A stretch of DNA of 64,000 nucleotides, from positions 1 through 64,000 of the forward strand of contig CAUYUJ010000094.1 of the NCBI GenBank assembly GCA_963575745.1. The letters are read 5' to 3'. The DNA comes from Prorocentrum cordatum (lineage: Eukaryota). A program made the position numbers and the translations under genes. Positions 1 to 64,000 of the stretch are shown one piece after another. The notes below the pieces were generated by a model, which searched no databases, was not told the origin of the DNA, and saw only the letters and a program-made list of their open reading frames with translations. The first letter of the stretch is position 1, and each line of letters begins with the position of its first letter.

Positions 1-166
1 CCTCCTCCTCCTCTCCCTCCTTCTCCTCCCTCTCCCTCTCCCTCTCCCTCTTCCTCCTCCTCCTCCTCCTCCTGAATCTTCACCCCGACAAGCGAAGCCG
101 TTACGTTCCCGCACCCGAAAGAAGGAATCGAACAAGGCAGGGCTGCTCAGCAGACGCCGAGGGCCG

Positions 167-1050
167 TTAAACAAACGCCAATTGTCGGGTCTGGGTAGTT
201 TGTCCTCCCTCGAACAAGACCGCGGGAAGGGCTGCGCACAGCAGTGACATCCCCTGGGGACGCGATGTTTGCACACCACCCGCGCACGCGAGCTGGTACG
301 CTGGTATGGGGCGGTGGCCGCAGATCGGCCCCCGATGGGGGAGGGACATCAGCATGAAATCGGTGATGCGTGGTAGACAGATCGGCGACTAGCCGCCTCC
401 TGCGCCGCGCGCGTTCGTCTTAGGAGCTGCCAGCAATCACGACGACGGGGGCGAATCGTTGACAAGATGTGCCTCTGACCAGCGCAATGCGCATCCGTCT
501 GAGAAGCTTCCGGCGGTTACACGGGCGAGGGCGGATCCTATTCAACCTAATCGCTTAGAGCGCGTCTAACCAGCTCCTGTACTTAGGAGCTATCCCAACT
601 CAGCGCAACAACTGCAGCTTGCTGTCAAGTGGGCTCTCGCTCTCACTTGGTACTTCATGAACACGTGTGGCCCTACGTCTGACTGGTGCAGCAGCTTCCT
701 GAAAGCAGGGCGGCTCCGATCTAGACTGAACGCTTTCGCGCGATGCCCCCTCAATTTTGTGAACGCCAGACGCTTCCTAACGCTGCGCCACACATGTGCC
801 AATGGAGGGCAATGTCTTTCCAGAATGAGGCTGTCGCCAGGCAGTTCCGTCAAATGACATACCCTCTGGCGCTCATAATGCTATGTTGTTTCAACGCGCG
901 AGATGGGTGGAATGCGGTACCTGTTTGAAGGCATGGCTTTCGCCTGAATGGCATGTCCATCGGGCTCTCGCAATTCAAGAGGGTGCTGTCCGCAACGAAA
1001 AGGAATTCAGGTGGGGACGCTTGAGGAGGGGCCTTGGGAAGCGAGTGTGT
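167..1050 (-). pseudogene. Possible highly decayed PIF1-like helicase fragment
   Basis: Collinear weak motifs in different frames: DMPFRRKPCLQTG (cf. PFGG..GDF), FMKYQVRA (cf. L..Q.R) and LACAGGVQTSRPQGMSL (cf. LAFA.T.HK.QG.SL). Weak. Confidence 0.2.
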
Positions 1051-4000
1051 GTGTATGTAGCTTCGCTTACGCATCATGAATTTACTGTGGTCCTCCTCCA
1101 CCTCCTGCGTATCCTCCGCGCCATCCTCCTCGTCCTCGCTCTCCTTCTCCTTGTCCTCCTCGGCCTCCTCACCCTCCTACTGCTCCTTCCGCTCGCCCTC
1201 CTCATGCCCACCTCCTCGCACCGTTCGAGGATGGCGGAGAAGACACCGAGAGCAAGGCACACCGCCACTTTCACGAGCGCATTTGGCCTTGAGTCGTCGC
1301 TGAAGGTTGGCCTGCCTACCCATCTGAGAGCAGTCCTGGCAGGGTGCAACCGCGCGTGCCTGGGGAGCCCTGGCCGAAAACAAGAGACGAAGCCCTGGCC
1401 ATCGCTCGGACGTCCATTCCATGTTTTTTGTCGGTTTCGTGCGTGTTTTTTTTTCGCCAAATGATCAAGGATGCTCCTTGATGGTCCTCGCCGAAGGAAA
1501 AATGCCCACGTCCGAGCGATGCCAAGAGCCAGGACAGGGACAGAAACGGACAGGGACGTCGTGAACCTCTGAGATTCAGCACTTATTGAGGACGTATCTT
1601 GCGCCGTGGCCGTCTCAGAACGTTTTCGGAAGGCTCTGAGGGCGCTCCAGAACGCTCCGGAACAGTCTGTCCCTGTCCTGGCCCCGCCCGAGGTGTACAT
1701 GATAGCGTTGCCCGGAGAAGCCGAGCAAGCGAGCTCTAATCCGGGAAGAAGTTTGCTGGGTCTGTTCGAGCATTCCTCTGAGGAGCGAGGAGACAGGCGC
1801 AAGGACGACCGCATACGCCTAACATTCCTCCCACACGCGCCGAATCAGGCTACCATAAAAGCTGGGGAGGCCCACAATCGGTTTTCGGCACAAATTCATT
1901 CACAGTTTCGCAGGCTGGCACGCCAGAGACTAGCAAGGCCTGTCGCAAGCTAAATGGTCGCAGCCTGTTTTGTGGAAGGTGACCCAGTGTGTCCCCCAAG
2001 GCGAAGCGGCTCCTGTCTGGGTACATCTGAGCATGGCCTTGCAACACGTTCCTCCCATATCCCCCTGCGCACGACTTCCTTTATCCTCCATCCTGCACCT
2101 TTCTCCTCAGACACAGCCTCCTCGTCCTCCTCATCGGTGAGCAATGCTGTCGGCTGATCACGCAGGAGCGCGAGCTCATGAATCATGGCCGACAATGTCG
2201 ATCTCCCCCCTCTTTTTGGACGCCCGAAATGGGTGCGGAAAAATGGGTACAATGCCCAACCACAAATGGTGTCCCAAACCAACAGCGGCCGCCCTTGGGC
2301 AGGCGGCCTTCTGTCTCGAATGGACACAGGCCGCGGCGGCGTGGACAGCGAATCCTGTTCAAGATGAACAGGCAGAGGCTCGGGACCTTGGCGCTCGGGG
2401 ACCGCGGCGTGGACAGCGCTTCACGCCGAGGCGTGGTCGGCCAGAGCCGGCGGAGCGGCACGCTGAACCAAAGTTCCTGCCCGTAGCTCGTCTCTCCCCC
2501 CGCTCCCTCCCTTCGCTTCCCGCTCCTCATAGCGGTCCCGCTCTTCTGCCCATTCCCTCCCTCCGCCATGCTCCCTCCCCATCTTCCATTTTCTTTGCTT
2601 CATCCTCCTCCTCCTCCTCTTCCATCATCTTCCGAGCTGCCTCCTCTCCTGATCATACCATTTTCCCAACTCCTCCTCGTCCTCCTCCTCCTCCTCCTCC
2701 TCCTCCTCCTCCTTCCCCTCCTCCCCTTCCCCTCCTCCTTACCCCATCTTCCCATTCTCCTCCTCATCCTCCCGCTCCTCCTGCCTCCTCGGCCATCCTC
2801 CCATCTTCCTCCCAGTCCTCCTCCTCCTCCTCCTCCTCCTCCTCCTCCTCGCGCCCACCTGTCCCACATCCCCCTCCCTACCGCCCCCCCCCCCTCGCCG
2901 ACACACGCAGGAGAGCATCCGGTGCGCGGCTTCGGGGGAGCGCGGGGGGGGCCAACACGCAAGCGCACGAGCTGCTGCTGTCGCATCGCGCGCTGCGACC
3001 GGGGGGGGCCCTCGCCATCGCTCAGACGTCCATTACCCGTGCAATTTTCGGTTTCGTGCATTTTTTGTTTTGCTTGCTGGTTTGTTTTTGTTGTGTCGTG
3101 TTCTTTTTCTCTCGCAAGATGACCCAGAATGCTCCTCGATGGTCCCTGACGGAAGAGATACTTTTAGAAAACGAACGCGTCCGCAATAAAAGGTCCATCT
3201 GGCGAAGGGTCACTCTCCCGTGGTGTATCGCTCCCTCGGCAATGCATTTCGCCGAGGGATCGGCGATACAGCCGGCCTGTATCGTGAGGATGTACGATAA
3301 TGATACAAGAGCCTTGGAAGGCTATGTCAAAGCTTTGCGAGCGGGGCACGGCTAGCGAAAGTAGCCAAGGATGGACCGAGGAGACAAGGATGCAAGGGTA
3401 CCCTTCGGAAATTTGCCTATCCTTACTATGCGGGTTGACTGCAGGCCGCCGATCGATCCGCAAGTTCCTGGGCGGGGTGGGCTATCGGCGGCGATGAACG
3501 GGCGACAAGGGGTCGATGCGTCCCCCTCCTGAGCCCATCCCCCCGACGTTGAGCCCTCCCTCCCTCCCCACCCTCGAGGACAGGTCAATCCAGACCCGGG
3601 TCAATCAGGCTTTGCAGGATCCTGCAGGATCCTGCACCCAAGACCGGCCCAATGCAACCCTGGCTCTGCAAGATCCTGCAAGATCTGGCGCTCTGACTGA
3701 CCCCCGATTGCACCCTCGAGCAGGGGCCGACCGTCCTGGCATTCGTACAGGCCTACCACGACATTGCCTTAGAACCCAACAATCAATCCTCTAATCACAG
3801 AAGTAACGTTCTTAGAACCTAAGCCCGATGTGTTCCAACAAGCCAGTCCCTGCCAGAAACGTTCCAAGAACATCCCGTGCAGACCACAAAGGAGTTCTCG
3901 GGCCCTTCTCTGGTGGGCCTAAAAGAGGCAAGCCGGGACGCGCCGCCACTGCCCGCATCCTGCGGGGGCCGCCCTCGGTGCCCGGAAGATGCCGGCCGTG

Positions 4001-5498
4001 TCGATGGTCCGCGTGTCGAGCGCGCCGGGCGCGCCGGACGCGAGGCGGCCGACGGCGGCAGGCGTGCAGTGGCGCGCGAAGACGGGCCGCAGGTGGAACG
4101 ACTCCTCCTGCGCCCCGCGGGAAGGCAGCGAGGAGCGGCGGCGCGCCGATAGGGGGCACGCTCGAGCTCCCGGGTGCGAGGTCCAGGGTCGGCTCGGTAG
4201 GGCGGTGCTCCGCCCTCGGGGTGCGCTCTGGCGGCGGCGCCTCGCCGAGAGCGCTTGCCAGGGGTGCCCGGGCCGGGCCGGGCGGCCACGCGGGGCGTCT
4301 CAGAGGCCCCCGGGCCCCCGACGTCGTGCTTTTTGTTTTGCAGCTGCAGGGCTGAAGACCCCTTCCCCGGGACGGGCTTTTCCTCCCGCGAGTCGGTTTG
4401 TGTACAGCCCCGAGGCCCGGGAAGGGCCTCCGGCGGCGCCGCAGATAGCGAACAGCCTCCCGCCGTGATTTTTTCCTCGCGCGAGGGGGTCTGGGCCCTC
4501 TGTGGCCTTCTGAGAGCAGCCCTCCGTGGCGGCCGGGGAGGCGCAGGAGGCGCAGGCAGGAGGCCGGACGCCCTCCGTGAGCCTCCCGAGGAGGCCCGCG
4601 CCCTCCGCCTGCCCCCCCCCCCCGCGGGGGGCGCGGCGGGGATATCTCTCGAAGTCCCATGGGAGGCCTCCCCGCACGGCGCGTCGCCGCAGGGGGCCCG
4701 TCGCGGCGCGGCCTCGGGGCCCCGGGCGGCCCACTCGCCCGAGACAGCCTCTGGGTGGCCCCGGGTGGCCCCCTCGCCCGAGACAGCCTCCGGGCGGCCC
4801 CGGGTGGCCCCCTCGCCCCAGACGTCCACGGCCCTGGGCGGCCCACTCGCCCAGAACGGCCCGAGCCTCCCAGAAGCGTGCGGCCCCCGCGGAACACCCC
4901 ACTGACTCACCACCCAGTGTGGTCGCCGCACCACTTGGAAAGGCCCCCGCTCGGAGGCCAGCGGGAGGAAGGCTGCCCTTGTTGTCTCTCGTGTTGAGAG
5001 GCCATTTCTGGGAGAACGTCGTAAGAAGGCAGGTGCGAATCCCGATTAAGAAGCCACTGCGTCGGACTGGCCATGATTATGCCAAAACTTACATCTATCA
5101 AGCACGGGTTCAAGTTGGAGTGTGCCAAACTAGGTCGGTGTTCGACCACACATTGCCAGCGCCGAAGCTGAAGTAACCCTCCCACAATTCACATCCTGAT
5201 CTTCGTATGTTTCCAACGTTTCGGAGATAAACTTTCGGGAGCCCTCATCGTAGCCACCAGCTGGGTGTGGCTCCGGGAATTTTTGTCAGGTCGCGCTCCG
5301 GGTGGCGGGTCTGGCTACCAGCTTTCAGGACCAGAGCACAGACTTTCGACTTTCGGGTGGTCGACAGTGCTGATATTTAGCGCTCACGAATTTTGGGGCT
5401 GCAGCTGGCCATCTGCGGGCCCAGGTCGAGAGCTCCACTGTCCACGTCGTGGCAGAAAAACCACGTCGCCGCGGGGGTCGTCGTCGTCGTCGTCGTCG

Positions 5499-5561
<63 letters not shown>

Positions 5562-6847
5562 TTGCCGTTGCCGTCCACGTCGCCGTCAACGTCGTTTTCG
5601 TCGTCTTGCTTCACTGCACAGGTGTGCACCTGGCGCGGACGCACCGAGGGGGGGGAAAGGTCAGAGAGCCAATCCCGCCCTGGGTTCCGTAGGATGGTGA
5701 TGATAGAGAGAAGCCTTCTACCCAAAGAGCAGAGGCCACACCTCCGCGCAGCAGGCCTGAGCCGAGCCGGCGAAACGTCAGGGAAGGAGGAGCACGGACA
5801 GGGGTTACACACAGACGGTGGAGGTGAGTACGTGGCCCATCACACCTGGCCTGACATGTGCTGGGGGCTGGGAGACGGATGTCGCGCAGCCGTTGGGCAA
5901 CACGGGGAATCGGCGGCGAGCGATGGGGGGGAAGTGAGAAGGAGAAGGCCTTCTCAGAAGGCGGCGGGGCTCCTCAGAAGCCTTCCGGTCTTCTGAGAAG
6001 ACTGCTGTGTTTTCGAGGAAGTCTTAGAACACTTCCGAGCCTTCCGAGAAGGCCCGCCCTTCTCACTACCCCCCCAGGCTCGCCGCCGAGGGAAGTGGGT
6101 AACATGACTGACGTTGAGGACAAGGCGGCAGCTGAAAGAGCTCGAGGGGGAGGAGGAAGACGAGCAGAGCAAAATCCTGGTCGCCCCCCCTTTTTCTCCA
6201 GATCCCCCTCCAACTCCCTTCTCCTCTCCCTCGTCGTTTTCGCCACTGAGGGGCAACAATAGGGGGGACTGGCATAAGGGGGGGCGCATCGACCTGGAAT
6301 CGGCGATGCATCACCGATAGATCGGCGAGATGCCTCCGACAGTGAATCCGCACCTCCCTGGGCCGGTTGGGGCCATCGGGCCCCTCTCGGCGATGAATTG
6401 GCGATCCGGGGTCGATGCACCCCCCCTGTGCCTATCCCTTCCCTAGAGGAGCAAGCGCCATAAACAGAACTTTTGGCGCTCCGCGCAGATTTCTTGGATC
6501 CGCGCTGGACCCCGCTCCTTGGCGCGCGGAGCGTGCCAGGGGCGGCGCCGGAGGCGCCTCGGGGCCCCTCTTGGCCCGTGCTGCTGGCCCTTGGGCGGAG
6601 GAGGAGGAAGAGGAGGAGGAGGAGGAGGAGGAGGAGGACGAGGAGGAGGAGGAGGAGGGGGCAGAGGAGGAGGAGGAGGAGGAGAAGGAGGAGGAGGAGG
6701 AGGAAGAAGATGAGCAGCTTTTTCTTCATCAGAGTGAGGGGGCCGGAGGGTCGTTCATTGTCCCTGGATGCGTGGCTAAAGTGAGAATCCGCGGTGAGGA
6801 TTATGCTTGTTGCGTTGTTGTTGTTGCTGTTGGTGTTCTCGTCGTCC

Positions 6848-7035
6848 CACCCGCGACCCACCTGCGACCCACCCCGCGACCCACCCCGCGACCCACCCCG
6901 CGACCCACCCGCGACCCACCCCGCGGCCCACCCGCGACCCACCCGCGACCCACCCCGCGACCCACCAGCGACCCACCCACGACCCAATTGCGACCCACCC
7001 GCGACCCACCTGCGACCCAACCCGTGACCCACCCA
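6848..7035. repeat. (CCCACCCGCGA)n minisatellite; inverted copy at ~60340-60420
   Basis: Directly visible 11-12-bp tandem units. Confidence 0.9.
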
Positions 7036-7283
7036 CATTGTTTTGAGAAGAAAATTGGCGCCTGCGAAAAATTCTGCGCTTGCGGCGGGCTTCTTCAGAG
7101 CCTCGCAGACTGCCGACGTACCCGCCGCCCCCTCACTCTTATCCGCAACTGCGGGGTGCTACGGTATGGCTACTTAATCGCCCAAGTCGCTACTCCCATG
7201 TTATCCTCATTGGCCCTCATTGACGCTGCGGCTCACGCACACACACACACACACATACACACACACACACACATTCACACACA

Positions 7284-7337
<54 letters not shown>

Positions 7338-8382
7338 GAAGCCTCTGCAGAGCAGACAAGGAACGGCGGCGACGGCGGCGACGACGACGGCCCCTGCGGC
7401 GAAGGGAGTCCCGCCGCACCAGCTCGCGCACTCTGACCACGACCCTCAGGAAGTCCTGGGCGGGGCCCGGGCGAGGCTGCCAGTGGCGGAACGCGAGGCG
7501 GGGCCGCGGCCCACCGTCGCCCCCCGAGGCTTCCCGGGCACCTGTGGCGACCCCGAGGACCTCCCGGGGCCAACCAGGGAGGCCCACATCCTCCCGACCC
7601 TCCTCCAGCATGATCCTCCTCCTCCTCCTCCTCCTCCTCCTCCTCCGCCCCCTTCTCCTCCGCCTCCTCCTCATCCTCCTCCTCGGCGCTCCTCACTCAT
7701 GCTCTTCCTCAATGCTCCTCCTCCTCCTCCTCATTATATTTTGTCTGTTCCTCTCTCTCTCTCTCTCTTGGCCCCAGGGCTCGTCGAACGTGACAATCCC
7801 CCCCTCTCAGGGCTGCTTGCCCCAGATGGGGTTGATCAAGCCAGAGAGCCAGGCCACTCCAGGGGCGGCCGCCCCCGTGAGCCGCCGGCTGCGGGATAAC
7901 ATTTAACAGAAATGTAGACAGCAGTAGACCGAAGAGAAGGAGGAAAGAGAGACAAAAACCTCGAGGAGGGAGAAAAGGGGAGGGGATGTGGGCGGCGGTG
8001 CGGCAGCTAGCGATGTGATCGGGTGAAGACGGGGTGGAAGCAGGGCTGTGCGGCATGAGCGGTGCGAGCGCGGCCCAGCCGCGCTCACCAAGGTGGACGG
8101 CGCAAGGACCTCGCCGACTCCTCGTGGGGCACTCCGTGGGAAGGGCCCTGGTCCTATCCGAGGAACCATCCCCCGCCGAGGCAGGCGATGAGTTCCAGGG
8201 CCGCGGTTGTTGTCTCTCGTCCTCCACCGAAAATGATCTCTCATGCCCAAACCATAAGAAAGGAAGTGAGGTGTGGCGAAAGCATGTAGTGGCGGAAGGT
8301 GCCTCCGCGCGTTGACGACCTCGCGTCAATCGGTGGCGCGCGTGGGCAAGAGCAGGGAGGTGTGGACAGTGAATAATGCAAA

Positions 8383-8899
8383 CTAGAAACTGCGGTTAAA
8401 GATGCTGGCTTGGTGGGCCCTCGCATTCCGGTAGCTCGCCGCATCGTGCCTCCAGCCTGCCGTCCAAGCGCTGTGCGCCACAGAGTACACGCTCTTACAA
8501 AACTTGGAGACATCGAGGCCGAGTCGGGACGCCAAACCCTTGGCGCTCCCCAGGGCAGCAGGCTCCATGCTGTCAGGATACAGCCGTCGAACCATCGTGC
8601 AAGCCAGCTTGCCCAAGGTATCGATTCGAGGTTTTGCAGCACCCACTGCCTCGCGCCCGCTGCCGCCGTCTGGCCGAACCCGCGCGGAGACGCCGAGCCC
8701 CCAAAACGCCGCCTGGCTACGACCCTCCGCGAGGCTGGGAAACTCATCTCTGGCCTCGTCCGTCCAGACCTCCTCCTGGCTCAAGATACTGGCCTCGCAC
8801 GGCACCGAGGGAGTTGCATCAACCAGGCGTCGGGATGTTGAGCGGACTGAACTGTTCATCGCTCAGCCACTGCTCTTCGTCTGGGGGGGGCGACCCCAT
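8383..8899 (-). pseudogene. Decayed SL-bearing retrocopy, product unknown
   Basis: ATG at 8899 lies 25 nt after the degenerate SL. A short ORF stops at 8819 and an overlapping frame continues to 8383, implying a frameshift. Confidence 0.45.
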
Positions 8900-8924
8900 C
8901 AAAACATCGAACGCGCCAGAACAG

Positions 8925-8946
8925 TTTGAGCCAAAATGGTTACAGA
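8925..8946 (-). other. Degenerate DinoSL
   Basis: Minus strand TCTGTAACCATTTTGGCTCAAA, 19/22 identical to the SL; all three differences are transitions. Confidence 0.75.
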
Positions 8947-9056
8947 AGGAGACGCTGACGGTGGTGCCAATTCTCATGCCAGTAGTGCTTTTGCAGACAA
9001 GCCGCCCTCCACCCGCGTAAGCAATGCTCAACTCTGCAATTTGGTCTTTGTCGTTA

Positions 9057-9251
9057 GGGGAACAAGAAGTGGCATACACATAAAAACTCGGAGGTCCGCG
9101 CGGATTTCTCGGATCGGCGCTGGGGTCCCCCAGCGGCGCCTCCAGCGCCTCCCCTGGCGCGCTCCGCGCGCCAGGGAGGGGGATCCAGCGCCGATCCGAG
9201 AAGTCCGCGCGGACCTCCGAGCTGTTCTGTTTATGTCACTTCTGATTCCCC
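9057..9251. mobile_element. Fold-back MITE (GGGGAAC family)
   Basis: GGGGAA...TTCCCC termini with a long internal inverted repeat (TCCGCGCGGATTTCTCGGATCGGCGCTGG); sister of 10161-10357 in opposite orientation. Confidence 0.75.
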
Positions 9252-10160
9252 TGACCGTTCTCGTCGTCGCCGTCATCGAGACCCCAGACAGCTCCAACGG
9301 GGAACGGGTGCACAACTGGCCACGACCGCGCGACCTGCGGCGCGGACTCTCCGGAGAGCGGGCACCCCCAAGATGTGCGAGCTGTGGCGCCGCCTCCGAG
9401 GCAGGAGTGCAGGAGTGTGGGCGCGACCAGCACCCCCCAGGCTGGCAAGCTCAGCACCTCGCGCAGAACTTCGCACGCACGAGAAGCGGAGTGCAGCAGT
9501 TCGTGTCGTCCTTACCAGGCGTCCCTCTGGTCTTTTACGTGCATGAAGGCTGTGGAACGCCCGGCACATTCGGTCAGCTTGTGCGATGGGTCCCTGGACG
9601 TCCATCGTACCCCCTACTCCGAAAGGGTGCGCCCGACATGGGCGCCATCAGATCCCCGATTCGGGAGAGACGCCATTAAAAAAATCAAAACCCATCAGCC
9701 CGACCAAGACTAAGACCAGACAGGCTGGGCAGGAAACCCCAATCCTCCTACGACAGCGACGGCGAAGACGACGACGACGACGCCGGCCGAGGCTCCTCGA
9801 AGGACATGCGCGCCGCCGACTTGCTGGACCCCCAGCCCTCGATCAGCCTGCTCCCGAGCGCCGTGAGGCCTGGGGCTTGCCAGGCGGCCGGGCACGGAGC
9901 GGGGAGCGCGGAGGGTCAGGTCGGGCGTGTCCCCCTGCAGGCGGATCTCGGACGAAACGTCAGGTAACAAAAAACAAAACGATGCAAACAGAGCCAAGGC
10001 ATGCTCAAGACATCGCCCCCAGATTATGTTGGACCATCCCTGACTGTTCCTCCTGCAGGGGGCCAAGCCCGGCGCAAGCGGAGGGGTGGGGATGGGGCGC
10101 CCAAACATGTACACCACCACCACCTCCCTCACCCCCGCCCTCTCCCAGGAGAGAGGAGTA

Positions 10161-10357
10161 GGGGAACAAAAAGTACCATAAACATAAAAGCTCCCAGGTC
10201 CGCCAGGACTTCTCGGATCGGCGCTGGACCCCCCTGCCTGGCGCGCGGAGCGCGCCAGGGGCGGCGCCGGAGGCGCCGCCGGGGGGGGCCCCAGCGCCGT
10301 TCCGAGAAATCCGCGCGGATCTCAGAGTTTTTATATTTATGTCACGTTTCGTTCCCC
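10161..10357. mobile_element. Fold-back MITE with TA TSD
   Basis: TA-GGGGAAC...GTTCCCC-TA, with internal hairpins GGCGCGCGGAGCGCGCC and GGCGCCGGAGGCGCC. Confidence 0.8.
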
Positions 10358-13252
10358 TATAGTAGCGAGGAAGAGGAGGGCAGAGGAGAGGGGAGGAATC
10401 GACGTGGAGGGGCCGGCGGCGGGGAGGGGAGCGAGCAGCACGGCCCGGGGAGCGCCGCCCCGCGGCTGGGGAAGCCGCCGTCCCTCGGGCTGCCTCCCTG
10501 GCAGCAGCAGCCCACCTCTGAAGAGGCCCCAGGACACACAAATACATACACATACATAAAATGATTCTCCATATTTTCCTATACTTTCTGGGCTTTTGTC
10601 TTCCCCCCCGCTTCCCATATTTCCTTGTATTTTCCTGGGAATCGACGATTAATTGTGTCTGTGTGTTTTCTTCCCTCCTGAACCTCGTGCTGGCTGCCGC
10701 GGCCCCGGCGACGAAGCTCTGCCGACGTCGGTGCCGGCGTTCGCCGGCTGCCACCGCACGACGCTCGCGCAAATGGGGGAGGAGGGAGAGGAGGATTTGT
10801 CTTCCTCCATGCCCTCCTGCGTGGGGTCTTCGTTTTGAATGGAGCACTGCTGCCGCCTTCCTCCTTCTCCCCCCAGCTCCCGACATCTCCCCCCCTACCT
10901 CATACCTCTCTGTTCCAGGTGGCTGCGAACTGGACAACTGCCGCAACTCTCGTGAGCTCCTGGGAGGTCCAGCGCAGCGCGGCCCGACCTAAACTTGAGT
11001 TTGCCCTTGCCCTCCCTGGGACCGGGGTTTGTGGACTCGGAAACTGTCGTCACGCTCGTGGGCTCCAGGTAGGCCCCGCGGAGGGCGCTCTTGCGGGGAT
11101 CCCAGCGCGACCTCGTCGTTCCTGCATGGTGCGAGCTGCGCCACTGCCCGCCACCTTCGTTGAGCTCCAGGGAGCGGCCAGCGGAGGACGGCCTCACTGG
11201 GACCACGCGCGGCCTCGGTCTCTCCCTTGGGGTCTGCGAACTGCGCAGCTGCCGCCCCTCTCGCGAGCTCCTGGGGAGGGCCAGCGGAGGGCGGCCCCTA
11301 CGGGGATCCAGCGGAGACCTCGCCCTGGCGCGGTGCCCGCAGGGCGGCGACTCCCCGCGCCAGCTCCCGGCCGTGCCGGCTCCCCCAAAGACCGGCTTCC
11401 CTGTGGCCGGCGTCTGTGCGAGAGAGGGCTTCGCGACGTCGGGTCGGGCCCCGCCTCCCCGCAGGCACCGCTCGACCTCCGGAGGGCCCCGCGCGGGAGG
11501 CTTCCTGCCTGCCGCCCGGGCGGGGGTCGCCGCCTGGGCGTCTGGCGCGGCATCGGTCGCGGCGCCCCCCCTGACGCACAGCCCGGGGCCTCTGGCCACG
11601 GAGGCCTCGCCCTGCCGCTGCGCCTCCTGGGCGGTGCGGAAGGGCGGAGGCCCCCCAGTCCACGGAGCTGGTCCAACGCCGCCCCCCAGCGGAGCGACGT
11701 AACCGAAACGGGCCTTGCCCGAGATGACGTAGCGACCTTGCGCGGCGGCTTACGCGGGCCGCCGCCGCGGCACGCCGCACTGGAGACGGGAGCGCTCACG
11801 CGCGACCTGACGCGAGCGGCTTGCGCAACACTCAATGTCGGCGCAGTGGAACCTTTTTTTGTTGCGTCGCTCAGCTGTTGCTCGAGGCCTCTCAGAGGAG
11901 CTTCAGGGCTCGCAGCGCTTCCGAGCAGTGGGATATCCTGCGCCACCCTGGCGACGACGGCGTCCTGAGGCACGGAGTGGAGTGTCTAGAGGTGCCTTAG
12001 AGTCCGCTGTGCTGCATACTGAAAATTGTCAAGGTCCCGCACGGGGCCTAAAGCCCCACTTTCCGGACTTCCAGGCGTCGCTCACGCGTTCTCGCGTCTT
12101 CTCGCGTGCAGTGACCAGGGCCAAGGAGCGGCACGACGGGCCTGAATGCTCCCACGAAGGCCACGCGGCAGTCCAAGAGGTCCCGAATCGGCCCAAGAGC
12201 GCCCCAAGACGTGCTCCGGAAGGCGCTGGGAGGAGATCACCTCTGCAAGGCCCCACGAGGAACGCGGCCACCACGTGCGGCTGGAACACGTGCGAGTGGC
12301 AGCGGCACAAAGATCTCGCCGCCCCAGGGCCACTTGCGTCCTGAGGGCCGCGCCTGAGGGGCTCTCCGTGGGCACTCAGGGCTGCGAGGCTCGTGGCTGC
12401 AGGGGGCCTCTGCTTCCTGGCGTGTTTGGTTGTTCTGAAGCATTTTCACCCATAAGTCGGAAGTAGGTAGAAGCATGAAGTATGAGGGCGTCGGAAGTAG
12501 ATTGTTTTCCGCCCGACCCCTAAGGAGGACGGACAAGGTGAAGCCACTCGTATATTGAAGTAGGAAGGCGCTGAAAGTAGATAAGAATATGGGACCCCAA
12601 AAATACATACTTTCAACGACCGATGGGTACCTGTCCACCCATTGTGTTTGGCCCCCTTGGCCAATTTCCGCCGTGCTTGGCCAGCAAATCTTGTTGTATT
12701 TCTTCCTTCCTTCTCCCCTTCCTTCCGTCTCCGCGGTGGATCTTTGTTTCGCCAGAGGGGCATCTACAGCCGTGCATTTTGAAGCTTGCCCTCACGCACC
12801 ACTTGTTCAGGCTTAGGTTTATCTTGCAAGCATCGTTGAGGCCTGCCCTTCACCTCCGCGCTCTCGGGCCCCGCTGCCTTCATACTGAGCTCGCGTGTGC
12901 CCGCCGCCTCAGGCATCGGTCTTCGGACAACTTCGGTGCCCCGTGCAGCTCGACTTCCGCCCGCCCTTGATTTGCACACTCGTGCATCACCCCTGGAGCT
13001 GACAGGAATGACGCGTGGATCGCCCAAGGGCTTGTACCCCTCGTGACGCGTCCTCGGGGCAGGTGTGCGAACAGTCGTGCCGGCGCCTCTCGCCTTGGAG
13101 AGGTGGCTCTTGGAGTGCCGGGCAGGTCGCTGGCAAGATCTGCTTGACTTGGATCCGCTTGGTGCAACTCCTCGTAAAGGCGCGGCTGCACGATGCGGCG
13201 ATCTGTGTCTGCTTACGCTTCGTTCCCAGGCCCCGGCCCCCCCTGCCCACAC

Positions 13253-13425
13253 TGGGGAGAACAAAAGGTACCGATACCGCTGCTCCCAAGGCCTCTCCCG
13301 GGGTGCGTTCTGACCAGGATTTCGAGGCGAATCCAGCGGTGGCGACGAGGGAGGCCCAGGAGGCCGAAAAAGGAGAAAACGGGCGAAGGGTGGAGGTATG
13401 GGTACCTTTTCCTCGCCTGTCCCCA
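13253..13425. repeat. Interspersed ~170-bp repeat (MITE-like)
   Basis: Core CCTCTCCYGGGGYGCGTTCTGACC.G.ATTTCGA..CGAATCC.GCG recurs at ~16355-16510 and ~33275-33450. Confidence 0.7.
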
Positions 13426-16192
13426 CAGGGGGGGCAGGGGACACGCTGGAGGCGGTGCGACACGGGAGCCCAGGCGGGCTCCGCACTCTGGTGCAGAGCT
13501 GTCCCGACGTCAGCCGTACCGCACGCGCCTCTGGCCCATGCCAGGCACGGCGGCATGGGGAGGTCGCCCGCAGCCGGCAGCTGGCCGGCACTGGACTCGA
13601 CCACAACCTCGCGCTCCTCCAGAAGGCCAAGGAGGCCGACAAGGCCGCCTGGAGGTTCTATTGGCATGCGTTGGGGCGGTCTTGGGGCGCTTGCAATGGT
13701 TTTGGAAGCCTCTTGGGCAACCTGGAGGCCATCGTGGGCGCTCTGGGGTTGCACCGAGGTCTTGGGCGGCCGGGGAGTGGCCCAGGAGGCCCAAGGGGGC
13801 TCGTGCCCAGATTGGGGGTTCGGGGCCGAGGTTACTTGGGCTCCCGCTTCCTCCGTCGGGTTTGCATGAACCACTTATGAAGAATTGCCCGCAATCGTCA
13901 GGAAGCGCTGGCGGCACCAAGCACGGGGAGGAACTCTCGACGTCGGCGGTTTCCGGGGAGGCGAAAACACGGGACGCGCGGTTGTCCGCCCAGCCTTTCT
14001 GGGGCCCCAGAATCTGGCCGAAATCACTGCCTCCCAATCGAAACGCGCGCTTCAGCACTCCGACGGCGGTTCGCCCAATGCTTGGCGTCGTGATCCGCCA
14101 CCGTGCCTGCACGGAGCGGGCGTGTTGGAATGCTCGTCTGCTGCCTGGGAGGCGTTTGAATCTATCTCAGGGCCTCACCCCCGTAATTACCCGCACGCGT
14201 GCCTCGACCATGGCCCCCCATGAATCTGATTTCTGGCGCTTTTGTCAGCCTCCAGACAGCCAGGATCGCCTCCAAGACGACATCCAGGACGGCGACGACG
14301 ACACCAAAACGGCCGAGACAGCTCAAGAGGCTCTCAGGACGGCCTCAAAATGGTCCAAGAGGTCCGCAAGACTGCCCAAGTGGGCTCTGAGAGGCCCTCC
14401 AGGGGAGCCCGAGGAGGCCACGGCCGTTGATTGTCCTTTGGTTTTTGAAAGGATTTGGAATTCTCTTTCGTTTGGGTTTGCAGCCGCTCGAGATGGCCCA
14501 AGAGGCCTCCCATATAGCCTATAGCCCAAAGGCAGCCCAAGAGCCCCCCAAGACGGCCCGAAGTCGGCGCAAGGGGACCCCGAGATCGCCCAAGAGGCTC
14601 CCAAAAGAGCCCTAAAGCGCTCCAAGAAAGCACTCAGAAGGCTCAGAGAGGCCACGAGCCGCCTAAGATGGCCCAGGACGCCCAAAGAGTGGGCCTCAAG
14701 AGGCCCCCAAGAGGCCCCCAAGAGGCCCCCAGGAGGCTCCCAGGCCCCAAGGGAGCCCCCAAGAGGCCTTCTCCGCCTTGTCTTCATTTTCTCCCTCTCC
14801 TCCACATCCTCCTCCTACCGCGCGGACGAAGAAAGGGTCGAGTTCACGACCCGCCTCAGTTCAGACCGCTCGCTGAACTGCACAAGGGCGCGAACACCCT
14901 ACCGCGCGGACGGAGACAAAGTCGAGTTCACGACCCGTCCCAGTTCAGACCGCTCATCGGAATTGCGCCGTTCCTACACTCCGCCTCTTTCCTGCTGCGC
15001 TGCCTCCCATTCAGTCCTTCTGCGGCGCTTCTCACGCCGCATCGGTCCGCGGAAGGGTCCCGGGGCCCGAAACGTGTGCGAGAACGCCCGTCGTGTTCTT
15101 CCTCGCTTCTGCGGGCGGTCGCTTGGCAGACTCGAGACGGGTGCGGACAACAAAATACGATGCCCGAAGGCAACTGTTATCCAACACCGACACCAGCCGC
15201 TGCTGGGCAGGCGACTTTCTGCTTCAAGTGGACAACGTCCGCAGCGACGCCGACGGCGAGTCCAAGCACTGCTGCCGGTGTCCCCCGTCTTCCCGCGCTC
15301 CTTTCAATCGTACTGGGCCGACCTGGCAAGATGCCGGAGTCTGACTGACCTGCCAGTGCGAACGTGAGGGGGGGGGGAGCCTGAAGAGGGGGGACCGGCT
15401 CAAGGAAAGAAGCAGCGACCCGGAACGGCGATGCATCGCCTATGTATCGGTAATAAGGCCACCGGTAGCGAAGCCGCAAAATTCCTGGGCGGGCTGGACA
15501 ATCGGGACCCTATCGGTGAAGAATGGGCGATCTGGGCTCGATGCATCCCCCCATGAACCTACCCACCCCTAACGTTGCCCTTTTCGTTTCTCGAGTCGTA
15601 AATCGGCTCTGCAGTGGCCGTTCGGGACGATCCGGCATCCCCAGAACGCTCTCGGCAAGGCGAAGCTGCAGAAGAGCATCCCGAGGCGGTAAAACCGATG
15701 AGAACCGACGACAACTTCCGAAAGCCTCAAACCTCTCACCTCCGATGCATCCCCCCCTGAGCCCACGGTCGGGAAGTTTTGCAGAGCGTATCCCCGCGGC
15801 GGCCCCGGCGACACTCCATGCCTTGCGAGCGGGGAGCGTGTCACTTTGCTCCACGGGGCGGGCAGCTGGGACGAGCTCGGCAAGTGGGCGCCTGGGGACC
15901 GCCAAGTGGATGCCGTGTCGCGCCGGAGCGTGGTGGGGCAGAGTCGGCGGAGCGACGCGCTGAGCCACAGTTTCTGAGCCCGCAGTCGGGGGTGGTTGGA
16001 GAGGACGCGCAGGAGGACGCACAAGGCCCTCCCAAAGGCCACACTGCCACAGGGATGCAGAAGGCATGGGCCGCAGAACACAGGACGCAAGGGTACCCGT
16101 GACTCGGCATGGTCCACCTACTACGCAACCCCGGCCGTCTCCCCCCTCGCGCTGCCCCTGAAGACGGCCGCCCTCCGACGGCCCCAGGGTCA

Positions 16193-16342
16193 GGTCGGGC
16201 GTGCCCTCCTACAGGCGGAGCTTGGAGGAAAGACGAAGGTGGTCAAAATCATCAAAGATAGTCCAGAGAGCACGAAACATCGTCACCTGAGGACTTTTTT
16301 ACTACTCTTGAGTACTCCTCCTGTACACGGACATGCCCGACT
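16193..16342. mobile_element. MITE of the GTCGGGC..CTACAGG family
   Basis: GGTCGGGCGTGCCCTCCTACAGG ... CCTGTACACGGACATGCCCGACT, flanked by TCA/TCA. Related ends near 9920-10074, 24098, 31265-31288, 39227 and 39377. Confidence 0.7.
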
Positions 16343-19300
16343 TCACCGTATTCCCAGGAGAGACCTGAAAGTACCCATACCGCTCCTCCTCCGACCTCTC
16401 CTGGGGTGCGTTCTGACCCGGATTTCGAAGCGAATCCGGCGGTGGCTACGAGGGCTGCCCAGGAGGCCCGAAAAAGGGAAGGTGAGGGAAGGGTGGAGGA
16501 TGCGTTTCCTAAAGGGACGCCAGCAAGAGGGACTTCTGAGACCGCGGCGTTGCCTTCGAGACTTCGAGGCGTGCGAGAGTGAGAAAGCGTCATGCGGCGA
16601 CCTCGTGGGCGAAGCCGCGCGGGCGTGAGAAATCGGCATCGCCCGTCTCAAATGTCACTTCCCGGGGGGCCCCCTGCTGGAACCGCATGAACTGTCCCTC
16701 CTCTGATCCCCCCCTCGCGCTGCCCCCGAAGACGGCCGCCCCCCGACAGCCCCCAGGGGACGCCGGCGCGCCCCAGGCCCGAGGCCGACCAGGCGCGGGC
16801 AGGCGGAGGGGGGGGGAGGGGTTATGTTGCATCCTCGGGGGGCCCGGGCCCGAGGCCGACCAGGCGCGGGCAGGCGGAGGGGGGGGGGAGGGGTTATGTT
16901 GCATCCTCGGGGGGCCCTCCTCCTCCTCCTCCTCCTCCTCCTCCTCCTCCTCCTCCTCCTCCTTCCTCCTCCTCCTCCTCCTCCTCCTCCTCCTCCTCCC
17001 TCCTCCGCTTCTGATTCCGCCAGTGCCTCCACCTCCTCCTCCGCCGCCTTCCCCCTTCCACCCTCGCCCCCTCCTTGTTACCCTCCTTCCTTCTCCGCCT
17101 CCGCCCCGGTAGCCGTCGGAGCCTCCTCCTCCTCCTCCTCCTCCTCCTCCTCCTCCATCCTTTTGCTGCATCCTCGGGGGACCTTGTCTCTCCCGTCGCG
17201 GCCCCATCCACGGCGGATCCGTGTCGAATCCGTGTCGGACTCGTCGGATCCGCGTCGAATCCGCGTCGACTCCGCGCCAGATCCGCGCCGAGCCCGCACC
17301 GAGCCCGCGATGGGGCACCAGAGAAGACACCAACCCGGGAAACGCGCGGGGCCCCCAAGGGGGGGGGGGAGGGCGGGGCGGCGCGCGGCGGCGCGGCCCG
17401 AGGTCGAGCCCGTCTTCAGCTCCCCGTGCGTACAGCCCTTCTTCACGACCTTCAGGATCTTCGCCTCCGTTGGCAGCTCGTGGGGGCCTCCCGTGCCACC
17501 TCGTCGGATCCTGCGAATCGACGCCCGTCGACGCCACATCGACGCTCGTCGACGCCGAATCGGGGGCGCATCGACGCCAGACGACGCTAAAGCGGCGCTA
17601 TCGCATCGGCTCCCAGACGCCAGTCGACGCAAAAGAAACTATTCAGAGGGGACACCCGGTTCCCCGAACTCGGTACCGAGTTCGCCTGGCTCGGTGGCAG
17701 CTCCTGGCTGCCGGCCCACCCCCCCCCCCGAGTGGTGACCACATCACGACGGGAGGCTTTCTCTCGCCATCTTCGGCCTCCGAGGGCCCTCGCCGGGCCT
17801 CGGGACCGCGAGAAACAAAAACCTGGGGATGACAAAACGGCCCCAGGGGGGAGGAGGAGGAGGAGGAGGAGGAGGAGGAGGAGGAGGAGGAGGAGGAGGA
17901 GGAGGAGGAGGAGGAGGAGGAGGAGGAGGAGGAGGAGGAAGGAGGAGGAGGAGGGAGGAGGAGGAGGAGGATCGGCCCGCCGAGGAGGAGGTGTTTCGTC
18001 CCGCGGCGGTTTTGGACATCCCCTTCAGTGCAAGCACTGGTGGGGGAATCTTCCCGTGCCCTCGGAGGCCCTCGCCCGGGGCGGCCCCACCCGCGGGAAA
18101 TGCGCGCACGGAAAAAATCATGACGTCGGGGGGTCGATTTCCAGAGTGGGGGGCGCTCCACTACATCGAGGAAGCACGATGGAACCCGTAAACCGCCAAC
18201 CCGAAATCTGGAGTGGTCCAGGGCCTTCGGGTTGGGTGGGGGTGGCTTGGCAAGTGGTGAGCTCGTGGGAGCCTCCCATCCCATCTTGATGCTCTTGAGA
18301 ACCGGCGCTGGTCGACGCCAATCGAAGCTGAGTCGACGCTATTCGACGCTTATCGACTCGACATCGGCGATTCCGCATCGATTACAACGCCAGCGCACGC
18401 GAATGCACCCTGAAGACGAAGTCCCGAGAACATGCGGGCCTCCCATGATGTGCTACCAAAAGCCTGGGATGTTCGGAGACATTCGGCTACATGCGAGAGC
18501 GACCCTGGGTAAGAGTGACCCTTGGTGCGCGGCTTCTCGTGGGCCGCGGGAAGGCAGAACCCGAGCGCGCCAGACGCTGCTACCGCCTCGCGTGACTCTC
18601 ACCCAGGGGCCCCAACGTCCCCGCACCAAGAGGTCACGCCGGCGGAAGGCCACTCTGACGTCTGGTCGAGACACGCGCTCGGGAGCCCCTGCTCGGCGCG
18701 CCGCCGCGGCGGCCCCGGCGACACGCTGCGCCCTGCGAGCGGCTGCCGTGCCCCTCCGCCCCGCGGGGCGGAGAGGGCCGGGAGAGGCCCTGGGCGCCGA
18801 CGCCCTGGGGGGGCCCGGGCCGAGGGGACAGTCTCGGCGTGTCGCACCGGAGCGCGCTGGCGGGGCCAGGCTCGGCGGAGCGACTCGCTGAGCCACAGAG
18901 TCGGCCCTGATTGGACAGGGCACGCGAGATGACACGAGACCCTTCCGAGGGCCACGCCCCACGCAGCGTGGAGGGATGGGTGGGATGGGGCAGGCTGTCA
19001 CATGTGGCGCGGGCGCGCGTCTCCCCTCCCGCACCCCCCGCTCCTGCCGGCCTGCCCCCGTCTCCGCGCAGTCCGCCTCTTCGGCAGCCGCGCTCTCTTC
19101 CTCCTCCTCCTCCTCCTCCTCCTCCTCCTCCTCCTCTTCCTCCTCTCTCCTTCATCCTCCTCTCCTCCTCCTCCTTCTTTCTCTCCTCCTCCTCCTCCTC
19201 CTCCTCCCTCATTCATCATCTCCTCTCCTCCGCCTCCTCCTCCTCCTCCTCCTCTTTCCTCCTCCTCCTCCTCTCCTCCTCCTCCTCCTCCTCCTCCTCC

Positions 19301-21389
19301 TCCTCCTTGATTTGTTACGTTTGGGCGAACTTTCGATTCAAAGCTGTAGCGTCCGTCCTCCTCCTCCGCCTCCTCCTCCTCCTCGCACAGACGGGCCCTG
19401 TGCCAGCGCAGCCGTGCGGGGCAATAGCGGCACAGCCCCCGCCACTGGCCGATGCCCGTGGTTGGACGGGGGGTGGGCTGCGCTGTCCGGGGCTCCCACG
19501 AGTTCGTGCCGAGAGCAGCCCCCGTCGACTGCGAAGCGAGCACCCAGCGGAGGGATCACACAAATCTCCTCTTCCTCCTCCTCCTCCTCCTCCTCCTCCG
19601 CCTCCTCCTCCTCGTGCTCCTCCTCGTCCTCCTCCTCCTTCTCCTCCTCCTCCCTCCTCTCCCTCCTCCTCCTTCTCGCCTCCCCTCTCCTCCTCTCCTC
19701 CTCCTTCTCCTCGTCCTCCTCCTCCGTCCTCGTCCTCCTCCTTGCCCTCCTCCTTGCCCCTCCTCCTCCTCCTCTTCCCTTCCTCCTCCTTCCCCTCCTC
19801 CTCCTTCCGCCTCCGCCGCACGGGATTGCATGGGCGCGCACGGTGCACGCCCCCGCCCCCCCCCCCCCCCCAAAATGTCGGGCGTTCGTTCACGGGCTGG
19901 ACATACACGGGGGCGGCGGGCAAGACAAGTTAAACTTTCCAGCACCTTCACAGGAGGCCTTCCAAACCAGGCTCGGGTAGATGGGTCGGAGGACCGCGCC
20001 GCATCGCCGATGCATCGCCGACGTCGGCAATGTATCGCCGCTGTCGGCGTGGCGAAAATCGGGATCCGCATCGAGCCGTATCGCCGATGCATCGGCGATG
20101 CGGCGCGATTTTCCGATTCCATCTGCTTGAACCCCATCTGGGAAGCCTGAAGCTTAGGGCCCCTTCTGGGCCACCTTCGGGAAGTCTTCGATTCCCCCCC
20201 AGGTTGATTGCCCTCCCGCTACCGACCGCCAAGTGGAAACCAGGCGACTTGGCTGGGTCGAAGCTGCCTGCAAGGCCGAAGCGTTCCAGAGGCAGGCCAT
20301 GCACAACTTGTGACCACTTTTGCCTGACAGATTCTCCAACCGAGTCCAGTGTGTGGACCGGGCCCAGCGCTCGATTCGAGATTGTGGCTGTGCGCGTGGG
20401 CGTGCGATTGTGATTGTGCGTGTGTGCCCGAAGCGCGCACGGAGTCGAGCAATGCATGATGGTGCAAACCTGGCCTGTCTGGCTGTTGCTCCAGGGAGGG
20501 GCCTGTGCTCAGGAGGGGCTGCAGCACCGCCCAACGATGTGCTGTCAGCCGAACCTTCCGGGTCAACCACTTCCCTTCCCATCAGGGTGTCGCCCGGATC
20601 CTTCTCCCGCGGCCATCGTTGGCCTCGTGGAGTTCTTAGCATGGGGGGAAGCGGGTCCTGAGGGAAACGGTTCCCCGACCCCGGGGCCTCCTCCCAAGAC
20701 GAGATCTTCATCCTGAGTCGTTTGCTGACAGTCCCAGGGCCCGTGGAGGGCCCCGAGAGGCCCCAAACGGGGAACATAGAGAACGAAAACGCCGTAAACA
20801 TAAACTGTTGGCGCTCCGCACGGATATCTTGGATCTGCGCTGGACCCCCCTCCCTGGCGCGCGGAGCGCGCTAGGAGTGGCGCCGGAAGCGCCGCCAGAT
20901 AGGGCTCAGCGCAGATCCAAGAAATCCGCGCGAAGCGGCAAACGTTATGCTTATATCCTCGCTCCTTCTTCGTGAAAAAACGTAGGACCCGTTTCCCTCA
21001 GGAACCGCTTCCCCCATGGCCAAATTTTTCGAATGTGCTACCGATCGCCCCCTCCCGTGCCCACAGCCTGGAGGGAGGAGGAAAACGAGGAGGAGGACCA
21101 GTGTAAACCCAAGAGTCATCAACGATGTTGGAATGAACCCTCCTTCCAAGCTCCCTCTTCATATGCCCCTAACAACCGTTTCAAGACCTTGAGGCATACC
21201 AAACATTGTTCTCGGAATTCCAACGTCATTGATCGACCTGATTGTTGCATCTTGACAGTCCTGAATCGTGCCAGAATGCCATTTCTGGGACTTCAGCGCA
21301 GAGAACCGACGTGACTGTTGCACCCGCATTATCCTGAGTCCTTCCAAAACGCGATCTCTGGTACGCTGATGATGGGACTCCGTGAAACT

Positions 21390-21680
21390 CTTGCAACTGT
21401 TGCAGTTGTAGACGAGTTTACGCGGCACTGAGGCGAGAGCCACATTTTGAAAAGGAGCCGCGCTCAATCCGTGAAACTCTTGCAAATTTTGTGAAACGAA
21501 TGTGCGCCGCGCTAAAGCGAGAGCCACATTTTGAAAACCATTCGCCCTCAATCCGTGAAGCTCCGCGATATAGCGAGAACCACGTTTTGAACACGAGCCG
21601 CCCTCAATCCGTAAACGAATGTACGCCGCGCTACGGCGAGATCCATATTTTGAAAACCACCCGCCCTCCATGTGTGAAAC
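21390..21680. repeat. Degenerate ~60-75-bp minisatellite; inverted relative at ~59340-59690
   Basis: GCGAGAGCCACATTTTGAAAA...CCCTCAATCCGTGAAAC units; the reverse complement TTTTCAAAATGTGG..TCGCC appears near 59.4-59.7 kb. Confidence 0.7.
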
Positions 21681-22269
21681 TATTGCCAATATGCAATCTT
21701 CATCGTCACAAATGGTGAGGAAGTCTCAGGCGAAACGCCTGGCCCGCCCTAAAAACTGGCCTCGGGGTGAGACAGGGAGAAGATTTGTAAGGCGAAGAGG
21801 ACGAAGAGGACGAGGAAAAGGACAAAGTATGAAGGAGGACGAAGAGGACGAGGAGCCCTCGTGTCCGCAATGCCCCCCACCACCCCCCGTGCGCGCGGGC
21901 GCCCGGGCAGGCAGGCAGGCCGCCGTAGCGCCAGGTCGCCGCGGGGGGGGGCCTTGTCCATGCCCGGGGGGATGAGCCCCAGCCTCGGTGCGCCAGAGGA
22001 GCGCGGATCGAGGAGGAAGAGGAGGAGGACGAGGAGGAGGAGGAGGAGGAGGAGGGAGAGAAGAGGGAGGAGGAGGAGGAGGAGGAGGAGGAGGAGGAGG
22101 AGGAGGAGGAGGAGGAGGAGGAGGAGGAGGAGGAGGAGGAGGAGGAGGAGGAGGGTTGGAAGATGATGATGAGAGATTGATGAGGAGGAGGAGGAGGAGA
22201 GGAGGATGGGGGAGAAGAGGGAGGAGGAGGAGAAGGAGGAGGAGGAGGATGAGGAGGAGGAGGAGGAGA

Positions 22270-23130
22270 GAGAGGAGCTTCGTAGAGGAGGATCGAAAAG
22301 GAGGAGGAGGACGAGGAGGGGAGCGGTCGACCGCGAATCGGCGGCGCTCCTGGCCACACGAGGCGCTCGGTCACGCGCCACCCGCTGCGAGCGGAGGAGG
22401 GAGGAGGAGGAGAGGAGGAGGAGGAGAGGAGGAGGGGAGGAGGGGAGAAGAGGGAGGAGGAGGAGAGGAGGAGGAGGAGGAGGAGGAGGAGGAGGAGGAG
22501 GAGGAGGAGGAGGAGCTTCGAGAATCGAGGAGGATCGAAAGGAGGAGGAGGAGGAGGAAGAGGAGGAGGAGCGGATCGACCGCGAATCGGCGGCGCCGCT
22601 CTGGCCACACGAGGGCGCTCGGTCACGCGCCACCCGCTGCCGAGCGGAGGATGAGGAGGAGAGGAGGAGGGAGGAGAGAGGAGAGGAGGAGGAGGAGGAG
22701 GAGGAGGAGCTTCGAGAATCGAGGAGGATCGAAAGGAGGAGGAGGAGGAGGAAGGGAGCGGAGCGGATCGACCGCGAATCGGCGGCGCTCCTGGCCACAC
22801 GAGGCGCTCGGTCACGCGCCACCCGCTGCCGAGCGGAGGATGAGGAGGAGAGGAGGAGGAGGAGGAGGAGGAGGAGGAGGAGGAGGAGGAGGAGGAGGAG
22901 GAGGAGCTTCGAGAATCGAGGAGGATCGAAAGGAGGAGGAGGAGGAGGAAGAGGAGGAGGAGCGGATCGACCGCGAATCGGCGGCGCTCCTGGCCACACG
23001 AGGCGCTCGGTCACGCGCCACCCGCTGCCGAGCGGAGGATGAGGAGGAGAGGAGGAGGAGGAGGAGGAGGAGGAGGAGGAGGAGGAGGAGGAGGAGGAGG
23101 AGGAGGAGGACGAGCTGCGAGGATCGAGGG
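22270..23130. repeat. Tandem array of four ~180-230-bp units with variable (GAG)n spacers
   Basis: Conserved CGACCGCGAATCGGCGGCGCTCCTGGCCACACGAGGCGCTCGGTCACGCGCCACCCGCTGC occurs four times. Confidence 0.9.
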
Positions 23131-25227
23131 GAATATCCGACCGGATCCCCGAAATACGCCGGCCTTCTTTTCCCCGACCCGCTCCCTGGATCCAATTTGC
23201 AGGGCACCCGAGGGCCAGGCGAAGGCCACCGCGGGCCCGAGCCCGAGAGAGAGAGAGAAGCCCGCGGTGGGCAAAAGGTGTGCGGTGGAGGCCAGCGAGG
23301 AAGCCTCGCCACGGCTGGGGCCTGGCAGCGGGGGGCCAGCGCCCGGCGCGCCGCGGCTGCGGGCCGGCCCGTCCGTGCCCAGGGCGGGGCCCGAGGGGGG
23401 GGGGGGGGGGGGGCAGCCTCGGGCGCGCACGGGCCGCGGGCGGGTCGAGGCTCCCCGTTCGAGGGCGTCCCGAGGAGCAGAGCCCCCTCCTCGGGAGAGC
23501 AAGAGGAGCCACTGCCACCAGGACTCCACGTAACTCCGTTCACAAAGGCCCCCCACCCCCGTGCTGGTGGCACTCCGTTCCGGGCACTCTCTGGGGGCGC
23601 GCCCGGGACGGGGTGCCACCAGCTCGGGCAGGGGGAGCGGTTGGCCCCCTAGCTGGTGGTAGTGGTTCTTTCTCCCCTGGTGATCTCCCCAGCCCCAACC
23701 CCAGACCCCCGACGTCATGATTTTTTCATATCGTCGACCCCCAGAGGTCTCGACGCATTCCCCGGGGCCGGTTTCTCGTCCTGAGTCTTTTTGTTGACGG
23801 TCCCAAGGCCCGGTAAGGGCGCCTGGAAGCCAAAAACAGCGAAAACCCTCACGTCGTGATTGTTTCCTTGCTGAGGGGGTCTGGGACTGGTCCTTGCTTC
23901 AGCGTCTTGGCTGCACGGTGGCGCGTCGGGTCACACGTGCACTTGCCAGCCGCCTTGGACGGCGGAAGGTCTACATTTTGCTCCGCCCTTCGTCCGCTGC
24001 TCGGGGGGCGTCCAGAAGGGGAACGCGTCCAAGAGGGGAGCTCGCAGATCGTGGCGCGAGGCGCGTGCGTGGACGAGGGGGGGTGGGGCAGAGTTAGGTC
24101 GGGCAGGTCCTCCTACAGGCGGATTTTGGAAGAACAGTTAAAACAGCAAACAAGACAAACATTCACTGCGTGGAGCCCGCCATGTGCGCATCTATTAGCA
24201 CGGACCTGTCCGCCGTGAGTGTCTAGGCGCAAGAGGTTCGAATATAACCGAGCTTGAATATTGACGGTCTGGGAATGACTCTGAGGGCGAATGAGTCTTA
24301 ATAAAACGAGCGCGTCTCTGCGCATGAGCCTGGGGCGTCCTGGAGCCTCCTGCAACCTCCTGGGGCTTCTTGGGGCCTCCTGGAGCCTCTTGGGGCCTCC
24401 TGGGGCCTCTTGGGGAGGATTCGTGCCCCAGGAGAAGCCCAATCTACAGGAACAGACGTACATAAAACACTACGGATTGGAACCGCAGGAGAAGGGCAAT
24501 CTATAGGAACACGCGTAAAACACCAAGGACTCGTGCCCCAGGGGAGGCCCAAACTATAAGAATACAAATGCGACTCTTAGGATTGGATGCGCAGGGGAAG
24601 GACAATGTATAGAAACATACGTAAACACACATCAAGGACTCGTGCTCCAGTGGGGCCCCAATCTATAAAAGCATACTTACAACACATGGGATTCGAGCCA
24701 CTCCTGTGGCCTGTTTGTTTCTCTCCTCTCGGCGGCATGCGGCAGTCATGAAGTCACGATGCATTCGACAAAAGTGTGTGTGTGTGTCTGTGGGTGGGGG
24801 GGGGCAAGAGCTTGTCCAACAGCTTGCAAAAGTGTGCGGGGCAACTGTTTCGTAGAGCTTGCAGCCTAGATCCTCGTACTGCGGCAGACTTCTGACACGA
24901 ACAAGAAGAAACAGCACAATCAGGAAAAGCAGTTCGTACCGCGGCACACTGCGAGGAAAACAGTCTGGAGAGCCAGCGCTCGGCAAGGGCTCCTGGCTTG
25001 ACGGCCTGTTGGCAACCAACTGGCGCCACGGAACAGTAATATCCACCACACCAGCCCAGCATCTGAAAAAAAGGTCCAGCTTGAAGACCGACGCAGAAGA
25101 CAATCTATGCAATCCTGCCGATGTCCCTCCACCGTGCAAGGTACCTGAGCGTCCCACCGGCTCTCGAACCGCGCCGAATGCAGGCCCCAAGCACAACTCA
25201 ACGGGAGCCTCATCATTGCCCACTCGC

Positions 25228-27170
25228 TTACATTCTCAGACACTGTTTCCGCAACTGCGACTGCTCAACCCATGTTCAGTGCCTCCTGAACCGCCGCCAT
25301 GCGAGCAGCTTTGGACACGTACGCCTTGTTGGGCCCAGACCAGATGGGAGGCCCACCTCTGACGGCAGGGGCCGTCTTCTGCATCTCGAGGAGGTCGAAC
25401 TGCTTGGCCGCATCTTGTTTTAAGTCGGGCGTGTCCCCCTACAGGGGGATTTTCAACAAAAAATATGAAATACCCCCGAAAGATCCCAAAATGGTCAAAG
25501 AGTACAAAAAAATAGTCCCCAGACTATTTTGGACTATTTTTTGAATTTTGTTGGGGGCATTTTTAATTTGTCGTCGGAAATCCCCCTGTAGGGAGACAGG
25601 CCCGACTTAAATCTTGCTCCCTCTGGGCGGCAGCCTCCTCCAAGGCTGGAACGTCGGCGGCCCCGCCGGCCCTCGCCTCGGCGAGCTGTGCGCGCGCCTC
25701 CTTCGCGCGTGCTGCGAGTCGAGCATGCTTCCTGAAATTGAGCTTCAACGACTTCACTTCGGAGGGGACGGCGGCCGGATGAAAATCGCCGAGGTCCAAA
25801 TCCGCCAACTCCATCTCGGCTATCTCGGAGCGCAGTTTCAGGAGCTCCTCCGTAAGAGTGTCGACCTCGGCTTTGTGCAGACAGCGCTGCCCTACTACCT
25901 TGGTAGCCACTGTCTTCACACCCGCCATCCGTTCCCCAAACTCCAAGGAGCGCATCGTCTCCTCGTAGTGCTGCGGCTCAGAGGCCACGTTGATCACGAC
26001 TGACGTGGCGGCATTACCGTCCAAGGAGCTGCGCAACAGCATCGTGAGCACCGAGTCGCGGAACGGCACGTGTTTGGCGTTGGCACCCAGCGCCCTGATC
26101 ACCTTGCCCAACGCGGTGAGAGATCCATTGATTGCCATTGCCTGCGTGGCCGCCACGCCCTCCACCCCGGTCTTGAGGATACGTTCGGACCCTGCAAGAT
26201 CCACGAACAATAGCCGTTTCTTAGTCACCTGACCCTGTTGGCGATCCACGCAGAACAAATGAACCAGGCAGTGAGATCGCGAAGAGCGAGCGTTCAATGC
26301 GTGTCCCACTGCGGTGCGCGTGATCTCGATCGTGAGCGCTAACTGAGCCACTTCCACTGGAGTTGTGAGCGGTATCAACTTCTCGCCAACTGTAGCGAAC
26401 GTGGAGGGCTCCTTGGACGAAGGCGCACTGGCCAACGACGGGGCGGCCGTGCCACGCTTGACCACCTCGCGCCCTCCGTTGATCAAGGCGTTGCGCTTGG
26501 CTTCCCGAGCAGCCTTCTCCGCTTCCTGCGCTTTGAAGCACTTGCTGCACTGGCAATGCGCAGGGTGCACACCAGCATGCGCGGTGCCCGAAGCTCCCTC
26601 CTTCCCTCCCTCGAGCCCGGGAATGACACAGCCGCCTCCGCCGACCTGACGGCCAACGCTCTTTGTGCCGACTTGAAGGGGCGCGCGGTCTGCGAGCAGG
26701 TCGTAAGCGGCGTCCTGGTACACCTCGATGGCGGAAGCGTACAGCGCACCCCCGCCGCTCTGCATGAGCTCCAGCGCGATCCGAGGAAAGATGCCCCACG
26801 CCGTTGGTGCCGCGGTGGTGCCTCCCGACCCGGCGAGGCTCGCCTCCGTCAGGCAGCCCGGCGGCCCGAACATCGTGTGCGTTTTGCCGGATCCCGTCTG
26901 CCCATACGCCAGCAGGGTGCAGGAGTAGCCATCGCGGAGCCGAGCCAGAAGCGGAGCTGCGATCGCCCGAAAGGCCTGCTCCTGATCACTGCCTGTCACC
27001 ACGTTCTCGACTGCCTCGAACACCTTGTGCTCCGTCGTGGCCGCCTCGTCCGTCTCGACCGCCCCCTTCTTCAGCACTACCACACCGCGCTGGTCCGCTG
27101 AAATGAGGGGAGGCCCAGATTCTGCTCGAGACGGTCGCAACCGCACAGACACCGAGATCTTATGTGACAT
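25228..27170 (-). CDS. Kinesin motor protein retrogene (N-terminal motor plus coiled coil), interrupted by a MITE at 25424-25606
   Basis: P-loop AYGQTGSGKTHT, switch I NARSSRSH, switch II FVDLAGSER and HVPFRDSVLT. ATG at 27170 lies 12 nt after the SL relic. No introns in the motor domain. Removing the MITE plus 4 nt restores the frame (EQDLKQDAAKQFDLLEM...CLRM, TAA at 25228-25230). Confidence 0.93.
25424..25606. mobile_element. 183-bp MITE inside the kinesin CDS
   Basis: ~29-bp TIRs GTCGGGCGTGTCCCCCTACAGGGGGATTT / AAATCCCCCTGTAGGGAGACAGGCCCGAC, flanked by TTAA on both sides; AT-rich interior. Confidence 0.92.
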
Positions 27171-27182
27171 GACCCTCAAACA

Positions 27183-27197
27183 CTTAAGCCAAAATGG
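27183..27197 (-). other. Relic spliced leader (second, truncated SL)
   Basis: CCATTTTGGCTTAAG directly after the full SL, one mismatch to SL nt 8-22. Confidence 0.93.
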
Positions 27198-27219
27198 CTT
27201 GAGCCAAAATGGCTACGGA
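27198..27219 (-). other. Genomically integrated dinoflagellate spliced leader (perfect 22-mer)
   Basis: Minus strand TCCGTAGCCATTTTGGCTCAAG equals the DinoSL consensus DCCGTAGCCATTTTGGCTCAAG. Confidence 0.97.
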
Positions 27220-28009
27220 AGCCACTCCTGTGGACTCTTGAAGCCTCCTGCTCCTGGGGCCTCTTGGGGCCTCCTGGTGCCTCGTGGCGCTTCCTGTGGC
27301 CTCCTTGGGCCTCCTGTGGCCTCCTGTGGCCTCCTGGAGCATCCGGGAGCCTTCTGGGGCCTCCTGGAGCTTCCTGGGGCCTCCTGGCGCCTCTTGGGGC
27401 ATCATGTTGCCTCTTGGTTTTCCTGTGGCCTCCTGTTGCCTCCTGGGACCTCCTGTTGCCTCCTGTGCCATCCTGGGGGGGACTCGTGCCCACGAGTCTG
27501 GCCACCAAGACAGGGAAACCGATTTAGACATCCTCAAAATCTGGCCCCACTCCGGGGCAAAAATGAACGCCTCGCTCAGAACATCTCTAATCTGCTTCGA
27601 AAGCAAAGGATGTTGAGAAAGGAAACAAGCAAACCGAATGAGACATCCCCGCAATTCTGGCGCGAACGGAAAATTCAATACCCCTGGCAGCTCCCCCCCC
27701 CTTGGGGGTGCTGGAAACCCGCGCCTCGCTCGAGGCATCCTCGAATGTAACCACCAAAACAAGCAATCCGACCGAGACGTCCTCAAAATCTGGCCCCACT
27801 AGGGGGCGACAATGAACGCCTCGCTCGAGACATCCTCCAAATCTGCTCCGGAAGCGGAGGATGTTGAGCCAGGAAACAAGCAAACCGCTCAAAACATCCC
27901 CTAAATTTTGACGCGAACGGAAGAGTGCAATACCCCCTGGCGGCTCCCCCTTGGGAGTGCTGAGACCCGCGCCTCGCTCGAGACACCCTCAGAATTTGTT
28001 CCGCATCAC

Positions 28010-28044
<35 letters not shown>

Positions 28045-28233
28045 GCAGCAGTAGCAGCAGCAGCATCAGCATCATCAGCAGCATCATCATCATCATCAGT
28101 CTGGGCACAAGCAACTCTGAGTGTGAGGGAACCTAAGTCCGCCGACCCTGTCGGCGTGTGTGGGGTGTCTGTCCGGCCCCGTCGACGGGGAGCCTTCTTT
28201 CGTCCCCTCCTTCCCATCCTCCTCTCCTGTCGG

Positions 28234-28266
<33 letters not shown>

Positions 28267-29206
28267 AGAGCACACTCCCTCGTTCGGGGAACGGATTCGC
28301 AGCTTGAAAGAATTCCATCCACGTCCTCATTACGTCAAAGGGAACCCCCTTCCCTTTGTCCCTTCCCCAACGGGGGGGCTGGTCCCGGGGGGGGGGTGTC
28401 AGATTCGCGTCGCCACTGGGGCACGCTGGTCCTTCTCCGGCACGCCAGTCCTCCTCGGGTCCTCCTCCCCAGGTGGAGAGGGGTCCCAAGGGGGGTAGGG
28501 GAGTCAGATACGCATCCGTCCCTGGAGGTCCTCCTCCCCCTCCTTTCCCCTCTCCCACGCCGGTCCTCCTCCGGTCCTCCTCCCCAGGGGGTGGGGGCCC
28601 AGTGGGGAGTCCTTTTCCTGCTCCTTCTCCTCCTCCTCCATATCTCCGCCTCCTCCTCCTCCTCCTCCTCCTTCTCCTCCTCCTCCTCCTCCTCCTTCTC
28701 ATCCTCCTCCCCCTCCTGGTCCCTGGTCGTCGTCAATGTCTTTCGGGGTCGGCGGCACCGGCCGTCAGGCCTTCACAGTAGGAGGATACGAGGAAAGGAT
28801 AGGAGGAGGAGGCGGAGGAGGAGGAGGAGGAGAAGGAGGAGGAGGAGGAGAAGGAGTAGGAGGCGTCTAAGTAATTATTCACTGCGCGGAGCCCCCTATA
28901 TGTGCATCTATTAGCATGGACCTTTCCGCTGTGAGTGCCTAGGCGCAAGAGACTTCGGATATAAACAAAACTGAATATCGATTGACTTTGAGTGAGTCTA
29001 ACAATGAATGAATTGGAGTGTGATTGAGCCTCAGTAGTACGAGTGAGTCTGTGCGCATGATACTGGGGCCTCCTGGGGCCTCCTTGGGCCTCCTGTGGCC
29101 TCCTTGGGCCTCCTGTGGCCACCTGTGGCCTCCTGGAGCATCCTGGAGCTTCCTGCAGCCTCCTGGAGCTTCCTGGCGCCTCCTGGAGCTTCTTGGGGCA
29201 TCCTGT

Positions 29207-29396
29207 GTTGGAAACTGGGCGAGGGCAGGCAAATCCGTGGCTGCTAAAACGGCCTCCCCGGAAGAAACTAAAGAATTCCCAGAATTAAGCTCAACGCACT
29301 ACATGGACAACGGGCTGCTTTCCAGAAGAAGAAAACAATTTCCCGGAGCTCTGTCTTAGCAGCAACGGGTTCGCCAGCTTTCGCCCGGCTTCTGAC
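29207..29396. mobile_element. 190-bp MITE with TGT TSD nested in a host repeat
   Basis: Imperfect ~41-bp TIRs ending in GCTGCTAA; TGT at 29204-29206 and 29397-29399. Removal restores the host unit TCCTGTGGCCTC. Confidence 0.7.
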
Positions 29397-29773
29397 TGTG
29401 GCCTCTTGGGTCTTCCTGTGGCCTCTTGGTCCTGGGACCTCCTGTTGCCTCCTGGGGCCTCCTGGAGCCTGCTGGAGCCTCCTGTGCCATCCTGGGGAGG
29501 ATTCGTGCCCACGAGTCTGGCCACCAAGACAGGCAAACCGATTTTGACATCCTCAAAATCTAGCCCCTCTTGGTGGCGAAAATGAGCGCCTCGCTCGAGA
29601 CATCCTCCAAGTCTGCTCCGAAAGCGGAGGATGTCGAGCCAGGAAACAGGCAAACCGCTCGAGACATCCCAGCAATTCTGGCGCGAATGCAGGAATGCAA
29701 TACCCCTGGCGGCTCCCCCTTCGGGGTGCTGAAACCTGCGCCTCCCTCGAGACATCCCCAGAATTTGCTCCAT

Positions 29774-29834
<61 letters not shown>

Positions 29835-29853
29835 GCATCATCATCATCATCAG

Positions 29854-30000
<147 letters not shown>

Positions 30001-30117
30001 CATCATCGTCATCATTATCAGCATCATCATCATCATCATCATCATCATCACCATCATCATTAGCAGCATCATGCTCAGCATTATCATCATCAGTCAGACG
30101 TACATACAACACTGCGT

Positions 30118-30173
<56 letters not shown>

Positions 30174-32235
30174 TAGCAGCAGCACCACCACCAGTATCAT
30201 CAGCATCATCATCATCAACAACAACATCATCAGCAGCATCATGATCAGCATTATCATCATCAGTCAGACGTACATACAACACTGCGAATTAGAGCCACAG
30301 GAGAAGGGCAATCTGTAGAAACTCGCGTAAATCACCACAGTATCGTGCACCAGACAAGGCCCAATCTATAGGAACATACGTAAAACACTTAGGATTGGAT
30401 ACGCAAGAGAAGGACAATTGAAAGAAACATGCGTAAAACACCAAGGACTCGTACCCCAAGGAAGGCACAATATATAGGAGTATACGTACAACACATTGGA
30501 TTGAAGCCACTCCTGTGGCCTTCTGAGGCCTCCTGCTTGCTCCCGGGGCCTCTTGGGGCCTCCTGGTACATTCTGGGACCTCCTGTTGCCCCGTGGGGCT
30601 GGGTCTCCTGGAGCCTGCTGGAGCCTCTCGTGGCATCATGGGGAGGATCCGTGCCCACGACGAGTCTGGCCACCAAAACAAGCAAACCGATCGAGACATC
30701 CTCAAAATCTGGCCCCCCTTGGGGGCGAGCATGAGCGCCTCGCTCGAGACATCCTCCAAATCTGCTCCGAAAGCGGAGGATGTTGAGCCAGGAAACAAGC
30801 AAACCGATCGAGACATCCCCGCACGGAGGAATGCAATATCCCCTGGCGGCCCCCCCTTGGGGGTGCTGAAACCCGCGCCTCGCTCGAGACATCCTCAGAA
30901 CTTGCTCCCCCAGCATCATCGACATCATGATCATGATCAGCACCACCATCATGCTAGACATAGCATAACATAACGAACCATACCATAACATACCATAACA
31001 CAGCATAGCCCTAACATAACATAGCATACGAACTCATAAAATGACATAGCGTAACATAACATACCATACCACACCATGCCATCCCATACCGTACCTTATC
31101 ATCACATACCACAGCGCGGCGCGGTCGGAGTAATAACAAGAACCCATCCTCGGGACATCGGGAAAACAAGAACCCCATCTTAGGATATGGGAAAAAATCA
31201 GAAATAGTCAAGAACAGTCGAGAAATCGCCCCCAGACTATTCATGGACTATTCCTGAATATGCCTCCTGTAGAGGGGCTGACCCGACTTCAGGCCAGAAC
31301 ACGCATCGAAATGAGAAGAGGGGGCCATGAGATCCAGGCGCCCGGCCACGACACCCACTCCCCTGGCCACACCTGGAAGGCCTCCCGGACGGGGTCTGAA
31401 GGAATGGGGTAGGAAAACTGCGCCGCATCTGCGACGCCCGCGATGCATCGGCGCCGTTGGAGTGGAGAAAAAATCGAGCTCCACGTCGAGCCGCATCGCC
31501 GATGCGTCGACAATGCGGCGAGACCTTCCGCTCCATCTACGGCAGGTTCGTGTCGTGCCGACTTTTGTGTTGGTTCCTGACGCCGAGAAGGGATCCTTCA
31601 ACCTCGAAAGATCGACCGCTTCCGAAACGTCAGATCGTTCGCTATCGGCCGATTCTGGGTCGCCGGCGGCGTTCAACATTGACCGCCTGCGGCAGGATCG
31701 CCGCTGATCGACACGACGCGAACCTGCCGGACTCCAGTCCCATCTGCTCCCGCTGCGTTCCTGGCCATGCCCTGGGCCTCCAGAGGTCCCCAAGGGCACG
31801 TAACTTCGTGCTGCGCGCTGCGCGAAGCGCGAATCACTTCGCGCTCTGGCGTCGCCTCCCCCCCCGAGGAGAAGAGGAGGATGAGGAGGAATCGGAGCCG
31901 AACCGCGAAACGCCAATAACTTCGCGCTATCGAGAGCGCCCTTGGTCACTGACGGCCTCCTGGGACCCCGGGCACCTTCCGGAGGCTCCCTCGATCGCTA
32001 CCCGCTCCTCGTCTGCCTCGACACTCCACTCGCAGGGGAAGGAGGAGGCGGATGAGGGGGGGGGGGAGGGGGCTGACAGCATCCTTTGTGGATCCACGTA
32101 CGAGTAGCGTCAGGCGTCAGAAGGACGTGGAAGAGGCGAAGGAGGAGGGTGACGAGAAGGGGAGGAGGAGAAGGAATAGGAGGAGGAGTAGGAGGAAGAT
32201 GAGAATGGGAGGAGAAGGATGGGAGGAGTTGGGGG

Positions 32236-32566
32236 GTGATGATAATGATGATGACGATGATGACAACGATAAGGATGATGATAATGGTGATGATGATGAT
32301 GATTATGATGATGATGATGATGATGATGATGACGATGATGATGATGATGATGTGGCTGCTAATGATTATGATGCTGATGATGGTGCTTATGACGATGGTA
32401 GTGATGATGATGATGATATTGATGATAGTGATGATGCTGATGACGATGGTGGTGGTGGTGATGATAATGGTGATGATAAGGAGGATTATGAGAATGATGA
32501 TGATGATGATGATGATGATGAAGAAGATGCTGATGCTGATGCTGATGATCATCAGGATGCTGTTGC

Positions 32567-32601
<35 letters not shown>

Positions 32602-32685
32602 CTGATGCTGCTGATGATGATGCTGCTGATGATGATGCTGATGCTGATGCTGATGCTGCTGATGCTGATGCTGATGCGGATGCTG

Positions 32686-32762
<77 letters not shown>
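32236..32762. repeat. (GAT)n/(GCT)n microsatellite
   Basis: Directly visible. Similar (CAT)n tracts at 29771-30260 and (GTC)n at 5478-5560. Confidence 0.95.
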
Positions 32763-32766
<4 letters not shown>

Positions 32767-34782
32767 GAGAAGAGGAGGCGGAGGAGGAGCAGGAGGAGCA
32801 GAAGGAGGAGCATGCGAAGGAGGGGACGAGGTGCGGCAGGCGGGACGAACTGCTGGGGGAGTGCCAGACAGACCAGGCGCGCGCCCCTCGCCGGCCGCGG
32901 CCGTGGCCGGCGGTCGGCGGGGCGCGGCGGACGCCCGCGCGCGCGAGGCCCCAGCGTGTTCAGCGCCACCCAGACCTCGTTCTTGTCGTACGACGCGCCT
33001 CCGCGTGAGGCCAGGGGGTGCGGTCCGGCAGGCATGGGGGCCCCCGGTACACTTCAACAGCCTCCCTGGTCCCTCCCTCGCTCTGCTTCGCTGCTGTGTC
33101 GCTCGCGTCCCGAAGGGCGCACTCCCCCGCGGAAGTACACACGCGCACGAGCCGCACCAGGATGCCGCGCGCTCCAGGTCATGGCCCATGCTGCCACTGC
33201 ACCGCCGCCTGCTGCCAGACAACTCGCACAGCCGCTGGTCCCCGCGGTGTAGGTTGAGCCCTCGCCTCCATATTGAGGAAACCAAGGGTTAGCCATACCT
33301 TTACTCCCTGGACCTCTCCTGGGGCGCGTTCTGACCAGAATTTCGAGACGAATCCAGCGCAGGCGACGAGGGCCTCCGAGGAGGCCAACAAAACGAGGAA
33401 AGCGAGGGAAAGGCAGCGATAATATGGGTACCTCTTCCTCCTTTGACATATCGCCCGCAGCGGTGCTAAAGACCTCCCCCATCCCCCCATCCCTCCTCAA
33501 AGCCCTCCCGCCTCGTCGTTCCTCCTCGCCCCCCATCCTCTGCCCTCCTCCCTCCTCCTCGCTCCTCCTCGCCCCCCCCCTCTCTCTCACAGTTTTGTTA
33601 GCCCCCATGGGCTTTTGCGGGATGGGTGAGCCCCGCGCCCCCCGCGCTGGAGTAAGCGAGTCACCTCCTCCTCCTTCCCCTCCTCTCATCCTCCTCCTCC
33701 TACTCCTCCTCATCCTCCCTCCTCCCGACCTGCCCTCCCCCGCCTCCCCTCCTTTCCCTCCTCCCTCCTCTTCATCTCCTCCCCCTCCTCCATCCTACTG
33801 CCCTAATCTTCCGCCTCCTCCTCCTTCATCCTTACCTCCTCCTCCTCCTCCGTCCTTTACGCCCCTTTGCTCTCATTTCGCTTTCCTAGCCCAGGTCCTC
33901 TGGAGCAGTGGTCTTCCTGGGAGGCACCCGCTCTACATAGGCCCCGTGCCAGACCCTCCCCCCCCCCCCCCCAGGCTTTCCTCGTTCTGTGCTGGGGCGT
34001 GTTCGCTCGTCGGACGCACCCTTGGCTTGCTCGCTCGCCTCCCTCTCCTACTCCGAGATGCCCCCTCCGAACCCCCAAGAGCCGCTCAGAGCCCCCCCAG
34101 AACCCACTCATCGCTCCTCCTCTCCCGTGAGGGGCAACGTCAGGGGGGACCAGCTCAGGGGAGGAATCCTCGACCGTGCAGCGGCGGAACCTCGCCGACA
34201 CATCGGCGATAGGCCTCCGCTAGCGAATCCGCACGGTCCTGGCCAGGGTGGGCTATCAGGCCGCTACCCCAACATCCGACGTTTCGGTTTTTTCGACAAT
34301 GGCCCCCGACGTCCCGACCACTTCCCGGGGACCGGTTTGTCATCCTGGGTCGTCTTTGGACGGTTTCGAGGCCCGGCGAAGGCCCTCAGAGGCCAAAACC
34401 TAAGACAAAACCTCCGTCTCGATTTCTTCGAGACGCCTGATGTCTGGATATCGGCGACGATCACTGAGCGATTGGGGGTCGATGCGTCCCCCTCTGAGCC
34501 TCTCCCCCCTTCCGTTGCCCCGGAGCATCTGCCCTGCCGCGAGCTGGCGGGGCCCCGAGGGGCACGGCTCCCGGTGCTCCCCGGAACGGGTTCTTCTCCC
34601 CGAGCCTTCTCTGGCGGTCGCCAGGGCCTCGGAAGGCCGAGGGCAACGCTAAACCTGATGACCACTTCCTCTTGAAATAAACAATAACACGAATAAGCAT
34701 AGGAAGATTGAGAATTTGAAGAAGAACAATACAAATAATAATACGACTAGTGCTAACAATGAGGCTACTAATAAGAATAAGC

Positions 34783-34817
<35 letters not shown>

Positions 34818-34863
34818 GAGTAGAGAAGACGACAAAACGGCATATACATAAACCATACAATTG

Positions 34864-34993
34864 TGGCGCTCCGCGCGGAGTTCTTGGATCTGTGCTGGAC
34901 CCCCTCCTTGGCGCGCGGAGCGCGCCAAGGGAGGCGCCGGAGGCGCCGCCGGGAGGGCCCAGCGCGGATCCAAGAAATCCGCGCGGAGCGCCA
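34864..34993. mobile_element. Fold-back repeat with the same core as 9057/10161
   Basis: TGGCGCTCCGCGCGGA.TTCTTGGATC...GATCCAAGAAATCCGCGCGGAGCGCCA. Further copies at ~6472-6570 (truncated) and 20808-20941. Confidence 0.75.
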
Positions 34994-35065
34994 ACAGTGC
35001 GTGTTTAACGGCGCTTTGTCCTCCTCGACGAGAGCAACGCCAAACCTGATGACCCCTTCCTGATA

Positions 35066-35262
35066 CTCGGGTCGAGCGAAGGGGGGGATTAGCAAAGGGG
35101 GGGTTTGAGAATCAGCTCACGTAGCTGATTTTCCCGGCGCCTCCCGGCGCCGGAGGCGCCCATGTATCGAGGAATGGGCCCCTCGGAGGGGCCGAAACCA
35201 GCTGCATGCAACAAATTTCGTAACCCCCCCTTTCCCTATCCCCCCCTTTCGTCCGGCCCGAG
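35066..35262. mobile_element. MITE-like element, second copy at 37156-37353
   Basis: Inverted ends CTCGGGTCGAGCGAAGGGGGGG / CCCCCCTTTCGTCCGGCCCGAG; interior GGGCCCCTCGGAGGGGCCGAAACCAGCTGCAT is shared between copies. Confidence 0.75.
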
Positions 35263-37389
35263 ACACGGCGCTTCGGCCTCTGGCGGCCTCTGCCTCCCGC
35301 CTCCCGCGAGCAGCACCGAGGCGGGGCCGCGGAGCTCGACCCATCGCTCGGACGCCCACTCCCCGTGCATCCCTTGGCCTCGCGCGTGCTTCCGTCTGCT
35401 CGCCGGTCCAGGTCCTCGCCGAGGGACACCATGTTTACCAGCCTGGAACATATCCCTATCCCTCTGCTGGGCACCTCCTCATCACGATGCCAGTCTCAGG
35501 GATTCCCTTAATCGTTGAGGGCGAGCCCCTAAGACTGTCATCGCCTTTTGGCGTGTCAATCTTAGGGATGGGGAAGGGATACGTTCGAGGCTGGTCACAC
35601 GTGGAAGAACGAAAGGCGACACCAACACCAACAGGGCGGGGAGATGCGAGGAGCAGGCGGGGTCTCCCTACGTAGGTGGTGTCCTCCCCCCCTCCCGCTT
35701 GAGACATCCCTGGCCTCCAGCTCGGGGAGGCATCCGTGGGCCTCCTCGCCGGAGGTGGCCCCCTGGTGGTGCTGGTGCCGCTCCTCCTCCCTCCGAGCCT
35801 GAAGGGGCCCTGGGACACACAAATAAAGACAGACACACACATAAAAAAACGATCCCCCACATTTTCCTATATTTTCGGGGCTTCTGTCTTCCCCCCCACT
35901 CCCCATATTTTCCCCTATTTTCGGAGGAATCGAAGAGATCAATTGTGTCTGTGTTTTTTCTCCCCTCCCTCCGAACCGTGCACACGCCCGAGAGCGGTGC
36001 TGCGGGGAGGGACGCGAGGCGCCTGCGTCCTCCGTGGCGCGCGGGCTCCTCGGGGGCGACGCCCCCGCCGTGCCGTAGCGCCGCAGCGCGCGGTGCAGGG
36101 CGGCGACCTCCTGCCGGCGCCCGGCGCGGCGACGGGGGCCGAGCGCGCGCCGCCGGGCGGGGAGCCGGGCCCCCCTTGATATCCCAGGACCGCCGCCGGC
36201 CGAGGCCACAGGGCGAGAGGGCAGAGCCGGGCGAGGACAGATCGGAAGGGGAGCTGGGACACGCCAGGGAACACGGACACAAACAGCCAGATGCCCCATC
36301 TTTCCCTATAGTTTCTGGTTTTTTTGTCTCCCCCCCCCACACTTCCCATTTTTTCCCTGTTTTCTGAGAGCTCGACGATGGATTGTGTCTGTGTGTTTTT
36401 TCTCCTCCTGAAATCTCTCGGGTGGCTCTGGGGGATGCCTCGGGCGCCGCGGCCTCCTCGGAGCTCCCCGGAGCGCTGCGAGAGGGCGCTCTCTGCGAGC
36501 GCTGCGGGACGCTCTGGAACGGATTTGGCCTCGTCCGGGCCCCGTCCGACGACCCCCGACGTCATGATTTTTGGTCACAGCGTCGACCCCCAAAGGTCTC
36601 GACCCATTCCCCGGGACCGGCTTCTCACCACGAGAAGGTTTTTTCACGGTCCTGATGCCCCGTGAGGGCCCCGAGAAGTTTTTTTCGCGGTCCTGATGCC
36701 CCGTGAGGGCCCCCGCAGAGGCCAAAAATCCGCCCACATTGTCGGCATGTGTGAGGGGCTTGTCTGCTCGAGTCGTCGTCTCCGTCAGTCGTCGTCTCCG
36801 TCGTTCCCTGTCCCTGCACCCCTGCCCCCTCAAGCTTGTCCGCAAGAGAAAACGCCAGCCACGTCGTAATCGAGTCGAGGGGAAGCCCCCTCCCTTTGAT
36901 CTTGAAAAATCTCCATGGTTTGTTCATGACTCGAGGGGGGCCTGGTTTCTCCGGCAGCCGGCATGCGTCACTGCACCGACCTTGCAGACGTGCTGCAGCG
37001 GATTCTCGCGTGGATTTCTGTCCATGCAGAACCCCGAGACCGCGTGGACTGTTTTTAGCCGCCTTCACTCCTGGCAAAAAAACAATCCGCACGAGACTCA
37101 CCTCGCAGTCTGGAACGAAATTCCCCAGGACACTCTGGGCCCACCCCATTGCTTTTCGGGTCGGGCGAAAGGGGGGGGTAGCAAAGGGAGGGTTTGAGAA
37201 TCAGCTCACGCAGCTGATTTCCCCGGCGCTTCCCCGCGCCCGAGGCGGCTCTGGATCGAGCAATGGGCCCCTCGGAGGGGCCGAAACCAGCTGCATATCC
37301 AGCAGATTTCGTAACCCCCCCTTTCCCAATGCCCCACCTTTCGACCGGCCCGAGGAATCCGCTCTGCGATGTTCCCCCCCCTCATGATA

Positions 37390-38000
37390 GGAGGAGGGGG
37401 GGAGGAGGAGGAGGAGGAGGAGGAGGAGGAGGAGGAGGGAGGAGGAGGAGGAGAGGAGGAGAGGAGGAGGGAGGAGGAGGAGGAGGGAGGAGGAGGAGGA
37501 GGAGGAGGAGGAGGAGGAGTAGGAGGAGGAGGAGGAGGAGGAGGAGGAGGAGGGAGGGGAGGAGGAGGAGGGAGGAGGAGGATGAGGGAGAGGAGGAGGA
37601 GGAGAAAAAGAAGGAGAAGGATGAGGAGGAGGGGAGGAGGGGAGGAGGAGGAGGAGGAGGAGGAGGAGGAAGGTCGAGGAGGAGGAGGAAAAGAGAGGAG
37701 GAAGGAGGGAGGAGGAGGAAGAGGAGAGGGAGGAGGAGGAGGAGGAGGAGGAGGAGGAGGAGGAGGAGGAGAGGAGCACAGGGCGGAGCGGAGCGGCTCC
37801 TGCCCAGGGCGGGGGGAGCGCACGGGCAGCCCCGGAGGAAGCCGCCCGCGGGGCCATGGGCGAGGCGCTCCGCGGCTCCGAGGCCGGCCCCGGACCAGAG
37901 AAGAGGAGGAGGAGGAGGAGGAGGAGGAGGAGGAGGAGGAGGAGGAGGAGGACGAGGAGGAGGAGGAGGAGGAGGAGGAGGAGGTGGGAGGAGGAGGGAG
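37390..38000. repeat. (GAG)n microsatellite, representative of many GAG/CCT tracts in the window
   Basis: Also at ~2600-2850, 6600-6710, 16917-17160, 17850-17970, 19100-19810, 22010-22270, 40080-40260, 40760-41550, 51170-51400 and 59000-59230. Confidence 0.95.
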
Positions 38001-39544
38001 GAGACGGAGATCATCCAGATCTCCACGGGTGCGATTCTCGGGCCCTAAGAGGCCCCCTCGTGGGCCCCAGTGGGCACCTTTGGGCGTCACCCCAACATAC
38101 CAATACAATGTGTGCGTCACCCTCCCAGGGGCGACGCGCGCACCGAGAAATCTTATAGCACACACCGGACATGGCCAGGGTTGTGGCCTTGTGGCCCACG
38201 GCACTGAGAACATCTGGACAGGGTTGTGGTTGCCACGACAATGGACACCCTAACAGTCCTATCATTGATTTTCAAAAGTGTTTTAACTGTAAGGAAATGT
38301 CCTAAACATGTTTCAAACTGTATTGTTGTTTAAACATGTCTAAACATGTTTAACACATGTTTTTAGGCATCTGGAAATTATTTGGCAACCTGCTTCCTCT
38401 CCATTGATCGTCCTCCACAAGGCCAGGGACCCCCCCCGCCCCTGGGCAGGGAGGGCGGCGCGCCGCTGCGCGCCTCGCTGCAACAATTACTCACACGTCC
38501 GCCTGGAAGACTGGGCCTCAGCGCAGGATCGTGGCTCGGTCAGCGTCGACTCGGTGAATCGGGACGAACCGCGACATGCCTCGGATCGGGCTGCACTGGC
38601 ACGGCATCGGATGGGCTGCGCCAGGATGTACAACAGCGCCATGCCAGCATCGGGCCGCATCGAGTCGTCGGAATACAGGAATCGAATCGGATCGGGCCGG
38701 CTGGAATCCCAAACATCCAGCATCTCGATTTGTTCGAGACACGGGCCCCCGAACTTTCGACCACGTCTCTGGAACCAGGCTTTCATCCCGAACCGTTCTT
38801 GACGGTCCCAGGACCCGCTCAGGGCTACAAGAGACAAACATGGGAGCAAACTGACGTATCGATTTTTTGGTTAGTCTAATTCATTCTGACATACACCGCC
38901 TCAGTTCAGTAGCCGTACTGACCTCTAGTGGACCTTAGCGGTCTTCAGTCTATCATTGGCGGCCTTCGGTGGCCCTTCTGATAGCTTTTGAGCGGCCTTT
39001 TGTGGCGTTTGGCGGCCATTGCTAGCCTTTAAAACTGCCTTGAGTAGCCTTACGAATTGGCGGCGCGCACAAAGGCGCCAGCCCATCATCTACAGACAAG
39101 GCCCGCACCTTCTTCTGAGAAGCAGGGTGCTTCTGAGAAGCCTTGCCCCTCCCCCTGCCCCCTTCTGTGCGTGGCCGACACATATTTTTCTCCCAGGCGC
39201 CAGATGTCTGGGACCGATCGCCTTAGGTCGGGCATGTCCTCCTGCAGCGGATCTTCGAAGAAAAATGAAACATAGCCCCAAAATATCCCAAAGAAGTCCA
39301 AAGATCACGAAAAGTCGCCACCAGAGTATTTTTTTACCATTCTCCAATATTCTTCTTGTGGATAATGATAGCGTTGAGTCGGGCTCCTGCCTCCCTACAG
39401 GCTGCTTTTAGGCGAAAACCAAAAAACGGTCAAACAGATACTCAACAATAGCTTAAACAAATAAACAAAAAGTCACCCCCAGACGATTCCCCAAGCAGAG
39501 CTTGCCTCTGTAGGGGTCCTAGCGGATATAAAGCTGAGGTGAAG

Positions 39545-39699
39545 TGGGCGGCCGATTTCGGTGGCCGGGGCCGGGTGCCCGGGTGCCCGGGGGTGCCCGG
39601 GGGTGCCCGGGTGCCCAGGTGTGTGGCCGATTTCGGTGGCCGGGGCCGGGTGCCCAGGTGCCCGGGGGTGCCCGGGGGTGCCCGGGTGCCCAGGAGTGC
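39545..39699 (+). repeat. (GGGTGCCC)n tract; target of the 18-kb element, resuming at 57773-57813
   Basis: Same-orientation GTGCCCGG units on both sides of the element. Confidence 0.8.
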
Positions 39700-39722
39700 T
39701 TGGATGGCCGCGGCGGCTGCTA
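39700..39722 (+). repeat. Left terminal inverted repeat of the 18-kb element
   Basis: TTGGATGGCCGCGGCGGCTGCTA; reverse complement of 57749-57771 with one mismatch. Confidence 0.9.
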
Positions 39723-40072
39723 GGTGGTTAGCGCGGATACTAAGGGGTTAGAGGGTTTAGTATGTACGTACAAGTGAGTTGTAAGTAGGTTATAAGTGTT
39801 GTAAGTATGATGTAAGTTGTATAACCAGCTACAACTGGTTAGTAGGAGATACTAACCACTTATAGCTGGAGGCTAACCTTGCTAAGTCTCTAGTAGAGGT
39901 TAGCTCGCTAAGTCCCCACTCTAGCTACCACTTACTAACCACTTAGTAACCACTTAGCTGCCACTTAGTAACCACCCAGTAACCACTTACTAACCACTTA
40001 GTAACCACATAGTAAGTCCGCTAGCTAGCTTACTTACTAAGTGGTTAGCGGACTTACTAAGTGGTTAGCGGA
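39723..40072. repeat. Left subterminal repeat array
   Basis: Direct and inverted short units (TAACCACTTAG, TAAGTGGTTAGC, CTAGCTAG). AT-rich against the background and similar to 57525-57748; subterminal repeats are typical of CACTA elements. Confidence 0.8.
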
Positions 40073-41639
40073 CTCTGAGAAGGAGAAGGAGGAGGAGGAA
40101 GAGGAGGAGGAGGAGGAGGAGGAGGAGGAGAGGAGGGGGAGAGAGGAGGAGGAGGAGAAGGAGGAGGAGGAGGAGGAGAAGGAGGAGGAGATGTCGAGGA
40201 GGAGGAGGAGTAGGAGGAGGACGGGGAGGAGGATGAGGAGGAGGAGGAAAGGGGGAGGCGGCGGCGGAGGCGGCGACGGGCGCGCCTCAGCCCAAGACGG
40301 CCGCTCGACGCGGCGGCCCTGCAGGGCCGCCGCGTCGAGCGGCAGCCTGGCGCGGCTGAGCGCGGCGCAGGCGAAGTTCGCCTGCGCCGCGCTCTGCGCC
40401 GCCATCTCCAGCGGCATTGCCGCTGGCGCGGGCGGCGGGGGGGGCCCCGCGCGCCGCTCGGCAGCCAGAGCGGCCCACCGCACGTTGCCGTCGTCCACAA
40501 CCCAGAGGGTTGGGGGACGACGACGTGCGACGGGCCGATGGCTGCCGAGCCCGTCCCACCCCTCGGGGATGTCGAGGAGGATCCCCGACATCCCCGAGGG
40601 GTCCTCCGAGAGGAGACTGCCCCATGGCTCGGGGTCGCCATCGAAAAACATGTCTTGATCTGTTTTTTCGATGGCGATCCCGAGCCGCGAAGCAAAGGGA
40701 AAAGGGCGGGCGCGCCCCCGCGCGGCCAGTAAGCCGCACGCGCGCGGGCGGCGTCTCCTCCTCCTCCCTCCTTCTATCCTCCTCCTCCTCCTCCTCCTCC
40801 TCCTCCTCCTCGCCTCCTCCTCTCGCCCTCCTCCTCTCGTCATCATCCTACTCCTCCATCGTCCTCCTCCTCCTCATCCTCCTCGTCCTCCTAACCCTCC
40901 GCTCCTCCCTCGTCCTCCTCCTCTCGCCCGCCTTCCCTTCGTAATCTCATATACTCCCCTAGTCCTCCGTCCTCCTCTATCCTCCTCCCGTCCCTTAACC
41001 CTCCGCGCCTCCCTTTCGCCAGCGTCCTCCTCCTCCCCTCATCCCCCTTTCCTCAATCCTCCTCCTCCTCCTCCTCCGCTCCTCCTTTCCTCCTCCTCCT
41101 CCTAGCTCCCTCTCTCTCTCCTCCTCCTTCCTCCTCCTCCTATCCTCCTCTCATCCTCTCCTTCCCTCCCTCCTTCCTCCTCCTCCTCCTCCCTCTCTCT
41201 CCTCCCTCCTCCTCCTCCTTCTCCTCCCCTCCTCCTCTCCTCCCTCTCCTCCCCTCCTTTTTTTTTTTTTCTCCCCCCCCCCCCCCCTCCCTCCTCCCCA
41301 CCTCCTCTCGCTCTGCGCTATCTTCGTCGTTTTCTTCCTCCGCATGCTCCTCCCCTCCTTTTATCCCCCTCCTTCCCCTCCTCTCTTTCCCCCCCCCCCC
41401 CCCCCCCCCCCCCCTCCCCCTCCTCCACCCTCCTCCCCTCGCCAGAGGAGGAGGGGGAGAGGAGAAGGAGGAGGGGGGGCAAGATGAGGAGGAGGAGCAG
41501 CAGCAGGAGCAGGAGGAGGAGGGGGAGAAGGGGGAGGATGAGGGGAAGGAGGAGTTTGAACGACCGCACCACTGATCAACGACATTAGCGCTGCAGCGCA
41601 AGAGGAGGCGGAGGAACGAGGCGGAGAAGAGGAATCGGC

Positions 41640-41838
41640 GACCATGCACTGTTCAGGTGCTGCAGCACCGAAGCGTCAATGAAAAAGGTGCGCTACAGCG
41701 CCATGCAGAAGGAATCCACGTTTTCAAGGCGGAGAAGAGGAGTCGTCGACCATGCAACGTTCAGGTGCTGCAGCACCGAAGCATTTAGCAATGTAAAAAA
41801 GTGCGCTGCAGCGCCAGTAAGGAATCCACGTTTTAAGC
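41640..41838. repeat. ~108-bp tandem duplication, each unit with two GCTGCAGC-type palindromes
   Basis: GACCATGCA..GTTCAGGTGCTGCAGCACCGAAGC...GTGCGCT(A/G)CAGCGCCA...AAGGAATCCACGTTTT occurs twice, immediately downstream of the transposase stop. Confidence 0.8.
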
Positions 41839-43718
41839 TAAAGCGCACCACCGCGGCTGCGACCATATCGGGCGCGCCGCTCGGACGCCGCCGCCCTCGC
41901 GCGGCGCCCACGCGAGCGAGCACACGATGCTCGCCGTGTGCGCCCAAAAGGCGTCGGCATCGCCGCCAAGCACGTGCGCGGAGGCGCGCGGGTGCAGCTT
42001 CTCCTTGAAGAAGTAGGGCAGGACCAAGCTCAAGCCATAGTAGTGGCCGTTCTTGGTGAAGGAGAGGTGTTTCAACACCTCGGCCGCAATGTGTTCCCCT
42101 CCTCCGTCCTCCAACAGCACGACGTCGCCGTATTTGACGTCGTGGTAGCGGCACCGCGCTGCAGCGGACGTAACAAAGTCCGCAGGCCCGAACTGCTGCA
42201 GCAGTTCGCGCGAGATGGCCTTGGACGGCCTGGTGGCGTTAACCAGGCAGTTAACCTTAAAGGCGCCGCCATCCATGAGCTGCCACAGGTGCCGCTCGGT
42301 GACGCTCTTCAGGACAGTGGCGCCCCAGCCGCTGGAGGCTGCAGCCCCCGCCTGAAGAGCGTTCGCAAAGCGCTTGCTGGTCTTGTGCTTGCGCTCCAAA
42401 ACCCAGCGCGACGGCAGCGCCACATGGCCCCAACGCCTCACGTAGTTGGCGAAGTGGTGCAGGTAATGGAACGTCTGCGCCATCGTTTCCTTGCCAAAGA
42501 CGCTGCTGTATGACAACAAAAACCTGTTAACCGCAGCCTGCAGCTTATCCGCGTCTGCCTGACGCCTGGATACTCGTAGGATTTCTTCCACAACGATCGT
42601 GCGCGCCTCGAACACTGCGCAACCCGATCGGACTGCAGGCGCTGCAGCGTCGCTAGCCACCTCCCTGAAGAAACACGTCAATCCGCCCGCGCGAACGCAT
42701 GTCCGAACAAGAGGGGTGCAATACATATCCTACAGACATTCACGTGCGCTGCAGCGCATGTATTATTGGTCTGGCGGGGGCGCGAAGCATGCAATGATAC
42801 TTGCATGGTTGTGAGCCCCTCGCTGGCGGTACACTTGAAATGCTTGCTGTCAACGTGGGACCTCACGCGCTTCCCGCCGAAGATCGCGCACGTGTCGGGG
42901 GAGATGGAGTGGCGCCCTGGAAACGACCAGTCCTGGAAATATGCGTCTGCGCGCGCCCAGTAACCCTTCAACCTTCGAAACATTTGGAACACCAGAATGT
43001 TATATGTACCGTTGACGAAAATACAATGCATCCAATCAAACATGACTGTCTCGAGCGGCTTGAGTTTCCGAACCCGCTCAGGCAAATGGGGGTCCCAGTT
43101 CCAGCCAAGTCGGCGCTCCAACTCCTGGAACTCGCCCTTGTTCATGATGTTGACCCCTTCGATCAATCTGTTGCAGATGGCATCGAGCAACGGCGCCGTC
43201 ATCGGCTGCAGCCGCGACGCATCTGGTTCCGAGTGGTGAACAGCGACACCCGTCGCATCAGAAGCAACTATATCCCGAACTTCGCCCTTCAAGAACACGT
43301 TGCGGCACATAAAACATGGTTTGATTCCTGACGAACCTTTCATTCCGATCAAGCGGTGTATTGCATCCTCGTCCGCGATCCGACAGAGCCGCTGCAGCGA
43401 CGCAAGAAGGCGTAATGGATATATACATGTGCACATGTATGCTAACTAATCTTGGGTGCTATGCGGCGACCGCTGCAGCGGCTGCATGTAAATTCCGAGG
43501 TCCATCTGGATGAGCTCCGTCGCGCCGTCGGGGCGCAGCCGCAAGCTGATGCCTGCGCTGAAGTTGTGCCCCTGATCAGGCCAGAACTGCGCGAGGATTG
43601 CGCCCAGTAGCATCGGCAGTCCGCGCGGCTGGATGTCGTTCGCGGTCTTGGCCCGCATCGTCGCGAGCTGGAACCACGCATCCTGCGAGCAAATCGCAGC
43701 ACAACTGGCGCTGCAGCG

Positions 43719-43773
<55 letters not shown>

Positions 43774-44283
43774 CCCCCTCCCCCCCCCCGCATATATCGT
43801 TGCTGCAGCAACGCTATCGCGAAAGTCCTCCGACGAAAGCGCCTGCGGGCCGAATTCCGCGATCGTCCAGTAGATGCCCCAGGACTTGCGGTTCTGCGCG
43901 TGCGCCAGCGCGTTGCCAGCGCCTATTTCATCGCCGTAAATGATGATGTGCCACGGGCGTGGCAGCTCCAGCGCCCGCTGCCACAGAGGCTGCGTCGCGG
44001 GGAGGGCGCTGCAATGCCACAGCATTGCTGCTGGACTGCAGATCTCCACCGCGTGCTGTCCGACTATCATGTTCTGGTGGAGCTTGCCGCACGGCGTGTT
44101 CTCACCGACCATGAGCTCCCGAGCGTCTCTGATATCCTGGCGTCGGGATCCCAATTCGGGGATTCCGTCTCGCTTAACGGACGCCAGGAATTGCGCCATC
44201 GCATTACAATGCATGAATGGCAGTTCCGCGCGAAGGCGGGACAGCCGCCGCAGCTTCGCTGGGCGGTCGTCCTCTGCCGCCAT
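41833..44283 (-). CDS. CMC/CACTA(EnSpm/Plavaka)-like DDE transposase, about 4 exons
   Basis: Motifs in order across joined ORFs: WHIIIYGDEI (D1), IADEDAI (D2), KPCFMC (CxxC), FDWMH, FHYLHHF, WVLERKHK (E). This matches the CMC signature D-D-C(2)C-[M/L]H-H(3-4)H-E. Intron 1 (43683-43827) is a clean in-frame GA..AG intron (SSE|DAWF). Introns near 43390-43490 and 42680-42800 have uncertain junctions. Confidence 0.75.
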
Positions 44284-44964
44284 CGCGCGCGTTCCCGAGG
44301 CAAGCTTGCCTCCGTCGCTGCGCGCGCGCGGAGGGGCCCCTCCGCTAGGGGCCACGGCGACTACGGATGGAAATGAGGCTGCACCGCGTGGAGAGCAACC
44401 AAATGCGCGCTGCAGCGCTAACTGCCAAGCAACAGTCTGGGAGCACATGGCGCTACAGCGCCGCTAACGTTCAATGATGACAATCTGACGCGCTGCAGCG
44501 CGAACGTCCTCCTCCTCCTCCATCCTGCTCGCCATCCCCCTCGTCCTCCTCCTCTTCCTCCCCCTCCTATACCTCCTCCTCCTCCTCCTCCTCCTCCCCC
44601 TCCTCCTCCTCCGCCTCATGCGCCCCCTCATCCTCCCCATCCTCCTCCTCAACCTACCCATCCTCCTCATCATCCGTCTCCCGTCCCTTCATCCTCCCCG
44701 TCACCATCACCTTCATCGTCAACAGCATCAATATCACTCGCCCTCATCATCCGCCACATCACCATCCAACGAGAAACTGCAAGCGAAACTGCGCTGCAGC
44801 GCAACACATTAACACAGCATGATCCGCGCGCAAACTTTCAACCGTGGTCCACGGAGAAGCGCTGCAGCGCAACTCAAACAACACGCTCAACCACGCCCCC
44901 TCCAGCCTTTACCAACCAATCGAACCAGCATGCTTCAGCAGGCGGTCGCCGAGGCCGACCTCAC

Positions 44965-45395
44965 TCAGGTCACCTTCATCTTCTTGGCGTTCCGCAGCGA
45001 GGTCAACGCCTCGTTGAGTTTCTGGTTGGCCACGTCCGAAGCGGCGATGTCCATCTGACCCCGACCCTGCTACTCATACTCCTCATCCTCCCACATCATC
45101 GCCTTCCACCTCCTCCTGATCATCCCCCCTGTCGTCCTTCTCCCCCGCTGCAGCGGGGGAGTAGCCTGCCACACTCATGAACCCCACCGTCCTCCTTCTC
45201 ATCCGCCTCCTCATCCACCTGCAGCTCCGCGGTGCGGATCTGCACCTGCTTCTCCGCTTGCCTGGCGTTCTTCCGCGCCTCCTTCACCTCTGCTGTAGCA
45301 GTCGCCGTCGCTCTCGCGCGGGCCTCGCGCAACTCGTCGCGACGGTCGGCGCGCGCTTGCGCTTCGAACGGCTTGTCGCAGCGGCGCGCCGCCAT
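44965..45395 (-). CDS. Small coiled-coil protein (88 aa, 2 exons)
   Basis: ATG at 45395; GT..AG intron 45055-45218 joins ...IRTAELQ|MDIAASDVANQKLNEALTSLRNAKKMKVT* in frame; Ala/Glu/Arg-rich heptad-like composition. Confidence 0.55.
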
Positions 45396-46136
45396 TGCGA
45401 GCCCAGTGAGGAGGCGGAGGAGGTCCGTTGCCAGCACCCGCTGCAGCGAACGATGGCGGCTGCGACGCGCGAGCCAAGTGAGGAGGAGGAGGAGGAGGAG
45501 GGAGGAGGGCATGCCATCGGCAACGCGCAACATGAGCGAATCACAGCGCTGCAGCGCGTGACTTGGCAACAACCATGCGGGAGACAACGCTCGACATCAC
45601 GAATGATGGCGCTGCAGCGCGTATCGACGAGAAACGACTGGCACTCAAGACGAGCACGTCACGCAATACATGGACACCGCGGCTGCAACTGCACACTCAC
45701 AAACGCGCCAACGCTACAACGGCACCACAAGTCTGACAGGCGCTGCAGCGCTGCATCGGAACACAACAGCACGCAATATCTACGCCACCATCCAGGAAAG
45801 CGAGCGCTGCAGCGCTGCATCGTGATCATGATGGCGATGCAAACGTTGAACACAAAGGCGCCAGCGCTGCAGCGCCCGCATCCAAGAGAACCCGTCAACA
45901 TATTTGACTTTCATCCTCCTCGTCGTCCGTGCGAGCCGCGCGACCGCCAGGCAAGACCATCGCCACTACCGTTCATATCATCGGCCAGCGTTCCATCCAA
46001 CCTCGCACTAATCCTCACCATCCTCCTCATTCCTTCTCCTCCACATGCTCATCCTCCTCATCATCCTCCCCATCCTCCTCCTCGCCCTCAGAATCCTCAT
46101 CCTCACCTCCATATGCCGACAGTGCCCGTTGCGCGC

Positions 46137-47992
46137 TCACGGCTTGCCGCGACGGCCAGTGAAGTTCGGGTCGCGGCACGTGCCGCAGCCATTCGGCAGG
46201 TAGCGGCATTTGCTGCACCCGAGTGCCATTTGGCCCCGTTTGGCTGCCTCCTTGCCCTTGGGCTTGGCCTTGGCCGTGGCTTTGGCCTTCCCTTTGCCCT
46301 TGGCCTTCGGTTTGGCCGTGCCCTTGGCCGCCGTCTTGCCCTTGCCAGCGCCTGTCTTGTTCTTGCCCTTGCTCGCGTTCTTGCCCTTGCCCTTCTTGCC
46401 CTTGCCCTTGCCCTTGCGAGGCAGCTCGCCTTTCGCGCTGCCCGCAGCCAAGGTCTCGATCGCCTGCAGCACAGCATCCTCGTCTCCGTCTGCTGCTGCA
46501 GCAGCATCTTCGTTTGGCGGCGTTGGCGCTGCTGCAGCAGCATCTGGCGCCGCCGCTGACAATGCTGGCCCAGCTGGCGAATCACCAATCGCGGGGGGAC
46601 TCGCGGGGGGGCTCGCCGTGGGCGCCGCAGGGCGGCGCGGGAAGAGCTGCAGCTGCAGCTCGTTGGGCGGCGATGGCGGTGGCGCAAACGCTGCCAGCAT
46701 TTGCTGCATCACGGCCATCGCGTCCATGGGTTGCATTGGCGCTGCAGGCGGCACGGAGGGTGACCCCGATGGTGTCCATGGCACAATGGCAGTGCTCGGC
46801 TGATGCGGTGGGGCGGCAGCCCGCAAGCCCTTGTTGGTCAGCCTGAGAGGCACGCGAGCCTTGATGGCGTTGAGACCCGCAGGCCGCTTCAGCGGCGCAC
46901 GCGTAGCATGAAACCTATCATGCTCTATGCGAGGTGGACCTAAAGGACCGAGCTCACCGAAGCACCCAAGACATCCAGAACAATCAGCGCTGCAGCGCAT
47001 GACGGGGTGGCAGCAGCCTCGTAGATGCGATGCCACGTTGGCGAGGTCGCGCGTCACATCGATCGGCGGGTCCGCATCGGTGTACGCCGCGTCGAAGATG
47101 TGCTGAGGGAGCTGCCGAGGATCTGCTGGGAAATTCCAAGTCACTGTCGCCGCTTGCCCCGTCGCGCCCCTGCGGCTCGCCAAGAACTGACCCTGTAAAG
47201 GGCGACTCGTCGGGAAACCCTAACGCTGACGCGCCGAATCGCATTGGCTGCAGTCAGTGCGATGCGATGCGTCTGCGTTAGGCGTTCCCGCCGAATCCCA
47301 AACCTTCATCTCCGTCACGATCCCGTAGAGCTGCCCGGGGTTTGCGTCTGGAAGATGGGCGCATGCCATCAACGCCGCCAACTATTCCAGCGTGTTCTCG
47401 CCCGGAACCGTCAAGCCGATGGCACCGCAACGTTTGATCAACGCGCGCGCCTTCGCGACGATGCTCTGGTTGGGGTCGCGAAATAAACCCCAGTCCTGCA
47501 CGGTAAAGTCCACCAGCCGACGAATCGACGCAGGCATGCTGCAGCAGGATAACATAAGTACATTTGGAACATGAACATGGTAACATACATAAATTACAGA
47601 ACAAACAATTAAACCATACATGTGAATAACACTTCGGCGGTCCGATGTGCAAAGCACGATGGATAGCACCGCCCTGACGCGAGCGTCTGCGCGCGCATCT
47701 GGAGCGCGGGCGTCGCCGTGCCCACGCGCGCGGCCAGCGCGGCGCTGAGGCGCGCCTTGCGGCTGTCCGCTAAGCCCGACGCGGTGATTCGATTATGCAG
47801 GGTAGCTGCTTGGGCAGCCCCGATCGCCCCCAAGTTGTGAAGCTGCAGCTGCACGCTCCTGGACAAGGCGGACTGGCTCTGCGCCATCGCGTCGGCGGCG
47901 ATGACGCCGATCTGCGATGCGAAGAAAGCGCCGCAGCTGTCCATGTTATCCAGGATGTGGTTGATGGGTGTGGCCGCAGCCGCGGCAGACAT
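46137..47992 (-). CDS. Multi-exon protein with Lys-rich histone-H1-like tract and C-terminal GCSKCRxxxxGCxxC zinc-binding motif; in-frame TAG at 47382-47384
   Basis: ORFs 47609-47992, 47382-47530 and 46137-47183 are co-oriented and read as protein (DFTVQDWGLFRDP; NFPADPRQLPQHIFDAAY; VPLRLTNK; KGKGK/AKAK tract; LGCSKCRYLPNGCGTCR). Exon joins are approximate. Confidence 0.65.
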
Positions 47993-48820
47993 GATGCCCT
48001 CCGCGAGGGCGAGGGGGTGCGCGGACGCTCCGAGGGGAAGCGCGAGGGAGGGCCTCCCACACTGCGAGAGCTGAAGCACTCGGCTGCTGAGGTGGAAGAG
48101 AGGCCACAACAGTACAGATGCGCTGCAGCGCAACGATCGCATGCAATTAAGGAACACACGTGAGCGCTGCAGCGCTCAGCAGAAATCATCGTCACAAAGT
48201 AACATGAAGCGCTGCAGCGCTATGCATGCGCACCATGATGGAACGCATGGTAGTGGGCAATAGGGAGAGAGATATAGAGTGATGGAAAGGAGAGGAGGGA
48301 GATAATGAGGGACACGGGGGGGAGGGGGGGGGGGCGGGGGGAGATGCGAGGAGACGCGGGAGGGAAGGACACGAGCGCGGGCGGGCGGGCGGGCAGGACA
48401 CGGGGGGGGATGCATGATCATTTGAGGAACACGGAAGGGACGGTGCGAAAGACACGGAGGGGTGGGAGGGACATGGGAGAAACACGGGGGGGGGGGGGGC
48501 ACGGAAGAGACACGGGAGGGACACGGGAGTTCGGGGGCGAGCGGGCGGACGGACGCGGGAGCGGCGCGGAGGGACACGGGCGGGAGCGCACGGAAGGCAT
48601 GTGGAGACACGGAAGGGGCACGGGAGAGACGCGGGAGAGACACGGGAGACGGATAGGTATACACGGGAGCTCGGGAGCGGGCGGGCGGGCAGACACAGGA
48701 GGGACACGGAAGGTGTCCGAGGAGGGCGCGGGACGGATTCAGGAGATGCGCGAAGTGTGATCAGGAGCAAATGCCGAAGCGATCTGGGAGCCTCGAAGGC
48801 AGCTGGGACATCGACAGAGG

Positions 48821-48970
48821 CGTGTCTGTTCAATAGAGGGGGCTATTGAACAGACACGGGCGTGGCTGTTCAATAGAAGGGGGCTATTGAACATGGCATG
48901 TTCAATAGATGGGGCTATTGAACAGACGCGGGCGCGGCTGTTCAATAGAGGGGGCTATTGAACAGACGCG
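48821..48970. repeat. Four tandem hairpins TGTTCAATAG-N6/7-CTATTGAACA
   Basis: Directly visible; the first has a 16-bp stem (48821-48858). Intergenic within the element. Confidence 0.9.
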
Positions 48971-50187
48971 CCGCTGTCAGACAGCACCACCTCTGCAGAG
49001 GGGCACCGACGCTCTCAGATCGCTTCACCCGAAGCTCCCGTTCGACCTCAGATCAGCCATCCTGATGCCAACACCCAGCACTCCAGCCCACCCCAACGCC
49101 CACCCACGCAGTCCCAGAACACTGTCCACACTGCTGATTTCGATGTGGGAGTGAAGCTAAGAGAGGCGCGAAGTACATCACGCGGCGCTGCTGCAGCAAC
49201 GTCGCGACGAGGTTGACGACGCCGAAACCGCTGTCAACTGCAAAGGTCTACGCTCACGGCTCTGCTGCAGCAGCGTCGCGATGGCTCGAGACTGCCGAGG
49301 ACAAGGCTGATGGGAGCTGGTGAGGCTGCCAGGAGGCCATGGGGGGAGCTACTCGGCGGCGCAACGAACTGCGCTGAAGGGGAGCAGGGAGAGTGGCGAA
49401 GGGCGATGCGATGCGAGACGGCTTGCCATCTGAAGTGCCCCAGGACCCCCCCCCCAAGTGCCCCCAAACTTTCCTGGCCAATCCAAGGCCGACCCCTGGC
49501 ACATCATTCCATGCGAAAAAATGTCGGCGGATCAGGATGTGAACGTCGACGATGGCAGATATATGTGATGAGGATATCGGAGCGCCTTTCTGGGCGACAG
49601 CGCGGGCGCACCACGCGATCTGGCGCACGAAATATAACTTGGCCTAAACACATGCATGCGTCGGCGTCAGCTATGCTCGCGAACTGATCCAATCCACCCC
49701 CCCATTGCTCCCATTGATCTTACATGTTGGGTTGCTACAGCATGTATCCTATCACTATGCGTTCGTTGTCCCCCTCGCTCACGGGAGAGTGGATACCCGC
49801 TGCAGCGGGCATCCTGTCTACCGTCTCTCTCCAATGTGTCTTCACTCCACCCCCACGCTGCGTCTCCATCGTCCCCCTCGCATTCCCTATGTATATCACG
49901 TCTCCCCCCTGTCTACCTCTACTATAGTCCCCCCTCTCCCCCTGTCTACCTCCACTGCGTTACCGTCCCATTCCGTCGCCCACCAGCAGTGGAATGCTCC
50001 GCGGCCGCGCCGCAGCTCTCATGTGGCGCCCGCAGGCGCTGCAGCGCCAGGAGGGCGCAGCGCCGAGGGCGAGCCCTCGCGAGGGCGAGGGCGAGGGCGC
50101 CTGCCGAGGGCGAGCCCTCGCGTCGCCGAGACGGCGTGGCGCCGCGCCTCCTCGGCGGCCGCCTCCGCGGCCTCCTCCGCGGCCTCC

Positions 50188-50745
50188 TCATGAGGCGCCC
50201 CTCGGCGGCCTCCTCAGCGCCTCCCCGGGCGCCTGCGCCTCCTCGGCGGCCTCCTCGGCGCCAGCGCCGACCCAGACCTGTGCAGGCCCAGCGTAGAACT
50301 CCTCCGCGAGGGCGGCCGCGTCGGCGCACTCGCCCTGCAGCAGCAGCTCGCAGAGCTGCTGCGCCCGATTGAACCAGCCGCCACGCCGCTGCTGCTGGCC
50401 CCCGTCGCGGACAAGCTTGCCCTTGCCGCCCTTGCTCTTGTCCTTGCCCTTGCCCTTGCAAGGTGGGCCGCCGCCGCCCTTGTCCTTGCCCTTGCCCTTG
50501 CCGCAAGGTGGGCCGCCGACGTTGTCCTTGTCCTTGTCCTTGTCCTTGCCCTTGCCCTTGCAAGGTGGGCCGTCGCTGCCGCCCTTGCCGTGCGGGGCGG
50601 CGCGCGACGTCGGCCGCGCCTTGGCGGCAGCGAGCTCGACAGCGGGGTCCCGCGGCTCGAACCCTGGCGGCGGCACCGCAGGCGGCGTCGGCCGCAGGAC
50701 GGCGAACTCCTCGGCGCCCTCGTCGTAGTCGAGATGCGACGCCAT
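50188..50745 (-). CDS. Small basic protein with GPPCKGKGK repeats and a GGW helical micro-domain
   Basis: MASHLDYDEG... three GPPC(G)KGKGK repeats, then RGGWFNRAQQLCELLLQGECADAAALAEEF. Co-oriented with the other element genes. Confidence 0.6.
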   Translation of the reverse strand: MASHLDYDEGAEEFAVLRPTPPAVPPPGFEPRDPAVELAAAKARPTSRAAPHGKGGSDGPPCKGKGKDKDKDKDNVGGPPCGKGKGKDKGGGGPPCKGKGKDKSKGGKGKLVRDGGQQQRRGGWFNRAQQLCELLLQGECADAAALAEEFYAGPAQVWVGAGAEEAAEEAQAPGEALRRPPRGAS

Positions 50746-51831
50746 CGCTGCGCGATGCAGCGAGCGAAGCTGCAGCCCGCCAAGCTGCATGATGGGCTTG
50801 GTTTCCACCACCAGTACCATAAGTTGGAGGGAGAGGTCCTCCTCCTCCTCTTCTTTCTCCTCCTCCTCCTTCTCCAACATGTGGTAGTGGTGGTGGAAAC
50901 CAGTCCCATCACTGCAGCTGAAGCTGCACTCGGGCGCGCGGGCGCGCGACGCTGCAGCGCGCGAAGCTGCAGCTGCAGCTGCGCGGAACAAAAACAGCGG
51001 CGGTGCCAACGACGAATACGATGGCGACGACGCTGACGACGATGGACCCCTGCTAACCAGTCGACTGACCCCCCAAAGTAACATCACCCCGCAAAGTAAC
51101 ATCACCCCCAACTGAACCTCCGAAGGCCAACGACTGGATTGACCTCCCCAGGGCTGCCCCCTCAGGATAGGAGGAGGAGGAGGGGAGGAGGAGAGGGGGA
51201 GGAGGAGGATTGGAGGGAGAGGAGGAGGGGGGGGAGGAGGGGGGGCAGGAGAAGGAGGAGGAGGAGGAGGAGGACACGGATGAGGAGGAGAAGAAGGAGA
51301 GGGAGGAGGAGGAGAAGGAGGAGGAGAAGGAGGAGTAGGAGAATGAGAGGGAGGATGAGGAGGAGGAGGAGGAGGAGGAGGAGGAGGAGGAGGAGAGGGA
51401 GTATGCGGAGGCAGGAATAGGCAGAAGGAGCGGGGGGGCGGGGCATGGGTGCCAACTGGTTGTCTTCCTCCTCCTCCTCCTCGTCATACTCCTCGTCCTC
51501 GGCCTCCTTCTCCTCCTCCTCCTCCTCCTCATCATCATCATCATCATCCTGCCCCCCCTTCCCCTGCTCCGAGGTGCTGGCAGCGAGCGGTGGGAACCTG
51601 TGAAAATGAGGGCGTTCCAGAACGTCGTCCTCAATGTCGTCGTCCTCCTGATCACCCTCCTCCTCCTCATCATCATCCTCCCTCCACCTTCTTCTCCTGC
51701 ATGCACTGCTCTGAATTACGTCGTCTTTAACGCCGTCGTCGTTGTCTCTGTCGCCGTCGCCGCCGTCGCGATGCTGTATCCGACTGAAACAGTGGTGCTG
51801 CAGCACTGACCGCGCGCGCGCCGCGCGCCCG

Positions 51832-52185
51832 TCACTTCCGCGGCTTCTTCGCGACGTGGTATTGGACTGCCAGCGCAACCGCTGTCTCGCGGCCCCCGCG
51901 CTGAAGCGCTTCCCGAATCATGTCGCACACAAGCTTCCACGTGCCAACCTTGGTCTCAGCATCGCGCTTGCGCGCGGCTGCAGCCGCGCGCGGGGCTGGC
52001 ACATCACTGGCGGCTGCAGCCGCGGTCCTCGTCGACGTCGAAGGGGGTGGTGGCGGCGGCGGCGGCGGAGGAGGGGGAGTAGCCGCATGTGTCGCATCCG
52101 ATGCAGCGGACTTCGCCTTCGGCGGCGGCACTGGCTCCGAGGGAAGCCGCCATGGCGGCGTCGCTGCACTCATGTTGGCAGCCAT
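51832..52185 (-). CDS. Small Pro-rich protein with GxW helical micro-domain and C-terminal NLS-like KKPRK
   Basis: C-terminus VGTWKLVCDMIREALQRGGRETAVALAVQYHVAKKPRK aligns without gaps to the micro-domain of 50188-50745. Confidence 0.5.
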   Translation of the reverse strand: MAANMSAATPPWRLPSEPVPPPKAKSAASDATHAATPPPPPPPPPPPPSTSTRTAAAAASDVPAPRAAAAARKRDAETKVGTWKLVCDMIREALQRGGRETAVALAVQYHVAKKPRK

Positions 52186-52695
52186 TGATGTTCTGATCAC
52201 AGGTGGCTGCGAACCACATACAATAACCTAAAGCGAACATGCGGGCTGCAAGCGCGACCGAAGCGCTACATCAACACGCCAGACGCACACAATGTAAGTC
52301 AGCGCTGCAGCGCGACGCAAAACTCTGATATCGGCACGCCAGACACCCGAACGTAAGTCAGCGCTGCAGCACGATGGACTCCAAACACACGAAACGCAAG
52401 TCAGCGCTGCAGCGCCGTGAGGTCACACATCGACGGCGGCAACGCGTGAGAGGCACACTTGATCGTAGTGTCGTCGTGCTGCAGCACGCTTGATCATACC
52501 AACGATTCGCAATGACACCAACAGTAGCGAACATTGGGGGGATCCACCAACAATCCGCAATTATTATCCCAATCCTCCTCTTCCTTCTCCTCCTCGCCCT
52601 CGTCCTCGTGCTCGTCCTCCTCGCTGCCATTCTCAATCGCACTGCCGACCGTGATCGCACGCCCCAGCGATGCGGTCGACCGAGCGCGCCGCAGC

Positions 52696-53460
52696 TCAGT
52701 CCGAGTCGGCCTCCTCCTCCTCCGCATCGCCCTCCGCCTCCGCTTCCATCTCCTGGAGCTCATCCGCTTCGCAATCCTTGAGTTCGGCGGTGCACCACTT
52801 CGCCGCGGCCGCTTCAGCGTCATCCTTGCTGCAGCCGCGGTTTGTGCGGAACAAGGCCGTCCTGCTGCAACCGCAGTCTGTGCGGACGGCCCGCCAAGCT
52901 TGGAGCCGCTGCACCCAATAGACGCGGGCGCCGCAAGGAACATCGGTCTCGTGGCGCCGCGGGCGCTTCAGCACCGTGCTCGCCTCTGCCGCCTCCGCCG
53001 CCTCCTGAAGCAATTTGGCCTTGATGTACTCTACGCCCTTCTCGTGCAGCACCACCTGCAGCTTGTCCCTCCCCCCCTTATGAGGTGGGGGAATGACAAT
53101 CTGCAGCTCTGTTGCCTCCGTATCGCCAAACGGCGGCAGCTGCACTGTCTTGAAGCACTCGTCGACTGGAACCTGGCGACTGGCGCGGCCGGACCGCGTG
53201 GTCGGGCGGCGGCCTGGCTCCGCTGCAGCGAAGAGCGTCGTCGGCGCCGTTGGCCCCGACGACGCGGTGCGCTGATTTTTCAGCCACGTTAGGAACATCG
53301 TGCCTCGCAAGCCCTGAGCCTTGCCGCACACCCACTTGCTCCAACCTGCGGTGGTCACGGTGATACACTCGCGGTCTCCGATGACCTCGACGGCCGTGAC
53401 CAGCTCGCGCCCCGTACGGTTGTCGTGCAACACGACGCAGTCGCGCTTGATCGTCGTCAT
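52696..53460 (-). CDS. Intact 254-aa protein with C-terminal AP2-like DNA-binding domain and acidic tail
   Basis: aa ~177-223 (nt ~52792-52932) GARVYWVQRLQAWRAVRTDCGCSRTALFRTNRGCSKDDAEAAAAKW follows the ApiAP2 pattern (GVxW...W.A...F...EA...A..W). NLS-like KRPRR precedes it. Confidence 0.7.
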   Translation of the reverse strand: MTTIKRDCVVLHDNRTGRELVTAVEVIGDRECITVTTAGWSKWVCGKAQGLRGTMFLTWLKNQRTASSGPTAPTTLFAAAEPGRRPTTRSGRASRQVPVDECFKTVQLPPFGDTEATELQIVIPPPHKGGRDKLQVVLHEKGVEYIKAKLLQEAAEAAEASTVLKRPRRHETDVPCGARVYWVQRLQAWRAVRTDCGCSRTALFRTNRGCSKDDAEAAAAKWCTAELKDCEADELQEMEAEAEGDAEEEEADSD

Positions 53461-53957
53461 CGCGCGCGCGGCGCGCCGAGGCTGCAGCCCGAGCGCGGTC
53501 GCACTTCAGCGCCAAAATTGCTGCGATGGAGTGATGAGGCAACATGTGCGCGGACGAGGTGCTCATGATGAGGTGCGCTGCAGCGCATGTGAAAGATGAA
53601 GCGAAGAGCAACGATCACATCGAGCACAACAGTAATGACGAAGCCGCTGCAGCGGCATGTCTGTGGGAAAGGCTGATGTCAGCACCAATATTGTACAGTC
53701 GCTGCAGCGACGATGCTGGCGCAACGAATCGTTCCGCGCGCTGCAGCGCCGCGGCAAGTATCGCACTTCGCACCAACCCGCACACTGTTTACACCAATCG
53801 GAGGGCCACGCTCGGTGCCGTCATGTGCGCTCGCCGCTCCTTAAGCCCCCTCATCCTCCTCCCTATACCCAACCTTACCCTGCCTCCTCCTCCTCCTCCT
53901 CCGCATCGCCCCTCCCTCCTGCCTCACCCTCCCGCGTGGTCCCTCTATATCGCCAGC

Positions 53958-56869
53958 TCAGGCCGCCCTGAGCTTCTTGGCTGGCCGCGGCTGCAGCCGC
54001 GGCCACGGCTTCACCACCAGGAAGTCGCCCGCGGACAGGGCGCAAGTGTTATGCATCTGGGGCGCCCCCACCTGCACCTTGTTGACGCCTGTCCCGAACG
54101 TCACGGTCTCCTTTCGGAGCTCCATGCTGGGCTCTGAGTCGGACTTTGCCACCACCCAGAAGGGGATGACAAAGGCGTCGGGGCCCCGCGACCCCTCAGC
54201 GGGGGGCCCTGCGAAATGCGGGCCCACGAAGAACTCGTAGAGGCCAACCTTCCCCAACGAGATGCTCTCCGCAGCGCAGCCCGTGCTGACCCGCGTGGAC
54301 GAGGCCGAAATGCGACCACTCCCACCGCGTGGAGCTACATGGCGCGCAGTCGGTAACATCACTGACCTCGTCGCCACGGCCTGACGTGCCCCGAAATCCT
54401 CGCTGCCCCGTGCTCAGCGCAGCGCTGCAGCGCGGCGTCGTCGGAGGGGGGCGCGGACGATTGCGGAAGCACAAGTCTGACGAGCTCACCCACTTTGAAC
54501 GCTCGCTTGCAGCGCACGGCAGGTGGGTCCTGCAGGATCTCCAAGTGCAAAATGTTCGCCTGGTACTTCAGCGCTTGGAGCCACAGCGCCATGTCGCATG
54601 CCCCCTTGAACGCGCCCATCGCCCAGCCCTCGTGGGCTGGCGGCAAGTGCTCCTTCGTGAACGACAACTGCTCTTGCACCCTGGACGTCAACTTGTAATT
54701 CTCGAGCAATATGTTTACTTCAATCCGCCCGCTCGGCTAACTGCTCCGTGCGCTGCAGCGCATCGACCAACCCATTGCAACTTAAGTACAGGAAATACAA
54801 TATCGCAGTTGCTACCTCCTCCTCCCCCCTCCCTGCTCCCCACGGGCGGCGGGGTGGCTGCAGCCACGCAATGGAGATCTCTTCGCCCACCAGGTCGCCG
54901 TGCAACTTCTTCTGAGCGGTGATCCCATTCTCCGAGATGGAGAGCACCTCGAAGACGTCATCCACCTACTTCTTCTGGACGATGTGCTTCCCCACGTCGA
55001 ACCCTGCACGCCGCGTGCGGAAGACGTTGCTCTTCAACTCAGCGGCCGACGACGCTGCCGAGCGCGGCGCGTCTGCGTCGGCGCTTGCTGGCAACTCGGG
55101 TGCGCCATCGCCTTGCTTGTCGGTCTGCACCGCCTTGCCGAACTCGATCCCCAAGCTCTTCATCTGCAGCTGGGCTGGCTCCCCGAGCTCATGGAGGAAG
55201 ACCTCTCTGGAGGGTCGCTGCAGCGACATTGAATGGCGAAAAGCAGGGAGGGATGGAAACAAGGAGCACACGAAAGGTGGCATGAGAAGATACCTGTGCT
55301 ATATCTGCTACGCATCCGAAAGTGCGGTCTCCTGGCGCTCGCTTCTTCACCAGGTACATGGCACAGCGGACATCCAACTTTGTGATGTGCAAGAAGCCCT
55401 GCTCCGCTCCGATATCCAACCTCTTCGCGAGCGACCTTGCGTCGGCCATGAGGTTGTCGGCCGCAGCCACGTCCGCCTTGCGGGACGCGACGTGGACGAT
55501 CTCGTTTGCCTTGATCCGCCCATCGCTTCAGCGATTGCGTTTGGGAATAAAGCAATGTAACGGTGCGTGTGTGTGTGTGTGTGGGGGGAGGGGGGAGGGG
55601 TGGGTACGCAGTTCTAACAATGCAGCGCAATGCATAGATGCGCTGCAGCGCATGTCACTACAAGGGGGCGCCGACAAGCTTATGGATGGTCCTGCACATG
55701 CTATCCACCACGTGCTCGCCTGAATAGTTGGCCTTCACGAGCGCCGCTACGACATGCGGGTACGACTCCTGGTGCTTCCCCCATTTAATCGAATTCAACT
55801 TGCGCCAGAATTCAGAGCCGCACATCAAAGTTTGCCCCGAGACGTCCACATTCGTGAAGGTCTTGAGGGCTTCATCTATTTCACGGAGAAGTTCTCCGTT
55901 TTGTGGCCCGAGCTCAACAAACTTGCACAAGTCAGCGATCCACGCCTTGCAAGGTGGGTTCGCGTGGCCCGCTTGCTCGGCGATGTCGCGCCAATCGGGC
56001 TTGCTGGAACCCTGAGCGAGGCTGTGTGCCAAGAGCATCCGCCCACCTGCCTGCAGCAAGCGCCGAGCCGATCAAGTGCTGCAGCACGGTAAGATATAAT
56101 GCTCCTGCTCCTCGTTCTCACCTCCTCCCCAACGCACTCCCACTCATCGCCCTCCTCGTGCATCATCCTGGTCCTTACTACATACCGCTATATACTAGAG
56201 TGGGGATAGGCTGCAGCCTGACCGAATGATCTCGGTCTCGTGAACCGCCTCCCTGACGTCGGCGTTCAAAGCCCTCTGCGCGAAGTTCTTGAGGCCCTTC
56301 ACTTTGGCCACCGCGTGCTTGATGATCAACCACGTCAGGCCCTTTTTGACTGCCGTCGCAAGTTGCGGATGCAACGCGCACAGCTTTTCGGAGTCGATGT
56401 TGTCCCGAGAGTCTGCCCGCGCCTTCACTGTGGTCGGCGCCTTGGCCAGCACGCAGCGGAGGAAGACGTTCGTGTGGGAGCCGCCCACTGACGTATACCG
56501 CAATGAGTCCAGCGGGGGGCACCGACCCCCGCTGAGCCGCGAAAGGCGGTCGTTCGCCATCGCGGTCTCTTCCAACTGCGCCCCATGCGGGGCCTCGAAG
56601 GCAGTGGCTGCAGCCGTCTGGGCCAAGACGAAGCCCTGGGCGCAAATCTTCGCGCCTAAATTGTGAGCCCGCGCAGGGTTCACTTACGAACCGCTGCGGT
56701 TCCGAATGTCGATGCCCATCTGGTCCGGTGGGACCTGCTGGTAATACGCTAGCCCCTCCGCCAGCAGGAACTCCTTCAGTTGATCCCACCCCGATGCCAA
56801 CCTCCCCGAGGCATTGCTTTCCTCGATGTACTGCAAGATCTGCTCCTCCTGACGCGCCTGCAGCGCCAT
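53958..56869 (-). pseudogene. Multi-exon ParB/Srx-like N-terminal plus divergent SET-like C-terminal protein with in-frame stops
   Basis: N-terminus VPPDQMGIDIRNRSG*VNPARAHNLGAKICAQGF...SVGGSHTNVFLR is ParB-N-like. C-terminus AVRCKRAFKVGELV...IPFWVVAKSDSEPSM...PQMHNTCALSAGDFLVV resembles SET-N/SET-C. Stops at 56684-56686 and 54966-54968 are followed by in-frame continuation. At least one clean GT..AG intron (DIAQ|VFLHE). Confidence 0.6.
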
Positions 56870-57524
56870 GCCAGCGCTATATATAGCGCCAAATGCAACG
56901 TGCGAGCCCGCGGGCGCGACGGCGGATGCGGCGCGCGGCCGCAGCTTGAGACAAGCTGTCGCGCGGCGTGCGCGTGAACATCGACTTGCATGGACATGCA
57001 ACTTGCGAGCAAAAATGTTGATCTGGGCTGCAGCCCGAGGCCCATGAAGCACGAGCGCGCACGCGCTGCAGCGCGATGCGACATCACGACGACAACCATT
57101 TTTTTGCGCTGCAGCGCAAAGTAACATACGTGCTATCAAATTTGGAGCGCTGCAGCGCTCAATGCGACCATTGAAAAACAACGAATACAACAAAACATAA
57201 TTGACATGTGCATTCAAATTCCTTGCAAACGGAGCTGGGCGAAAATGAAGATCCGAACAACGTGCAACTAGAAAACCATGCATTTAACTCAACATTCAGC
57301 GCTGCAGCGCTTCATCTTCAGCGCACGCAGCGCTTCATGTTCATATAAATCCGAAGGCAGCGCTGCAGCGCTTCTCATATTTAAAGCAAAAATCCAGGAC
57401 ACCGACTCCAAATCAAAATGCAAAATTTGTAGCGCTGCAGCGCTCAACGAACAAACTCAGCTCTTTCAAGACGTGGATTTACCTTTTTTCCCTGTGCATG
57501 GCCCTTGGATAACAAGTGCAATGT

Positions 57525-57748
57525 AACCGCTAAGTCACTTATAACCTACTTAGCAAACTAGCTATAAGCGGTTATAAGTGGTTAGCTAAGTGCGCTAAGC
57601 ACTTAGCTAACTGGTTATAAGTGGATAGCTAAGTACTTACTAAGTCATTACTAAGTGGGCCACTTAGTAATGACTGAGTAAGTACTTAGCTAAGTCCGCT
57701 AACTACTTACTAAGTACTTAACTTAGCGTAGTAAGTATGTTAAGTACT
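57525..57748. repeat. Right subterminal repeat array
   Basis: Units such as TAAGTGGTTAGCTAAG, ACTTAGCTAAC and CTAAGTACTTA, related to the left array. Confidence 0.8.
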
Positions 57749-57771
57749 TAGCAACCGCCGCGGCCATCCAA
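57749..57771 (-). repeat. Right terminal inverted repeat of the 18-kb element
   Basis: TAGCAACCGCCGCGGCCATCCAA. Confidence 0.9.
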
Positions 57772-57814
57772 TTGCCCGGGTGCCCGGGGTGCCCAGAAGT
57801 GCCCGGGGGTGCCT

Positions 57815-58165
57815 AGCCCAATAGCCCTATATCCCTATAGCCCAATAGCCCAATCGCCCTATATCCCTATAGCACTATAACCCTATAGCCCTATAGCCCT
57901 ATAGCCCTATAGCCCGATAGCCCAATAGCCCCATAGCCCTATAGCCCTATAGCCCTATAGCCCTATAGCCCTATGGTCTTAAAGCCCTATAGCCGTATAT
58001 AGCCCTATAGCCCTATAGCCCGAATAGCCTTATAGCCCTTAGCCCTATAGCCCTATAGCCCTATAACCCTACAGCCCTAAAGGCTTCTAGCCCTATATCC
58101 CTATGGCGACATCGCCCTATAACCCTATAGCCCCATAGCCCTAAAGCCCTAAAGCCCCATAGCCC
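57815..58165. repeat. (CCCTATAG)n satellite
   Basis: Degenerate 8-bp tandem repeat. Confidence 0.9.
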
Positions 58166-61100
58166 CCCCCCCAAAAAATTCTGATTGGGTTTTTCTCTGG
58201 TATCATGTGTTTGACTATGTTTGCATACTCCTCCTGTAGAGGGACATTGGCGGCGCGCAGAAGGGGGCGTAGGGAGGGGGGAGGGTTTCTTGGAACGAGG
58301 CTGCTTCTAGAAGGGGTCCCCCCTCCACAATTACTCAATATGAATACTACTCTCCCTCTTCCCCTGATGACGTTTTGAAAGTGCTCGACCCCCCCCGCGT
58401 ACTGTTTTTTTAACACACAGGTTTCCCTCGAGTTGGGTTTTCGCCTGCATCCTTTTCCATGGTAAGGGATGGGAGGGCGGGGTAGGTAGGATGTCAGATA
58501 TGACGCGAGCGCACCTAGCTTGCCCCACCCCCCCTCTGCGCGTGGCCCAACACTCAGGGGGGCGTAAGACCCGGGTACAGGGGACTCGGAAATCCCCGAC
58601 GAGGTCGTCAAAAAAATGACGAGGCCGAGCCTACATTTTGACGAGGCCTCCCGCTGCAGACATCCCACGAAACTCCTCCTCGTCAAAATCCGTGGCGCAG
58701 TCGTCAAAAAACGATGGCGAACCCGAGTCCCGGCAAACCCGGGTCTTACGCTCCCCCGACTCTGCGCGTGGCCCAACACAGGCCCGACTGAATGATCGCG
58801 AGCCGGACCGAGCGCACCGCGGGGGGCCCGCGACCGCGCCCCGCGCCCCGCGCGCCGCACGTGGACCGCCGCCCTCGCTGCCGGAGAGGCGGCCGCGCGG
58901 CTCCTCGCGCAGGGCCATGTAGAGCCGGACGTCCGCGATGCCGTAGCGCTTCGCCTCCGCCCACTCCTCCGGTCGCGCGGCGGGGGGCGCGGGCGCCTCG
59001 TCCTCCTCCTCCTCCTCCTCCTCCTCCTCCGCCGACTCCTTCTTGTCCGAGTCCTTCTCCACCTCCTCCGCATCTGCTTTCCTCGCGCTGTCCTCCTCCT
59101 CCTCCTCCTCCTCCTCCTCCTCCTCCTCCTGCCTCCTGCCTCCTCCTCCTCCTCCTCCTCCTCCTGCTCCTCCTCCTCTTCCTCCTCCCCCGTTTCCGCC
59201 GCCTCCTCCTCCTCCTCCTCCTCCTTCTTCTTGTTCTCCTTGTCCCCCGCGTCCTCCTCCGTTCCTTCTCCTCATGAAAATACTCCCCCCTGTCGCACAC
59301 CGAAGCCGGTCGAAAGGGCGGGCCGGGCGTTTCGCCTGAGACTTCCTTGCTACTTGTGATCCTGAAGCTTGACATGTGCGACAGCTTCACGGATGGAGGG
59401 CGTCGGGTGGTTTTCAAAATGCAGCTCTCGCCTGAGCGCCGTCGCCTTAAAAGCTTGCAGCACTTTCACGGATGGAGAGCGGGTGGGATTCAACATGTGG
59501 CTCTCCCATCAGCGCCCTGCACTTTCGTCTTAAAACATGGCCACCGTTTCGCAGATGGATGGCAATTCCTTTTCAAAATGTGGTCTCGCCGTAACGCCTC
59601 ACACGCGACTTAAACAATTGCAGCAAATTCGCTGCTGGAGGACGGCTCAAGCTCCATTTCAACATGTGGCTCTCGCCTCAGCGACGCGCGCATTTCTTTT
59701 AACAGTTTGCTGCAGTTCCAGGTGCCTCATGTTGAGCATGCCCCCAATCGTGTTTTTGCACGATGCTGGCCTGTCTGTGCGCAACAAGTACGTTGATTCG
59801 TGATGCAGGACGGTCAAGGCGCAGCTGTAATTGTGATTCGCGGCGTTGAAATCCGGAATACGGCGTCATGACACAGTTCAGGGTTTTTAAACAAGCGAGG
59901 CGGGCAGCGAGAGCAGCGGTGCCCATTTGGCATGCAGCGCTCGGCGCCTACCATCAGGGACCCTTCGTTGGTCTCATCGAGGCCCTCCCAACAACGGATG
60001 TTGCTCCAAAGACTCAGTGCCGTGGCAACAACGCTTGAGCCAGGATCGGCAAGTCATGAGGATGATATTTGAGAGTGACAGGGTGAGGATTGCGGCAGCA
60101 GGAGGTCAAGGAACTAGCATGGCATGCCCAACGAACTCATCGACGGCGCCCCTGCAGTCCGTCTCAGAAGCCGACTGCTCGTCAGACTGCTGCCTCAGGA
60201 AGGCATCGGGGCAGAGGCAGAATGACCACATGAGGAATAAAAAAGAAGAATGGAGAATGACCATGAAGATCAATCACGAGAGAACAAGAACAAGAAGAGT
60301 CAGACGGCGCGGACCGTGGGTGGGCGAGGGGCGCAAATTGGTCGCGGGTGGGTCGCGTGGCGGGTCGCGTGATGGGTCGCGGGTGGGTCGCGTGGCGGGT
60401 CGCGGGTGGGTCGCGGTGGGACTACGAGCACCACTAACCACCGAGAAATCCCACCTTGGCCACGCGCCTGGGGACCGTGTGAGACAGCTCTGCTCCATCA
60501 CTCTGATTCGCCAGAATACAAAGAGGTCGTGCCACGCACCAACGAGTTCGGCGGAGGCATTCAGCCCGTCCCTTCTCTTGCCGAAGGTCCCAATCCGCCC
60601 AGATGTCGAAACACGAACCGGGCCATCTCCCGTTCAACTACCACTTACGTGGGGCTTTTGTCGGGTCTGTACGAGGAAGGGCCCCCCCCTCCCCCGAGCC
60701 TCACGCTTGGTCAAGTATACATGTACGTATGTACATATGTTGATACGAAGGCACGATATGTTGTCAAACTAGCTCACCGGTAGAAACAACAGAAACAAAT
60801 ATGGCAACAATGAAATGTATTATGACTGCATTTTGCCATGGTGCCAGGAGGTCCCCCGATGTGCGACCTATGGATACAATATCCGGTGGACGAACAGTCA
60901 ACCATCGCGTGACATAAAATGGCAGCGGAAGCAAAAGAGAGGATAGGAGCATATCATCACTGTGCGATAGGGCGCAAAAGGTACAGAATCGGGATGGAGG
61001 AAGCACGACACCCTCCGCGCGAAAAAGGTCCGACCGCTTCGCGATAAGACCAATCCTGCGCAACGCTCTGCCTGATAACCTTCGCCTTATCACGCTCAAC

Positions 61101-62939
61101 TCTCCGCCGTAGCTGCTCATACTCGCACAACAACATTCGCCTGCCACAACCATCTCAAACGAAAACCACGTGCTGGCCGAAGCCCTGAGTACGGGACGCA
61201 GTCGCACTCTTTCACAAACGACAGTTCTTATAGTTCTCTCGTAAATCGAGCCATTCCTCCCAGCTGTGCGTCCACATTGACTGCTCCAACTCAGACTAAC
61301 CATCGTTGTCAACGCATTTTTCGCGAAATCGTTATTTCAGGGTTGCTGCATGTACAGGACAGGCCGCGAGCATGGAACAGACCTCACATCTGCACTCTAG
61401 CAATGAAGCTTACCCAACAGCTATCGGGCCATATATGGCACTCGGTCAACCATCTTCTGGGCATGGCAGCATCCATACCCTAAGCAGTGCTTGCACTTAT
61501 GGTTTCTTTCTTCTGATCTAAAAAAACTGGGCCTGGGTGGCGCTCTGGCGGCTCCGTCCAAGCCGTCGCCGCCCAGTCGCCGCCTCGTCGCCGCCCGTCG
61601 TCTGGGCCTGCGTTGCGGTCTGGCGGCTCCGTCCAAGCCGTCGCCGCCGCGTCACCGCCCGTCGTCTGGGCCTGGTTGGCGGTCTGGCGGCTCCGTGCTC
61701 GCCGTCGCCGCCTCGTCGCCGCCTACAATGTCATACGATTCTGTCCCATCGTCCATCCTCAATATGAATCCGTATCATCCCAAGCAGGCCGGTATCGACC
61801 AACCCCCGTCATCCTCTGCAAGAAACAACTATCACTCGTTTATCAGCAATCATGAATTATCCAGAATCCATTTCGTAGGTTTTTTATAAAAAGGAGAAAC
61901 GGAACAATGTGCACACGCGCGCGTCGTCGTGCGCGCATGCCGAATTCCTTCACACACCTTCGCTTTAAGATTTCGAAATCGAATGCCCAAAACACATTAA
62001 AAAATGGTTTCGCAACAGGTATGTTCAACAAAAAATTGTTTGCGCGCGCTCTTGCGAGCACCGCGGGTTGTTCAACGCTTTCAAAACAAATGCCACCACA
62101 CAGGCTTCGCGCGCGCACGTCGACATTGTTCGAACGCCCCTGCGCGCGTGCCGTCGTGAGAATCCTGTTTTGCAAAACAAAGCGACGGAATGCACACGCG
62201 CGCGCCGTCGCTCGCGCATGCCGAAATCCTTCAAAAACCTTCCGTTCCGAAGCGATGTCAAGACCGAGTGTCCAAAACAGCATACAAAAACACATGGTTT
62301 CGCAACATCAGTTTTCAAAGAAAGCGTGCGCTCGCGCTCTTGCGCATTCTTAAGAAAACCTTGGGGTCTTTCAGCATGTTCATGAGAGTTTGCCAGACTC
62401 TGGTTCCGCATGCCGGCATCATTCGCACGCCCTTGCGCGCGTGCTGGGGGGGGGGGGGGGGGGGGGCACGATCCGTGTCAAATGAAACCATGCGGACCAC
62501 TCTCGCGCGTCGGCCTCGCGCGCATGTCGAAACCTCTTTATCACCGACGCGAGGACGCCGTCATCGTCGTCGGCTTGATCAGCATCGGCGCCCGCACTGG
62601 CCGCGCCTTCGTCGGTGCGAACATCGCCACCAGCATCGCTACCATCATCATTGTGTCTACTGGTGTCGGCGTTGCTATGATACCGCGCCGACCCAAGTCA
62701 CCGACTCGCCGTGAAGTGCCCGCGGGGATGCGCCTAGCGGTCAGCGCCACCGCGGCCGCGCCGGCGGCGCTAAATTAGCTGGCCGTTGCGCGCGCTAGGG
62801 TCGGCGCGGCCGCAGAGATGCACCAATTAACGCCAAGCATGCGTCGCAATCGCCACCGCATGGGTTTTGCAAACCAAGCTGCGGGTGGGTGGGTGAGGTG
62901 TTTGCAAGAGCGTGGGATGTGTCAATTCGTTTGTTCAGA

Positions 62940-63130
62940 TTAATTGCACCACATAGAAGGTGCCACATATATTGCACCACATAGGCAGCGCCACACAAAT
63001 TGCACCACGTCGATTGTACCACAGAGACCCACCGAGTGCACCACCATCACCACAACAAAGGGCGCACCGCAGAAACTGGTACACGAATATGGTACAATGC
63101 ATAGATTGCACCGCATATGATGCACCAGAT
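62940..63130. repeat. (ATTGCACCAC)-type minisatellite
   Basis: Repeated TTGCACCAC/TGTACCAC units. Confidence 0.7.
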
Positions 63131-63674
63131 AGATCGCACAGCAGATGGTATACTAGTGCTGTTCGAAACTCATTGCTTGGGGTCCACACTGGCTAACATG
63201 TTCCATGGGGTATGGCTTGTGCAGCAACGGACAATCGCGTCGAGCATGGTAAGGAGGTGAAGCCCGGCCCTATGATATTCACACTGGGCCTGCTCGAGGT
63301 CCAAGGAGCTCGGAATCACTCGATACCCCGGGCCAATGTTCAATTGCTCAACATGCCTGTTATTCAATCGCTTCGCTCATTCCGCCAGCCCATGTTGCAT
63401 GATCGCTACTGCTTCGCCGTGGGCCTGGGGCCATTGTGGCGCCGCCGAGGAGGAGGAGGATGAGGAGGAGGAGGAGGAGGAAGACGCGGATGGGGAAGGG
63501 GAGGGGAGGAGGAGGAGAGGATGAGAAGGAGAGGAGGAGGATGAAGATAAGTAGTAGTAGGAGGAGGAGGAGGAGGAGGAGGAGGAGGAAGGAGAAGGGG
63601 CGGAGGAGGAAGCCTCTCGTTTGCATCTTGTGTTGCTCTTGGGACCAAACAGGGTCGTCGTCGAGATGCTTCTT

Positions 63675-64000
63675 TGGGAGGCCTCTTGGGGTCTTTTGAG
63701 AAGCCGTTCGGGGGCGCCTGGGAAGCATTTTTGAACTTCTGGGGCCTCTTGGGGCCTCTTTTGGGCCTCCTGGGGGCCTCCTGGGGCCTCTTGGGGGCCT
63801 CTTGGCGGCATCTTGGGGCCTCTTGGGTGCCTCTCAGGGGCCTCTCGGGCCCTCCTGGGGCCCTCTTGGGGCGGGAAGGCTCGAGTTTTCGGTTCGTGGT
63901 CCCCCTCTTGGGCCCCTCTTGGGGCCGTCTTGGGCCGTCTTGGGCGCCTCTTGGGCCGTCTCGGGGCCCTCTTGGGTCCTCTTGGCGCCCTCTTTGAAGC
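63675..64000. repeat. (GGGGCCTCTT)n decamer repeat; reverse-strand relative at ~14330-14770
   Basis: Directly visible degenerate 10-mers. Confidence 0.8.

Follow-up and report, generated by a model that had tools for sequence, protein, structure and literature searches.

Short palindromes dispersed over a mobile genome and recognized by a viral dimer are known, as in the hr repeats of baculoviruses, bound by IE-1, and the oriP repeats of EBV, bound by EBNA1. Such sites are clustered and longer than those described below; the element's own protein recognizes them as duplex, and their arms do not covary. Among the DNA transposons, members of the Transib/RAG1 superfamily produce a 5-bp target duplication and have CACAGTG-like termini, while members of the CACTA/Mirage/Chapaev group duplicate 2-4 bp of target, carry arrays of subterminal repeats and have an accessory gene adjoining the transposase. 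To our knowledge, an interior array of palindromes has been described for neither the RAG1/ProtoRAG/Transib nor the CACTA-Mirage-Chapaev families. A formal parallel is found in cyanobacteria, where the 8-nt GC-rich palindrome HIP1 (GCGATCGC) is over-represented tens to hundreds-fold in both coding and non-coding DNA and is kept by selection, its function having long been unknown (PMC5861425). HIP1 is distributed chromosome-wide in the bacterium and has been tied to two dedicated methylases (PMC13756078).

The window analyzed here, a DNA stretch of 64,000 nt, contains 76 exact copies of the octamer palindrome GCTGCAGC. Of these, 73 start between 41590 and 57434 and constitute a field (41590..57441, no strand) of mostly 12-14-nt perfect palindromes with covarying flanks. 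The earlier note had estimated by eye about 70 copies in 41588..57444 and a handful elsewhere, against an expectation of about one per 16 kb. Exact counting yielded 73, and the copies in the remaining ~46 kb were precisely the three it had cited, at 5398, 20518 and 36992. Markov models of order 0-2 predict 0.5-1.5 copies within the interval (15,857 nt, 62% GC) and 0.75-2.7 beyond it; models of order 3 and above, fitted on the same sequence, absorb the motif itself. In 100 dinucleotide-preserving shuffles of the whole window, the mean number of copies was 2.8 and the maximum 7, and none of the shuffles reached the observed number. Inside the field, 73 of the 89 CTGCAG hexamers are embedded in the full octamer, versus 3 of 18 outside, and no single-mismatch variant exceeds 8 occurrences per strand (range 0-8), which is the background level. 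Host DNA, represented by this window's ~46 kb of flanks, shows no comparable density: the sole clear host gene outside the element, a kinesin motor gene on the minus strand (25566-27212, Pfam E 4e-59), contains no copy at all. The excess inside the element is confirmed as genuine, and the word is element-specific, far above every background tested.

We assign next to no probability to composition, codon usage or the multiplication of a single repeat unit as an artefactual source of the excess, and this explanation was rejected. A few neighbouring sites indeed share longer flanks through local duplication (41659/41767, 45742/45806 and 49190/49264), but the flanks are unlike at most sites, no repeat family explains the copies, the observed number far exceeds the Markov expectation, and relatives of 50% GC carry the same word. 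Since 57 of the 73 sites are non-exonic, according to an approximate gene map, a bias towards Ala-Ala or Leu-Gln codons does not explain the excess. Trinucleotide bias does not account for it either.

Like HIP1, GCTGCAGC is an octamer palindrome that occurs many-fold over expectation in coding and non-coding DNA, and to this formal extent the resemblance proposed in the earlier note stands. Unlike the chromosome-wide HIP1, it is confined to a eukaryotic transposon family, with 3 copies in the 45.9 kb outside in this window. Moreover, in contrast to the methylase-linked HIP1, no methylase domain was detected among the 206 six-frame ORFs scanned or the full-length gene products, a comparison that covers the element's own genes, and the flanks of GCTGCAGC covary as in a stem. 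The HIP1 word itself has no occurrence inside the element.

The field is carried by a mobile element of ~18.07 kb (39700..57772, minus strand), located within GGTGCCCGGG-type satellite, with three homology-recognized genes (ORF1, ORF2 and ORF3) on the minus strand. Its terminal inverted repeats were read directly, the left one being TTGGATGGCCGCGGCGG (39700..39716, plus strand) and the right one its reverse complement (57755..57771, minus strand). Subterminal repeats of ACCACTTAGTAA-type units, devoid of GCTGCAGC, follow on the left (39720..40075, no strand) and have a counterpart at about 57520-57750 on the right. Four runs yielded contigs covering the element at an identity of roughly 97-99%, and a contig of run X4, from another sample, represents the empty site: it joins 39696 to 57773 and skips 18,076 nt, with TGC shared. 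The element is a cut-and-paste DNA transposon. Its target duplication, as judged from this single empty site, is 3 bp (TGC) or an imperfect 4 bp, and its termini read TTGGATGG, both of which differ from the pattern of the RAG1/Transib superfamily. The TGC duplication, the subterminal repeats and the accessory gene ORF1 are shared with the CACTA/Mirage/Chapaev group. In contrast to that group (Plavaka), the ends are not CACTA and the transposase has no PF18759 or PF02992 match; the sole connection is a lead from an Atlas cluster that scored 0.93 and in which 38% of the members carry Plavaka. We know of no CACTA-type structure in the PDB for comparison.

The presence of a transposase, as supposed earlier, was borne out by ORF2 (41839..44283, minus strand), which was delineated by tblastn of P0002 together with the ORFs of relatives and comprises four exons (approximately 44283-43830, 43683-43480, 43388-42801 and 42730-41839, minus strand). 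In total, 1,117 relatives were recovered at E<=1e-3, while 15 full-length relatives (10 + 5 ORFs) gave no Pfam match at E<=0.01-0.05, PF18759 and PF02992 included. The AlphaFold model of one relative, P0010, has a pLDDT of 93.5, and its top Foldseek matches were the RAG1 core (E 2e-9), BbRAGL (2e-5) and HzTransib (1e-4); RAG1 chains matched at E 2e-9 to 1e-6 with TM 0.36-0.57. The predicted fold is thus like that of RAG1/ProtoRAG/Transib, namely a RAG1/Transib-type RNase-H-like DDE core with a RAG1-type insertion domain. Among 44 transposase sequences, D225, C244, C247, H495, H499 and E517 are invariant and D124 nearly so. In their RAG1-like order, these residues would supply a catalytic D, D and E and a Cys2/His2 zinc site, with the Cys pair near the second Asp and the His pair ahead of the Glu; their putative counterparts in RAG1 are D600, D708, E962, C727, C730, H937 and H942.

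Upstream of the transposase lies the conserved accessory gene ORF1 (46146..47965, minus strand), kept in L001, L005, L007, L008, L012 and L015. Its product combines a tract rich in Lys and Gly with a motif, LGCSKCR..GC..C..P.F.G.R, at the C terminus; it has no Pfam match, and its predicted structure is too poor for classification or for assignment as a nucleic-acid binder. ORF3 (53961..56869, minus strand; ~725 aa, six exons) was recognized by tblastn with P0156 and P0159 as queries. Its protein cluster has 22 members, all those named being from Prorocentrum cordatum; ORF3 yielded neither a Pfam match nor a usable Atlas hit. In this copy it is interrupted by in-frame stops at 56684-56686 and 54966-54968. 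A fourth open frame with a coding-like codon score (candidate ORF4, 52699..53460, minus strand) has no recognized homology and is supported as a gene by no relative.

GCTGCAGC sits at the centre of a perfect palindrome of 12-14 nt. Counting outward from the core, the flanks form Watson-Crick pairs in layers 1 to 4 at 70, 56, 42 and 19 of the 73 sites, where chance is ~26%, so that layer 4 pairs at chance. The context GCGCTGCAGCGC, described as frequent in the earlier note, was recovered: position -1 is C at 44 of the 73 sites, and position -2 is G at 41. All four pair types are used in layers 1-3 (in layer 1, C:G 43, T:A 12, G:C 10 and A:T 5), and independent half-sites with the same single-column frequencies would give only ~30 of 73 pairs. 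At the three copies outside the field, the first flank base never pairs (0/3). The flank covariation keeps the 6-7-bp arms complementary. The field holds 81 perfect hairpins whose loop is 4 nt and whose stem is 5 or longer; in 35 of them the loop is TGCA, and the other 46 correspond to the density seen outside. Using RNA parameters, the median fold energy of 20-mers at the sites was -7.2 kcal/mol, versus -5.05 after flanks had been exchanged among the sites and -1.55 at randomly chosen positions. The corresponding predicted stabilities with DNA parameters were -4.6, -2.7 and -0.7. No Rfam covariance model matched at gathering score in 39000-58500. A 24-nt perfect palindrome (53982..54005, no strand), with a flank extension of 8, is located at the 3' end of ORF3, where it encodes WPRLQPRP.

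The copies were said to be spread over introns, intergenic DNA and exons, and such a distribution was indeed observed: 16 are exonic (in 6,682 nt), 12 intronic (in 1,254 nt) and 45 elsewhere (in 7,921 nt). The flank extension is mostly 1 at exonic sites and 2-3 at non-coding sites. Sparser and shorter palindromes in exons are what competition between the signal and protein coding would produce.

The earlier statement that the word is limited to one mobile element held within the window only, as the word recurs in relatives from other genomes. Nineteen metagenome relatives, forming a clade with 100/100 support, contain 78 copies of GCTGCAGC in 76,715 nt versus 3.9-4.4 expected, while seven outgroup relatives are at background (3 in 26,668 nt versus 1.7-1.8 expected). 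Near-duplicate loci (L005/L007/L008/L014 and L004/L016) reduce the independent lineages with a clear excess to about six. These relatives are short metagenome contigs in which the flanking host DNA is unseen, and the term element-restricted applies to this window only. Down to about 35% transposase identity the trait is common to the relatives, and it characterizes an entire clade of related transposons from other genomes. Pairing recurs as well: flanks pair in layers 1-4 at 24, 16, 16 and 10 of 25 sites in L001, and at 25, 18, 13 and 5 of 26 sites in six distant loci. One sister lineage is enriched in CATGCATG in place of GCTGCAGC, and the flanks of that word are unpaired (layer 1, 14/59), which indicates that a stem is not universal among the iterated words of the family.

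Individual sites turn over among the relatives while the density is maintained. L001 shares 61% nucleotide identity with this element; of 16 window sites it retains 4 exactly, versus 4.8% of all 8-mers (binomial P = 0.006), and other sites occupy non-homologous positions within the same introns. One exonic site forms an 18-nt perfect palindrome (42190..42207, no strand) in transposase exon 4, encoding ELLQQF, and a core at the same place, within one codon, is also present in L003, L004 and L005. In L005 the second layer is a C:G pair; in L003 and L004 it is T:A, the result of the synonymous changes CTG>TTG and CAG>CAA. Pairing at this shared site is retained by a compensatory synonymous pair.

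Since the flanks covary in a stem-like manner, a folded structure is indicated rather than a plain duplex word. We give about half of our confidence to the reading that the short palindrome nnnGC-TGCA-GCn'n'n', with GCTGCAGC as its unvarying centre, represents a selected structure-forming (hairpin or cruciform) cis-tag, maintained in dozens of copies throughout the interior of a clade of dinoflagellate DNA transposons whose transposase has the RAG1/Transib fold. Each copy would fold into a 5-bp stem with a TGCA loop on single-stranded DNA or on minus-strand pre-mRNA, or would alternatively form a cruciform in duplex DNA, for the extrusion of which arms of 6-7 bp are short. The constant apex might then be read by a factor, the ORF1 protein, the transposase or a host protein being candidates, and the entire element or its transcripts would thereby be tagged. 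Such a tag could serve to condense or pair the 18-kb element for transposition, to control expression or RNA processing, or to escape or attract silencing. Action as DNA and action as RNA appear about equally probable; in the window and relatives pooled, there was no excess of G:U wobble on the sense strand (22 wobble-type versus 15 A:C-type mismatches), which leaves an RNA stem without specific support. No description of an iterated GCTGCAGC-type tag in such elements was found in the open-access literature searched.

It is unlikely, though deserving of some weight, that a dimeric protein encoded by the element simply binds the copies as duplex sites. Their flank symmetry would then be a mutational side effect, and template switching at a palindrome could produce such symmetry without selection. 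A precedent exists in viral palindromic repeats that act as enhancers, origins or tethering sites; in the hr and oriP repeats, many short palindromes of restriction-site-like centre are dispersed over a mobile genome. The 73 copies of GCTGCAGC, by contrast, are single and scattered over genes, introns and spacers. The exactness of the 8-bp core, with its single-mismatch variants at background, accords with binding sites of this kind, as do the strand symmetry of the sites with no wobble signal, the conserved ORF1 that accompanies the transposase, and the different word of the sister lineage without paired flanks. Pairing also declines steadily with distance, from 96% to 77% and 58% and then to chance, in line with distance-limited copying. 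Conversely, pairing of layer 1 at 70 of 73 sites, and at 49 of 51 in the relatives, is very high for a side effect, the limit of three layers repeats in lineages of differing GC content, and the synonymous double changes in the exon preserve pairing.

We consider it distinctly improbable that a DNA modification or repair system targets the word or generates it as a by-product, in the way that HIP1 is linked to methylases. Apart from the formal likeness to HIP1, GCTGCAGC holds CTGCAG, two CWG sites and a TG on each strand, contexts like those in which dinoflagellates methylate cytosine and mark repeats with 5-hydroxymethyluracil (5hmU). In Amphidinium, a preprint describes 5hmU peaks with TG-rich motifs that are enriched in repeats and tied to the silencing of transposable elements, but the motif given there is GTTGTTGTTG-like and unlike GCTGCAGC (10.1101/2023.11.30.569493). 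As with methylases, no dioxygenase or nuclease domain was found in the element ORFs or gene products. Furthermore, a genome-wide enzyme would not restrict the word to a single element, and the covariation of the flanks would be left unexplained.

A role of the palindromes in splicing or RNA processing of minus-strand transcripts, whether as intron hairpins, donors (G/GC, the slash marking the junction), acceptors (CAG/) or paired intron ends, likewise has only a small chance of being correct. The introns are the densest compartment, at least one copy occurs in 8 of the 11 mapped introns, and in the P0156 gene model two ORF3 introns start exactly at the octamer. A pair of copies in the same frame, spaced by 81 nt, brackets transposase intron 2 (43391..43479, minus strand), as read from the sequence, and L001 retains both; this intron has no fitting in-frame GT/GC...AG pair. 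Its ends resemble those of the introner elements of Amoebophrya, non-canonical introns that have 8-20-nt inverted repeats at both ends together with short direct repeats (PMC7789003). At the sequence level, however, only the one element intron fits, and most of the palindromes are single and non-intronic. Against a general splicing role, 45 of the 73 copies lie beyond the mapped genes and 16 are exonic, and the word occurs within ORFs of relatives having unbroken transposase frames. Excision of the stretch between the palindromes of ORF3 introns A and D leads to stop codons, the intron 2 pair is spaced 76 nt apart in L001, which is no multiple of 3, and the predicted gene models P0156 and P0159 disagree.

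Finally, the transposase model matches hairpin-forming enzymes (RAG1, Transib), and the opening of hairpin-sealed ends yields short palindromic additions with variable arms, which the variable-arm palindromes of the field resemble. Repeated insertion and loss of small relatives, with flanks sealed as hairpins by a RAG1-like transposase, might therefore have left palindromic excision footprints, a very improbable origin in our estimation. The centres of footprints vary, whereas the GCTGCAGC centre is constant, and sites are kept between elements at 61% identity. Most of the exonic sites align to relatives with no insertion involved, and only the GAAAS site (42338) is located in a 3-residue insertion.

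The palindromic octamer GCTGCAGC, which has a TGCA centre and contains CTGCAG, occurs 76 times in the window. Seventy-three of these copies start within 41590-57434, and the other three, at 5398, 20518 and 36992, lie outside the mobile element (39700-57772). The count and coordinates given in the earlier note were right, as was its remark that the octamer often stands as GCGCTGCAGCGC. Dinucleotide-preserving shuffles of the whole window yielded a mean of 2.8 copies and a maximum of 7. Inside the octamer field (41588-57444; 15,857 nt, 62% GC), Markov models of order 0-2 predict 0.5-1.5 copies versus the 73 seen, and outside it 0.75-2.7 versus the three seen; composition was rejected as the cause of the excess. 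The full word is what is enriched: CTGCAG lies within the octamer in 73 of 89 cases inside versus 3 of 18 outside, and each single-mismatch variant is present inside in at most 8 copies per strand. The variants GCCGCAGC and CCTGCAGC are spread unevenly between the strands, but ordinary minus-strand coding accounts for this and it was discarded as a signal. Nor does the spacing look even: the octamers appear clustered, with next-neighbour distances of 6-979 nt. Among 120 ORFs scanned outside the element, the sole clearly recognisable host gene is that of a kinesin motor domain (25566-27212, minus strand, Pfam E 4e-59).

Three genes of the element are recognised by homology, all on the minus strand, and the protein matches bear the source name Prorocentrum cordatum. 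ORF3 (56869 to 53961; six exons by models based on the related proteins P0156 and P0159) encodes ~725 aa without a recognisable domain, and its named relatives are all from one species. Two in-frame stops, at 56684-56686 and 54966-54968, where related proteins carry Leu and Glu, indicate that the copy in the window is decaying. ORF4 (53460-52699) is a possible gene only. The accessory gene, ORF1, extends from 47965 to 46146, and the transposase gene, ORF2, from 44283 to 41839. Pfam returned only low-complexity noise for 206 six-frame ORFs of the element, 21 relatives or their ORFs and five ORF3 proteins, and a PDB sequence search with two pieces of ORF3 and the transposase relative P0010 gave nothing below E 0.15. 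The ORF1 model has a pLDDT of 46, with generic helical matches only (Z≤7.6) in a wide fold search; ORF3 had no feature match in the protein Atlas, where its model is poor (pLDDT 0.35, TM≤0.23). The automatic UniRef name "RNA-directed RNA polymerase", carried by transposase and ORF3 records (P0002, P0156, P0158, P0159 and P0163), is unsupported by Pfam, by the fold search or by any search here. It is possible that the octamer is a target of DNA modification, but the gene content gives this explanation no support.

In the representative protein library, 1,117 proteins are related to the transposase at E≤1e-3. The model of the full-length relative P0010 (pLDDT 93.5) most closely resembles, among solved structures, the RAG1 core (E 2e-9), an amphioxus RAG-like transposase and Transib, and the conserved residues comprise two Asp, a Glu, two Cys and two His, in an order that may correspond to that of RAG1. 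A weak lead in the protein Atlas points to Plavaka, a CACTA-type family, and the short target duplication, subterminal repeats and accessory gene of the element would also fit the CACTA-Mirage-Chapaev side. ORF2 is filed only as a putative RAG1/Transib-fold DDE transposase, with its superfamily left unsettled.

The bases that flank the octamer are themselves symmetrical. The first flanking pair (layer 1) is complementary in 70 of 73 sites and includes all four pair types (C:G 43, T:A 12, G:C 10, A:T 5). Independent half-sites, according to the single-column frequencies, would pair in only ~30 of 73, and the two flanks therefore covary. Pairing declines outward, to 56, 42 and 19 of 73 in layers 2, 3 and 4, the last being at the chance level (~26%), and is found at none of the three outside octamers. 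Perfect hairpins with a 4-nt loop and a stem of at least 5 bp number 81 inside the field, 35 of them with a TGCA loop, and the density of the remaining 46 equals that outside; the excess is thus one specific hairpin class and not general self-complementarity. When 20-mers were folded, median energies (kcal/mol) at the sites, after flanks were re-dealt and at random places were -7.2, -5.05 and -1.55 with RNA parameters and -4.6, -2.7 and -0.7 with DNA parameters. The shape predicted most often for the sites is a 4-nt loop closed by a 5-bp stem; natural TACA and TTCA variants of the loop stand at 44452 and 46886. G:T mismatches in the flanks show no excess over A:C ones on either strand, in the window or in relatives, such that neither an RNA nor a DNA stem is indicated over the other, and Rfam gave no match. 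The strongest rival to a folded element is a site read as duplex by a dimeric protein, with flanks symmetrised by mutation. An origin of the palindromes as excision footprints was rejected.

The distribution of sites within the field varies with coding. On an approximate exon map, exons carry 16 sites in 6,682 nt (2.4 per kb), introns 12 in 1,254 nt (9.6 per kb) and the rest of the field 45 in 7,921 nt (5.7 per kb), the last class including ~2.5 kb of simple repeats with zero copies. Each spacer that follows a gene contains 4-7 octamers, 40-110 nt apart, and 8 of the 11 mapped introns contain at least one. Flanks extend mostly by 1 in exons and mostly by 2-3 in non-coding DNA, the outcome expected from competition with coding. 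Exonic octamers translate as AAA, LQ or CS, and most are substitutions rather than insertions against distant homologues; the octamer at 42338 (GAAAS) lies within a 3-residue insertion common to the window and L001, the metagenome locus of a transposase relative.

Several coincidences suggest that the palindromes act in splicing. Two ORF3 introns in the P0156 gene model are predicted to start exactly with GCTGCAGC, as a GC donor (56217 and 54864, minus strand), and the CAG of an octamer (47538-47545) seems to form the end of one AT-rich intron in ORF1. Transposase intron 2 (43389-43479, minus strand) is flanked on both sides by CGCTGCAGCGG; the two copies stand 81 nt apart and share a reading frame. 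A stop codon lies within the intron, which no in-frame GT/GC...AG pair appears to fit. In this layout it would resemble the non-canonical Amoebophrya introns with inverted and direct repeats described in PMC7789003. In L001, both CGCTGCAGCGG copies are kept and the stretch between them is an open read-through. As a general splicing rule, excision between paired palindromes was rejected from L001 and from introns A and D of ORF3, and a role in splicing cannot account for most of the sites. The P0156 and P0159 models of ORF3 are mutually inconsistent.

Relatives of the element carry the same word. A pattern search of metagenome contigs with an 8-row transposase alignment recovered 31 loci. In L001, at 71% protein identity, GCTGCAGC is the commonest palindromic octamer, with 25 copies in 6.1 kb. 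The same is true of L004 (4 copies), L005 (8), L007 (7), L008 (9), L009 (2) and L013 (5), and in L003 (3) it shares first place; these seven loci have ~35-40% protein identity and ~50% GC. Of the 31 loci, L027-L031 were omitted from the maximum-likelihood tree, in which 19 of the others group with the window in a clade of 100/100 support. The 19 loci contain 78 copies in 76,715 nt versus ~4 expected, compared with 3 in 26,668 nt versus ~1.8 expected in the seven outgroup loci, although near-duplicates among the loci reduce the independent lineages to only about six. The flank rule is also common to these relatives: layers 1-4 pair in 24, 16, 16 and 10 of 25 sites in L001, and in 25, 18, 13 and 5 of 26 sites in six distant loci. 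The trait is therefore independent of base composition, and old. The earlier note had interpreted the array as HIP1-like and limited to one mobile element; this stands in part, and the reading now takes in the family of the element and the stem-like covariation of the flanks.

The window and L001 share 61% nucleotide identity, and 4 of 16 window sites in the aligned stretch are kept (P = 0.006; 4.8% for all 8-mers); other sites occupy different places within the same introns. Octamer sites turn over while their density is maintained. At the exonic LLQQ site, where the cores of the window, L003, L004 and L005 lie within one codon of each other, layer 2 is C:G in L005 and T:A in L003 and L004, via the synonymous changes CTG>TTG and CAG>CAA, which is one clear compensatory case. 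The word has almost been lost from the sister lineage L012/L015, where CATGCATG is present in 23 and 36 copies, mainly outside exons and with unpaired flanks, and CATG in 145-159 versus ~22 expected, a ~7-fold excess. In L030, a more distant locus outside the tree, 14 of 18 CATGCATG copies lie in a 740-nt cluster (6270-7010).

Together, these features are probably best explained by selection that keeps a small folded nucleic-acid element, which some factor would read. This interpretation is preferred because the apex is exact, the stem is limited in length and free in sequence but paired, the conservation is lineage-wide, sites turn over at constant density and depletion occurs only where coding constrains. 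A more specific proposal, which we consider rather improbable, is that a hairpin of constant apex and free stem every ~200 nt of DNA or RNA serves as a self-identifying barcode, by which a cognate factor, perhaps the ORF1 protein, would recognise the entire RAG1-fold element; lineages could then switch barcode, as to CATGCATG or CATG in the sister clade.

The closest formal analogue of the array is HIP1, the iterated cyanobacterial palindrome. In the open-access papers searched, neither GCTGCAGC in dinoflagellates nor a transposon-linked iterated palindrome was found described. At least 121 stretches of viral contigs have three octamers within ~200 nt; the four richest among the matches listed are tandem repeats coding for Ala-rich protein or coding DNA high in GC, and lack a dispersed covarying pattern. 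The array is grouped here with iterated palindromic cis-words, and the chance that it stands further apart from described systems is substantial. Under the folded-element reading, the array would be a eukaryotic, transposon-restricted counterpart to the HIP1 puzzle, with the extra clues of covarying flanks, a word conserved over deep divergence of the element and a sister lineage with a swapped word. The purpose of iterated palindromes would then be testable on a compact 18-kb unit of three or four genes, and the reading would bear on the recognition of mobile elements in genomes without nucleosomal chromatin. As a k-mer, GCTGCAGC also makes a convenient marker of a large RAG1/Transib-fold transposase family in dinoflagellates, which is unclassified and lacks a Pfam model, and this abundant family may merit its own study.

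The element ends in TTGGATGGCCGCGGCGG at 39700 and in its complement at 57771, with ACTTAGTAA-type subterminal repeat arrays interior to both ends, and is embedded in GGTGCCCGGG satellite. An empty site is seen in a contig of sequencing run X4, where 39696 is followed directly by 57773 with three letters shared, giving a target duplication of 3 bp (or an imperfect 4 bp). At ~97-99% identity, the element is covered by contigs of four runs, some of which carry a marine-metagenome label, so the element family is young. C>T and G>A predominate among the differences between copy and contigs across 39000-58500, making up ~80-92 of some 200 places in each of the four runs. Contigs of three runs (X1, X2 and X4) join 46278-46429 to 50416-50437, omitting ~4.0-4.1 kb; both stretches are Lys/Gly-coding CCTTGCCCTTGC repeat blocks, and the joins reflect either copies of the element shortened by deletion or a cross-match between the repeats. 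The subterminal repeats at 57679-57752 match positions 6306-6387 of L024, a distant outgroup relative without palindrome excess, at 76% identity over 82 nt, and the matched part is the end of that relative.

Follow-up and report, generated by a model that had tools for sequence, protein, structure and literature searches.

The window analysed here, a 64-kb stretch of DNA, holds 76 copies of the eight-base palindrome GCTGCAGC, where 100 dinucleotide shuffles gave a mean of 2.80 and a maximum of 7. All but three fall in one 16-kb element, and the bases flanking the core differ from site to site while staying complementary across the centre of symmetry. The word recurs in distant relatives of the element, in part at the same positions, and its coding copies arose by substitution, with use of rare codons. 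Our best explanation, to which we give a probability of roughly 0.55, is that the word is a family-specific fold-back signal, kept by selection, with a sequence-specific tip and a sequence-free stem. Such a signal would be 12-14 nt long and recur about every 220 bp, its invariant core being extended by two or three pairs of flanking bases, free in identity provided that they pair. We infer, from the covariation alone, that a fold-back forms and that pairing within one strand is what gets read.

Excess, placement and covariation of the arms

The sites occupy the following regions:

41567..57470, putative genes mostly on the minus strand: motif-rich transposon body
41590..57441, no strand: span of 73 GCTGCAGC sites, found in exons, introns and spacers alike

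The first of these is best read as one copy of a large multi-gene cut-and-paste DNA transposon in a Prorocentrum-like dinoflagellate host. The host is a red-tide dinoflagellate, and the transposon is 16 kb in size. The runner-up 8-bp palindrome within 41590-57441 has 11 copies, against 73 for GCTGCAGC, and the host flanks, which make up the other 48 kb of the window, are essentially without the motif (3 sites). Mean spacing is 220 bp and placement is near random (coefficient of variation of the gaps 0.94, versus 0.98 simulated), with density higher in introns and spacers than in exons.

Covariation was assessed by randomly re-pairing left and right flanks among the 73 sites, a permutation that preserves both the GCGCTGCAGCGC consensus and base composition. 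The first flanking bases are complementary at 70 of 73 sites (permuted mean 30.3), the second at 56 (30.0) and the third at 42 (20.1), while the fourth, at 19 versus 18.2, is at chance level. Because pairing extends over flank bases 1-3 and is at chance at base 4, the unit is a palindrome of 12-14 bp in which the core is fixed and the arms covary. Removal of overlapping or duplicated contexts leaves 70 of the 73 sites, of which 67, 54, 40 and 19 are complementary at flank bases 1 to 4. Pairs at the first flank base are C-G in 43 cases, T-A in 12, G-C in 10 and A-T in 5, and sites whose left base is other than the consensus C are still complementary in 24 of 26 cases. The computed folding energy of 16-mers at the sites has a median of -4.2 kcal/mol as DNA and -6.7 as RNA, compared with 0.0 and -0.3 for control windows. 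A fold-back could be a mini-hairpin on a single strand or one of the arms of a small cruciform; the specific part would be the TGCA tip with its closing C-G and G-C pairs, and the outer stem would be free. In relaxed duplex DNA, a stem of 5 bp with a loop of 4 nt is not long enough for the cruciform to be stable, and its formation would require single-stranded DNA or the help of a protein. Because it is a palindrome, the word reads alike on both strands.

The first-pass annotation had drawn attention to seven perfect palindromes, every one of which is present at its coordinates:

42189..42208, no strand: 20-bp perfect palindrome CGAACTGCTGCAGCAGTTCG, arm 10, in a transposase exon (ELLQQF)
43798..43813, no strand: 16-bp palindrome CGTTGCTGCAGCAACG, arm 8, in intron 1 of the transposase gene
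45140..45161, no strand: 22-bp palindrome CTCCCCCGCTGCAGCGGGGGAG, arm 11, in the significant long-arm tail
48161..48178, no strand: 18-bp palindrome TGAGCGCTGCAGCGCTCA, arm 9, in a three-site cluster in a spacer
51970..51991, no strand: 22-bp palindrome GCGCGCGGCTGCAGCCGCGCGC, arm 11, in the long-arm tail
53982..54005, no strand: 24-bp palindrome TGGCCGCGGCTGCAGCCGCGGCCA, arm 12, WPRLQPRP in a minus-strand open frame
57103..57120, no strand: 18-bp palindrome TTTGCGCTGCAGCGCAAA, arm 9, in a seven-site cluster at the upstream end

These seven are the long tail of the 73-site set, and the first does lie in a transposase exon, as had been claimed, where it reads ELLQQF of P0012. Among 34 sites with arms of at least 7, four have arms of at least 10 (p 0.002) and three have arms of at least 11 (p 0.0004), against permuted outer flanks. 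The symmetry noted in that annotation is thus real and stronger than it had claimed, extending to 76 sites with 70, 56 and 42 of 73 paired. Its argument that a fixed binding consensus would not yield such a pattern is borne out by the flank permutations, and the explanation that it had named as fatal to its proposal, symmetry arising from consensus and composition, fails, since pairing is far above the permuted expectation.

For the same reason we regard as highly improbable a reading with no structure at all, in which the word is a duplex site of a dimeric protein, helped by codon usage (CTG CAG, GCT GCA GC) and CpG-rich composition. Leu and Gln are preferentially encoded by CTG and CAG, and the GCGCTGCAGCGC consensus is strong, but independent half-sites predict about 30 of 73 first-flank pairs where 70 are seen, a result by which the permutations already contradict it. 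The persistence of pairing at 24 of 26 non-consensus sites, the greater density of sites in introns and spacers, and the rare codons at Ala-Ala-Ala sites also speak against it. Ala-Ala-Ala tripeptides in transposase exons are all encoded GCT GCA GCN (2 of 2 in the window, 2 of 2 in relative L001), and these sites therefore use rare codons, as GCT and GCA make up only 13-25% of Ala codons.

Some sites appear decayed, with a one-mismatch core between intact arms:

41692..41699, no strand: decayed site GCTACAGC, arms intact
44452-44459: second decayed site, arms intact

In 7 of 12 candidates with one-mismatch cores and both inner arm pairs intact, the change is in the central GC.

The transposon, its genes and its relatives

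Contig depth of the repeat family climbs from about 6 to 140 at the bin border 41566/41567 (run X1), and the motif-rich body is collinear with L001 across 41.7-48.0 kb. A search for terminal inverted repeats gave short subterminal matches only (AATCCACGT at 41713 and 41823 versus 57471), and a search of the 16-kb copy for 5'-CA..TG-3' ends with 2-5 bp target duplications did not locate its ends. Two genes are central to the comparison with relatives:

41848..44285, minus strand: transposase gene, about 590 aa, at least 3 introns; RAG1/Transib-fold core and C-terminal BAH-like domain, both predicted
46137..47965, minus strand: conserved partner gene, upstream of the transposase; lysine-rich tract and tail GCxKCR..GCxxCR.P.F.G.R

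The transposase is 91-94% identical to proteins labelled Prorocentrum cordatum. Profile searches against Pfam and PDB sequences gave no match. A predicted model of its relative P0015 (pLDDT 81, pTM 0.81) has the fold of the RAG1 catalytic core. Foldseek with this model gave 48 matches at E <=0.001, the best being 6dbx_A (7e-9), with RAG1, BbRAGL and HzTransib entries among the matches listed, and VIA-align gave Z scores of 16.6 for RAG1 (rmsd 5.3, 441 residues), 13.0 for BbRAGL and 12.8 for HzTransib. Invariant columns in a 17-sequence alignment (A3; P0015 numbering D231, C250, C253, D343, H346, H500, H504, E522) follow the pattern D, C(2)C, H(3)H, E, among which the putative catalytic D is assigned by analogy. 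On the predicted model, then, the transposase has the RAG1/Transib fold, together with the signature of the CMCT clade (CACTA/EnSpm-Mirage-Chapaev-Transib). The fold match may be common to that whole clade, whose solved members are only RAG1 and Transib, and hairpin chemistry would therefore be ascribed to this transposase by analogy only. The partner gene is matched in tblastn by frames of L001, L005, L006 and L010, and its tail occurs in both motif-rich and motif-poor relatives; a Pfam search with it matched no family.

Metagenome relatives at 25-57% protein identity carry the motif with the same covariation and different preferred arms. L001 (54% amino acid identity) has 25 sites in 6.1 kb where 0.72 are expected, and L005 (about 30% identity) has 13 in 4.0 kb where 0.57 are expected. 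Across 75 sites from 33 loci, pairing at flank bases 1-3 is found in 51, 36 and 37 cases, versus 22, 21 and 20 permuted. The arms preferred by lower-GC relatives are T-A (GTGCTGCAGCAC), and in L014 three palindromes of 18-22 bp have the core GTTGCAAC, its third pair changed in a mirrored way. The share of perfect palindromes (arms of at least 6) that centre on TGCA is 57 of 68 for the element, 16 of 22 for L001 and 16 of 28 for the other lineages with the motif; for the two motif-poor groups it is 1 of 14 and 1 of 18, and for the host flanks 5 of 38. Palindromes with other centres are enriched neither in the element (11 of 68, arm at least 6) nor in the host flanks. A well-supported sister clade of 10 intron-less relatives, at about 0.17 sites per kb, is without the motif.

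Positions are also kept. Ten of 32 window sites (12 of 32 counting a CTGTAG variant) share an alignment column with an L001 site, whereas circular shifts gave a mean of 0.11 and a maximum of 2. Intron and spacer sites are among those shared; column sharing in non-coding sequence is partly favoured by the aligner's anchoring on identical words. The place in L001 that aligns with 43798-43813 has the same unusual arms around a CTGTAG centre. Of the 39 arm pairs at the 13 sites shared with L001, 27 are identical and paired, and a single clean compensatory change separates window from L001, G-C to T-A near 46993; three one-sided and two two-sided changes leave one lineage unpaired (39 pairs, one close relative), and two within-arm mismatches are identical in both. 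With arms so nearly unchanged, covariation is mostly between sites and not along lineages. Pairing kept while bases differ, as expected of a fold-back, is thus seen within the window and within relatives, with one compensatory change along a lineage. As about two-thirds of sites are not shared with L001, the kept feature may be density and not each site.

Origins of the symmetry

The first-pass annotation had proposed two alternatives, of which selection for a stem fits most of the evidence. Its headline was the other, a symmetrising mutational process centred on CTGCAG. In such a process a break or nick there would be hairpinned or fold back, and repair, whether through template switching or through palindromic filling of an opened hairpin, would transfer the sequence of one arm to the other, with no selection on pairing. 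We consider this unlikely, and it cannot be the main cause, as the core is not templatable and pairing ends sharply after flank base 3. Coding sites bear directly on the point because they arise without indels. Where the window has ELLQQF, relatives of about 65% identity have ELTKQF, ELTKLF or ELTKYF, and L001 DNA differs at 6 of the 20 positions of the palindrome. Provided that codon use was similar, the outer arms (GAACTG/CAGTTC) were probably already in place here, although those of L001 are imperfect. Passage from ELTKQF to ELLQQF needed several substitutions to reach CTGCAG itself, templatable by neither arm, and so a copying process can neither make nor keep the invariant core. Against it also stand the two arm mismatches that window and L001 have in common, the lack of enrichment of other-centre palindromes in element or flanks, the flanks' lack of the motif, and the maintenance of positions and density in relatives at 25-57% identity. 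In its favour are two sites shared with L001 that differ on both sides of one pair, the excess of long arms (four of at least 10 and three of at least 11, of 34), by analogy the membership of the transposase in a fold family whose solved members cut via DNA hairpins, and a CTGCAG-centred fold-back outside the motif-rich body:

40300..40343, no strand: 44-bp perfect palindrome centred on CCTGCAGG, arm 22, 1.2 kb outside the motif-rich body

Homology to P0014 spans 40411 down to 40325, ending within 4 nt of the centre of this palindrome, and the remainder of P0014 is absent from the 64-kb window; the palindrome is a fold-back at the breakpoint of a rearrangement. Template-switch correction of quasipalindromes (Ripley-type) perfects an imperfect inverted repeat in one step. 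It could explain the four extra-long arms and the 44-bp fold-back, which fits, but it has neither sequence specificity nor a fixed length, and cannot give rise to the element's constant core. Symmetrisation could thus account only for a few extra-long arms and this one fold-back.

Transposon-end relics would give a similar symmetry. On this reading two short termini would abut in each palindrome (…GCTG|CAGC…), as in the signal joint or circle junction of a CA..TG-ended element, or, in a variant, each palindrome would be the scar of insertion and excision at a palindromic target. Abutted CA..TG ends would yield a TGCA centre and arms symmetric to the reach of the inverted repeats, and an 81-bp piece at 43391-43479 is flanked by two direct copies of CGCTGCAGCGG. 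The termini of CMCT transposons are mostly 5'-CA..TG-3' (Kojima 2025, PMC12730594). Both versions are nevertheless very unlikely: coding sites come from substitution without indels, the outer arms of neighbouring sites are no more complementary than the inner arms, the termini of the 16-kb copy were not located while its first GCTGCAGC site sits at least 23 bp inside the repeat, and seventy empty junctions in one element correspond to no known mechanism.

Another unlikely reading is an RNA hairpin in the element's sense transcripts, acting for instance as a signal for processing, export, packaging or dimerisation, its palindromic form being only a by-product of a short hairpin whose loop is self-complementary. 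With the identified genes co-oriented, every site would be transcribed, and the median RNA folding energy (-6.7 kcal/mol) is consistent with it. Non-complementary pairs at flank bases 1-3, taken over the window and all loci, are G-U on the sense strand in 36 cases and on the antisense in 20 (one-sided p 0.022), but the unpaired control position leans likewise (20 versus 14), and the bias is therefore mostly strand composition. Nor does an RNA signal need perfect two-strand symmetry, and the spacers between genes are also filled with sites.

Known systems and a possible reader

HIP1 (GCGATCGC) of cyanobacteria, a short palindrome rich in GC, exceeds expectation many-fold in coding as well as non-coding DNA; it is often symmetrically extended by a base or two, and its function is unsettled. 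The element's word is likewise a scattered, over-represented GC-rich palindrome of coding and non-coding DNA, but HIP1 is bacterial and genome-wide, whereas this word belongs to one eukaryotic transposon family, with covarying arms and, within the 64-kb window, 73 sites in the element versus 3 in 48 kb. The subterminal repeats of CACTA/En-Spm and Ac/Ds are fixed non-palindromic words within a few hundred bp of the ends, bound by an element-encoded protein. They resemble the word in being short and present in many copies within an element whose transposase falls in the same broad clade; such repeats are end-clustered and fixed, whereas the word has near-random spacing over 16 kb and covarying arms. 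Neurospora mitochondrial PstI palindromes and yeast mitochondrial GC clusters are mobile insertions in AT-rich organelle genomes, with a double PstI core. They too are CTGCAG-based, widespread and also found in frame in genes, but the element's word is in nuclear DNA, has a single core, and reached coding sequence by substitution. Introner-type introns of dinoflagellates have inverted and short direct repeats at the intron ends. Transposase intron 1 instead has two sites, both internal, and the 70-nt intron 3 has one in mid-intron; both borders of intron 2 fall at a site, with ambiguous placement. Splice sites are CAG|GC..CAG|G and CAA|GT..TAG|G.

The closest likeness in mechanism is to RAG transposition. 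According to Posey et al. (2006, PMC1618415), hairpin tips are targets of RAG transposase; efficiency varies 50- to 140-fold with the four bases of the tip, one tip sequence blocks target capture, and stem sequence is irrelevant. Those targets and the element's word have in common decisive tip bases, or an invariant centre, and a stem that is free but paired. That work used synthetic hairpins and cruciforms with mouse RAG1/2, for which a TG (TGCA) tip is only an average target, whereas the element would be a natural transposon carrying such hairpins.

By analogy, the element's own RAG1-fold transposase is a tentative candidate for the reader of the fold-back signal, though less likely than not to be the right one. 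Were it the reader, the word would be either a landing pad or a decoy against self-insertion of the excised element. In a test for nested insertions, the outer and inner arms of neighbouring sites were equally alike, which leaves the landing-pad version unsupported. We prefer the decoy role because the sites are spread evenly across the 16-kb element; in that role the word would guard the excised transposon against insertion into itself.

An eight-base word with covarying arms

The seven perfect palindromes named in the first-pass annotation all lie exactly where it placed them, with arms of 8-12 bases, and they make up the long-armed end of a far larger group of sites. The 8-bp word GCTGCAGC, a palindromic core around CTGCAG, occurs 76 times in the window, while 100 dinucleotide-preserving shuffles averaged 2.8 and reached at most 7. 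All but three of these sites (73/76) fall within 41590-57441, the motif-rich body of a multi-gene cut-and-paste transposon (hereafter, the element), where the second most frequent 8-bp palindrome has only 11 copies; the host flanks, which are the other 48 kb of the window, contain three. Placement of the sites is nearly random, with a mean gap of 220 bp and a coefficient of variation of 0.94, compared with 0.98 in simulation. Perfect arm lengths at the 89 CTGCAG sites in 41500-57500 (3 bases at 14 sites, 4 at 3, 5 at 16, 6 at 22, 7 at 24, 8 at 4, 9 at 2, 10 at 1, 11 at 2, and 12 at 1) separate into a background class of 3-4 and a motif class of 5-7 and more.

Covariation was measured by randomly re-pairing the left and right flanks of the 73 sites in 20,000 permutations, a procedure that preserves both the GCGCTGCAGCGC consensus and the composition at each position. 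The first base outside the core is complementary at 70 of 73 sites (permuted mean 30.3), the second at 56 (30.0), the third at 42 (20.1), and the fourth at 19 (18.2); none of the 20,000 permutations attained the values observed at the first three. Pair types at the first position are C-G (43), T-A (12), G-C (10), and A-T (5), the last class consisting chiefly of overlapping GCTGCAGCTGCAGC repeats. When overlapping and near-duplicate contexts were dropped, 70 of the 73 sites were retained, with pairing at 67, 54, 40, and 19 of 70. At the 26 sites where the left flank base is other than the consensus C, 24 are nonetheless complementary. Because pairing survives de-duplication and holds at these 24 non-consensus sites, the symmetry exceeds what the consensus provides, and the arm pairing does not fall back to the shuffled expectation once consensus and composition are accounted for. 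The unit is a 12-14-bp palindrome whose core is fixed and whose arms covary.

Farther out, the tenth base from the centre is complementary at 32 of 73 sites (permuted mean 17.7, p ~5e-5), with bases 8, 9, and 11 at chance; this surplus is absent in relatives (13/60). Decayed sites with intact arms also exist, and 7 of 12 such candidates are changed in the central GC. One sequence, GCGCTATATATAGCGC at 56874-56889, has the usual arms with ATATAT in place of the central GC.

The element and its transposase

The best protein matches of the stretch are 91-94% identical and labelled Prorocentrum cordatum; the stretch is eukaryotic. Two genes of the element are referred to below.

Genes of the element
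41848-44285, minus strand: transposase gene, about 590 residues in at least four exons; gene models are uncertain, as public models of other copies (P0011-P0014) disagree with one another
46137-46340, minus strand: 3' part of a partner gene, upstream of the transposase gene, encoding a lysine/alanine/proline-rich tract and then a cysteine knuckle, GCxKCR..GCxxCR.P.F.G.R

A structure was modeled for an intron-less relative of the transposase (P0015) from an alignment of 17 sequences (pLDDT 81, pTM 0.81). The model matches the RAG1 core (Foldseek E 7e-9; Z 16.6, rmsd 5.3, 441 residues), an amphioxus RAG1-like protein (Z 13.0), and Helicoverpa Transib (Z 12.8). To our knowledge, RAG1 and Transib are the only solved structures in the CACTA/EnSpm-Mirage-Chapaev-Transib (CMCT) clade, so the match speaks for clade membership rather than for specific proximity to RAG1; by its predicted fold, the element's enzyme belongs to the CMCT clade. 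Invariant columns of the transposase alignment are D, C-x2-C, D-x2-H, H-x3-H, and E. A BAH-like C-terminal domain (residues 566-689 of the P0015 model) matches the BAH domain of maize ZMET2 (Z 11.3), with further matches to DNMT1 and other histone-mark readers. Histone packaging is scant in this lineage, and a BAH-like domain is odd there.

Pfam offered no credible family for the 12 + 4 + 58 element frames searched (the 58 on the minus strand) or for the 17 transposase relatives; matches to DUF3915 (4.8e-05), Mito_fiss_reg (0.0055), and Methyltransf_23 (0.019) fell below curated cut-offs, have the look of low complexity or chance, and were set aside. A sequence search of the PDB with the transposase returned nothing, and the viral contigs searched contained no transposase relative. 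A near-identical protein bears the label 'RNA-directed RNA polymerase' in one source, a name the fold does not support. The partner-gene tail, which has no Pfam family, recurs in upstream frames of seven metagenome loci that carry transposase relatives (L001, L005, L006, L017, L018, L021, and L023) and differs in L010-L012. We rejected its zinc knuckle as a motif-specific reader, since the tail occurs in motif-poor lineages too.

The family is high-copy, with a contig depth of about 150 in sequencing run X1, rising at the bin border 41566/41567. Terminal inverted repeats were sought in the window copy and eight relatives and were not found, nor were the termini of the window copy. Comparison of 41000-58000 with contigs of other copies (runs X1, X2, X4, and X7) is dominated by C>T and G>A changes (in X1, for instance, 51 and 40 of some 190 places), the pattern that would be expected from deamination of methylated cytosine. 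Among 40 of 287 variant places examined, none falls in a 14-bp motif window, where about 2.6 were expected, a difference that is not significant.

Several repeats lie in and beside the element. Downstream of the transposase gene, 41625-41848 consists of two tandem units of about 108 bp, each with GGTGCTGCAGCACC and a second motif, the latter decayed to GCTACAGC in one unit; AATCCACGT within these units has an inverted match at 57471-57479. At 48280-48960, a G-rich repeat of GGGACACGG-like units is followed by four to five copies of GGGGGCTATTGAACAG, the whole lying between two motif clusters. A satellite of CCCTATAGCC-like units occupies 57800-58170 at a contig depth of about 20,000 in X1, and an AT-richer stretch of TAAGT/ACTTA words (57520-57760) adjoins both satellite and element. 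An 18-bp palindrome with centre GTGCAC, ATACATGTGCACATGTAT (43423-43440), sits within an 81-bp piece flanked on each side by a direct copy of CGCTGCAGCGG (43391-43479).

Distribution and persistence of the word among relatives

Scanning metagenomes with the transposase alignment yielded 33 loci. L001 (54% identical) has 25 sites in 6.1 kb, compared with 0.72 in shuffles, and in L005 (about 30% identical), 4.0 kb holds 13 sites, compared with 0.57; L030 and the rest of L002-L009 have 2-4 each. Covariation recurs in L001, where flank bases 1-3 are complementary at 24, 16, and 16 of 25 sites (permuted 16.4, 9.2, and 7.9), and over all 75 sites of the 33 loci, at 51, 36, and 37 (permuted 22, 21, and 20). 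Lower-GC relatives favour other arms, GTGCTGCAGCAC and ATGCTGCAGCAT. In L014 (27% identical), three palindromes of 18-22 bp, namely CTAACATGTTGCAACATGTTAG, GTGTTGTTGCAACAACAC, and TTGATGTTGCAACATCAA (at 825-915 and 1585-1615), share the core GTTGCAAC, which differs from GCTGCAGC by a mirrored change of the third pair, C-G to T-A. AAGCTT, GCATGC, ATGCAT, and CATATG were considered as analogue cores in distant relatives and rejected, as these hexamers were in mild excess with 3-base arms or belonged to a tandem repeat.

Perfect palindromes with arms of at least 6 bases: number centred on TGCA, and number in all
Window element: 57 of 68
L001: 16 of 22
Other motif lineages: 16 of 28
Clade of ten intron-less, GC-45% relatives: 1 of 14
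Remaining loci: 1 of 18
Host flanks: 5 of 38

In a tree of a conserved block, the motif-rich loci fall outside a well-supported clade (100/99) made up of the ten intron-less relatives, which have about 0.17 sites per kb, and are not themselves resolved into one clade. Judged by this distribution, the word belongs to the transposon family and not to its host. With its fixed tip and covarying arms, it is retained among relatives whose transposases have only a quarter to a half of their residues in common.

Several traits of the sites look like marks of selection. Persistence of individual sites was compared between one window copy and one close relative, L001, which is collinear with 41.7-48.0 kb. 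Ten of 32 window sites (12 counting a CTGTAG variant), equal to 10 of the 25 L001 sites, share an alignment column, while circular shifts gave a mean of 0.11 and at most 2; the non-coding share of these matches is an upper estimate, because the aligner may anchor on identical words where conservation is poor. Among the shared sites are two that lie upstream of the transposase gene, the two in intron 1 (one with the unusual arms CGTTG..CAACG), and spacer sites. With about two thirds of sites lineage-specific, turnover is high, and density may be conserved as much as individual sites are. Of the 39 arm pairs at the 13 shared sites, 27 are identical and paired. One clean compensatory change, G-C to T-A, is found near 46993; at three arm pairs a single base differs between the lineages and at two both bases do, which leaves one lineage unpaired. 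In window and L001 alike, intron 2 has the motif at each of its borders, in frame as CTG CAG.

Within the transposase exons, ELLQQF, encoded by a 20-bp palindrome, is replaced by ELTKQF, ELTKLF, or ELTKYF in relatives about 65% identical, and SAAAR by SPAAR or SPSAK, with length unchanged in each case. These alignments indicate that coding sites arose via substitution, not insertion. Ala-Ala-Ala is always encoded GCT GCA GCN (2/2 in the window, 2/2 in L001), although in the window GCT and GCA each account for 13-14% of the codons for Ala, and in L001 for 21-25%.

The first-pass annotation had proposed a mutational process, centred on CTGCAG, that symmetrises the arms. Such a process could not have written the constant core: the arms GAACTG/CAGTTC at ELLQQF probably pre-existed in EL..QF, and the new CTGCAG centre could have been templated by neither. 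Moreover, pairing ends sharply past the third flank base, two arm mismatches persist unchanged in both window and L001, and palindromes with other centres are not enriched. The invariant core, the sharp stop, the persistent mismatches, and the lack of enrichment of other palindromes mean that symmetrisation cannot be the main cause of the paired arms. It may nevertheless act now and then: very long arms are in slight but significant excess (among 34 sites with arms of at least 7, four have at least 10, p 0.002, and three at least 11, p 0.0004), and one longer palindrome lies outside the motif-rich body.

Long palindrome beside the element
40300-40343: 44-bp perfect palindrome centred on CCTGCAGG

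Homology to P0014, the gene model of another copy, ends at most 4 nt from the centre of this palindrome, and the remaining residues, about 250, are absent from the window; the structure looks like a fold-back at a broken end.

Proposed within-strand pairing and a candidate reader

Independent half-sites of a dimeric duplex binder predict about 30 complementary first-flank pairs, not the 70 seen, so the arms must matter to each other; a fixed binding consensus is insufficient, as the annotation had supposed. Of the alternatives it offered, selection for a cruciform or stem fares best. Pairing within a strand is the simplest reading of the covariation. The flanks would fold into a mini-hairpin, or into one of the two arms of a small cruciform, with a TGCA tip closed by two invariant pairs (C-G, G-C) and continued by two or three that are free. 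Computed median folding energy of the site 16-mers is -4.2 kcal/mol as DNA and -6.7 as RNA, compared with about 0 for control windows, a modest but clear difference. Pairing at successive flank bases falls from 96% to 77% to 58% and then to chance, which is what would be seen for a stem fraying at its base. The word is the same on both strands. An excess of G-U-type mismatches on the sense strand (36, antisense 20) was considered as proof of an RNA hairpin and is weakened by a like lean at an unpaired control position (20 and 14).

Neither iterated palindromes nor transposase-binding repeats are new. In cyanobacteria, however, highly iterated palindromes are genome-wide, whereas this word is element-bound; subterminal transposase-binding repeats are clustered with a fixed consensus, and the PstI palindromes of Neurospora mitochondria are organellar and insertional, whereas this word is element-wide with covarying arms. 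We know of no neighboring phenomenon that combines the two properties, and the literature searched, as judged from listings, yielded no description of such a word, with its invariant tip and covarying arms, spread over a whole element.

A likeness to RAG suggests a reader. As reported by Posey et al. 2006 (PMC1618415), hairpin tips are preferred insertion sites of the mouse RAG transposase, efficiency shifts 50- to 140-fold with the four tip bases, and stem changes are without effect; a CT tip stops target capture and is a potent inhibitor in vitro, and TGCA is merely an average target. Hairpin targets of RAG are known in vitro only, yet their anatomy of tip and stem matches that of the motif, and the element's enzyme has a predicted RAG1 fold. 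By this analogy, there is about one chance in four that the word is read by the element's own transposase. An even spread of hairpins across a 16-kb element would have the look of a guard against self-insertion: some 70 mini-hairpins with TGCA tips would serve as decoys, occupying the pocket in which the transposase captures its target and thereby keeping the excised element from integrating into its own sequence. To such a cis-encoded target immunity, which would rest on the hairpin-tip recognition that mouse RAG displays in vitro, we give a probability of roughly one in eight. Sites might alternatively be landing pads, a role that a test for nested insertion did not support, as the outer arms of neighboring sites are no more complementary than the inner arms (three or more pairs in 11 and 12 of 72, respectively). 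The dinoflagellate 5-hydroxymethyluracil motif was also considered as the identity of the word; in the form given in a preprint (10.1101/2023.11.30.569493), it is TG-rich, GTTGTTGTTG, and bears no resemblance.

If the decoy reading is true, recognition of hairpin tips would be an ancestral trait in actual use in the RAG/Transib/CACTA clade. Among RAG1 targets, hairpin tips are the best known, and one tip inhibits it strongly in vitro. An enzyme of predicted RAG1 fold beside such a word opens an old question to testing, namely by what means RAG-like transposases select or avoid their targets, and what purpose hairpin recognition served before V(D)J recombination. The word is also a clean sequence tag by which this unannotated family of transposons can be located in the genomes of dinoflagellates and in marine metagenomes.
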